NCBI GenBank assembly: GCA_002269645.1
Contig: NIVC01001013.1
Location: forward strand, 315,946 to 379,945
Length of the DNA stretch: 64,000 nt
Source of the DNA: Macrostomum lignano
Taxonomy: Eukaryota
Reading direction: 5' to 3'
Positions 1 to 64,000 of the stretch are shown here, piece by piece (position 1 is the stretch's first letter; the number at the start of each line of letters is the position of its first letter). Under the pieces are notes generated by a model that ran no database searches, had not been told where the DNA came from, and saw only the letters and a list, made by a program, of their open reading frames with translations. Position numbers and translations under genes: made by a program.

Positions 1-2
1 TG

Positions 3-728
3 ACTTCAGCTTGTCTAGAGGAAAACTGGCTAAAAACCATTCGCCACCTACCCTATAGCCCTGACTTGGCTCCGTGCAACTTCTGGGCCTTCTCAAAACT
101 GACTGAGAGGCTGGCTAGGTGCCAATTTCAAAGACTGCAAGACCTGGCATGCGCTATCAATTCAGAGTTAAGGGTATTCACTGAATTAGAATACTGCGGC
201 ACCTTTGATTTGTGGCTACAAGGCATCAGAAGTGCATAGAGCATGGTGGATAAAGGTTGGACAGGATTGAAATCTTCGGGCAGGTTCGGGATTGGGAATA
301 ATTTTTTTCTCAGGATTGGGGTTTGGGAATCGGGATCAGGTCTTTTAGTGTATTGTCCATGTAAAGTTAAACAAAATTGAGAAAAGATTGTCAAGATCAA
401 GAAGTAAAACACAATGAAATTGATATGAAGTTTTGTAACCAACAAAGTAAATAATGTAACGAGTACAAGTTAAAGCAAAATACCTTTAAGTAATCACTAA
501 TTCTATAAATTATTAATTGAAAGACCTGTTCCCGAATCTCGAGTTTTTTATGGTCGGGATTCTGGTCCTGCGAGAATTCAATTTTCCTTGGGATCCCGAG
601 ATTTCAGGATTGGGATCCCATCTGACCTCTAATGGTGGATACTACATAAAAGGACTATAAACCCTTACTTTAAGAATAATGAGCTTGCAATAGATTTTAG
701 TACCCTATTGCCAAAACTATACCCCTTG
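3..728 (+). mobile_element. Mariner (Tc1/mariner) transposon remnant: transposase C-terminus plus right end, decayed and interrupted
   Basis: Frame 3 from nt 3 reads TSACLEENWLKTIRHLPYSPDLAPCNFWAFSKL, the mariner YSPDLAPxD motif with D changed to N. After a frameshift it reads RHQKCIEHGG/YYIKGL* once the 251-631 insertion is removed. It ends CCCCTTG-TA, resembling the (TA)CGAGGG mariner terminus. Confidence 0.85.
251..631. mobile_element. hAT-type non-autonomous element (MITE) inserted into the mariner transposase
   Basis: 8-bp direct repeat ATGGTGGA at 243-250 and 632-639. Termini TAAAGGTTGGACAGGAT and revcomp TAGAGGTCAGATGGGAT match at 12/17. Removing it restores the mariner reading frame. 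Confidence 0.8.
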
Positions 729-960
729 TATACTCTTTCAAAAATGAAGAACCAATTATGTGGTTACTAGTACCAATACCTAAACAAGTTCTTCAATAAG
801 ATAAGACTTGCAATCTTATCTGGCTTATAATTTATTATGGAATTGAATAAGTATTAATAAATTTTAATACTTAAATTTTTAAAATTAAATTTTTAAAAGG
901 TCAGATAGGATCTTGATCTCAATCCTAAAGTCTTAGGGTCTTAGATTCCCCATAGGTTTA

Positions 961-1089
961 GGATCTTAACTCTAAAAAGGGCCCTATTGGCCCTATTATA
1001 ATATATTAGTATAATTATATAATTATATAAATATACTATATTAATATAATAATATAGGGCCAATAGGGCCTTTTTTAGGGTTAAGATCC
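961..1089. repeat. 36-bp inverted repeat with an AT-rich spacer (hairpin/MITE-like)
   Basis: GGATCTTAACTCTAAAAAGGGCCCTATTGGCCCTAT (961-996) versus the reverse complement of 1054-1089, with 2 mismatches. Confidence 0.75.
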
Positions 1090-4068
1090 TTAACCTAAAT
1101 CCTAATATATATTATAATGTATATAATACATGTATATATAGCACAAATTAGTTTATTTTTAGCCACTCTTTTACACACTTCCAAAAATTTGACTTCCAAA
1201 TCAAAGTTCACTCTTAAAAAATCCAAATTTTGGAACATCTCTAAGCATTATACAAGATATTACAAGTGTATAAGCCCATTCTACAAAGGTATTAGTCCCT
1301 CTTCCATGTTTTATATTTATTTGCTAGAGCAGCAGCCAGCAGGAAAGGGCAGCGTGCATAGGCTGTGCGCATTGCACTTTAGAAAAATTTTGAAAGCATG
1401 TTGGATGTTGTCTGCAGCTTTAACTTTTTCCTATAAGGAAAAAGGGAAATAGGAATAGGTCTTTTGATTCAAAATTTGTAGAATTAATGATTATTTCAGA
1501 TTTAAATATATTTTATATTTACTTATATTTGATATCATCTAGGAAATTATTATTTGCTTGGTACTATGTAAATATTGACAGTTTTATTTATATACTAAAA
1601 TAAATATCTTACCTTATTATAAATAGTTATCTTATTATGGACTACTCAATATTTGTCCCTGTATCTTTTATTTTCATAATGAATTTCAACTAACTAAAAG
1701 CAAAGCTGGTAAATAGTTTAGATATGATATATAGTATAGTATAGGCTTAGCATTTTTTATTACCTTATACCATTGGCATTAATACTGCAAAGTACAAAGG
1801 TTTTTTTTAAAATGAATGAGATTAGGCTTATAACTTATTCACTTTTAAAAAGATAGATTTATAGTCAAATATAACATGGTACTAAACTATAGGTATAGCT
1901 AAAGGTACGGGTGCTGGTAGACTCATCAACTTTTTATTCATCAACTGCCGTCAACTGTAGTAAATTTGTCAACTAGTAAATTTGTCTACTGGTAAAATTT
2001 ATCAATTGCATGTTGTTTCATTCATGATTTGTGATTACATTTGTGATTACATGATTCACTAAACAACTATTCAATTAAGTAAGCTCCAATTTGTGCCAAT
2101 GATCTGAGTACCCACAAAGTCCACTATTAAAAAGTGCAGATTTAAGTTTTTATACTTGAATATTATACTCAAATATATTCAATTTCAATTTTTGATTATT
2201 GAAATTTCAATTTTTGATTAATTAGGTTTTGTACATTATACATTTCACAAAGGTGAATCAAAAAAGCATAAAAAACCCAGCAAAAAGCATAGCATTTCTA
2301 TAAGAAAAATTTAGATTAACAAATCTATAACAAATTGTAAATAGTAAATGAAAATATTGGGCAACAAAACAAGTCAAAGGCAACGAAGTTTATTGGCAAT
2401 ATTGGCAACAAAGCTAAACAAATGCTATAAAAATCATAAAAGTAAAAGTAAATATATAGATAATTAATTTATAGTAGCTTTAGCTCAATTTCAATGGCAT
2501 ACTAGTTTTACAAATTATGTCGCTATACTTTTTTATACTAAACTTAAGTTGACGAATTTACCCAGGCTTACCTAGAATTAGAAATATAGTAAACTTGTCA
2601 ACACAGTTGACGAATAAAAAGTTAACAAATATACCCAGATCTAAAGAGGTACTACACAGTGTATAAAACTAATATATTTTTGTTACCATGTAAATAACTA
2701 CACTACAATTTATATGGTACTATGCAAATAATGAGTATTAGTATTATCTATGCCTATCACCCTTATCACTATCACTAGCCTATTAGTACAATTGTCTGCT
2801 GATATTTTTAGTATTATACTATAGGCCTATTGTATATTTCTTGTCTACAATATGGACCTATGAACTAGGCCTATAGTAGGCTAAAAGACCTGATTTTGAT
2901 TCCCAAAGCTACTAGGGCCTAATATAATTGGGCCACTGGTCATCATATTTTACATTTTAAAGCACTAGCCTTAGGAAGCTAGAAGTAGAGACTCTTGTCT
3001 TGTGACATTTTGAAAGTTTTCTATTTAATTTAAAAATCTTTTTGCCTGAGTAAAAATAGGCCTACACCTCAATTTTGAAAGTTAGGCCTAGTCAAGTAAT
3101 AACTAAGTTACAAAATCAAGCTCTGTCGATAGCTTAGCTTAGATTCGATTAGCTTAGCTAAGCTTCGATTAGCTTAGCCACGGATATTTGGATGGGCTAG
3201 GCCTACGGCTCTTTGATGAGTGCTGAGAAATCGCCTGAGCTGGTATGGCTAATGGCTGAGAGCTATTCGAGCTACCTATGACAGACAAGTAGTAGGCCTA
3301 TGATGACTGGCTGATTCGTAAAACTAGGTCCATGACACCATATCATAGCATAGCATATTGTAATCGTAAAAATATTTATTAGTGCTAATAATCCGTTATT
3401 GGATATATTGGTGTTAATAATCCGTATCTTTAAAAATGATATTAAGAAGCTATTTGCACATTCGAAATGAGCATCGCAGCTGCTATGGTGCTACCGGCCA
3501 GCGGGCGGCAAGTACTACCGGGATGCGGTTGCGGCGGGCGGCGCCGGGATTCATTTCTTAGTTTAGAGTAGTAAGAGAATTTGGCTCAGGCAATTAGCCT
3601 GTTTGGCCAATATATTATAGAGCTATGTATTTGGAAAAGTTTTCGAAATAGAAGTTTATAAAGACGATTTGCCGCGAGTTAGTAGTAGTAAGAGTTAGAG
3701 TTATTGTAAAAGATAAAGTATTTGAAAGCGCGCCAGAATTTTTACGGTATTTTTGGACGAAAAGTGACGACTAACAACTAACAACGAGTATAAATATTAA
3801 TACAAAAATGAGTACAAATTACGAGGTATAGCTTTAATTGCGAGATTACTTTGGTAAGCGAGTTTGTAAAAAAAGATGTAGTATATTTGAAAGCGCGTGA
3901 TATTTCAAAGCGTGAAAAAACGAACATAAACAATACTTCGGAAGAACTTTACGTTTAACGAATAACGACGATTTAAATAGGGAATTAAAAAAGACAGTAA
4001 ATGAATAAACAACTGAAAAGCGGATTTGTTACACTGCTAATGTATCTGATTCAGTTTGTTTAACTGTT

Positions 4069-7000
4069 TTAGCTATTCATGACTTCATATATTTTAGCTA
4101 CACCAGTGAGTTCTTTTCTGACTCTTTTTTCATTTGTAGCATATCCTATCTTGTGTATTTGATTGCTATTTAAGAGGTATTGACAGAAGTATTTTTTCCT
4201 GATCTCTTCAGTTTGTGGACATTCGGTCAAGTAGTGTAGAATGTCAGAACCATTTCGCGCTCCACACAATTTACATGGTTCTTGAGAAAAAAAGTTGGGT
4301 GTAATCTCGCATTTCAGTTTTAGGAGGGTTGTTAAGAATTTTTTGTTTCTAAATGTACATGGGAAGTAATCTGAAAGGTCGGGCCTGCAGATTTTTTTGT
4401 AGAGATAGGCGTTTTTGTAGAGTTTAATATGTTGCTGATTCTCTAGCTTTTGGCTAAGTTCTCTTTCTCTGTGTATCTTGAGGTGCTTTTTCACTAGGTA
4501 TTTCTCGCTATTAAAGCTTTGGGAAAGTTTATCTTCAGTTAGTGCTTTTAGGTCTATACTTTCTAGTTTCTTTAGTACATTCATTTTCCATGGATTTTTT
4601 TGGCCGGTGCTTGAGTAGAAAATTTCTAGAGTCGTTTGGCAGAGTTTTTTGTGTCTAATCTTCAGCCAGTAGATGAGGTAGGTTTTAGCGATTCGTTGAG
4701 AGATTGGAGTAAGCTCAAGTTCTGATGATATCACACTGTTGCTAGCAAATTTTGGTAGATTGAGGAGATATTTGTAGAATTTCAGCTGAATATTATCAAT
4801 AGCTTTTGTATCAGACATGGTAGCCAGAGGGCCCCAGAGCTCACAACCGTAAGTGATAACGGGGGTAACAAGCGCGTCAAATAGTCTGCGAATGAGTGTG
4901 ATGTCTAGGGACGTATTCTTTACCCTATGGAGTAGGGAAAACATGGCTGTATATCCCTGCTTAGTTTGGTGTTCAATACATTTTTTAAAGCTGTTTTTTG
5001 GTTCAAAAATAATTCCCAGGTATTTAAATTCATTTACTTCTTCTATTTCTTGGTTGTCGTAGTATATTTTTGTAGCAATGCTATCTGTGTCGTTTTTTTG
5101 TCTGGTATTGCCCTGCATAAACTTTGTTTTGCTTGCGTTTACTTTCAAGTAATTTTGTTTGCAGTAATTTTCCATAGTCGTAAATGTGTCTTGAAGTTCG
5201 TCTTTGTTTTTAGCTAGAATGGCTTGATCGTCTGCAAAGAGTAGGATGAGTGGGAAAGCAGATCTCGTAAGAGAGCGCCTAGCGCTAGAGAGTTCCAGAT
5301 ATTCAACAATGTCGTCAATATATAGTTCAAAAAGAATGGTAGAGAGAGGGTTGCCTTGAAGAACACCTTTAGATATTGGGATTGGCTGGGTTTCATCATC
5401 ATCATCATCTTTTTTTAGAATGAAGCAGGCATTTTTATGCATGTTCTTGATAAGTTCCATCATTTGACCTTTAATACCCTGATTATCCGTTTTGCACCAA
5501 AGGGTCGGTTGATTTAAGCTATCGAAGGCTTTTTCATAGTCAACAAATCCAATAAAGAGTTCTTCTTTGTTGTAGATGGATTGGTTTATAATGTTGTAAA
5601 GATTAAAACATTGGTCGATTGTGCTGTGATTGGGCTTGAAACCGTATTGGTATTTTGATATAAGATTGTTTGTGTATGCTAGGTTTTCGAGTCTGGATTT
5701 AATAATTTGGCAAAACAGCTTGCCAAGAATTGGTTGAATGCAGATTCCTCTGTAATTGTTGGGGTCGGCACTGCTGCCTTTGTTTTTATAAATCGGATGA
5801 AGTGTATTTGTTATCCAACTAGTTGGGAAGGTTCCTTGTTTGAGTGCTTCGTTGAAAAGTGAGCATAGGAGGTCAGCAAGTTCGTTCTCGAGGTATTTGA
5901 GTGTTTCTACATATACTTTATCGTGCCCAGGTGCTTTGTCGGTTTTGAGCTTTTTGATATGTTTTATAATTTCTTCTTTGGTGAATGGGGCATTGAAATC
6001 CTCTAAATCAGCCAGGATAGGGTTGTCAAGGTGAAGATCGTATGATAGTCTAATGCTGCTGTCTTGTTCAGTTACAAGATTTTGAAAGTGTATGACAAAT
6101 TTTTCATCAATTGTTACTCTGTTGTTTGAGGGATTTGGTGTTTTTAATAAGTTCCAAAGTTGTTTTGTATCGTTTTGAATAAAGGCCTGGTTGATCATGT
6201 TGTCTGCACAGAGAGTTGTTTCAAATTTCCATGAAGTGAGCTTTTTTTCGTATGCTTTTTTGAGTTGTACTTTGCTTGAGAGGTTGTTGGGAGTAGGGAA
6301 GGTTTTATATCTTCTGCAGGCATGTCTAGCAGCGTTTTTTAAGTCTTTAAGGAAGCGAGGCAGAGTTGAGCATAGTGGGTTCTTTATCTCTACTGTGATG
6401 TTGTTTTGAATTTGTCTAACTTTTCTACTTAATTCATTTATAAAAGCTGGGTTTTGTATGTCTAGATTTGTGATTTTGTCATGCATGTTTTTCAGGTCAT
6501 TTGCGAAGTTATTGATATGTTTTTCTTGTTGCAGGTTGGGTTTATGTGACTTTTTTAGGACTCTGTATCTCGTTTTCGAGTTATTGGTTGCTTGTTTAGT
6601 TTCTGTGATTTCCTCTGTGAATTCACTTGATAAGGAGAGCACTATTTGGTTGTGGTCGCTAAAGTAGGTGTGGTTCTTTACTTTAAAGTCTTCGAGGTGT
6701 TGGAGTAAGCTGGTAGAGACGAAACAGAGATCTATAACAGAGGAACCAGATTTTGAGAGAAAGGTGAATTCACCATTTGTGTCTGATAGTGATCTACCAT
6801 TGATTAGATGCAGGTTGTATGAGTCAGTAATCTGGTTAAGTAGTCTACCATTTTTGCAGTTTTTCTTGTCTTGGCTTTGTCTAGTAAGTGAGATGTTTTT
6901 TGCTCTGGTGGTATATATTGAATTTAAATCTATGTATGAGGTATTGTTTATATGAGCATTGAAGTCTCCAATAAGGAAGATGTTTTCTTCGGAGTGATAA

Positions 7001-7203
7001 GCATCAAGGAGAATTGTTAGCTGTTCCCAATTTTCTTCTTCATAATATTTTGAAGACAGTGGGGGTATATAGGAGTTTATTAAGGTGAATGTTTTGTTTT
7101 TATCCTTTTTGTGTTTAAAATTTAGCGTCAAGAAGTTTTTATAATGTTTGAATGATTCTGTAACATTGTATTGTGTATCTAGTGACTTTTTGTAAGCTGT
7201 CAA
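4069..7203 (-). mobile_element. Non-LTR retrotransposon (LINE) ORF2: APE endonuclease + reverse transcriptase + C-terminal CCHC finger; RTE-X/L1-like
   Basis: 1044-aa ORF with GDFNAH, DLCFVS and SDH (endonuclease), preceded in frame by GRASGG. RT motifs APGHDK, YRGICI, QYGFK, FVDYEKAFDS, KGVLQGNPLS, LLFADD and YLGI. C-terminal CKLC-x8-HYLTEC. An in-frame stop lies just upstream, so the endonuclease N-terminus is damaged. Confidence 0.95.
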
Positions 7204-8190
7204 TAATCCACCAGAAGCTCTGCCAACGAATTTACAGCCTTATGAAGAAACATCTGCGCAAAAGTTTTGAAGAAAAAGAATGCTACATAATAACAAAGTT
7301 GCTATAATTAATAACCTACTAAAGGAACCTATAACCTAAATATATAACTGAAAGCTAGGTTTTAGCAGAGAAGTTACGCATTAGAAGCTGGCATGACGGT
7401 TCCTAGATTTAAACTTTGCGGTGCGGTCACATAACTCGGGGCTCAAGCTAAGGCTAGCAGAGGTTGGTTTTGACTTTTGAAGAGGTATCACTGCAAGGTC
7501 ATGGGTTCTAAAATTTACTCCTAAAGCAGCCTGGCAGGCGCGGATCCAGAGTTTATTTCTGAAGGCCAGTCTACGGTGAAATTAAGCTCTTTGTAATTAA
7601 TCAGTAATCAGTATTGCATGCATCAGAAAAAGAATCGTCATATAATGACAGAAATATGCACAAGTAACATATGCAGTGTAAATTTAGCTATTTTTTGGCC
7701 CGGGTGACGGGTGAGGGGGCATACATAAGGGGTTTCCGAATTTTGAATACCAGCGGCCGTTTTAGCAAGTAGACTGCAGCGCCTGACTGCGGAAGCGACG
7801 ACTTTTTACTGCTGCCAGACATTTTACGCCGTCGATTTACATGTGAACTTACATGTACAAATATACATGAAAGTTAGGGATAGGATTAGGGTTGGCAGTC
7901 AATTTATGGCATTTAAATGTTCGGCAGTCTAATTGCTGTTCGGCAGTCTAACCGGGTATTCTGTTGTTTAGTGATGGCGAGAAAGCGAGAGATTTTTTTA
8001 CATATCTAAATGTCCATATCATACTGCCTCCGCGTTATGTTTCAATCCATGTGTGCAATTTTGGATAGAAAGTTATTGCCTCTCCCATCTACAAAGGAGA
8101 TCGATCGATCGATTGCGGCAGATCACGGCGACGTAAAAGTAGCGATCCTAGCTATACGTATGAGGAGTCCAGATGTAGCTCGGATGCATT

Positions 8191-8428
8191 TATGAGGGAC
8201 ATTCAAAAAGTTCGTGGCCTCATGCACTTATGCCCAAGCTTCAGCTTTAGGACCATAGAAGCATACATCCTCGGCCCTCGCCCGCCTCATTCGAGCGGCA
8301 GCATGCAGATTCTCTCTTTTTTCTTACTTGGAAGCAAATTCTCTATCATGCTCTTGCACAGCATTCTCTCTATAGCATAGCTCGAGCAAAAGTGCATGAG
8401 GCCATGGACTTTTTGAATGTCCCTCGTA
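8191..8428. mobile_element. Tc1/mariner-family MITE (~235 bp) with ~50-bp TIRs and TA ends
   Basis: Left TATGAGGGACATTCAAAAAGTTCGTGGCCTCATGCACTTATGCCCAAGCT versus revcomp right TACGAGGGACATTCAAAAAGTCCATGGCCTCATGCACTTTTGCTCGAGCT, 44/50 identical. Confidence 0.85.
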
Positions 8429-8954
8429 TAAACTTGATCCAAGTAGCTATAAATCACAGAAGTTACACAGAAATTTCTGTGCTACATGTATAAATGGCGG
8501 TTTTTGAGCGTATTTTTAACTGCAGTGTCAGGTGAACACGTCAGGTGACCCTGTTATGATATGAGAGCCACTACGCAATCTCTTGGTTGGGTTTGAGACT
8601 TTCATTCGTCCCACTGCACAATGCAAACTGTAAAGACCTTTTTCAGCTGTCTAGAGACTTCTGCTGGCTCATTGCTGGTTGCGCTCACAAGATCAATACT
8701 TAATATATGCGAGCTACTCAACTCGAGGATTAACAGACGTACAGTCGTACATTGACATGTATAAGCTCTGAGGGTGTATAGACGGTTGCTTTTATTGAAC
8801 GATTGCAGCATTCGCCAGTTGTCTAAAAGGAAACTACAATAGCAGTATACGAGCGTATATCGCGGTTGTAGTGAAACGTCTTTCAAAACGTGAAATCAAG
8901 AGGATAGATTTAAGCTACTACTCAGCAGAAGATTATTTATAAGTATCAGTCGGC

Positions 8955-11693
8955 ATGCATCATCTGCAGTGGTTATTGATCCTACTAGTATGCATCGGAG
9001 CCGCTAGCGCAGCGTCAACCGACTGCGCCAACTCTGATCATGCGTGGCGCGTCATCTGGAAAGCATCTGGCAACCAGCTTCAGCTTAATTTGGCTCCGCC
9101 TCTGCTAAAGAAGCAAAACTCGACAGCCGGCCGCCTGATGCCGAAGCGCCTGTTGCTGAAACGCCATTCGTCCTCAGTATCCACGGTAGGGAAGAGCGGC
9201 AAGGTGAGAACCGACCGGTACAAACTGAATTCCAGTAGTTCAATTCAAGCTACGGCAACTGTTGTGCACCCGAAATTCGGCGGTCCCGACCTACTGGCAG
9301 GTCTGGTTCGAATGAACTCGAACGGTAGCCGTCACAGCGTCATCTCGCTGGCTATTCACGGAGCTGCCGGGCGTGGCTTCGCCTGCCAGCTGAATTCAAG
9401 CAGCAAGTCTGCCAAAGAAGTCACCTTGACATCGTCAGGAGGGAGTGACGCTTCAGGCAGCGGCGGAGCAGCCGTGCTGGAGCTTCGCCTGGATCTGGAC
9501 CCGTCGGTGTGGCGTCATTTCTCTTCATCGCCAGACGGTGCACAAGCGGCCGCCACCAGCTACTTCGGTGCCGTATTTGGCATAGTCAACCGGGCTTTGG
9601 CAGCTGTCGGCATCCAGATCCGCTGGGTGCTGGGCCGCTCGAGGGCCTACGCCAGCCTGAAGGCGCCTGGAATTGCCTATTTGAGACAGTTCGGACAGCG
9701 AGTCCCAGCTCTGCAGCTGCTGCTCAGCATGGAGGCTCTGGCCGACTGGCAAAAGGACGATAGGGGCGGCTACGATCACCACATGCTGATTACCCGGGAC
9801 CGGAGCCTCCTGCCGCCGGCCAGCTTGGGCCCGAAGCCCAAGGGGGCCCGCCTGATCGGCCTGTCCTATGTGGCTTCAGCCTGCCAGCCGAACTCTCGGT
9901 CAGTGATCACCGACCTGTATCCGGCCGCCACTGCCAGGCTCATTGCTCACGAGCTTGGTCACGTGCTTGGTGAGTGCCTTGCAAAAAATCCACATACTTC
10001 ACGATGTTGTAACGCAGAAAGTGTCAGGAGAGTCAGCAAGAGTGACAGAGATGCTGATACAGAAAGTGTCAGGAGAGTCAGCAGGAGTGACAGAGATGCT
10101 GATACAGAATGTGTCAGGAGAGACAGAGATGCTGATACAGAAAGTGTCAGGAGAGACAGAGATGCTGATACAGAAAGTGTCAGGAGAGACAGAGATGCTG
10201 ATACAGAAAGTGTCAGAAGAGTCAATAGAGACAGAGATGCTGATACAGAAAGTGTCAGAAGAGTCAATAGAGACAGAGATGCCGATACAGAAAGTGTCAG
10301 GAGAGTCAGTAGGAGAGACAGAGATGCTGATACAGAAAGTGTCAGGAGAGTCAATAGAGACAGAGATGCCGATACAGAAAGTGTCAGGAGAGTCAATAGA
10401 GACAGAGATGCCGATACAGAAAGTGTCAGGAGAGTCAGTAGGAGAGACAGAGATGCCGATACAGAAAGTGTCAGGAGAGTCAATAGAGACAGAGATGCTG
10501 ATACAGAAAGTGTCAGGAGAGTCAGCAGGAGAGACAGAGATGCTGATACAGAAAGTGTCAGGAGAGACAGAGATGCTGATACAGAAAGTGTCAGGAGAGA
10601 CAGAGATGCTGATACAGAATGTGTCAGGAGAGTCAATAGAGACAGAGATGCTGATACAGAAAGTGTCAGAAGAGTCAATAGAGACAGAGATGCCGATACA
10701 GAAAGTGTCAGGAGAGTCAATAGAGACAGAGATGCTGATACAGAAAGTGTCAGGAGAGTCAGCAGGAGAGACAGAGATGCTGATACAGAAAGTGTCAGGA
10801 GAGACAGAGATGCTGATACAGAAAGTGTCAGGAGAGACAGAGATGCTGATACAGAAAGTGTCAGGAGAGACAGAGATGCTGATACAGAAAGTGTCAGGAG
10901 AGTCAGCAGGAGAGACAGAGATGCTGATACAGAAAGTGTCAGGAGAGTCAAGAGAGTCAGAGATGCTGATACAGAAAGTGTCAGGAGAGTCAGCAGGAGA
11001 GACAGAGATGCTGATACAGAAAGTGTCAGGAGAGTCAAGAGAGTCAGAGATGCTGATACAGAAAGTGTCAGGAGAGTCAGCAGGAGAGACAGAGATGCTG
11101 ATACAGAAAGTGTCAGGAGAGTCAAGAGAGACAGAGATGCAAGGAAGCTCGGGGATTTTCCACAAAATTCCGCTTGCTATCTTCCAGGAGCCACAGACTC
11201 GCCGCCAAACAGCAGCAGGGAGGCGAACTACCTGATGGAGAGCGATCAGTCACGTCCCGCCCACCTGTCTCGCCTGTCGCGCCTATTCACATATTCGGCA
11301 GCTTCGCGGAGTCAAATTAAAAAGTTCTTATCCAGCTCGAGAGCCGGATGTCTGCGCAAGCTTAGCAACCCAGCCAGTCAGCTCTGGGTGCCGGAGGGTC
11401 CTGCTGGCTCAGCCGAGGACCAGTGCCGCCACATGCGCCAGCTGGCGTTCGCGGGGCCAACCGCCCACGCCAAGATTCTGTCGCCGCCAAAAACAACCCG
11501 GTACCTCTGCCGGCCTGTGCGGTGCAGCAACGGCAGCCACTCGGCCAGGCTGCTGCTGATGCCCGGCACTCTGTGCATTCCGCGCAATAAGAAAAGCCGT
11601 TGCCAGATGAACATGATCTGCTCCGGGGGGAACAGGGAAATAGTGGAACAGGGAAACAGGGAAACAGGGGGAACAGGGGGAACAGGCAAATAG
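8955..11693 (+). CDS. Secreted ADAMTS/reprolysin (M12B)-like metalloprotease; exons 8955-9969 and 11188-11693
   Basis: Signal peptide MHHLQWLLILLVCIGAASA. YDHHMLITR, IGLSYVASAC, AHELGHVL|GATD, Met-turn NYLMES, then YSAASRSQIKKFL..GCL and an ADAMTS-type Cys-rich region (AEDQC, LCRPVRC, PGTLC). Donor G|GTGAGT at 9970 and acceptor CTTCCAG| at 11187. Confidence 0.85.
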   Translation: MHHLQWLLILLVCIGAASAASTDCANSDHAWRVIWKASGNQLQLNLAPPLLKKQNSTAGRLMPKRLLLKRHSSSVSTVGKSGKVRTDRYKLNSSSSIQATATVVHPKFGGPDLLAGLVRMNSNGSRHSVISLAIHGAAGRGFACQLNSSSKSAKEVTLTSSGGSDASGSGGAAVLELRLDLDPSVWRHFSSSPDGAQAAATSYFGAVFGIVNRALAAVGIQIRWVLGRSRAYASLKAPGIAYLRQFGQRVPALQLLLSMEALADWQKDDRGGYDHHMLITRDRSLLPPASLGPKPKGARLIGLSYVASACQPNSRSVITDLYPAATARLIAHELGHVLGECLAKNPHTSRCCNAESVRRVSKSDRDADTESVRRVSRSDRDADTECVRRDRDADTESVRRDRDADTESVRRDRDADTESVRRVNRDRDADTESVRRVNRDRDADTESVRRVSRRDRDADTESVRRVNRDRDADTESVRRVNRDRDADTESVRRVSRRDRDADTESVRRVNRDRDADTESVRRVSRRDRDADTESVRRDRDADTESVRRDRDADTECVRRVNRDRDADTESVRRVNRDRDADTESVRRVNRDRDADTESVRRVSRRDRDADTESVRRDRDADTESVRRDRDADTESVRRDRDADTESVRRVSRRDRDADTESVRRVKRVRDADTESVRRVSRRDRDADTESVRRVKRVRDADTESVRRVSRRDRDADTESVRRVKRDRDARKLGDFPQNSACYLPGATDSPPNSSREANYLMESDQSRPAHLSRLSRLFTYSAASRSQIKKFLSSSRAGCLRKLSNPASQLWVPEGPAGSAEDQCRHMRQLAFAGPTAHAKILSPPKTTRYLCRPVRCSNGSHSARLLLMPGTLCIPRNKKSRCQMNMICSGGNREIVEQGNRETGGTGGTGK
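10015..11140. repeat. Intronic modular tandem repeat with 33/42/45-bp units (AGAGACAGAGATGCTGATACAGAAAGTGTCAGG +/- AGAGTCAAT or AGAGTCAGCAGG)
   Basis: Direct reading; it fills the 1218-bp intron of the metalloprotease. Confidence 0.95.
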
Positions 11694-12880
11694 TAGAACA
11701 GGGAAACAGGGAAACAGGGGGAACAGGGGAATAGGGGAGCAGGGGAACAGGGGAACAGGGAAACAAGGGGAACAGGGGGAACAGGCAAATAGTGGAACAG
11801 GGAAACAGGGAAACAGGGGGAACAGGGGAATAGGGGAGCAGGGGAACAGGGGAACAGGGAAACAAGGGGAACAGGGGGAACAGGCAAATAGTGGAACAGG
11901 GAAACAGGGAAACAGGGGGAACAGGGGAATAGGGGAGCAGGGGAACAGGGGAACAGGGAAACAAGGGGAACAGGGGGAACAGGCAAATAGTGGAACAGGG
12001 AAACAGGGAAACAGGGGGAACAGGGGAATAGGGGAACAGGGGAACAGGGGAACAGGGGAACAGGAGGAACAGGGGAACAGGGGAACAGGGGAACAGGGAA
12101 ACAAGGGGAACAGGGGGAACAGGCAAATAGTGGAACAGGGAAACAGGGAAACAGGGGAACAGGGGAATAGGGGAACAGGGGAACAGGGGAACAGGGGAAC
12201 AGGAGGAACAGGGGAACAGGGGAACAGGGGAACAGGAGAATAGTGGAACAGGGGAACAGGGAAACAGGGAAACAGGGGAACAGGGGAACAGGGGGAACAG
12301 GGGGAACAGGGGAACAGGGAGAACAGGCGAATAGTGAAAGAGGGGAACAGGGGGAACAGGGGAACAGGGGGAACAGGAGAATAGTGAAACAGGGGAACAG
12401 GGAAACAGGGGGAACAGGGGAACAGGGGAACAGGGGAACAGGGAAACAGGGAAACAAGAGAACAGGGGAACATGTAGGGGAACATGTAGGGGAGCAGGGG
12501 AACAGGGGAACAGGGGAACAGGGGAACAGGGGAACAGGGGGAGCAGGGGAACAGGGGAGCAGGGGAACAGGGGAGCAGGGGAACAGGGGAGCAGGGGAAC
12601 AGGGGAGCAGGGGAACAGGGGAACAGGGGAACAGGGGAGCTGGGGAACAGGGGAGCAGTGGAACAGGGGAGCAGGGGAACAGGGGAACAGGGGAACAGGG
12701 GATCAGGGGAACAGGGGATCAGGGGAACAGGGGATCAGGGGAACAGGGGAGCAGGGGAATAGGGGAGCAGGGGAACAGGGGATCAGGGGAACAGGGGATC
12801 AGGGGAACAGGGGATCAGGGGAACAGGGGAGCAGGGGAACATGGAGAATAAGGGAACAGGAGAACAAAGGAACACTAGGA
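11625..12880. repeat. G-rich 9-10-bp minisatellite (GGGGAACAG)n
   Basis: Hundreds of GGG/GGGG runs separated by AACA. It begins inside the last codons of the protease ORF. Confidence 0.95.
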
Positions 12881-13689
12881 ACGAAGTTAAGGATTGGCAC
12901 TGCCTAGTACATATACGATGTGTTAAATTCGGCAGGTTTAAGCATGCCAACTCATTAGCACACATGGGATGGCTGCCTCACATCCTCCACTGTGTACTTA
13001 CAGTAGTTTATATGAGGTCTATATCAAAAATCAATAGCCCTATATACTCGTACATACTATGGATTATACCTATGTATTATTAAATTTAACCAATAAACCG
13101 ATTTGAAATGCATGGACCCTCACAGTCATTGTGTTGTACTGTTATTAACTGAAGTACCTGGTTACATGAACATCGTGAACATGCTATAGTCATTATAGTT
13201 CCACTGATCCCATTGTACCATCTTGGTAAGTGGATAAGTATATAGATTTAGGCCGATCATCATTAATTGGTCGAGTCGATGGAATAGCAGAACTTTTTAA
13301 CCAATCTCAAGATTTGATTATTTCCTATGCAAAAGCGACAAGTCACATTGCTTCCATGTTAATTATTTTATTTCAAACTTTAAAAAATTAAAGGTTTAAC
13401 AAAATCGTCAATTGGCGATATGCCTCAATGTAAAATTATGTAAACGACAAAAAACGCGTACAGGAAAAGCCGGAATTGCACAAAGCCTAGGCTGAAACAC
13501 AAAATGGAAATGAATAAGAAAGAACGGACATTTAAAGGTGAAACAACAGCTATGTAATTATCTAACAAAATCATTGGTGCGAGGGAATGCAAAGCTTAGA
13601 TTAGATGAATCAGCTTGCTTTTGCGATCCACCAGAATAAGCCCGGTTTGGGATTTTCTTAGCAATTGTCTATGGGACGTCCAGAAAGCA

Positions 13690-15000
13690 ACTTGGATGAG
13701 CCGGAAGCAATCTGGGTGAACCGGAAGCAATTCAGATGAACTCGAAGCAATCTGGGTGAACCGGAAGCAATTCAGATGAACCGGAAGCAATTCAGATGAA
13801 CCGGAAGCAATCCGGATGAGCCGGAAGCAATCCGGATGAGCCGGAAGCAATCTGGATGAGCCGGAAGCAATCCGGATGAACCGGAAGCAATCTGGATGAG
13901 CCGGAAGCAATCCGGATGAGCCAGAAGCCATCTGGATGAGCCGGAAGCAATCCAGATGAGCCGGAAGCAATCCAGCTGAGCCCCGGCAGCAATCTGGATG
14001 AGCCGGAAGCAATCCGGATGAGCCGGAAGCAATCTGGATGAGCCGGAAGCAATCTGGATGAGCCGGAAGCAATCCGGATGAGCCAGAAGCCATCTGGATG
14101 AGCCGGAAGCAATCCAGATGAGCCGGAAGCAATCCAGCTGAGCCCCGGCAGCAATCTGGATGAGCCGGAAGCAATCCGGATGAGCCGGAAGCAATCTGGA
14201 TGAGCCGGAAGCAATCCGGATGAACCGGAAGCAATCTGGATGAGCCGGAAGCAATCCGGATGAGCCAGAAGCCATCTGGATGAGCCGGAAGCAATCCAGA
14301 TGAGCCGGAAGCAATCCAGCTGAGCCCCGGCAGCAATCTGGATGAGCCGGAAGCAGTCCGGATGAGCCGGAAGCAATCTGGATGAGCCGGAAGCAATTTG
14401 GATGAGCCGGAAGCAATCCGGATGAGCCGGAAGCAATCCGGATGAGCCGGAAGCAATCTGGATGAGCCGGAAGCAATCCAGATGAGCCGGAAGCAATCCA
14501 GATAAGCCGGAAGCAATCTGGATGAGCCGGAAGCAATTTGAATGAACTGGAAGCCATCCGGATGAGCCGGAAGCAATCCGGATGAGCCGGAAGCAATCCG
14601 GATGAGCCGGAAGCAATCCGGATGAGCCGGAAGCAATCCGGATGAGCCGGAAGCAATCCGGATGAGCCGGAAGCAATCCGGATGAGCCGGAAGCAATCCG
14701 GATGAGCCGGAAGCAATCCGGATGAGCCGGAAGCAATCCGGATGAGCCGGAAGCAATCCGGATGAGCCGGAAGCAATCCGGATGAGCCGGAAGCAATCCG
14801 GATGGGCCGGAAGCAATCCGGATGAGCCAGAAGCCATCTGGATGAGCCGGAAGCAATCCAAATGGCCCGCAAGCAATCCAGCTGAGCCCCGGAAGCAATC
14901 TGGATGAGCCGGAAGCAATCTGGATGAGCCGGAAGCAATCCGGATGACCCGGAAGAAATCCGGATGAACTAGAAACAATCCGAAAGCAATCCGGATGAAT
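13690..15000. repeat. 20-bp tandem repeat GGATGAGCCGGAAGCAATCC, ~65 copies
   Basis: Direct reading. A variant CCAGCTGAGCCCCGGCAG recurs at ~13972, ~14134 and ~14316. Confidence 0.95.
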
Positions 15001-15734
15001 CAGAAGCCGACCTGATTCGAACCAGGAATTCCCAACCGGTCCAAATCAGGCCGATAGCAGAGGCAGCCCAAACTAAATCTGTGACACAAGTTGAGCAAAG
15101 GCAACAGCACAAAAGCAGGCTAGGAAAATCAGGTAAAAAGCAGAAGAGCTTAAAGCCATTTTCTCACAGGTAAATTCGCCCAAATCCTTATCCCTGAAGC
15201 AAAATAGCAACGAAAAAGAGCCAAATAGCGTAGCACAGTTATCTAAATTCGCTATGAATGATTAAGAAATTATGAATAATGATATGCTTAAGCGGTGAAC
15301 CGCTGCATAAAATCGAAACGTGCATTGCTTAGCGAGTGACAGCTGATTACGCAATAGATTAAGAGACAATGATAAGCAATTAATCACGGAATATCTTTTT
15401 TGCTATGCCTACTATTAACAGTAGCACAACTTGCCAACTCGATTCGATCCACGGGAGTTTAATTATTCGCAAGTTCTTAATTATTCATTCGATATGAGTA
15501 GATTTAAGTTATAGAATTTTTTAGCAATGTACTAACTTTAAAAAACATATCCTAACAAATTTATACTTATCAATTACTATATTACACGTAAATGTACTTT
15601 CCATATAAAAGTACACAAGTAAACTACCCAGATAAAAGCACATCCGTAAACTAACCTGATAAAAGTTCATCAATCGATAATTATGTTAAAAAGTGCATCC
15701 ATACACTATTAGACTAAAGTAGCATAAGTAGATT

Positions 15735-15915
15735 ATTAGGTTAAAAGTGCATCCGTAAGACTTCTAGGTTAAAAGTGCATCCGTAAGACTTCTAGGTTAA
15801 AAGTACATCTGCAAGACTTCTAGGTTAAAAGTACATCTGCAAGAATTCTAGGTTAAAAGTGCACCCGTAAGATGTCTAGGTTAAAATTTCATCCGTAAGG
15901 CTAATAGGTTGAAAG
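15735..15915. repeat. 28-bp tandem repeat GGTTAAAAGTGCATCCGTAAGACTTCTA, ~6 copies
   Basis: Direct reading. Confidence 0.85.
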
Positions 15916-16047
15916 GGTATTCAAAGCGAACAGAATAAAAGTACACTACGATCCTCCATATATTTACCTACTAACCACTTACTTAGACGCTTAATTAGTT
16001 CAAAAGTGCGTGTACTACATGTATATAGGTAAAAAGTGCAAGCACAC

Positions 16048-19000
16048 TTAGCGAGTATCGTCGGTGCCGGCGTGCGAGAAATCGGCGCTGCCCGGCGTGC
16101 CGGCGACGCTGCCGCCGCCGCTTGGCCGCTCTGGCGGCTGCTGCCGCTGCTTCTCATCTAGCAACTCCTGTTGCTGCTGCTGCTGCTGCTGCTGCTGTCG
16201 CTGCTGCTGGTCCTTGTGCTGGTGGTACTTGCGCAGCTCGTTGCGGACAACCTCGGCCACCCGGGACATCAGCCGGTCGTCTTCGCTATCCTGCTCGGCC
16301 AGCGATCTGGAACGGTTGTTGCGCAGGCTGAAGGCCTGGAACAGAAGGAACTGCAGCACCAGCTGCTGGTCGAAGTCGTCGTCGGCGCTCGGCCGGAGGT
16401 CGGGCCGGAGTCGGCCGACAACGAATAGGACGAGGCGGCGAAGGAGGTCCAGCGCGTTGAACGGCGGCGGCAGCGAGGAGCGCGACTGGAACTCCTGGAT
16501 GAGGTCGTGCCGCTCGAACTGCCACAGGGACTGGCTGCGCGAATCGATCTCTTCGACTGTGCGGCTGAACAGGGCGATGATGAGGTTCAGCAGCAGGATC
16601 TCCGTGATGATCACGTACAGCGGCAGGATCACGTAGGGCACCAGGTATCTGGGGAAGAGGCAGATTGAAGCCAAGAGGAATGGCAGATTGAAGCTAGCAG
16701 GAATGGCAGATTGTAGCCAACAGGAATGGCAGATTGTAGTTAACAGGAATGGCAGATTGTAGCTAACAGGAATGGCAGATTGTAGTTAACAGGAATGGCA
16801 GATTGTAGCCAACAGGAATGGCAGATTGTAGCTAACAGGAATGGCAGATTGTAGTTAACAGGAATGGCAGATTGTAGCCAACAGGAATGGCAGATTGTAG
16901 CTAACAGGAATGGCAGATTGTAGTTAACAGGAATGGCAGATTGTAGCTAACAGGAATGGCAGATTGTAACTTGCAGAAATAGCAGATTGTATTCTATAGG
17001 AATAAGAATAGCAGATTGTAACTAACAGGAATGGCAGATTGTAGCTAACAGAAATGGCAGATTGTAGCCAATAGGAATGGAAGATTGTAGCTAACAGGAA
17101 TGGCAGATTGTAGCTAACAGGAATGGCAGATTGTAGCTAACAGGAATGGCAGATTGTAGCCAATAGGAATGGCAGATTGTAGCTAACAGGAATGGCAGAT
17201 TGTAGCTAACAGGAATGGCAGATTGTAGCTAACAGGAATGGCAGATTGTAGCCAATAGGAATGGCAGATTGTAGCTAACAGGAATGGCAGATTGTAGCTA
17301 ACAGGAATGGCAGATTGTAGCTAACAGGAATGGCAGATTGTAGCTAACAGGAATGGCAGATTGTAGCTAACAGAAATGGCGGATCGAAGCTAACAGGAAT
17401 GGCAGGTTGTAGCTAACAGAAATGGCAGATTGTAGCCAATAGGAATGGCAGATTGTAGCTAACAGGAATGGCAGATTGTAGCTAACAGGAATGGCAGATT
17501 GTAGCTAACAGGAATGGCAGATTGTAGCCAATAGGAATGGCAGATTGTAGCTAACAGGAATGGCAGATTGTAGCTAACAGGAATGGCAGATTGTAGCTAA
17601 CAGGAATGGCAGATTGTAGCTAGCAGGAATGGCAGATTGTAGCTAACAGGAATGGCAGATTGTAGCTAACAGGAATGGCAGATTGTAGCTAACAGGAATG
17701 GCAGATTGTAGCTAACAGGAATGGCAGATTGTAGCCAATAGGAATGGCAGATTGTAGCTAACAGGAATGGCAGATTGTAGCTAACAGGAATGGCAGATTG
17801 TAGCTAACAGGAATGGCAGATTGTAGCTAGCAGGAATGGCAGATTGTAGCTAACAGGAATGGCAGATTGTAGCTAGCAGGAATGGCAGATTGTAGCCAAT
17901 AGGAATGGCAGATTGTAGCTAACAGGAATGGCAGATTGTAGCTAACAGGAATGGCAGATTGTAGCTAACAGGAATGGCAGATTGTAGCTAACAGGAATGG
18001 CAGATTGTAGCTAACAGGAATGGCAGATTGTAGCTAACAGGAATGGCAGATTGTAGCTAACAGGAATGGCAGATTGTAGCTAACAGGAATGGCAGATTGT
18101 AGCCAATAGGAATGGCAGATTGTAGCTAACAGGAATGGCAGATTGTAGCTAACAGGAATGGCAGATTGTAGCTAACAGGAATGGCAGATTGTAGCTAGCA
18201 GGAATGGCAGATTGTAGCTAACAGGAATGGCAGATTGTAGCTAACAGGAATGGCAGATTGTAGCTAACAGGAATGGCAGATTGTAGCTAACAGGAATGGC
18301 AGATTGTAGCTAACAGGAATGGCAGATTGTAGCTAACAGGAATGGCAGATTGTAGCTAACAGGAATGGCAGATTGTAGCTAGCAGGAATGGCAGATTGTA
18401 GCTAACAGGAATGGCAGGTTGTAATGAGCAGAAATAGCATATTTTAGCCAACAGGAATGGCAGATTGTAACTAGCAGAAATAGCAGATTGTAGCCAACAG
18501 AAATGGCAGATTGAAGCTAACAGGAATGGCAGATTGTAGCTAGCAGGAATGGCAGATTGTAGCTAACAGGAATGGCAGATTGTAGCTAACAGAAATGGCA
18601 GATTGTAACTAGCAGAAATAGCAGATTATATTCTTTAGGAATGGCAGATTGTAACTAACAGGAATGGCATATTTTAGCCAATAGGAATGGTAGATTGTAA
18701 CTAGCAGAAATAGCAGATTGTAGCCAACAGAAATGGCAGATTGAAGCTGAAAAGGAATGGCAGATTGAAGCTGAAAAGGAATGGCAGATTGTAGCTAACA
18801 GGAATGGCAGATTGTCAATGTCCAACAGCATTACCTGCCAACATGGTGCGGGCAGGACTGGGTATTGTTGAAGACTTTGTTATCAAGGATTTCATTGCAC
18901 CCGTCAGCTCCCATCACGGCATCCAGGCTGTAGTCGCCAACCATGCTGTAGAAGCAGATCCGGAACATGCCCAGCAGGATGTTCGGCACAGTCATCTGTT

Positions 19001-22000
19001 CCGGGTTCCAAGCGTAATAACCGTTGGGAAACAGCAGGCCGTACATGAGCACGCCAAAGGCGAATATGAATATGAATAGGATGAACAGGAATGGGAACAG
19101 GTCCTGGATGATCATTTTGGCCATCATCTTCAGCTTGGGCCCGAGAGTCTCCAGCACAGTTGAGATGTACAACAGCCTGATCCAGTATAGGGAACAGGAT
19201 ATGCCTGCGGGATGATGATGTTGCTGATGAGGCTAAGAGGCTGGCAGTTTACAGCCGGATGGGCTTCATACGCTACTGATTGCAGGCGGTGTATAGTAGT
19301 ATAATGTGTGTGCATGAAAATCTTGAACTCCACATCTCGAAAACACCACAATAGGGTGCTCTTTAACAAACCATTTGTAAACCCTTTCACAACGCCTAAA
19401 ATACTAGCATTCACCTTCATCACAAACCCTAAACTTAATAAACCCTAAACTTTGTGAAACGTAAACTTCATGGACCCTAAACTTCATAAACCCTAAACTT
19501 CATAAACCCTAAACTTCGTAAAACCTAAACTTCATAAAACCTAAACTTCATAAACCCCAAACTTCATAAACCCTAAACTTCATAAACACTAAACTTCATA
19601 AACCCTAAACATCAAAAAACCTAAACTTCATAGACCCTAAACTTCATAAACCCCAAACTAAACCTGAGCTTCACAAGGGTCCCAAATTTCACAGAGCAAT
19701 CAAATTTGCTTAATTGAATACTAGGCGTTGTGAAAGTTGGAATCCAGGCACCCATTTGCAATTGGAAATCCCCAAATTAAAAATCCATTTTCAAAATTTC
19801 CAAATCCCCAAACACTGAAGGATAGGAAGGGAAGACACTGAAGGACCTGGGAAGGAGACACTGAAGGACCAGGGGAGGAGACACTGAAGGACCAGGGGGG
19901 GACACTGAAGGACCAGGGGGAGACACTGAAGGACCAGGGGGAGACACTGAAGGACCCGGGCCGCAGCCCCTCAGGCTCCTCACTTACCCAGAAACAGCCT
20001 GGCCAAGTACCATCCGGGATCATTAAACGACATGGTGAGCCTCTGCTCCACAGTGTCCATGTGTCCGGCAACTTTGCCCATGCGCAAGAAGAATCCAATG
20101 ACCGCGGTGAACAGTGCGGCAATGTCAATGTAGTTCCACTTGCTCCGAAAGTAGTCGCTCAGCCTGGTGTACATGGCGCACTGCATCAGCTCGCCAACCT
20201 CTTCAATGAGGTAGCCGCAGATGATGCAATAAGCCGCAGCCTCGGCCGTGTTGAGGCTGTATTCGAAATCGATGACCAGAACGTACGACAGGAGCATTAG
20301 CAGGCTGGCGTGGGCCAGGGCGTGATACCGGAACTTCACCGCCGGTATGTTGTAGAAGCCGTACAGCAGGCGGAAGAACTGGCGCAGGCGGCGGAGGTGA
20401 GGATTGCGCAACTGCCGCTCCGAGGAGGTCAGGCTGACTTTGGACCCGCCGAGCAGACTGCGCCGCTCCTCCGGCTGGTCGTCAGGGTCTGTCAGGGCCT
20501 GGTAAATAGAGTTGGGCGCTTTTAATGGGCTGGCCAGCTTGATGATGGCTTCCTGGGGATGAAGGTGACGGAGCCTGGGTACCTGGGGATTAAGGTGACG
20601 GAGCCTGGGTACCTGGGGATTAAGGTGACGGAGCCTGGGTACCTGGGGATTAAGGTGACGGAGCCTGGGTACCTGGGGATTAAGGTGACGGAGCCTGGGT
20701 ACCTGGGGATTAAGGTGACGGAGCCTGGGTACCTGGGGATTAAGGTGACGGAGCCTGGGTATCTGAAGATGAACGTGACGAAGCCTGGGTATCTGGGGAT
20801 TAAGGTGACGGAGCCTGGGTATCTGAAGATGAAGGTGACGGAGCCTGGGTATTTGGGGATGAAGGTGACGGAGCCTGGGTATCTGGGGATAGAGCTGGCC
20901 GATACTGGAGAGCTGGGGATGAAGGTGACGGAGCCTGGGTACCTGGAGATGATGATGACGGAGATTGAGCACCTGGGAATGGTGATGACGGAGCCTGGGT
21001 ACCTGGGGATGAAAGTGACGGAGCCTGGGTACCTGGGGGCTGGGGATGGTGATGACGGAGTCTGAGCACCTTGTAGATGGTGGTGGTGACGGAGCCTGGG
21101 TACTTAGGAATGAATGTGACGGAGCCTGGGTACTTGGGGATAGTGACGGAGCCTGGGTACCTGGGGATGGTGACGGCGCCTGGGTACCTGGAGATGGTAG
21201 TGACGGAGCCTGGGTACCTGGGGATGAAGGTGATGACGGAGCCTGAGTACCTGGAGATGAAGATGACGGAGCCTGCATACCTAAAATAGAGGTGGTGAAG
21301 CCTAGATACCTAGGAATCGAGTTAATTAAAATGTAAGATTGCAAGGTGAGCGCCATGACTTAGGCTACCAGAGGGTGCTTGCATTCTTAAATGAACTGCA
21401 GCTGTTAACAAACCTTGGTCCCCACAGCAGTTGTGGCAGTCTTGCCAGAAGGCGTGAACTGCACCTCCACATTCGCCGCCGCAGTTGCCGCCTTGGCGTT
21501 GGCGGCCGCCTCGCACTCGGCCCGCTTGGCGGTGACAAGGAACTCGCAGGTCTCGTCACCGCCGCGACCCCCGCCGCCAGCGCCTCCGGCACCGCCGCCG
21601 CCGGAGTCCAGCGGGCCGCCACGATGCCGCCGCTCCTCGAGCATGCGCTGCTCGTCGAAGTACACCAGCAGCATGGGCACCAGCAGGTTGCCGGGCACCA
21701 TGCCCAGCCAGATGACAGCCTCGCGCAGGCTCGGCCTGATGTTCAACAGGCAGCCGTACCATTTCTTATCCAGGGCCGTCTGGCCGGCGGCTGTCTGCAG
21801 AAACCTGGCCGACTTGTTGTTGGCGGCCAGCTCGATGCAGGAGGCTTCGCCGTACGTCGGCTGCGGCATCAGCAGGTAGTCCACGGTCACCTGGTGAGGA
21901 GACGCAAAATTCGGTGAGGCTTGTCTCTCTGTAAACTAACTGGGTAAAAGGCGGGAGTAACTATCCCTTTGTTTAGGTAATTGAATACCTTTTCATCTAA

Positions 22001-25000
22001 TTAGATACTGTTGCCTATGATGAAAAAAGGATAAAAAACGCTACTTGTATTACTTATATTACTAAACCGCACCTGTTTGCAGTAGGACGTATCCAGCGTG
22101 TACACCCGTTCAACGGTCTCCTGGGCGATGGACTCGCAGCGGGAGGCCAGCAATTCGATTTCCTCATCGTCCAGCGTCAAATCGGGATTCGATAGCAGGC
22201 TGCGCAGCAGGCCAGCGCAGAACAGCGACAGGGGGATGATGTCGAACTGGTCCTGCCTGTCCGGGAGGGATTCAGAGGACCCAGTCCATTACCGATTTTT
22301 ATTCCAATCCAGCACTCGATCTATAGATCCACTCTATGGCCTACTTAATATATGATCTACTCAACTGAAATCACATGTAGAAATCGATAAATAACTACTC
22401 AATCCTAATTTAGAAATCTATAGGTATCTACTCAATCATCATTATTAGAAATCTATAGATATCTACTCAATCCCAAGTTAGAAATCCATAGATATCTACT
22501 CAATCCGAAATTAGAAATCTATAGGTATCTACTCAATCATCATTATTAGAAATCTATAGATATCTACTCAATCCTAATTTAGAAATCAATAGGTATCTAC
22601 TCAATCATCATTATTAGAAATCTATAGATATCTACTCAATCCGAAATTAGAAATCTATAGATATCTACTCAATCCTAATTTAGAAATCTATAGGTATCTA
22701 CTCAATCATCATTATTAGAAATCTATAGATATCTACTCAATCCGAAATTAGAAATCTATAGATATCTACTCAATCCTAATTTAGAAATCTATAGGTATCT
22801 ACTCAATCATCATTATTAGAAATCTATAGATATCTACTCAATCCGAAATTAGAAATCTATAGATATCTACTCAATCCTAATTTAGAAATCTATAGGTATC
22901 TACTCAATCATCATTATTAGAAATCTATAGATATCTACTCAATCCGAAATTAGAAATCTATAGATATCTACTCAATCCGAAATTAGAAATCTATAGGTAT
23001 CTACTCAATCATCATTATTAGAAATCTATAGATATCTACTCAATCCTAATTTAGAAATCTATAGGTATCTACTCAATCATCATTATTAGAAATCTATAGA
23101 TATCTACTCAATCCCAAGTTAGAAATCCATAGATATCTACTCAATCCGAAATTAGAAATCTATAGGTATCTACTCAATCATCATTATTAGAAATCTATAG
23201 ATATCTACTCAATCCTAATTTAGAAATCTATAGGTATCTACTCAATCATCATTATTAGAAATCTATAGATATCTACTCAATCCGAAATTAGAAATCTATA
23301 GATATCTACTCAATCCGAAATTAGAAATCTATAGGTATCTACTCAATCATCATTATTAGAAATCTATAGATATCTACTCAATCCGAAATTAGAAATCTAT
23401 AGATATCTACTCAATCCCAAGTTAGAAATCCATAGATATCTACTCAATCCGAAATTAGAAATCTATAGATATCTACTCAATCCCAAGTTAGAAATCCATA
23501 GATATCTACTCAATCCGAAATTAGAAATCTATAGATATCTACTCAATCCGAAATTAGAAATCTATAGATATCTACTCAACCTCAATTTAGAAATCTATAG
23601 ACATCTACTCAATCCCAATTAAGCAATCTATAGACATCTACTGAATCCACAACATCCGATATAGAATGTAGAGAGTGACTCACAGGATGAGCATCTCAGT
23701 CAGCTGGAACCTGCCGGTGAGCACAGACCACACGGCCAAGGTGTCCATGGGATGGCGCAGGTAGGACACATCGGGGCAGTAGTCAGGCCGGTAGGCCGGC
23801 AGCAGGTGCGCAGAGCACTCGGCTCCATAGTGACTGGCCAGAGCGTCTCGGCGAAGCCGGCCGGCCTGCACGAAGCTCTGGCGGAGGTTCTGCACCAGGC
23901 GGCTGACACCGCGCTCGGGCGTGTGCAGGTAGACGCTGTCCAGACGGGACTCGATCACTTCGGCCACGGCTGTCCAGAGGATGCCGCAGGCTGACAGACG
24001 GCACAGCAGGCCGATGTCTTCGCGCAGCAGGACGTAGCGCAGCACCAGGGCGGCGGTCTTCTCCAGTGCGTCCTCGTTGTTCACCAGAACGTGCGCCAGC
24101 TCGGTCCGGGCCAGGCGGGTGGCGAGATCGCGGAACTCTACCAGGTCCACCTGACAGGGAGAATCCGCATCTTTAATATGAGCCAGAGCCAGTCTTTTGA
24201 TGGGGGAATGCGCTTGATTATGATTATTCACTCATTGTCAGTGCAGTTGTGAGATTCGATAGAGCAGGGGTTGCTAGCTTTTTGAACTTGTGTTGAGGCG
24301 AGGGGCAAGTGGAGAGTGGGAAGAGGGGAGAGGAGACAGAGGAGAGGCGAGAGGAGAGGAGAGGAGAGAAGTGGAGAGAGGAGAGAGGAGAGAGGTGATA
24401 GAGAAGATAGAATCTTGTAAACGCATACCAGAGATCACACTGACCCCTGATCCTATAATTTATAAGACTGAAATCATAGAGTCTGAGCCGAGTGAAAAGC
24501 CGCATATTCCAGCTATTATCGAGGGTTTTCAATAAGAAAAGATCAATATTCAATTAGAAGGTTGCAGGAACACTAAGTGCCTAAATACGTACACACACTC
24601 AAGTGCATACACTCGAGCATGTAGCGTTTATAGTTTAAAACATGGCATAAGTTGAAAATTGCTGTCACAACACTCCGCTGCCTCAATACAACCTGCTATC
24701 AACTTGTATGTCGCTGTGCGAGCGTATGCTGGAGTGCAAACACCTGCTGTGCAGTTAGTTGCCGTGTGCAATGATATACAAATCTAATGTCACTGGAGTC
24801 TGGACCCTGGGACGGCTTCCAATGTAATACTAGTTTGAATGCACAAAACAGTAAAACTTGTTAAAGGTTTAGATACCATTATTTACCATTTTTCAAACAG
24901 TGACAGGCAAATAGTAGCAGTCAAACAGTGGCAGTCAAACAGTGACAGTCAAACAGTGGCAGTCAAACAGTGACAGTCAAACAGTGGCAGTCAAACAGGG

Positions 25001-28000
25001 ACAGTCAAACAGGGACAGTCAAACAGGGACAGTCAAACAGTGACAGGCAAACAGTGACAGTCAAACAGTGACGGTCAAACAGTGGCAGTCAAATAGTGAC
25101 AGTCAGTGACAGTCAGTGACAGTCAAATAGTGGCAGTCAGTGACAGTCAAACAGTGGCAGTCAAACAGTGACAGTCAAACAGTGGCAGTCAAACAGTGAC
25201 AGTCAAACAGTGACAGTCAAACAGTGACAGTCAAACAGTGGCAGTCAAACAGTGACAGTCAAACAGTGGCAGTCAAACAGTGACAGTCAAACAGTGGCAG
25301 TCAAACAGTGACAGTCAAACAGTGGCAGTCAAACAGTGACAGTCAAACAGTGACAGTCAGACAGTGACAGTCAAATGTCATGAACCCCCCCCCCAACCAA
25401 TCCAGCTGCAGCCAATCTGACCTTCTGGTCGGCAACTAGCTGCTCAAGCAGGGCCCGCTGCTCGAACTCGCTCAGCCGCTCGGGCGATTTCACCCGGCAC
25501 ACTCTGTACTCATTGTCCACCGCCTGCAGGAAGCCGAGGAACTGGTGAAAGTCCGGCTCAGACAGCAGCTCCTTGTAGCTCTTGGCGTGGACCGTGCGAG
25601 ACACTTCCCGCGTGTAGAAGGTGGACAGGTCGCTGAGCAGAACTGGGCTGCCCTGCTGCATCACCAGGTCGATGGCTGTCCGGCCATTGTCGGCTGGCAA
25701 GTCGACGAATGCGCCGCGTTCCAGCAGCAGCTTCATGGCCAGGCGGTTCTGATTGGCCACGGCCAGGTGCAGCGGTGTCCGGCCTTCGTGGCCCTGCGCG
25801 TTCAGCGCCGCCTCGTCGCTGCAGCGGAGCAGGGCGAGGATGTGCGGCGACGATTCCTCCAGGATGGCGCGGTGCAACGCCGTGTTGCCCTGACGGTCGC
25901 GGACGGACTGGTCCGCCTGGCAGTCGGCTGGAGAATTTGAGAGTAAGGGAGGATTGCAATTATAACTGAGGCTTGAGACTTGATGCTCAACATAAAGCTG
26001 GATCGTTAGATAGAGGCTGAGGTGCTCACGAAGAAGAGGAGTCTGGGAGCTGGAGGTGGCAAGAGGGTGGTGCTTACGATGAAGAGGAGTCTGGGAGCTA
26101 GAAGTGCCAAGAGGGTGGGTGGTGCTCACGATGAAGAGGAGTCTGGGAGCTAGAAGTGCCAAGAGGGTGGGTGGTGCTCACGATGAAGAGGAGTCTGGGA
26201 GCTAGAAGTGGCAAGAGGGTGGGTGGTGCTCACGATGAAGAGGAGTCTGGGAGCTAGAAGTGCCAAGAGGGTGGGTGGTGCTCACGATGAAGAGGAGTCT
26301 GGGAGCTAGAAGTGCCAAGAGGGTGGGTGGTGCTCACGATGAAGAGGAGTCTGGGAGCTAGAAGTGCCAAGAGGGTGGGTGGTGCTCACGATGAAGAGGA
26401 GTCTGGGAGCTAGAAGTGGCAAGAGGGTGGGTGGTGCTCACGATGAAGAGAAGTCTCCGAGTCTGGGAGCTGGAAGTGGCAGAGGGTGGTGCTCACGATG
26501 AAGAGGAGTCTGGGAGCTGGAAGTGGCAGAGGGTGGTGCTCACGATGAAGAGGAGTCTGGGAGCTGGAAGTGACAGAGGGTGGTGCTCACGATGAAGGGA
26601 GGGTTTCAAGACAGGCAAAGAAAGTTCAGCAGGCCTCACTCAGCAGAGCCTCAAGCACAGAGGTCTTATCCTGAGCGCAAGCCCTGTGCAGTGGATAGTC
26701 TCCCGATGGCAGAGGAACATTTGGATCAGCGCCAAGTGCTTTGAGCTTCAGCAGAACGTTCAGCCGGCCCTCCTCAACTGCGTAATGAAGTGGCGTCATG
26801 CCCTGCTGATTGACTCGGTTGAAATCGTACCTGTTTTGTTTTTGTTTACGTGGATTTCACTGTGCGTAGTAGTGTGCTCAGTTTTGAAAGTGATACAAGA
26901 AAACTTATTTACCGTAAACCGCTCTTAACTCGAAGTAGCACTCGCTCTCTCACTCTCACCCATCACATTCTCACCCATCTCACTCTGACCCGTCTCGCTC
27001 ACTAATCTCTCACCTTCTCACTCTCATTCATTTCACTCACTTATCTCTCACCTTCTCACTCTCACTCATCTCACTCACTTATCTCTCACCTTCTAACTCT
27101 CACTCATTTATCTCTCACCTTCTCACTCTCACTCATCTCACTCACTTATCTCTCACCTTCTCACTCTCATTCATTTATCTCTCACCTTCTCACTCTCACT
27201 CATCTCACTCATTTATCTCTCACCTTCTCACTCTCACTCATCTCACTCACTTATCTCTCACCTTCTCACTCTCACTCATTTATCTCTCACCTTCTCACTC
27301 TCACTCATTTCACTCACTTATCTCTCACCTTCTCACTCTCACTCATTTATCTCTCACCTTCTCACTCTCACTCATCTCACTCACTTATCTCTCACCTTCT
27401 CACTCTCACTCATTTATCTCTCACCTTCTCACTCTCACTCATCTCACTCACTTATCTCTCACCTTCTCACTCTCACTCATTTCACTCACTTATCTCTCAC
27501 CTTTTCACTCTCACTCATTTATCTCTCACCTTCTCACTCTCACTCATCTCACTCACTTATCTCTCACCTTCTCACTCTCACTCATTTATCTCTCACCTTC
27601 TCACTCTCACTCATCTCACTCACTTATCTCTCACCTTCTCACTCTCACTCATCTCACTCACTTATCTCTCACCTTCTCACTCTCACTCATTTATCTCTCA
27701 CCTTCTCACTCTCACTCATCTCACTCACTTATCTCTCACCTTCTCACTCTCACTCATTTATCTCTCACCTTCTCACTCTCACTCATCTCACTCACTTATC
27801 TCTCACCTTCTCACTCTCACTCATTTATCTCTCACCTTCTCACTCTCACTCATTTCACTCACTTATCTCTCACCTTCTCACTCTCACTCATTTATCTCTC
27901 ACCTTCTCACTCTCACTCATCTCACTCACTTATCTCTCACCTTCTAACTCTCACTCATTTATCTCTCACCTTCTCACTCTCACTCATCTCACTCACTTAT

Positions 28001-29861
28001 CTCTCACCTTCTCACTCTCATTCATTTATCTCTCACCTTCTCACTCTCACTCATCTCACTCATTTATCTCTCACCTTCTCACTCTCACTCATCTCACTCA
28101 CTTATCTCTCACCTTCTCACTCTCACTCATTTATCTCTCACCTTCTCACTCTCACTCATTTCACTCACTTATCTCTCACCTTCTCACTCTCACTCATTTA
28201 TCTCTCACCTTCTCACTCTCACTCATCTCACTCACTTATCTCTCACCTTCTCACTCTCACTCATTTATCTCTCACCTTCTCACTCTCACTCATCTCACTC
28301 ACTTATCTCTCACCTTCTCACTCTCACTCATTTCACTCACTTATCTCTCACCTTTTCACTCTCACTCATTTATCTCTCACCTTCTCACTCTCACTCATCT
28401 CACTCACTTATCTCTCACCTTCTCACTCTCACTCATTTATCTCTCACCTTCTCACTCTCACTCATCTCACTCACTTATCTCTCACCTTCTCACTCTCACT
28501 CATCTCACTCACTTATCTCTCACCTTCTCACTCTCACTCATTTATCTCTCACCTTCTCACTCTCACTCATCTCACTCACTTATCTCTCACCTTCTCACTC
28601 TCACTCATTTATCTCTCACCTTCTCACTCTCACTCATCTCACTCACTTATCTCTCACCTTCTCACTCTCACTCATTTATCTCTCACCTTCTCACTCTCAC
28701 TCATTTCACTCACTTATCTCTCACCTTCTCACTCTCACTCATTTATCTCTCACCTTCTCACTCTCACTCATCTCACTCACTTATCTCTCACCTTCTCACT
28801 CTCACTCATTTATCTCTCACCTTCTCACTCTCACTCATCTCACTCACTTATCTCTCACCTTCTCACTCTCACTCATTTCACTCACTTATCTCTCACCTTC
28901 TCACTCTCACTCATTTATCTCTCACCTTCTCACTCTCACTCATCTCACTCACTTATCTCTCACCTTCTCACTCTCACTCATTTATCTCTCACCTTCTCAC
29001 TCTCACTCATCTCACTCACTTATCTCTCACCTTCTCACTCTCACTCATTTATCTCTCACCTTCTCACTCTCACTCATCTCACTCACTTATCTCTCACCTT
29101 CTCACTCTCACTCATCTCACTCACTTATCTCTCACCTTCTCACTCTCACTCATCTCACTCACTTATCTCTCACCTTCTCGCTCTCACTCACTTATCTCTC
29201 ACCTTCTCACTCTCACTCATCTCACTCACTTATCTCTCACCTTCTCGCTCTCACTCACTTATCTCTCACCTTCTCACTCTCACTCATCTCACTCTCACCT
29301 CTCTCACTCTCACCCTTCTCACTCTGACTCATCTCACTCTCAACCCATCTCACTCCATTTTACTCTGACCCAACTCACTATGAGCCTTCGCACTCTCACC
29401 TATCTCACCCTCAACCTTCTCACTCTCATCCATCTTACTCTCACCTACCTCACTTTCATCCATCTCACTTTCACCCATCTCACTTTCCCCCATCTCACTC
29501 TCACCCATCTCACTCTCAATCTCAATCTTAGAACGTACCCGATCTTTTCCAGCCTGTCCAGCACCCAAATCTGATCCTCGGCCGCGGCCAGATCGGCAAT
29601 AGTCCGACCGGACAGTACCGGAGCGTACGGATCGCCGGACACCAGCAGCCTCTCCAACTGGTCAGCATCCCGGCGCCTGTAGGCCTCTAATAGCAGGCTC
29701 TGCTCGGACTCATCAGTTGACTGTTTGCTTCGCTGTTGCAGCAAAGATCTCAGATCCATTAAACCGCTGGACATTGGCTGGTATTGCTGCTGCTGCGGCC
29801 CTGATTCGCCCAAGGTTCGCCTTAGCCGCATCTCCGCATGAGATGACAAGAAGCTGCGCAT
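16048..29861 (-). CDS. TRPM: TRPM-type cation channel with N-terminal ankyrin repeats, ~1227 aa. Exons 29861-29539, 26830-26640, 25927-25422, 24150-23684, 22256-22073, 21890-21414, 20552-19988, 19204-18835, 16648-16048
   Basis: All 8 introns are GT-AG and phase-compatible; the exons sum to 3684 nt = 1228 codons. Ankyrin motifs: GMTPLHYAV, GDYPLHRAC, GNTALHRAI, GRTPLHLAV, GRTAIDLV. TRPM MHR4/pre-S1: HPMDTLAVWSVL, SCIELAA..Q..LDKKWYG, FYNIPAVKF. S3 KWNYID, S4-S5 LGPKLKMM..MIIQD, pore loop with a Cys pair, S6 LLLNLIIALFS, TRP helix WQFERHDLIQEF. Confidence 0.88.
16665..18815. repeat. 23-bp tandem repeat GGAATGGCAGATTGTAGCTAACA, ~90 copies, in TRPM intron 8
   Basis: Direct reading; it fills almost the whole 2186-bp intron. 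Confidence 0.95.
19425..19660. repeat. 16-bp tandem repeat AAACTTCATAAACCCT in TRPM intron 7
   Basis: Direct reading, ~13 copies. Confidence 0.9.
19830..19958. repeat. 21-24-bp tandem repeat GGAGACACTGAAGGACCAGGG next to the TRPM exon 7 donor
   Basis: Direct reading, ~6 copies. Confidence 0.85.
20553..21290. repeat. 30-bp tandem repeat (sense: GTACCCAGGCTCCGTCACCTTAATCCCCAG) in TRPM intron 6
   Basis: Direct reading. The final unit supplies the real acceptor of exon 7. Confidence 0.95.
22360..23640. repeat. 33/35-bp AT-rich tandem repeat GAAATCTATAGATATCTACTCAATCCGAAATTA in TRPM intron 4
   Basis: Direct reading; contains the palindromes TCTATAGA and AGATATCT. Confidence 0.95.
24895..25375. 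repeat. 14-bp tandem repeat CAGTCAAACAGTG(A/G) in TRPM intron 3
   Basis: Direct reading. Confidence 0.95.
26020..26600. repeat. 52-bp tandem repeat GAGGGTGGGTGGTGCTCACGATGAAGAGGAGTCTGGGAGCTAGAAGTGCCAA, ~11 copies, in TRPM intron 2
   Basis: Units start at 26111, 26163 and so on (period 52). Confidence 0.95.
26945..29520. repeat. Essentially G-free (CTCA-rich) satellite with 29/38-bp units and an 851-bp higher-order duplication, in TRPM intron 1
   Basis: Three private variants recur exactly 851 bp apart (27094/27945, 27169/28020, 27501/28352). Confidence 0.95.
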
Positions 29862-31877
29862 TATTAATTTATTATACGAGTGTTCGGAATCTAAGCGAAC
29901 AAATCTAGCTTATATACGATTTATGATAGTGCTATGGGGTGGCTATAGTTGGATGGATAGATGAGGAGGGAGCCGTGGCTTCTAGTCGCGTCTTTTCCTT
30001 TGGATGAAGTCAGTTTTGATGATAGATTCAGTTCAATCTCCTTCCGTGGTCCTCTGCTCAGCCAGCCGCACAATGCTCTACTTTACCACTTTACTGCCTT
30101 GGCTTATAATTTGCAGAGTGCGCGGCGTTCTCCCCCAGCTCCTTTTTGGGGCGGAGGGCTAACACGGGTCGTATATATTTTAGAGGCCTTGGCAAGGTCT
30201 TTTTTGGCCTTAACTCCTTCCCTCTCTATCCCCCTTCTGTCTAACCCTCAGCCAACCCCTCCCTACTGTACATTACTCAAACCGCGTGCAATGTACATTC
30301 ATCCAGGTCCCGCCCTTCAACCTCGTCCCGCTTCTTCTTTCCTTCAACGGGGCCTGAGATTCTTCGCTTCCACTCCCACGCTGTTACTCAAAAATCCGTC
30401 AACAGTTCCTCGATAGAGAGATAGACTTGCCTGAGTAAGACAGCTAGCAGCAGATTAGTGGATTGCTCTTTTCTTCTTGTACAATAGGTATACGTATGAA
30501 CTGTGCTCAAGTATGACATTACATGCAGTCATGCTCCCTGTAGTGTAATTCCCTTAAAAGCTGCCGCAAATGCTCCTTTCCCGATCCTGACTGACTCATG
30601 GGTTTTTAGTCTCGCCGGATTTCTATTATTAAATTATAATCCTGGGGATCCAGCATCTGGTGGTGTCGTACTTATGCATGTATGATTATTAATTTATGAA
30701 TGAATATTGCATGCGAGAGAACAGTTTACGATTCTTAAGCGCATATATATGCAGTTGCACCAGCTGGTCAATGGCTGTGCATTGTGCATAAACAGGGCAA
30801 GAACTCAAGCCTTAGTTGGCACCAAGCATGCTAATGTAGTTTCTAATTAAATTAAGTTAATTATATAAGTATATAGTATCTTCTATCTGGCTGGGCATAT
30901 GCACAGCGTATGGTAATGTAGCCTTTGCTCTCCTGGGGCGCTGGCTTCCACTCTATACCCTCTATACCCTTTATTGACAAAAAGGCCCCACAAAACTTGT
31001 AAGCTTTTTTATTACTATATGGGGAGCAGGTATTGCAGTTTCTATTTTGAAAGGAAAATATGATGGATATGGGATCGCATTTAATAACTCGGTCCATCTC
31101 AGCGCCAGTTGGATCGCTAATTGATGCTTTTGATGGGAATTGATTCGATTAATCCATTTTGCAAACAATTCCAGTTTTTGCATACACCGCCCTGTGCTTA
31201 CGTTACTTCTAGATCCATCAGTCAATATTGAGGTAAGAGCTTATTAACGGTCAGCTTCTGCATTATTATTTATTAGCAGGATAGCTCAGGCTGACTGCGG
31301 GTCTATAGTTGTCATGATATCACCAGATTGGTTAGGCAGGCCACGCCAGTGACAAACGGTGTTGATTGCATGGGGGCGAGGTTGAAAAAGCAATTTTAAT
31401 TAACTAGGAATTGATACGAAATCTCTCCATCGCTAACCGATCAGATGAGCTTCAAGATTCTGTTATGGAGAATATGATACTAGCGTAGCTAGTAATAAAA
31501 TTGATTAAATTCGATAAACTCTTGTCCAAATCTGCAATGCTAGAAGCTGCAAGTTGCGATAGAAATATTCGCTGCATCCTATTGTAAGTAGCTTTCAAAA
31601 ACAAATTCAAATCGCATTAGCAGAAAATCCGAAGAAAAGTAATCTAATAGAAGTCCACAAAATGCTCAATCTTTGCCCGATATTTTTTATCAGAGTTTGT
31701 AGAGAAATAGTTCGTTTTCTTGTGCACTTTTATTTCTGGCAATTCGGCGCCGTCTCCAAAATGAGAAGAAAAATAAAAAACGATAATTTTTATTTCAAAC
31801 AAGTTTTTATCGAACTGAAAATTCTGAAGTGTCACACAGTGTGGTTTGTGGTGGTCACCTTAGACTTCCTAGACTTC

Positions 31878-33983
31878 TCAGACGCTAATATCTTCGCCGA
31901 AGCGGCAAAACTCGCCGACAATGCGCTCCATGTCCTGCTCAGAGTTGGTGTCCTGCGAGCAGACCATTCTCCAGCAGTTGATATTTTTAGAGGCGGCGCA
32001 TTTCTGATAGCCAATCAGCATTGAGCCGTCCAAGGTCATTCGCTTTTTTAGGAGAGGCGCCACAGCGTCCATTTGGCGCCACCAAGAGTCGTCCCGCTTG
32101 CTCCAGTCGGCGGGCTGGCCGCGCAAGGCCGGCGGGATGTACCAGAACAGCACGTTGGTACTCTCCGGCTCGGCAATCAGCTCAAACGAGCCATCGGTCT
32201 TTTGTCGTTGCGCAATCAGATTGGCTAGCTGCTTAGCCAGGGTGAACTTTCGGTCAACCAGATCGCTCAGGCCGGACTTGCCAAGGCCGCGCCACACGGC
32301 CCAGAGTTTCAGCACGTCAACTTTGCGACCGCACTGGATCACCTTGTCGCCAATGTCAAACTGCGGCGGATAGAATTTGTCCTGCTGAAACAGGTAAGCC
32401 GCTTGGGTGCCGTGAGCTCTTTGCAAAGCGCCAGAGTGTCTGGTGAGCAGCAGGCTGCACTGCAGATTGACGCCAAGCATTTTGTGCGGATTCCAAGTCA
32501 GCGAGTCAGCGCGTTGGCAACCATCCAACAGGTGCCGGCGGCTCTCCGACAGGATGGCACTGCCGCCTAGGCAGCCATCGACGTGCAACCAGACGTTAAA
32601 CTCTTGACACACGTTGGCCACCTCCGATATTGGGTCGTAGACGCCTAGCACAGTTGTGCCCGCGGTGGCCACCACCATTAGAGGCTTCTGACCCTATATC
32701 GAATGAAACATCAGAAAAAATGAAAACCACCGTAAAAGTGTTGACAGTCAAACTAAACAGAAATTCAAAAGCAAAAAGCCTTACATTCTCAGTGTCGGAT
32801 TTGATGTGCTCCCTCAAGGCATCAACTTTCATTCGTCCGTGTTCATCGGTTGCAACCTTGACGACCGCGTTCTCTCCGAATCCCATGAAGCTGGCACCTT
32901 TCACCATCGAGTAGTGACTCTGAAAATTGTATTATTATTGAATTGCATCTTTGATAGATACGCAGAGCCTTTCAAACAGAACTAACTTCGAGCGCGAACA
33001 CACCTCCATTGACACGTAGATCTTCGCCGGCGGCATAGCAGCGAGACCGAGCCGTCTGGCGTCGGGGAATACAGCCGATTTAGCCAGACTGATGGCGTAC
33101 ATGTTACCAATTGAACCGCCCGGAGTGCAGACGCCTTCGCCATTTTTGAAGCCAAATAATTCCAAGAATTGCTGCATTGCTAGACGCTCCATCACAGTGA
33201 ACACTGGAGCAACTTCGTAAGTGTAGCTGGTGTGTAAAGTAGTTTTTTAGTAGTTAGTTAGACTAAGAAAATATATAGGACGTGAACAGGACGATTTGAT
33301 TAACATTTACAGGCACCCGTGGGATTAATAGCCTAGCTTCTATTTATTTTACTTGCTTCGGTATTCAAAGCAGCATGTGGAATAAGTTGGATGACATCAC
33401 CGAAAAGCTTCCTTTGAGAGAGTCCCTTTGACCTACTCGTGGACCCACGGGGTCTAGACTAGCCTAAACTCGCTACCGTTGATGTTATAATAAGCTAAAA
33501 AGAGTTTAAGAAAGTAAACAAGTCCGCTTACATGCTCGCATTGATGGCGTCAGTTAGCAAAGATCCAACAACGGACTCTTCGTGAACGCGACCGAAAAGC
33601 TGGTTATAGAAGCGCGGATGGTTGGACGTGACGCTAAGGTCGTAGACTGTCTTCAGATTGTCAAGCAGGACGTCCTCGGGCACGGGCTTGTCCGGGAGGC
33701 CCAGCATCTCGGCGTACTCGGACATCAGGCTGTCCGGCGATATAAATTTTACAATTGGTCTGAAAGGCAAGTGGATCGGTTGTTGGTCAAACTCGTACCG
33801 CTGCGAAGTAACTAGCAGGTGTACAACGCTGCAAAAAAATTCTGAAACTCACCTGTCTTTATCCTTCTTGAAGCTCCAGTCTGCTTCATCAAGAAAGTCC
33901 ACGATACGCCTTAGCAAGCTGCGACTGGAGGCCGCTTCCGTCCCATTGACGCCGCTGTTGTTTGAAGCTTCAGTTGAAGACAT
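31878..33983 (-). CDS. Group II PLP-dependent decarboxylase, GAD/CSAD/GADL1/aspartate-decarboxylase family (CSAD/ADC-like), ~510 aa. Exons 33983-33853, 33759-33532, 33226-33004, 32919-32785, 32693-31878
   Basis: HPRFYNQLF, YTYEVAPVF, PGGSIGNMYA, SHYS, VATAGTTVLG.YDP, WLHVD, PLP lysine WNPHKM, IQCGRKVD. GT-AG introns are phase-compatible; total 1533 nt. Confidence 0.93.
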
Positions 33984-34324
33984 TCGACGGTTTTGCGTGT
34001 CTGACAGAAGGAAACTCCTGAAATGACAATGTTAAGATTTTGAAGCGGACAAATTATAATTTAAAGTCCACTTAGCTATTCGTCAAGTCTAACGAATTCA
34101 CTTTACTCTTAAAGTACTTGTGGATGTCAGTGCCAAAAGTTCTGTAGCTGCTGAATTTGTCTATGGGAAAGTTGTGGACTTCTGTCTGGCTAGGCAGAGG
34201 TTGAACTATACTCCGATGCGATATCTGTCTGAGTGGAACAAAATTATAGGACAGATTGAGCTCGTTCGAGCTTCGAACTCAAATGAACTTTTTTCGACTA
34301 ACCTATAGTACATAGCATCTTGCG

Positions 34325-34500
34325 CAGTGGCGCAACCATAGATTTAGTGAGGGGTGCGGATTCTGGAGGGTAAAGACCTAAAGGGGGCGGAGGGGGTGGC
34401 TCTGTATTTGGGCGAAGATGCGCTTGGTCCCCCTCATTTTTTTCAGGTCTCCACCGAAGGGGAGCGACCGCTGGGTGCACCCTGTCTGGGTACGCCCCTG
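34325..34500. mobile_element. 176-bp MITE with CAG(T/G)GGCG termini
   Basis: Left CAGTGGCGCAACC, revcomp right CAGGGGCGTACCC. The flanks share TCTTGC (an imperfect TSD). Confidence 0.6.
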
Positions 34501-35987
34501 TCTTGCTGTAGTAAGCTAGGGAAGTTTTTTTAATAAAAACTGGAAGTTTGAGAAACTGTTGCAAAAGTATCTTAACACCCAGCTCAATTGTATAAGCTTC
34601 CGACCAATGGTTGCAGGTGTACGTAGAGCATCTCCCACATATTACTTGTGTAACAAGATTCTAGACAGACTAATACTTCAGCCAAAAAAAGGAGTCTCAG
34701 TCCCAAATGGTCTCCAGTGCAAGGCGAGAGAGACAATTGAATGTCATTTACCCTCATTGACGTTTAGCGGAGCGATGGTAAATAAGAGAACAAAAAAGCA
34801 GGCTGGATGTCTCGAATGTGGCCAACTGTCTGCGCCGGAGCAGAGAAGGTCTAACTTTTAAATTCAGAGAGTAGAAATCAAAGAAGATACCATGATTCCT
34901 AAGGTCTGATGTCAAGTGGTCTGCGCTAAAAAATACGCATGGCCTACACGGGCATATTGCCACCCTAGATGCAGCGCAGCAGAAAGGTCATATAGAAGCG
35001 TAGAATGCTCACAATAAGATTCCATTCTAGGTCTGAAATATACTATAGACGAGATGATAAATCGACTACATTCTTACCGCAATGCTTTTACTTACGACGC
35101 CGAGAGCCTTAAAAAACATTTTGCAAGAAATAACCGTGGCAACCTGCCAAACAAATGCGTAACAGGACGCCCTTTCGTCCCTATAGTCTCACAATTTTGG
35201 CTCTTTTATAACAGGCAACAGATGAACTTGCAATTGAAAATCGATCAGGCTTGTCTTTATATACTTCATCCCTAAGGTAGCTACGAGTAAAATGTCGGGT
35301 AAATACTTCCTATAAAGTCGGAGTTCTCCCCTGAATGGATACTTGAAAGTAGTAGGTATAGAAAAACGATGGACTTTTCCGCTACTAGCAAGCGTGTTCT
35401 TTATGATTTCTAATTGTTCGAAAACCTAAGTCAACCCAATGCTTGATTGATGATGATCTTACCTACAACGGCTGCAGAATGGCTTAAAAAACTTCGCCCT
35501 GAGATTGACAGCGCCGGCTATGCTCATTTATGTATGCGGTTAATGCGGTTAACTACGCAAGCGCATTAAGTCGGTCTCAGAGATTCACTGCAGCTTGTAA
35601 AATGCTTGACGCACTCATATGAGGCCTTGCTTGCCAAGAGAACAAGAGCACGAATGTTTTATCCTCCTGCAAGGTGAAGCGTACAAGCTGGTGCAATGTA
35701 CAGGTGTAGCCACGCTCCCTTATCAGCCAGCCCGGGAGAGCCGGTTCGCAAGATAACGGGGCTGGCAAGGTGCACCGCCGGTGTCAAAATTTGTGGATCC
35801 AGTAAGGTTGAATTATTCTGAACTACTATTTTACTGACGTCAAAAAAAACAGTGTGAAGTATACTGACTACTGAACTGATAGGCCACCGTTGAGATTGTT
35901 GACGCAATCATTCACAGACTAACAATAGAAGACACTCAATGGCTATCTAAGCTAATGTTCTGCATGACTCAAGGACACTCCTATACG

Positions 35988-36222
35988 CAGGGGTCGGCAA
36001 AATCAGGTCCGCGGGCCAAATGCGTCCCGCGAAGCCTCTCTATCCGGCATTCGGGTCTTTTGGAAGCTTCACAATAGCAACTCGGCCCACTGAAGGTTTG
36101 TGTCTCTTCTCAGCTCTCTTCTCTGTAACCTCCTCTCTTTTCTCTCCTATTCTCTCCCTTCTTTCCTCTTTCTCCTCTCCTCTCCTATCTCCTCTTCCTC
36201 TTCTCTTCTGTCTTCTCTACTC
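35988..36222 (+). mobile_element. hAT (Charlie-like) MITE fragment
   Basis: Starts CAGGGGTCGGCAAA..GGTCCGCGGGCCAAATG. The body (CCCGCGAAGCCTCTCTATCCG..CACAATAGCAA..GTCTCTTCTCAGCT) matches the inverted copy at ~60000-60110. Confidence 0.7.
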
Positions 36223-36240
36223 GACAGTATATAGAGCAAA

Positions 36241-36720
36241 ATAACACCGGAAAATCCCGTTTCGATCTAAGCCAGTGGTCCAGTGCTCTGCATCACTCAA
36301 GGACACGCTAGAGAACAGAATAACACCGGAAAATCCCGTTTCGATCTAAGCCAGTGGTCCAGTGCTCTGCATGACTCAAGGACACGCTAGAGAACAGAAT
36401 AACACCGGAAAATCCCGTTTCGATCTAAGCCAGTGGTCCAGTGCTCTGCATCACTCAAGGACACGCTAGAGAACAGAATAACACCGGAAAATCCCGTTTC
36501 GATCTAAGCCAGTGGTCCAGTGCTCTGCATCACTCAAGGACACGCTAGAGAACAGAATAACACCGGAAAATCCCGTTTCGATCTAAGCCAGTGGTCCAGT
36601 GCTCTGCATGACTCAAGGACACGCTAGAGAACAGAATAACACCGGAAAATCCATTTCGATCTAAGCCAGTGCTCTGCATGACCCAAGCACACTCTAAAGA
36701 CCAGAATAACGCAGGAAAAT
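36241..36720. repeat. 79-bp tandem repeat, ~5.5 copies
   Basis: ATAACACCGGAAAATCCCGTTTCGATCTAAGCC... starts at 36241, 36320 and so on. Confidence 0.95.
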
Positions 36721-38094
36721 CCCGTTTCAGTCTGAAGCCATCATTGTGTCTGCATGACAGAACGGCTTGATAAAGCCGAAAACAAACGGATCAACGCTTG
36801 ATCCAAGACAATGTTAAATGTTTTTTTTGGTGAAATAAATAAAATAATCACGAAGAAGTGAGGATTCAGCAACGGCCGCCCAATGATTTTCAACAGAATA
36901 CTTAAATCCAGGGCATTGATAAGAGATGTTTTTCGCCTAACTCTAAGAGATTATACAAGTCGCATCCTGGGTGCCACAAGCCGAATCAGTGAGCAAAGCT
37001 CGATGCCTGAGCTCGAGCAATATGATGGGGCTGGGAAAGGCGGAGCAAAATTTTGAATCGCCCGGGCATTATTAAATCCCGCGTGCATTATTCAAAACTA
37101 GAAAAAAGGGGCTCAGCCAAAGAGGAGCTGCCGACAGGGTAAGCGGGGATAAAAATAAGCCAGTCGTCTTTATAGACTCCCAAGACGTTAATTGCTAATT
37201 CTGTGCTACTCGCAGCCCCCGACTCCCTTTTGGAGCCCGGCGCGCCCGGCTCCCCAGGGAGGCCCTTTTGAACGTGAAATAAATGCAATTTAAAGTGGCC
37301 CCCCACCCTACTCTCTATCTTCGTCGATTATCCCCCCCCCCATTTTCCCAAAACCCAACAACAGCGGCGGCGCTTAAAGAATGGATCAAGCGACTATCCC
37401 AGCCTCCGCTGCAACTCCCATTGGGGATTTCCAGGGCCACTGGGCGTTCAAGCAAACGTAAATAAAATGTATATACATTTTCAAGAGGCTGTAAGCCGAT
37501 TGGCTTCCTATAGGAGATGAAGAAGAAAATTGAGATGCAGCTAGTTCGAATGAGAAAATAGGGTGGAGGGGGTGCATGCAGCTATTTGAAGCAATTCAAT
37601 GTTGGCCAGCTTCAATTGTTAATTCGGCAACTCGCAAATGGGACTCTGAAAAGCTCCCAGCCTATTCAGAGTCGATCAATCTGATAGCTTTTCCATTTAG
37701 TGGCCTCTCGGATTCATTCACGCGCGTTTATTGCTCCGGATTAGGAATCGATAGTGGACCAGTCCCATTGTATAGAAATTTTTGTTTGAGTCTGTTAAAG
37801 TCATCTTTTTTTGCAGGAGTCGGGCTCGCCAAGGACTGTGCATTTTATTCTTCTTGTTGCCATGGTAACTAAGAAATTGTTGTTTGGCCCATAAGTAGGC
37901 ATTCGTGGACCATTATTGCTTGTATCAAAATGCGACTCTGCTTATTGTGAACTCATTGTGTTGTAGTTAATCATTTTTGTTGGTTATGCTGTCAGAGCTA
38001 TTCTGTTATTATTCTTTTACTATTATTTTCGATTTTAGTGACTTTCTCGCCAAGCCGGAATGAGTTCTCAATGAGTAACTATAAGGGTCCAAAG

Positions 38095-38285
38095 CTGCGG
38101 GCACCCTGGCGCAATGCCCACGGCGACATCGCCACACAAGCAGCCCTAACGGCAACTCAGCCCATTCCGATGAGTCCTGAGCACACAAGCGCGCCAGTAC
38201 TGTACTCAGGCACAGCACTCATACTCAAGGTGACACACGGAGTGTACAGCGGCCCTGACTGTCTAATCTTCAGGCATGTACACTG
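38095..38285 (-). repeat. Dispersed repeat, body of the same SINE-like family as 54180-55120 and 55190-55290
   Basis: Shared blocks CACCCTGGC(G/A)CAA, GCCCATTCCG.TGA.TCCTGAGCAC and GTGTACAGC.GCCCTGACTGTCTAATC.TCAGGCATGTACACT. Confidence 0.7.
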
Positions 38286-39354
38286 ACGTCCCACACGCAA
38301 AATTGTTCCCTTCCCAGTTGAAATCCCCAATTCATCTCGTCGCACATAGCTTTGCCAATCACATCCAGTCCTACCCGAGGCATTTTGCAAAAGCAATTAT
38401 TTTTTTTGTTCCCGCCTTCCACTGAAAACACAGTGCGCTCGAATATAAATATATAGCAATTAGCACCCACCTTGCTGGGAACGGGGAAGCTGCCGCCTGC
38501 TCAGGGTGAGGTTGGATAAAGTCAATGGCGAAACTCTAGATACCCATTTGTCCCGTCTCCGTGCTGAGCAGTTGCTTGAGATCCTTTTGCTACCAAGCCA
38601 TGGCTGAGCAACCCCCCCCCCCCCTGCTTAGGCCCGGTGCCAAAAACTCCTTAATGACTCGATTCTCTTCTCACTTAAATCCTCATCAAATGCTGTGTAA
38701 CACCTGTGAGCAGAGCGAAAACGATTAGTGACTAGTGGCGTTAAGGTAAGGGGGATGAAGAATTTGAGGATCCATAAACGACTAAGGATTGGGAATATAA
38801 CTGGTTTGGGTGAGTCATTATTATTTATAATATTTAACCGAGCAGAAGCTTGCCCTGTAGCTCATGGCTGCAATTATTAAGTAAATACTTAGTAAAGAAG
38901 CTTTACAATAGAGCATAGCTCGAGTATTCACTAATATTCTGTAGTATGATATCGCATGTATTTAATCTGCTATTTATGGGAAAATTAGCATGCAGAAAGC
39001 AGATAGATGATCAATTATTGTATGTTGCAATTTGCAGGTTTTGTCTAACAGTTATTCCAACTGTTTTGATTAGTTAGAGTTTAAACAGATAAACAAAAAC
39101 AATAAGTTTCAAACAGACAGTGTTATAAGCTAAAAAAATTCGCAGGATATTAGTCAATGAGTAGCCCAACTGCTAATATAAGCCACTGAAAATTCTAATT
39201 TCTAAAAAAATTTGCGTCAAATTAATTGGTAGCTAAAGAAGTCCATGCAGGTCTCTAAATAGCTAAACATCGACTAAGCGTGTCTAAATGATAGATGTAC
39301 CACCTGTGATGCATATTGATGAAAATAGATGTTTAATTGGTATGAACTCAAAAT

Positions 39355-39620
39355 GGATGCCTTATGGGACACGAATATTGGTACAGGTGTGCTTCAATCG
39401 ATGCCTTATGGGACACGAATATTGGTACAGGTGTGCTTCAATCGATGCCTTATGGGACACGAATATTCTAAGGTGTGCTTCAATCGATGCCTTATGGGAC
39501 ACGAATATTGGTACAGGTGTGCTTCGATCGATGCCTTATAGGACACGAATATTGGTACAGGTGTGCTTCAATCGATGTCTTATGGGACACGAATATTGGT
39601 ACAGGTGCGCTTCAATCGAT
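39355..39620. repeat. 44-bp tandem repeat GATGCCTTATGGGACACGAATATTGGTACAGGTGTGCTTCAATC, ~6 copies, just 3' of Hmx
   Basis: Direct reading. Confidence 0.9.
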
Positions 39621-39730
39621 GTCTAAGGGTCAGCCTAACCAGGAGCGCCTGGGGGAAGATCTTGCTGCTATATGCATAGTTGCTGTAGTTATTCCGGACC
39701 AGGAGCCAGCCACCAGAGGCCCACGAAGGT

Positions 39731-47037
<7,307 letters not shown>

Positions 47038-47267
47038 TACTTTTATTATTTTTAAACCTGTGCAAACCTGTGCAAGCTAACAGAGCTTTGAAGTTCAATT
47101 AATAGTCGTCCGCTTCATGATAATGAGGAGTTGGATTTTGTCGCAAGTCAATGATTGAGCCAGCTGATTGGCTGGTGAGCAAGAAAGGGCCTGGATGAGA
47201 AGCATGGGAAATTCAGCTTCATCAGAATGTATCCATTAAATGCTCATTGCCCATTGTGCAAGCCAGA

Positions 47268-49190
47268 TCTCACGCTTGTCAATTCTCTAGCTGGTGAGAT
47301 CTCACGCTTGTCAATTCTCTAGCTGGTGAGATCTCACGCTTGTCAATTCTCTAGCTGGTGAGACCTCACGCTTGTCAATTCTCTAGCTGGTGAGATCTCA
47401 CGCTTGTCAATTCTCTAGCTGGTGAGACCTCACGCTTGTCAATTCTCTAGCTGGTGAGATCTCACGCTTGTCAATTCTCTAGCTGGTGAGACCTCACGCT
47501 TGTCAATTCTCTAGCGGGTGAGATCTCACGCTTGTCAATTCTCTAGCTGGTGAGATCTCACGCTTGTCAATTCTCTAGCTGGTGAGATCTCACGCTTGTC
47601 AATTCTCTAGCTGGTGAGACCTCACGCTTGTCAATTCTCTAGCGGGTGAGATCTCACGCTTGTCAATTCTCTAGCTGGTGAGACCTCACGCTTGTCAATT
47701 CTCTAGCGGGTGAGATCTCACGCTTGTCAATTCTCTAGCGGGTGAGATCTCATGCTTGTCAATTCTCTAGCTGCAGTGAGACCCCACGCTTGTCAATTCT
47801 CTAGCTGCAGTGAGACCCCACGCTTGTCAATTCTCTAGCTGGTGAGATCTCACGCTTGTCAATTCTCTAGCGGGTGAGATCTCATGCTTGTCAATTCTCT
47901 AGCTGCAGTGAGACCTCACGCTTGTCAATTCTCTAGCTGCAGTGAGGCCCCACGCTTGTCAATTCTCTAGCGGGTGAGATCTCACGCTTGTCAATTCTCT
48001 AGCTGGTGAGATCTCACGCTTGTCAATTCTCTAGCTGCAGTGAGACCCCACGCTTGTCAATTCTCTAGCTGCAGTGAGACCCCACGCTTGTCAATTCTCT
48101 AGCTGGTGAGACCTCACGCTTGTCAATTCTCTAGCTGCAGTGAGACCCCACGCTTGTCAATTATCTAGCGGGTGAGACCTCACGCTTGTCAATTCTCTAG
48201 CTGCAGTGAGACCCCACGCTTGTCAATTCTCTAGCTGCAGTGAGACCCCACGCTTGTCAATTCTCTAGCTGGTGAGATCTCACGCTTTTCAATTCTCTAG
48301 CGGGTGAGATCTCATGCTTGTCAATTCTCTAGCTGCAGTGAGACCTCACGCTTGTCAATTCTCTAGCTGCAGTGAGGCCCCACGCTTGTCAATTCTCTAG
48401 CGGGTGAGATCTCACGCTTGTCAATTCTCTAGTGGGTGAGATCTCACGCTTGTCAATTCTCTAGCTGCAGTGAGACCCCACGCTTGTCAATTCTCTAGCT
48501 GCAGTGAGACCCCACGCTTGTCAATTCTCTAGCTGGTGAGACCTCACGCTTGTCAATTCTCTAGCTGCAGTGAGACCCCACGCTTGTCAATTATCTAGCG
48601 GGTGAGACCTCACGCTTGTCAATTCTCTAGCTGCAGTGAGACCCCACGCTTGTCAATTCTCTAGCTGCAGTGAGACCCCACGCTTGTCAATTCTCTAGCT
48701 GGTGAGATCTCACGCTTGTCAATTCTCTAGCGGGTGAGATCTCATGCTTGTCAATTCTCTAGCTGCAGTGAGACCTCACGCTTGTCAATTCTCTAGCTGC
48801 AGTGAGACCCCACGCTTGTCAATTCTCTAGCGGGTGAGATCTCACGCTTGTCAATTCTCTAGTGGGTGAGATCTCACGCTTGTCAATTCTCTAGCTGCAG
48901 TGAGACCCCACGCTTGTCAATTCTCTAGCTGCAGTGAGACCCCACGCTTGTCAATTCTCTAGCTGGTGAGACCTCACGCTTGTCAATTCTCTAGCTGCAG
49001 TGAGACCCCACGCTTGTCAATTATCTAGCGGGTGAGACCTCACGCTTGTCAATTCTCTAGCTGCAGTGAGACCCCACGCTTGTCAATTATCTAGCGGGTG
49101 AGACCTCACGCTTGTCAATTCTCTAGCTGCAGTGAGACCCCACGCTTGTCAATTCTCTAGCGGGTGAGACCTCACGCTTGTCAATTCTCC
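47268..49190. repeat. 32/34-bp tandem repeat GTGAGATCTCACGCTTGTCAATTCTCTAGCTG with a 430-bp higher-order period, upstream of Hmx
   Basis: Variant TTATCTAGCG at 48161, 48591 and 49021 (430-bp spacing). The GTGAGATCTCAC variant is a 12-bp palindrome. Confidence 0.95.
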
Positions 49191-49789
49191 GGTAGGTTTT
49201 GTTAACTTTGAAGTAATAAAACTTTGATACAATAAAATTCTAATAAGTTGAACTAATCTACAGAAAAATCCGTTTTGACTTTAAGCGAAATCAATAAATA
49301 TCTACTCAGGTTATTAATAGAGGAAATTGATCGACATGCAGAGTAACAGCTGCTCTAGTTGAGATCTAAACTAGTTGCCATAAGGAAAATCTGGCTCACT
49401 TCAACAATCTTGCTCATTTATAATTGAAATGTTCCAAAGCGCCCACTGACTGAAGTCTCCCGCTGACATTAGCTAGATAATTGCTGGCGCACGTCGGGCC
49501 ACAGCCACCTGTTATACACTTGTACAAATCCAATGGACCATCTCCAATTGCGTGACAGGCGCCATAAACTCACGATAAATTTTATCCTATACGACCTGTT
49601 CTAATTTTATCAAAATGAATGCCCGATGAATAGATAATTAACTGCTAATTCTGCGGGGGGGGCGACAGGTACAGCCCCACAAGCAGTTTTGCTTGCACCG
49701 ATTCAGTTGGTCATACATAGCGAAATTACAGGCCAAACATTTGGGACTGAGAAAAACCGTTCAAAAACTGGCCTTCTTAAACGGCTCAT

Positions 49790-51290
49790 TATTGAGATTC
49801 TGTCCCAGAGAATTCCCCAACACCCTCAGATTCTGTCCCAGAGAATTCCCCAACATCCTCAGATTCTGTCCTAGAGAATTCCCCAACATCCTCAGATTCT
49901 GTCCCAGAGAATTCCCCAACATCCTCAGATTCTGTCCCAGAGAATTTCCCAACACCCTGAGATTCTGTCCGAGGGGATTTCCAATCACCTGAGATTCTGT
50001 CCGATGGAATTTCCAATCACCTGAGATTCTGTCCCAGGGAATTTCCAATCACCTGAGATTCTGTCCGAGGGAATTTCCCATCACCTGAGATTCTGTCCCA
50101 GGGAATTTCCAATCACCTGAGATTCTGTCCGAGGGAATTTCCCATCACCTGAGATTCTGTCCGAGGGAATTTCCAATCACCTGAGATTCTGTCCCAGGGA
50201 ATTTCCAATCACCTGAGATTCTGTCCAAGGGAATTTCCCATCACCTGAGATTCTGTCCGAGGGAATTTCCCATCACCTGAGATTCTGTCCGAGGGAATTT
50301 CCAATCACCTGAGATTCTGTCCGAGGGAATTTCCAATCACCTGAGATTCTGTCCGAGGGAATTTCCAATCACCTGAGATTCTGTCCGAGGGAATTTCCAA
50401 TCACCTGAGATTCTGTCCGAGGGAATTTCCAATCACCTGAGATTCTGTCCGAGGGAATTTCCAATCACCTGAGATTCTGTCCGAGGGAATTTCCAATCAC
50501 CTGAGATTCTGTCCGAGGGAATTTCCAATCACCTGAGATTCTGTCCGAGGGAATTTCCAATCACCTGAGATTCTGTCCGAGGGAATTTCCAATCACCTGA
50601 GATTCTGTCCGATGGAATTTCCAATCACCTGAGATTCTGTCCGATGGAATTTCCAATCACCTGAGATTCTGTCCGATGGAATTTCCAATCACCTGAGATT
50701 CTGTCCGAGGGAATTTCCAATCACCTGAGATTCTGTCCGAGGGAATTTCCAATCACCTGAGATTCTGTCCGATGGAATTTCCAATCACCTGAGATTCTGT
50801 CTGAGGGAATTTCCAATCACCTGAGATTCTGTCCGAGGGAATTTCCAATCACCTGAGATTCTGTCCGAGGGAATTTCCAATCACCTGAGATTCTGTCCGA
50901 GGGAATTTCCAATCACCTGAGATTCTGTCCGAGGGAATTTCCAATCACCTGAGATTCTGTCCGAGGGAATTTCCAATCACCTGTGATTCTGTCCGATGGA
51001 ATTTCCAATCACCTGAGATTCTGTCTGAGGGAATTTCCAATCACCTGAGATTCTGTCCGATGGAATTTCCAATCACCTGTGATTCTGTCCGAGGGAGTTT
51101 CCAATCACCTGAGATTCTGTCCGAGGGAATTTCCAATCACCTGAGATTCTGTCCGAGGGAATTTCCAATCACCTGTGATTCTGTCCGAGGGAATTTCCAA
51201 TCACCTGTGATTCTGTCTCAGATCCGAGAGAATTCCCCCTACACACAGAGAATTCCCCAAAACCTGAGATCCTGTCCCAGAGAATCCCGT
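49790..51290. repeat. 32-bp tandem repeat GAGATTCTGTCCGAGGGAATTTCCAATCACCT, ~45 copies
   Basis: Direct reading. Confidence 0.95.
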
Positions 51291-52639
51291 TACCCAGAAA
51301 ATTGGCACCTATATTCCTAAGTAGAATTAAGTTATTACCAGAACACCATTAAAAGCAATTATTTAACAATTAATAAAGGTTCTCAAAATGAGGACAGCAT
51401 GACTGTCTAAGGCATCAATATATATATATGTGTATATGCTTATTAAAAGTGACTTGCAATTATAATTATCGATAAAAAAACAGGAACCTTAAAAATTTAT
51501 ACAATACATAAAATAATGTATAGCAACACTAACAGTTTATTCTTCAGTTTAAGCAGCATTTAGTGATATAAAATAGAAGGAATATCATACATATAATAAA
51601 GGTTACAAGGTTGCACCATGGATGTGTGTTAGGCAGACAAATAGAATATTCTTATTGGCAACCTACAACAGGGTAAAATATATGAAAAATAGGACAGTTA
51701 AAAAGAATTATAAACTGTTTATTTAAATCAGGTCCCTATCTGGTACATAGATATTCAGCATAGGTTTCGGGGTGTAAGCTTCTTTACATACAGGCCTCTC
51801 AAATGAGATCCGTGAAAAACAGACAAAGAAAAGGCAAAATATCAGCAACCAGAAAATACAATTTTCTCTTGATAAAATATTGACGAAGGTCGAAAAAATG
51901 GCTAAATAGAAAACTATTACCAAGAAACATAGTCGATTTTTACTTATAAAATTCGATAGCTGCCTACTAGCAGTAGACTGATCGGCACGAGTTTTTAATT
52001 ATTTTAAAAAGTATATCGAATAGTGGATATTATGGATAATGAATCAGCAATTACAAATAAACTTGATTAATGATTGGTAATAATAGCTACTTAATGAATT
52101 ATAACCATTTTTTCGCTAATAAACTTATAGCAGATTACATTGTTTGAAGCGATATTCTATAATGCATTACTGAACGACCCTTAGTGCTTTCACTATGCTT
52201 TAAGAAATTTATTAAGCTCAAAATTGATTTACCTAAATTTATCTAAAAAATCAAAATAGACTGGCAAGGCTAATAATGATTTCCATAAGTTTTCCATAAG
52301 GTAAAATTTAGAAAGCAATTACGCCGGATGATATTATAAAAAGGCATTACTTGTAAGCAGCCAGCACCAGCGTAAAGCAGAATTTAATGATTTAATGATA
52401 AACGGAGTTAAATAATTTGAATTACCAATAAGCGCCTCTGTGTCAGCTTACCGTTAAAACTTTACAAATCCCTAAAGCTCATGAATTTCCGCTAAAAATA
52501 GGGCGAAAAAGAAAAACAAATTTATTGTCGCAATTGTAAAGTCAGAAAAAGTGACGCGAAAGTTCACTGAGAGTTTTTTAATGGAAAAAATCATTTTTGA
52601 TAAATATACACATCTGAGAGTAAATATTGAAGTAAATAT

Positions 52640-52980
52640 TTGATAAATCTTGTACAAATGGGACCCAATCTTGTACAGATCTAGGACCTAATCTGGTACA
52701 AATGGGACCCAATCTGGTACAAATGGGACCCAATCTTGTAAAAATGGGACCCAATCTGGTACAGATCCAGGACTCAATGGTACAAATAGGACCCAATCAG
52801 GTACAGATCTAGGACCCAATCTGGTACAGATCTAGGACCCAATCTAGTGCATATCTAGGGCCCAATTTGGTACAGATCTAGGACCCAATCTGGTACAGAT
52901 CTAGGACCCAATCTGGTACAGATCTAGGACCCAATCTGGTACAGATCTAGGACCCAATGTGAAGGACCCAATTTGGTACA
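52640..52980. repeat. 24-bp tandem repeat GGACCCAATCTGGTACAGATCTA(G), just 3' of the ACSS3 stop
   Basis: Direct reading. Confidence 0.9.
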
Positions 52981-53061
52981 AACAAGATCAAATTTGGAAA
53001 TGAACAAAAAAACGGTTTAAAAGTACATTAAATCGAATGTTTGTAACGCGAATTATGAAAC

Positions 53062-56000
53062 TTACAGGGTAGGATCTGACGGTTTCAGACCCAAATCAAT
53101 CAGCTCTTTCTTGATTGGCTCGTATACCGTTTCGTCTTCGATTGTCACTGGCATCTAGAAAGGCAAACCATAAACAAAGAAGTCTGCATAGGAGACTGAG
53201 CATAGTTCTGAATATATGTTATCCCTTGTGCTAGAGTATGAAAACAATTGGGTATTCCTAGAAAGGGAATTAAAACAATTGGGTATTCTTAGAAAGGAAT
53301 TAAAACAATTGGGTATTCTTTGAAAGAGTATAAAAAAAGCTTACGGATTCTTAGAAAGGGCATCAAAACAGCTGACGGATTCTTAGAAACGGTATCAAAA
53401 CAGCTGACGGATTCTTAGAAATGGTATCAAAACAGCTGACGGATTCTTAGAAATGGTATCAGAACAGCTGACGGATTCTTAGAAAGGGTATCAGAAAAGC
53501 TGACGGATTCTTAGAAATGGTATCAGAACAGCTGACGGATTCTTAGAAAGAGCAACAAACCACACCGAGTTTCTCACCTTGAACGGCAATCCGGCCGCCA
53601 TAGAAGCCAGGGTGCCTCTGGCCACTTTACCACTTCGCGTCTTGGGTAGTCGGTGCACCACAACAGCCATGCGAAAGGCGCCCACTGGTCCGATGTGCTC
53701 GCGCACCTGCTTGACAGTGTCCGCCACAATGGTCGCCTTATCTTTAGTCACATCGTCGTAGGGCACCAGGAAGCCCAACGGAATGTGGCCTTTCAGCTTG
53801 TCAGGGAACGGAACCACGGCGCACTCGGCCAGGTCCGGATTCTCCAAGCAGGCCTCCTCCATTGCGGCCGTGCTCAGCCGGTGCCCGGACACGTTGATGA
53901 CGTCATCGACGCGGGACACCACAAACAGGTGGCCGTGGTGATCCGTGTAGCCAGCGTCAGCCGTGTCGTAATAGCCGGGGAATTTCTCATAGTAGGTGCT
54001 GACAAAGCGTTCGTCATTCTCCCACAGCGTGGAGGCGGTGCCGGGCGGCAGCGGCAGCTTGATCACGATGCGGCCCAGTTCGTCCTCGTCCGATTCGCGA
54101 AGAATCTGCCGTTGAGGAAGCATTTTAGTGATGTTTTGTGCTTTATAAATTTTTAAATTAATATTCGCGGGAGGGTTAGGGACACCCTGGCACAACGCCA
54201 CAACCAGTGCAGAGGCAATTCTGCCCATTCCGCTGACTCCTGAGCACATTCAAGCGCACCGATTCTACGAATCCGTCAGCTGCTTTGATGCCCTTTCTAA
54301 GAATCCGTCAGCTGTTCTGATACCATTTCTAAGAACCCGTCAGCTGTTTTGATACCATTTCTAAGAATCCGTCAGCTGCTTTGATGCCCTTTCTAAGAAT
54401 CCGTCAGCTGTTCTGATACCATTTCTAAGAACCCGTCAGCTGTTCTGATACCATTTCTAAGAACCCGTCAGCTGTTTTGATACCATTTCTAAGAACCCGT
54501 CAGCTGTTTCAATACCCTTTCTAAGAATCCGTCAGCTGTTTTGATACCCTTTCTAAGAATCCGTCAGCTGTTTTGATACCATTTCTAAGAATCCGTCAGC
54601 TGTTCTGATACCCTTTCTAAGAATCCGTCAGCTGATTTGATACCATTTCTAAGAATCCGTCAGCTGTTTTGATACCCTTTCCAAGAATCCGTCAACTGTT
54701 TCAATACACTTTCTAAGAATCCGTCAACTGTTTCAATACACTTTCCAAGAATCCGTCAACTGTTTCAATACACTTTCTAAGAATCCGTCAACTGTTTCAA
54801 TACACTTTCTAAGAATCCGTCAGCTGTTTCAATACACTTTCTAAGAATCCGTCAGCTGTTTTGATACCCTTTCTGAGAATACCCATTTGTTTTAATACTG
54901 TACGCACGCACGCACTCATGCACACGCTCACACAGGGTGTACAGCAGCCCTGACTGTCTAATCGTCAGGCATGTACACTCTCTGTGCCTCGGGGACTGGC
55001 CCTCGTGGCTGTGAATTGCACAACAACCCCTAGGGCAATTTGGGAAAATGAATGTTTGCGCACGGAATCGAACCAGAGGTCCTGGCGCGAGAGTCAGACG
55101 CGTTTACCGCTGAGCTGCCCTGCCTCTGGCCTTGGAGACTGGAGAGCTTCATCGCAAGGCCTAAACTACTTTTAAGCATCCGCGCGCTTGCACGTGCTCA
55201 GGAGTCAGCGGAACGGGCAGAATTGCCTCAGAACTGGATGTGGGACGATGTCGCCGAAGGCGATGCTCCAGGGTGCCCGCAGCCCTCGTGAAGTTGAACT
55301 CTTAGTATGGAATCGAATGATATGGAATAGGGGACCCTGTACTCTTAGCATACATGCGCAACAACTACTGGCCGACCTGATCACCATAAATTGTGGTCGC
55401 AAAAATTCCCACGTAAAAGAATAACAGACGTTGTGCTAATTAGACGACGAGGCATTTAGCCTTTACAAGATAGTCATAGTTACTCCTGTCGTTTACCAAA
55501 AATTGCGTTTTCCTTTAGGGATTCTTTTACAGGTAAGTCGCATCTTTGGTAAAAAAATAAATCGCATGGCTATTGTAAATCAGGGGGGGGGGTTGCGCAT
55601 GTATGACTATATTTTAGAGTCTAATTTCATTTTCCCTATGCTAGAAGCTTCCTCTCTGCCAGCTTGCCTGGACGTGAAAGCCGGGCACGGGCTTGCCAGC
55701 GGAGCCGGCAGGCGGCATCGTGTCGTCGCCCAGGCCGACGCAGACGCTGGTGATCGGCCAGCCGGTCTCAGTCTGCCACCAGTGATCGTACACTGGCACT
55801 TTGAACAGGCGCCTGGCCCAGGCCAGGGTCTCCACGTCGCAGTGCTCGCCGGCTACGAACACGTGACGCAGGCTGTCCAGTGGCCTGTAGGGCGCGCTAG
55901 AGGCGTCCTGCGAATCAGCCCGATGGATGGCGCGCAGCGCGGTTGGCGCCGTGAACATCGCGCGGACGCTGTGCTGCTTGATCACCCGGAAGTACTGGCT

Positions 56001-59000
56001 GGCGTCCGGAGTGCCCACCGGCTTGCCTAGCGGGATGGGGGCGAGAGGCTGAATGAGATACTCAGTCATGGTTGTCAACCGGTGTCAAGTCCTACAAGGG
56101 GGCGTGGCTCCACTCTCCACACTAATCGGTTGAAAGGAGCATGTAAATAGAATGTCCTACTTCAAATGAAATTACGCCCTCGACCCTCACTACTGAAATT
56201 AAATCCCCTCCCTCATCTAATAAGAAATGGGTGAAGGAGAGTGAGAGATGGAGTGAGAGATGGAGTAAGAGATGGTGTGAGAGGGAGAATGAGTGATTGA
56301 GAGTGAGAGGGAGAGTAAGAGATGGAGTGTAAGGGAGAGTGAGAGGGAGGGGGAGAGGGAGGGGGAGTGAGAAATGGAGTGTGAGGGAGAGTGAGAGGGA
56401 GAGGGGGAGTGAGAGGGACAGTGAGAGAGGGAGTGAGAGGGAGAGTGAGAGTGGTAGGAGAGTGAGAGGGACGGTGAGAGTGTGAGGGAGAGTGAGAAAT
56501 GGAGTGTGAGGGACAGTGAGAGAGGGAGTGAGAAGGAGAGTGGAGGGACGGTGAGAGTGAGAGGGAAAGTGAGAGGGAGAGTGAGAGGGAGAGTGAGAGT
56601 GATAGGGAGAGTGAGAGGGAGTGAGAGGGAGAGTGAGAGGAAGAGTGAGAGGGAGAGTGAGAGTGATAGGGAGAGTGAGAGGGAGTGAGAGGGAGAGTGA
56701 GAGGAAGAGTGAGAGGGAGAGTGAGAGTGATAGGGAGAGTGAGAGGGAGTGAGAGGGAGAGTGAGAGGGAGTGAGAGGGAGAGTGAGAGGGAGAGTGAGA
56801 GGGAGAGTGAGTGATAGGGAGAGTGAGAGGGAGGGTGATAGGGAGAGTGAGAGGGAGAGGGGGAGTGAGAGGGACAGTGAGAGAGGGAGTGAGAGGGAGA
56901 GTGAGAGTGGTAGGAGAGTGAGAGGGACGGTGAGAGTGTGAGGGAGAGTGAGAAATGGAGTGTGAGGGACAGTGAGAGAGGGAGTGAGAAGGAGAGTGGA
57001 GGGACGGTGAGAGTGAGAGGGAAAGTGAGAGGGAGAGTGAGAGGGAGAGTGAGAGTGATAGGGAGAGTGAGAGGGAGTGAGAGGGAGAGTGAGAGGAAGA
57101 GTGAGAGGGAGAGTGAGAGGGAGTGAGAGGGAGAGTGAGAGGGAGTGAGAGGGAGAGTGAGAGGGAGAGTGAGAGGGAGAGTGAGTGATAGGGAGAGTGA
57201 GAGGGAGTGAGAGGGAGAGTGAGAGGAAGAGTGAGAGGGAGAGTGAGAGTGATAGGGAGAGTGAGAGGGAGTGAGAGGGAGAGTGAGAGGGAGAGTGAGA
57301 GGGAGAGTGAGTGATAGGGAGAGTGAGAGGGAGGGTGATAGGGAGAGTGAGAGGCAGCACAGTTACAGATGTGTGAAAGAGGATGAGATGTAGAGGGAGA
57401 GTAGTGAAGTGAGGGAGACAGGGAGAAGAGAATGCAACCAAATGTAGCAGACAAAATCGACAGGAATGTGAAAAGATGGACAGCAGACAGCATTGGCACA
57501 GCGGGGACATAGCGTTGAAATAGAAGGAGACAGAGTGCCGCATAAATGGTGCCACCCAAATGGGCAGATGCCAGCAGTGCCTGTCATTCAAAATCAAAAC
57601 AGCAAGCCCCTGCACCTCAGCCCTGTTTGCAATCTGTATAAATTATAAAAGCACTCGTCTTGCCGGTGCTGTGGCTTAGACAGAAATTACAGGCCTGGCA
57701 GCTTAGCGAACAGAATTTTTCCAGTCTAAGAAAAGTATTGGTAAGAGAGACATACTGCCATTATACAGTGTATAGATAGTGCCTGCCTGTGCAAGCATAG
57801 CCAGACAAGAGTACGCATATACGCAAAGCAAAGCAACACAAACCAGGGGTTGTAAAACTTTTTTAAACTCGCAAGAGAACCAAGAGCATGACTGCGGCCC
57901 AGAGGGGAGAGAGGAGAGGGAATAGAGTAGAGCAGGGGTCGGCAACCTTTTTCCACTTGAGGGCCAGATGAGGTTTTCAGTTCAATCAAGACCACGGGCC
58001 ACAGGTCGCCCCCGATTACTTCAACCCCCCCCCTGGGTCTTTCTTTACCCTCCAGAATCCGCCCCCCCCCTGGTTTTTTACCTTAGAATCCCAGAATCAG
58101 CCCCCTGGGTTTTTACCCTCCAGTATCTGCCCCACTGGGTCTTTACCCTCCAGTATCTGCCCCACTGGGTCTTTACCCTCCAGTATCTGCCCCACTGGGT
58201 CTTTACCCTCCAGTATCTGCCCCACTGGGTCTTTACCCTCCAGTATCTGCCCCTGGGTCTTTACCCTCCAGTATCTGCCCCACTGGGTCTTTACCCTCCA
58301 GTATCTGCCCCACTGGGTCTTTACCCTTCAGTATCTGCCCCACTGGGTCTTTACCCTCCGGAATCCGCCCCCCGGTTTTTTACCCTAGAATCCCAGAATC
58401 AGCCCCCTGGGTCTTTACCCTCCAGAATCTGCCCCACTGGGTCTTTACCCTTCAGTATCTGCCCCACTGGGTCTTTACCCTCCAGAATCCGCCCCCCCGG
58501 TTTTTTACCCTAGAATCCCAGAATCAGCCCCCTGGGTCTTTACCCTCCAGAATCTGCCCCACTGGGTCTTTACCCTTCAGTATCTGCCCCACTGGGTCTT
58601 TACCCTCCAGAATCCGCCCCCGGTTTTTTACCCTAGAATCCCAGAATCAGCCCCCTGGGTCTTTACCCTCCAGAATCCGCCCCCTGGGTCTTTACCCTCC
58701 AGAATCCGCCCCCTGGGTCTTTACCCTCCAGTATCTGCCCCTGGGTCTTTACCCTCCAGAATCCGCCCCCTGGGTCTTTACCCTCCAGTATCTGCCCCTG
58801 GGTCTTTACCCTTCAGTATCTGCCCCACTGGGTCTTTACCCTCCAGTATCTGCCCCACTGGGTCTTTACCCTCCAGTATCTGCCCCACTGGGGCTTTAGC
58901 ACCAAGGGGCGCCAGCCGGGTCTTTACCCTTCAGTATCTGCCCCACTGGGTCTTTACCCTCCAGTATCTGCCCCACTGGGTCTTTACCCTCCAGTATCTG

Positions 59001-62000
59001 CCCCACTGGGTCTTTACCCTTCAGTATCTGCCCCTGGGTCTTTACCCTCCAGTATCTGCCCCTGGGTCATTACCCTCCAGTATCTGCCCCACTGGGTCTT
59101 TACCCTCCAGTATCTGCCCCACTGGGTCTTTACCCTCCAGTATCCGCCCCCTGGGTCTTTACCCTCCAGTATCTGCCCCACTGGGTCTTTACCCTCCAGA
59201 ATCCGCCCCCTGGGTCTTTACCCTCCAGAATCCGCCCCCTGGGTCTTTACCCTCCAGAATCCGCCCCCCGGTTTTTTACCCTAGAATCCCAGAATCAGCC
59301 CCCTGGGTCTTTACCCTCCAGAATCTGCCCCACTGGGTCTTTACCCTTCAGTATCTGCCCCACTGGGTCTTTACCCTCCAGTATCTGCCCCTGGGTCTTT
59401 ACCCTCCAGTATCTGCCCCTGGGTCTTTACCCTCCAGTATCTGCCCCACTGGGTCTTTACCCTTCAGTATCTGCCCCACTGGGTCTTTACCCTCCAGTCT
59501 CTGCCCCTGGGTCTTTACCCTCCAGTATCTGCCCCTGGGTCTTTACCCTCCAGTATCTGCCCCTGGGTCTTTACCCTCCAGTATCTGCCCCTGGGTCTTT
59601 ACTAAATTACTAAATTTGTACGCCCGTTGTTGGCCCGCCACCACCTCACTTTCCTTCGCTGCCAGTTCCCCCATTTCTATTCTGTTCGAAAGTTTGAACG
59701 GATGTGCTGTCTGTCTTCTAGAGTTTGTAAACAGCTACTTTCACGATCAGTTCGTGTCTCATTACTAATTTGTCATTAAAGTTGGCAATTGAGGAAAGAA
59801 ATTCCCCATTTTAGTGCACACTAAACTTCCATTTTAGGAAGTTCGCGGGCCGGAGGTTGCCGACCCCTGGAGTAGAGAGAATAAGAGAGAAAGGAGAACG
59901 GAGAAGCGAGGGACTAAGGGAAAAGAGAGGAGAGAGGAAATAGACGAGAGTGGAGAGAGAGAAGGGAGAGAAGAGAAATGAAGAGAGGAGAATAGACAAA
60001 ACAGCTGAGAAGAGACAAATCTTCAGCGGGCCGGATTGCTATTGTGAAATTGAAAGGACGCAAGGGTCGGATAGAGAGGCTTCGCGGGCCACATGTGGAG
60101 GAGGGCATGGACTCAAATGTTGAAAAAGTGCACCAGACAATTTTTAAACAGAGAGACTCAGCTCCCTGCTCCGCTTGGATTCGAAGGTGGAGAGCACGGA
60201 CAGAGTAAAGAACAGAGAGCAATTCAATGTGCCGGCGGACTAACTTGGAGAGGCCACGGAGCAGACACAACGAGGGACAGAGAAAGAAAGAGTACAAAAC
60301 ATGACTAAGGGTACAATTAGAGGTCAATGGGTTCAGTAGATTCAGTCAAATAGATTAAATACAACTACTAGTATGAAATATTATGTGGTAAGGCACAAGG
60401 CCCAAAAAATTGCTTCAAGGCTCAAATAAAGGATAAAAGGAGAGAGAGAGTCAGCAGCACACACTGAAAGATCTGAGGGTGGCTAGCAGTCAACAGCCCA
60501 CACTGAGGGTGGCTAGCAGTCAACAGCCCACACTGAGGGTGGCTAGCAGTCAACAGCCCACACTGAGGGTGGCTAGCAGTCAACAGCCCACACTGAGGGT
60601 GGCTAGCAGTCAACAGCCCACACTGAGGGTGGCTAGCAGTCAGCAGCCCGCCTCACCCTCATAGATGATGGTGGTGTTCCTGTGCAGCAGCGGGGCATAG
60701 CAGATGTAGGAATGCCCCACAACCCAGCCGAAGTCGCTGGCCGCCCACCATACGTCCCCGGGGTCAAGGCCGTACAGGGCGTTCATGGAGAAATTCAACG
60801 CCACAGCGTGACCCGCCGAGGGTCGAACGACGCCCTTCGGCGAGCCGGTGGTGCCGCTGGTGTACAGCAGGTAGACGGGCTCGTTGGCTTCAATTGGCAC
60901 GGCGTCGTGCTTCCTAGAGGAGGCCAGCGCCTCGGCCCAGTCCGCGTCGAGGCCCGGGTCGGAGTCGGACAGCGGCAGGCCGCCGGGCCGCTGGAACAGG
61001 ACCACCCGGTCGACGCAGTGCTGGCCGCCGCTCACTAGGCTCAACGCGTCGCGCAATATCGCCCGGTAGTCGATGGTCCGGCCTGGCTCAACGCCGCAGG
61101 AGCCACACACGATGACGTTGGCTTGGCGTGAGCAATTCTGGTGGCCAATTCCTTGGCAGCGAAGCCGCCAAACACTAGCGAGTGAATTGCGCCGAGCCTG
61201 GCCGCGCCTAGCATAGCAACCATGGTCTCCGGCACCATGGGCATGTAGATGAGCACCCGATCGCCGCGTTTGACGCCCTCCTTGGCCAGGTAGCCGGCGA
61301 AACGGGCCACCTGATCGAGCAGCTGCGCGTAGGTGATCCGGCTGACCGACTTAGTGACTGGCGAGTCGTGAATGACGGCCACCTGGGGTGAGGTGTTGTG
61401 CATAGATGGGAAGGAAATTGACAAGGAACAAGAGGCAAGAAACAAGTGACAATATACAAGTGACAAGAACCAAGTGACAAGTGACAAGGAGCAAAGGGAC
61501 AAGAAAAAAGTGGCAAGTGACAAGAAGCAAGTGACAAAGAGCAAGTTACAAAGAGCAAGTGACAAAGAGCAAGTGACAAAGAGCAAGTAACAAGGGAAAT
61601 TGTGCCTGGTCGCCGAAACCCCCAGGATCTTGGGGTCCCATTCCTTGACTACCCTCGACGAATTATGGTCAGAAAGCCTGTCCACGCAGTATAATAAATC
61701 ACCTGGTCGCCGAAGCCGTCCTCCACGTGCCTGTCCAGGCAGTTGTAGGCTGTGTTCAGCTCGCCGCCTGTGAACCAGCGCGGCCGCACCGGGTCCCGAT
61801 GGTCCAGCACCTTGTTGAACTTTGTTTTCCACGACAGCTTGCTGGCCTGCTCCGCCCAGAACTCTTCCGGGTTGTGCACGGACTGGCGGAACACCGACTC
61901 GTACACCATGGCGGTTGAGGCCACGTTCTCGTAGGTGCACAGCCCGCATCGTGACTGATTGGCGCTCGAAATTAGACGGCCCAGTTTAGAAGAGCCACGG

Positions 62001-62020
62001 GTAAGAACAGCTGATAGCAT
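53062..62020 (-). CDS. ACSS3: Acyl-CoA synthetase short-chain family member 3 (propionate/acetate-CoA ligase), probably mitochondrial, ~674 aa if the frameshift is corrected. Exons 62020-61703, 61382-60657, 56026-55668, 54105-53578, 53154-53062
   Basis: R/S/L-rich N-terminus. NPEEFWAEQA, WFTGGELNTAYNCLDRH, YTSGTTGSPKG, WWAASDFGWVVGHSY, DHWWQTETG, IVIKLPLPPG, SRVDDVINVSGHRLS, LPKTRSGK. One base is missing at 61120-61121, and intron 3 uses a GC donor. Confidence 0.9.
53230..53550. repeat. 31-bp tandem array in ACSS3 intron 4, the reverse complement of the 54270-54900 array
   Basis: Unit TTAGAAAGGGCATCAAAACAGCTGACGGATTC. Confidence 0.9.
54180..55125 (-). mobile_element. tRNA-derived SINE (head ~55125-55055) interrupted by the 31-bp array
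   Basis: Minus strand GCAGCTCAGCGGTAAACGCGTCTGACTC..GGTTCGATTCCG gives Pol III A and B boxes and a tRNA-Trp-like CGCGTCTGACTC. The body is homologous to 38095-38285. Confidence 0.7.
54270..54900. repeat. 31-bp tandem array in ACSS3 intron 3, ~20 copies
   Basis: Unit GAATCCGTCAGCTGTTTTGATACCCTTTCTAA. Confidence 0.95.
56225..57350. repeat. Purine-rich (GAGAGTGAGAGG)n low-complexity satellite in ACSS3 intron 2, with a 456-bp internal duplication
   Basis: Near-absence of C on the + strand. Identical blocks start at 56482 and 56938. Confidence 0.93.
57933..59869. mobile_element. 1937-bp non-autonomous hAT element filled with a ~30-bp tandem repeat
   Basis: Perfect 16-bp TIR CAGGGGTCGGCAACCT and perfect 8-bp TSD GAGTAGAG (57925-57932 and 59870-59877). 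Internal array CTGGGTCTTTACCCTCCAGTATCTGCCCCA at ~58030-59600. Confidence 0.93.
60472..60650. repeat. 30-bp tandem repeat CACACTGAGGGTGGCTAGCAGTCAACAGCC abutting the ACSS3 exon 2 donor
   Basis: Direct reading, ~6 copies. Confidence 0.9.
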
Positions 62021-62172
62021 GGCCAAGTGCTGCCCATGCAGCAATTTTCATTGTACATGGTTGATCATTGAAAGTCAGCTTTATGTGTAACATATACCAT
62101 GGAACTTTTAATGCAATATTGATTTGCTATTGAATATCAGGGCTTGCATGGGTGGAGAAGAAAATTCAGGAT

Positions 62173-63283
62173 CACAGAATACCACAGAATGCTCATTCTG
62201 CCACCCTGAAGAAAAAATCTCAATGCGAAATTATTTTCGCTCTGTGCTACTCTTCCTGTGAAGCTGTGGGAAAGTAGTATGGAGAAGAATCACCATAGAC
62301 GATCACTCGCATGGGCTTGTGATTTTTGTCTTCTGTTTTTTTAGTAATCATACGTCGTAGATCAACGAACATTCTTTTTTCTAAGGCGAAGAGCAGTGCG
62401 GTGCTATCATGAAAAAATCTCGAGCCCAGTGCGCAGCTTATGGCTGCAATTCCTATGCCTACAAGTGCCCGCATTTGACGCGATTTCAATGCATTTCCTT
62501 CTGGAGACAGTGCAAGTATGTATTTCAGAGAACACATAGTTGACTCCTGTGGTATGAGTTTTCTTTTTTGATTTTAGAATCACTTTAGTGTTCAAACTCT
62601 TGCATCTTTCAGGTGCGAAGACTGGGCTCGGCGATTGTTTCGAGCTGACCTTCTGCAGGAAAAGCAAACGAACACAAATGGAAGAAGAGCGCGGTTGTGT
62701 GCAGTTTACACTTCAGGGATGATATGTACACCTGCCCAAATCAACGTCACGAGCCGGGAACGCGACTTTTAAGCAGTGCATATCCTGCATTGAACCTTTA
62801 CAAGGACGCTCCTGTTGAACGAAAACGAAAGCCACCGTTAGTTCAAAGTGTGTCGGCACGGCCAGACCTTGGAGTCCTGCTTCTGCTGCGCTTCACGATC
62901 CTCAACCTTATCCTCAAGTACCTTGTTTTCAATTTTGAATTTTTTTACTTAAGCGCTGCAGAAGTGTACTACATTCTTTCCATTTATGAACCTTTTATTG
63001 TTCTTAAGTCAAATTGTTTACAGTTTTTTGCTTATATGGTATGGAATCAAATACTGGTTGAGTGATTGTTAACCACCATAAGATCTTGCCACTTAAGTTT
63101 TATACAATCGCATAATTCAATTACATCGACTGCTCTAGGAGCTCTCAAAAGCAGTAAACTGCTACTTTAATGTTATCAAATAGTTACAACTACTTATAAA
63201 TCTTCACAGGAAGAGTGGCATCTATGGTGTTTTAATTCGAGACGTATTCTACTAATCAATTGAGCATTCTGTGGTATTCTGTG
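62173..63283 (+). mobile_element. 1111-bp internally deleted P-element-superfamily transposon with a decayed THAP domain
   Basis: Perfect 23-bp TIR CACAGAATACCACAGAATGCTCA and TSD TTCAGGAT/GTCAGGAT (7/8). THAP motifs: MKKSRAQCAAYGCNS (ATG 62409), CEDW..RADL after a GT-AG intron at 62516-62612, then VCSLHF...RLLSSAYP in a shifted frame. Confidence 0.85.
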
Positions 63284-64000
63284 GTCAGGATTAGGTTTAA
63301 TATTTTTGTTTTAATCTTAGGATTTTGGGAAAATAGTATTAACACTAGCATCCAATATACAGATCCTATATAGGTCGAATAGGATCTCAATATTTTGAGA
63401 TTATATTTTCTTTTCTTTTGTGGATCTTGTGATTTTGGGCTTGGGATGTATTGATCCCATTTTTAATTGTTTGATATTCAAATAAAAATTATTTATGCTA
63501 TGACATGATCATAGTAATTATATTTTAGTTGCATATAAAGAAACAAAAAATTGTCATAAAATATGAACTCATAATATAATTATAATATCTACAAGACATT
63601 AAAAAACTAAATCTTTAATTACATTTTATAGATTAAAGAAAAGTATGAAATTGATACAAACGAAACCAAGCCTTACAAAAATATAGTTTCAAATTTCAAT
63701 ATAGTTTCATAGGCCTATGAGTAGTAATGAGCCTACTAATTCTTTTTTCTAAAACTTTTTGGCAAGCCATTTAGGAAAAGGTTAAAATGTAATAGGGTAG
63801 AATATTAAAGTAAATAAAATTAAATGAATACGCTCGTAAAGGACACATGTAGAAGCTTTAAAATAAGATAAATATGATAACATAATAAACAAGTTTGTGG
63901 GCATTCTATTTGACAACATAACTCATTAGACAAGCATAATGTACTCTCACATGTAGTTTTTAAGCTTATGAATTATGAACTGAAAGGTACACACAATTTG

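Follow-up and report, generated by a model that had tools for sequence, protein, structure and literature searches.

A single gene lies between positions 29861 and 16048, on the minus strand, of the 64-kb stretch of Macrostomum lignano DNA that was analysed as a whole (the window). The model rebuilt from the sequence contains nine exons (Table 1), all of its introns are GT..AG, and the splice phases of 2,1,0,2,0,0,1,2 yield one 1227-aa open reading frame, reproducing the gene structure of the original prediction. GC content is 0.51-0.68 in the exons, and the introns consist largely of tandem repeats. The same reading frame is deposited in GenBank as PAA73423.1 (BOX15_Mlig029514g1, 1209 aa), which has the same architecture under the label 'hypothetical protein' and departs from our model at one acceptor only, that of exon 7, which it places 54 nt downstream (20498 in place of 20552), making the protein 18 aa shorter.

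Table 1. Exons of the ankyrin-containing TRPM-like gene, with positions in the window
Exon	Position	Strand	Content
1	29539..29861	-	ATG at 29861; disordered N-terminus aa 1-49; ankyrin repeats 1-2; end phase 2
2	26640..26830	-	Ankyrin repeats 3-4 (aa 108-171); end phase 1
3	25422..25927	-	Ankyrin repeats 5-7 (aa 172 to ~283); post-ankyrin linker; end phase 0
4	23684..24150	-	Helical MHR3-like region, MHR4 start (aa 341-495); end phase 2
5	22073..22256	-	MHR4 (aa 496-557); end phase 0
6	21414..21890	-	MHR4 end with conserved W601, then disordered Gly/Ala-rich insert (together aa 558-716); end phase 0
7	19988..20552	-	Pre-S1 FYNIPAVKF, S1-S4 start; end phase 1; GenBank start 20498
8	18835..19204	-	S4, S4-S5 linker LGPKL, S5, pore helix, pore loop with Cys pair; end phase 2
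9	16048..16648	-	S6, TRP helix (LWQFERHDLIQEF), C-terminal helices, poly-Q tail, stop codon

The ankyrin exons (1-3) meet the channel exons (4-9) in phase 0, as had been stated, with the donor side reading ..GACCAGAAG followed by gtcaga and the acceptor side ..ccctgtcag followed by GTGGACCTG. We considered that the two sets of exons could be adjacent genes that were misjoined, in which case the chimera would be a prediction artefact. The 1.27-kb intron 3 is rich in repeats, and since spliced-leader trans-splicing and polycistronic precursors occur in M. lignano, genes lying side by side may look joined (PMC5730564). However, the M. lignano annotation is based on a genome-guided RNA-seq transcriptome whose transcript boundaries were set by experiment (PMC5730564), with cuts at the sites of trans-splicing and of poly(A) addition, and the GenBank model joins exons 1-3 to 4-9. 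Because PAA73423.1 was built from RNA-seq, the ankyrin and channel exons share one transcript. Furthermore, no in-frame ATG was found near the start of exon 4, the identical domain order recurs at no fewer than ten further M. lignano loci and in several genes of parasitic flatworms, and one relative, P0121, aligns without interruption through the exon 3/4 junction, with 50% identity in the linker that spans it. A Schistosoma mansoni channel of equal layout, Sm.TRPM-MCLZ, was amplified from cDNA. Misjoining is thus extremely unlikely, and we conclude that the locus is one transcribed nine-exon gene, as the original prediction held, in which the ankyrin and channel exons belong together.

The N-terminal part of the protein is an ankyrin array. 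Five Pfam Ank families matched at approximately aa 100-250 with E values of 4e-22 to 6e-16, and in exon 2 Ank, Ank_2, Ank_3, Ank_4 and Ank_5 each matched at 1e-8 to 1e-11. The AlphaFold2 (AF2) model, with an overall pLDDT of 76 and a pTM of 0.68, resolves the array into seven helix-pair repeats at aa 50-283 (pLDDT 85-92), including the pairs 50-62/66-75 and 88-94/98-106 from exon 1, which is identical to that of PAA73423.1 and has the donor GTACGT, and 121-139 and 154-173 from exon 2. The repeats are followed in exon 3 by a linker (aa ~289-340) with the motif F..FL.FL.AVDNEY, in which conservation of L305 and D309 reaches 90% or more over Macrostomum and neodermatan members of the family. Foldseek matched the model to TRPM2, 4, 3, 5 and 8 and to NOMPC, the last being the second-best full-length fold match.

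The remainder of the protein is of TRPM type. In a PDB sequence search 60/60 among the matches listed were TRPMs, with E values down to 4e-38, and hhalign against a profile of SLOG-type TRPMs gave 100% probability over aa 449-1106. Pfam identified Ion_trans and the TRPM2-like domain PF25508 (aa 422-588, E 3.5e-10), and within MHR4 TRPM2 602-774 also matched at E 9e-13. Firm homology to canonical TRPMs therefore begins at aa ~420-449, in MHR4, downstream of the first residue of exon 4. The proposal that exon 4 carries both MHR3 and MHR4 stands for MHR4, while the case for an equivalent of MHR3 starting at aa 341 is weak: a TRPM5 profile matched there from its position 80, with a whole-sequence E of ~1e-4 and a score mostly from MHR4, and hhalign of aa 262-460 was negative. 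By fold, the 50 best matches of a model of aa 262-650 were all TRPMs, and the exon 4 region resembles TRPM MHR3/4, with fold alignments over 290-380 of 389 columns. Between this domain and the membrane, aa 649-746 have a pLDDT below 50. The channel core was confirmed, with S1-S6, the pore-loop cysteine pair and the TRP helix; the motifs named beforehand (FYNIPAVKF, WNYID, LGPKL, the Cys pair and LWQFER) are all present, exon 7 encoding in addition the S1 HxxxH and S2 Y..EE motifs ahead of WNYID in S3. A canonical M. lignano TRPM matched exon 8 by tblastn at 19187-18810.

SLOG, Nudix and kinase domains are absent from the channel. A Pfam scan of the protein found no LSDAT/SLOG, Nudix or kinase domain, a jackhmmer search with a SLOG probe was negative, and no SLOG coding sequence was found in the window with 69 tblastn probes, the best hit (E 0.006) being antisense of exon 3. 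These searches agree with the original view that ankyrins stand where TRPMs have SLOG/MHR1-2 and that NUDT9-H and kinase domains are lacking. Compared with canonical TRPM2, 3, 4, 5 and 8, which consist of LSDAT_euk, TRPM2-like and Ion_trans domains, the protein shares MHR4, pre-S1, S1-S6, the pore-loop cysteines and the TRP helix but has seven N-terminal ankyrin repeats and an MHR3 that is hardly recognisable by sequence, and is without SLOG/MHR1-2 as well as Nudix and kinase domains. It thus lacks the MHR1/2 SLOG said to occur in all TRPM and TRPS channels (PMC13143021). Membership in TRPS (soromelastatin), which has SLOG and a C-terminal NUDT9-H domain and no ankyrin repeats (PMC7306681), was ruled out, since Pfam found ankyrins and neither SLOG nor Nudix. 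TRPN/NOMPC, TRPA, TRPC and TRPV channels also carry an ankyrin array N-terminal to a six-helix TRP channel, but the window protein is of TRPM type in its channel core and in its juxtamembrane cytoplasmic domain, and the listed PDB matches together with the distant TRPN outgroup rule out membership in these families.

The design itself is already known. Sm.TRPM-MCLZ (Smp_333650) of S. mansoni was cloned from cDNA and expressed, and is a meclonazepam-activated, Ca2+-conducting channel (PMC10788528). Papers from 2023 to 2026 describe TRPM-MCLZ as having N-terminal ankyrin repeats instead of MHR1/2-SLOG, state that all parasitic flatworms have it, and place it in a 'TRPM-like' clade, so named because of those repeats (PMC10788528, PMC11731825, PMC12861061). 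Since the architecture had been described in a known clade, the claim of a previously unrecognised, domain-swapped TRP subtype falls. Like TRPM-MCLZ and its trematode, cestode and monogenean orthologues, with which it groups in one clade, the M. lignano channel has ankyrins in place of MHR1/2-SLOG, the post-ankyrin linker, a TRPM-type S1-S6 core, the TRP helix and a short C-terminus without an enzyme domain, and it agrees in domain order and ankyrin-array size. It differs in coming from a free-living macrostomorph, in its nine exons against the published three, in full-length identity (~24%), and in its Gly/Ala insert and poly-Q tail.

An exhaustive search recovered M. lignano proteins with ankyrins and a channel that are 30-50% identical to the window protein; the species has at least 11 paralogue groups of the ankyrin-only TRPM-like clade. 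Ankyrin-only relatives are also present in Opisthorchis, Dicrocoelium and Schistocephalus, and are joined in the channel tree by Fasciolopsis and Protopolystoma entries, placed by the channel region alone. In trees that were neighbour-joining only, rooted with TRPN and built from a set without Smp_333650 and without labelled TRPS, the core of the window protein clustered with the ankyrin-only channels found in trematodes, in cestodes and in one monogenean, far from the TRPN outgroup. The bootstrap of this clade was 50 on the transmembrane region alone and 73 when MHR4 was added (586 columns), and within it a Macrostomum subclade (96) was separated from a subclade of neodermatan and unnamed sequences (97). 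Because the genes of Macrostomum branch as a subclade by themselves, the window gene is at best a co-orthologue or paralogue of TRPM-MCLZ and not its one-to-one orthologue. The neodermatan subclade is identified with TRPM-MCLZ by indirect marks, as Smp_333650 was not among the compared sequences: 'TRPM7'-type names, the F/Y/H pattern published for the S4 position, and an Opisthorchis model with two channel modules, like the published exon-3 duplication.

The modest bootstrap of the ankyrin-only clade, the identity of just 23-24% between its subclades over full length and their different exon numbers could mean that N-terminal ankyrins were gained separately in Macrostomum and in the parasitic flatworms, the likeness to TRPM-MCLZ being convergence. 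Yet both subclades share the linker motif after the ankyrins, the same domain order and array size, and an H..H motif in S1 that is absent from canonical TRPMs, and we consider convergence improbable. We show that the architecture is conserved over flatworm classes.

A further explanation is that the clade never had SLOG, having branched early as sister to SLOG-bearing TRPMs (and perhaps TRPS) and kept ancestral TRP ankyrins, with no swap. The TRPN-rooted trees place the ankyrin-only clade outside all sampled SLOG-bearing TRPMs, Rohr et al. placed TRPM-MCLZ 'next to' other TRPMs, and MHR3 is ankyrin-like according to the literature, so that an array continuing into MHR3 could be primitive. Against this, the named members are all flatworms with fast-evolving sequences that are prone to long-branch attraction to the outgroup, in trees of the single type described above, and SLOG is already found in choanoflagellate TRPMs, so a relic confined to flatworms would have to have been lost from all other animal lineages. 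A history in which ankyrins were gained first and SLOG was lost afterwards fits the existence of flatworm TRPMs that carry both (P0152, P0143). Two such flatworm relatives with N-terminal ankyrins, PAA85706.1 of M. lignano and KAG5447154.1 of Clonorchis sinensis, differ from the window protein in keeping LSDAT_euk and the full TRPM2-like domain, and cluster with SLOG-type flatworm TRPMs outside the ankyrin-only clade. We regard an origin without SLOG as rather unlikely.

The locus could also be a decaying duplicate without a working channel, given that the recently duplicated M. lignano genome has an assembly with many blocks at least 95% identical (PMC5730564) and that P0275 is a near-identical copy of the protein, differing by 5 substitutions and in its shorter tail. 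But the nine exons have canonical splice sites and an intact 3.7-kb reading frame, no family-invariant residue has been lost, and the locus is in the transcript-based annotation, which makes decay very unlikely. Most probably, the locus is a single transcribed gene whose product belongs to the flatworm 'TRPM-like' clade, of which the schistosome TRPM-MCLZ is the member that has been characterised.

The ligand pocket of Sm.TRPM-MCLZ comprises H827, H831, Y864, E868 and R943 in the voltage-sensor-like domain and Y1117 in the TRP helix. Five of these six residues (the S1 H..H, S2 Y and E, and S4 R) are kept in the window protein, with the S1-S2 spacing of H827/H831/Y864/E868; the sixth is His in place of Tyr. 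Three residues past the S4 Arg the protein has Tyr, as in low-sensitivity species. The S4-position Tyr and TRP-helix His suggest that the channel may respond poorly to meclonazepam itself.

Each subunit begins with a short disordered start, followed by about seven ankyrin repeats, the conserved linker, an MHR3/4-like helical domain and the disordered Gly/Ala insert, and continues into a TRPM-type S1-S4 voltage-sensor-like domain, S5-pore-S6 with the pore-loop cysteine pair, the TRP helix, C-terminal helices and the poly-Q tail. By analogy with Sm.TRPM-MCLZ and solved TRPMs, the subunits are predicted to assemble into a tetrameric, Ca2+-permeable, non-selective cation channel, with gating driven from the ligand cavity at the S1-S4 base and the TRP helix. 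With no SLOG or NUDT9-H site, the ADP-ribose route of TRPM2 would be closed to this channel, and the ankyrin domain may instead serve as a docking surface for a protein or ligand.

Broad TRPM/TRPS surveys describe MHR1-4 as universal and ankyrins as absent (PMC7306681, PMC13143021), and the flatworm ankyrin-only clade is an exception that they missed. In the literature searched only parasites figure and no free-living members of the clade were found; its presence in a free-living flatworm, and in so many paralogue groups, thus seems to be undescribed. As the clade occurs in M. lignano, it is older than parasitism. We tentatively suggest, as a possibility that we hold to be well short of probable, that the ankyrin-only TRPM-like channels form a TRP lineage spanning the Platyhelminthes, at least as old as the split between Macrostomorpha and other rhabditophorans and sister to all SLOG-bearing TRPMs, maybe with ancestral ankyrins, which has expanded to at least 11 paralogue groups in M. 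lignano and is apparently present in far fewer, though uncounted, copies in parasites. If so, a transgenic, regenerating laboratory flatworm would become a model in which to study what this family, so far known only as an anthelmintic target, does in nature. M. lignano offers a tractable free-living system in which to ask what these channels sense and what their ankyrin domain does.

The channel gene occupies the minus strand at 29861-16048 as nine GC-rich blocks (GC 0.51-0.68), and the introns between them are mostly tandem repeats. When we rebuilt the assembly, it agreed exactly with the original prediction of nine exons with phases 2,1,0,2,0,0,1,2 and a product of 1227 aa, including the exon 3/4 junction (..ADQK/gtcaga and ..tgtcag/VDLVEF); with splice sites placed from the sequence, the introns are GT..AG throughout. 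The gene is already deposited in GenBank as a hypothetical protein, PAA73423.1 (BOX15_Mlig029514g1, 1209 aa), which differs from our model solely in opening exon 7 at 20498 and not 20552, a loss of 18 aa. A second copy, PAA53976.1, has five residue differences and a different tail length. The GenBank annotation of the assembly derives from a genome-guided RNA-seq transcriptome, with trans-splicing and poly(A) reads defining the transcript boundaries (PMC5730564), and because it is transcriptome-based we conclude that transcripts join the ankyrin exons to the channel exons. Additionally, a 50%-identical paralogue (cluster P0121) gives a single unbroken alignment over the exon 3/4 junction.

Tandem repeats make up much of most introns (16659-18815, 20552-21282, 22378-23648, 24893-25375, 26021-26601 and 26948-29518), with, for example, a 33-bp unit present 38 times in intron 4 and a 23-bp unit 93 times in intron 8, in keeping with a published share of 15% simple and tandem repeats in the M. 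lignano genome. The 30-bp array of intron 6 is in frame with exon 7, creating a 458-aa ORF (19980-21356, minus strand), and an older UniProt model, A0A1I8HMA3 (cluster P0122), reads this repeat as protein (VPRLRHLNPQ...), which is an annotation artefact. The two in-frame acceptors of exon 7 are separated by 54 nt. The RNA-seq-based GenBank model takes the downstream one; the upstream one sits at the border of the array, each unit of which has an acceptor-like CCCCAG/G site. Elsewhere in the window are an intact 1044-aa non-LTR retrotransposon ORF with endonuclease and reverse transcriptase in an AT-rich stretch (4069-7203, minus), an AMP-binding gene of acyl-CoA synthetase type represented by several exons (AMP-binding, AMP-binding_C; 53491-62044, minus), and a long ORF (8955-11693, plus) that begins with a signal-peptide-like sequence, continues into a long repeat array and weakly matches reprolysin-type metalloproteases (HELGHVLG; Pfam E 3e-4, just under the curated cut-off).

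A Pfam scan of the whole 1227-aa protein matched five ankyrin families (about aa 100-250, E 4e-22 to 6e-16), PF25508, the TRPM2-like domain (aa 422-588, E 3.5e-10, passing its curated cut-off), and Ion_trans (aa 815-1066), with no LSDAT/SLOG, Nudix or kinase match, which bears out the claim that the protein carries no SLOG, NUDT9-H or kinase domain. Searched against PDB sequences, the post-ankyrin part matched TRPMs alone among the 60 matches listed (TRPM3, 2, 8, 1, 5, 4 and 7; best E 4e-38). An AlphaFold2 model built from a 17-sequence family alignment (mean pLDDT 76, pTM 0.68) resolved the regions listed in the table, and Foldseek matched the full model to TRPM2, 4, 3, 5 and 8 and to NOMPC. 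Residues of this model and all those given below are numbered on the 1209-aa GenBank isoform. A TRPC, TRPA or TRPN identity was rejected on the 60 listed PDB sequence matches and on the TRPN-rooted tree described below.

Exons of the channel gene (window positions) and regions of its AlphaFold2 model (residue numbers of the 1209-aa GenBank isoform)
Feature	Position	Strand	Remark
Exon 1	29861-29539	minus	
Exon 2	26830-26640	minus	
Exon 3	25927-25422	minus	
Exon 4	24150-23684	minus	
Exon 5	22256-22073	minus	
Exon 6	21890-21414	minus	
Exon 7	20552-19988	minus	own model; acceptor differs from GenBank (20498)
Exon 8	19204-18835	minus	
Exon 9	16648-16048	minus	
Ankyrin domain	aa 50-283		seven evenly spaced helix pairs
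Helical region	aa 289-460		
MHR4	aa 478-647		
Disordered Gly/Ala insert	aa 649-746		
Transmembrane core, then TRP helix	TRP helix aa 1041-1065		

Where TRPM homology begins was addressed with profiles and folds. Alignment by hhalign to SLOG-type TRPMs gave 100% probability over aa 449-1106 and no significant match for either aa 262-460 or the ankyrin region (aa 1-262), so the exact N-terminal limit of TRPM homology is set by weaker evidence. A profile of aa 262-650 matched the MHR4 of TRPM2 (residues 602-774, E 9e-13), and with TRPM5 alone the match reached back to profile position 80, or aa 341, with which exon 4 begins, at a whole-sequence E of about 1e-4 to which MHR4 contributed the largest share of the score. 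A separate AlphaFold2 model of aa 262-650 (pLDDT 80, pTM 0.80) had TRPMs as all of its best 50 PDB fold matches, over 290-380 of 389 columns (E 2.6e-4 to 2e-2). From these profile and fold matches MHR4 is certain to be present, and it is plausible, if weakly supported, that an MHR3 equivalent begins close to the exon 3/4 boundary.

A tblastn search of the whole 64-kb window with 69 SLOG segments from canonical TRPMs, M. lignano's own included, found no SLOG coding sequence in the introns, upstream or elsewhere. The best match (E 0.006) fell on the antisense of exon 3 and is therefore noise; a canonical TRPM of full length, run as a control, detected exons 8 and 9. The introns are largely repeat-filled, and the nearest upstream coding block, a same-strand exon of a pyridoxal-dependent (PLP) decarboxylase (31878-32678, minus; Pfam E 3e-53), is about 2 kb from the channel ATG.

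An exhaustive HMMER search yielded a fragment of 99% identity together with many relatives in the 30-50% range, and cluster look-up assigned all of them to Macrostomum lignano. A word-indexed search was dominated by unrelated ankyrin proteins when given the whole protein, and it gave no matches with the channel half and only the window protein's own fragment with a 13-sequence family alignment, having missed 50%-identical paralogues of its own collection that the exhaustive representative search recovered. We surveyed architectures by jackhmmer, with Ank, SLOG, MHR and TM probes, and by Pfam checks. Ankyrin-only channels, with ankyrin repeats and no SLOG, make up at least 11 clusters, formed at 50% identity, in M. 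lignano (P0121-P0126, P0128-P0130, P0138 and P0148) and also occur in Opisthorchis viverrini and O. felineus, in Dicrocoelium dendriticum, in Schistocephalus solidus (named 'TRPM7' in UniProt) and in some unnamed metagenome, Logan and MetaClust entries. Relatives with the same architecture, for which the original prediction proposed a search, thus exist in M. lignano, trematodes and a cestode.

In a neighbour-joining tree of MHR4 and the transmembrane region (586 columns, rooted with TRPN), the ankyrin-only proteins formed one clade with bootstrap 73 (50 with the transmembrane region alone), outside the sampled SLOG-bearing TRPMs, and comprised a Macrostomum subclade (bootstrap 96) and a neodermatan and unnamed subclade (bootstrap 97). 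Short fragments from Fasciolopsis buski ('TRPM7' in GenBank) and the monogenean Protopolystoma xenopodis cluster with the ankyrin-only proteins in the channel tree. Both subclades have a linker motif behind the ankyrins (L305 and D309 conserved at 90% or more), S2 Y/E and S4 R residues, and an S1 H-x3-H motif absent from canonical TRPMs. The tree position agrees with a lineage that split off before SLOG was fixed and kept ancestral ankyrins, but long-branch attraction is a serious concern for that position, and SLOG already occurs in choanoflagellate TRPMs. We tentatively prefer that a flatworm TRPM acquired N-terminal ankyrins and later lost SLOG, which fits two flatworm TRPMs carrying N-terminal Ank_2, LSDAT_euk, TRPM2-like and Ion_trans together, PAA85706.1 (P0152, M. 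lignano) and KAG5447154.1 (P0143, Clonorchis sinensis). TRPMs of this type may bridge the canonical TRPMs and the ankyrin-only clade.

According to broad surveys, TRPM and TRPS lack ankyrin repeats (PMC7306681) and MHR1-4 are universal in their members (PMC13143021), and by themselves these statements would make an ankyrin-TRPM gene seem new. However, the meclonazepam-activated Schistosoma mansoni channel Sm.TRPM-MCLZ (Smp_333650), whose cDNA from adult worms was expressed in HEK293 cells, is activated when (S)-meclonazepam acts on a pocket of its S1-S4 domain, and it conducts Ca2+ (PMC10788528). It has ankyrin-type modules in place of an NH2-terminal MHR1/2 or SLOG domain (PMC11731825), and on account of these repeats the name 'TRPM-like' was proposed (PMC12861061). 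Its channel exon is duplicated in Opisthorchis, Clonorchis and Paragonimus (PMC12861061), and F/Y/H variation is published at an S4 position. The O. viverrini gene models P0299 and P0127 carry two complete channel modules in tandem behind one ankyrin region, matching the published exon 3 duplication in opisthorchiids, and the Phe of the cestode and Tyr of Dicrocoelium agree with the S4 variation. Because of these two matches, the neodermatan subclade is very probably TRPM-MCLZ, although Smp_333650 itself, sought by its published residue numbering, was not found among the retrieved proteins. The structural reading of one gene with ankyrins, a TRPM core and no SLOG thus holds, and the proposal of a new domain-swapped TRP subtype does not, as the TRPM-MCLZ papers had already described the architecture in a known clade.

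The window protein has all sequence elements of a TRPM-type pore subunit and no nucleotide-binding SLOG or NUDT9-H. By analogy with Sm.TRPM-MCLZ and solved TRPMs, it would form a tetrameric, Ca2+-permeable, non-selective cation channel gated via the cavity that S1-S4 and the TRP helix enclose, and the ankyrin array may offer a docking surface instead of the ADP-ribose route. The S2 glutamates and S3 W-N-x-x-D are invariant in the family and would correspond to the Ca2+-binding positions of the TRPM2/4/5/8 structures. Sensitivity to meclonazepam may be low, as we infer from a Tyr three residues past the S4 Arg and from the His that occupies the pocket position of the TRP helix.

Papers on decapod 'TRPMc', followed as a possible ankyrin-TRPM, give no architecture. 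The flatworm pharmacology papers cited above make no mention of Macrostomum or free-living flatworms for the TRPM-MCLZ clade, and the papers found to pair Macrostomum with TRPM concern TRPM-PZQ or TRPV. We conclude that the channel gene is an uncharacterised further member of the published flatworm TRPM-like kind, and the modest new point is that this clade is present, and much expanded, in a free-living flatworm.
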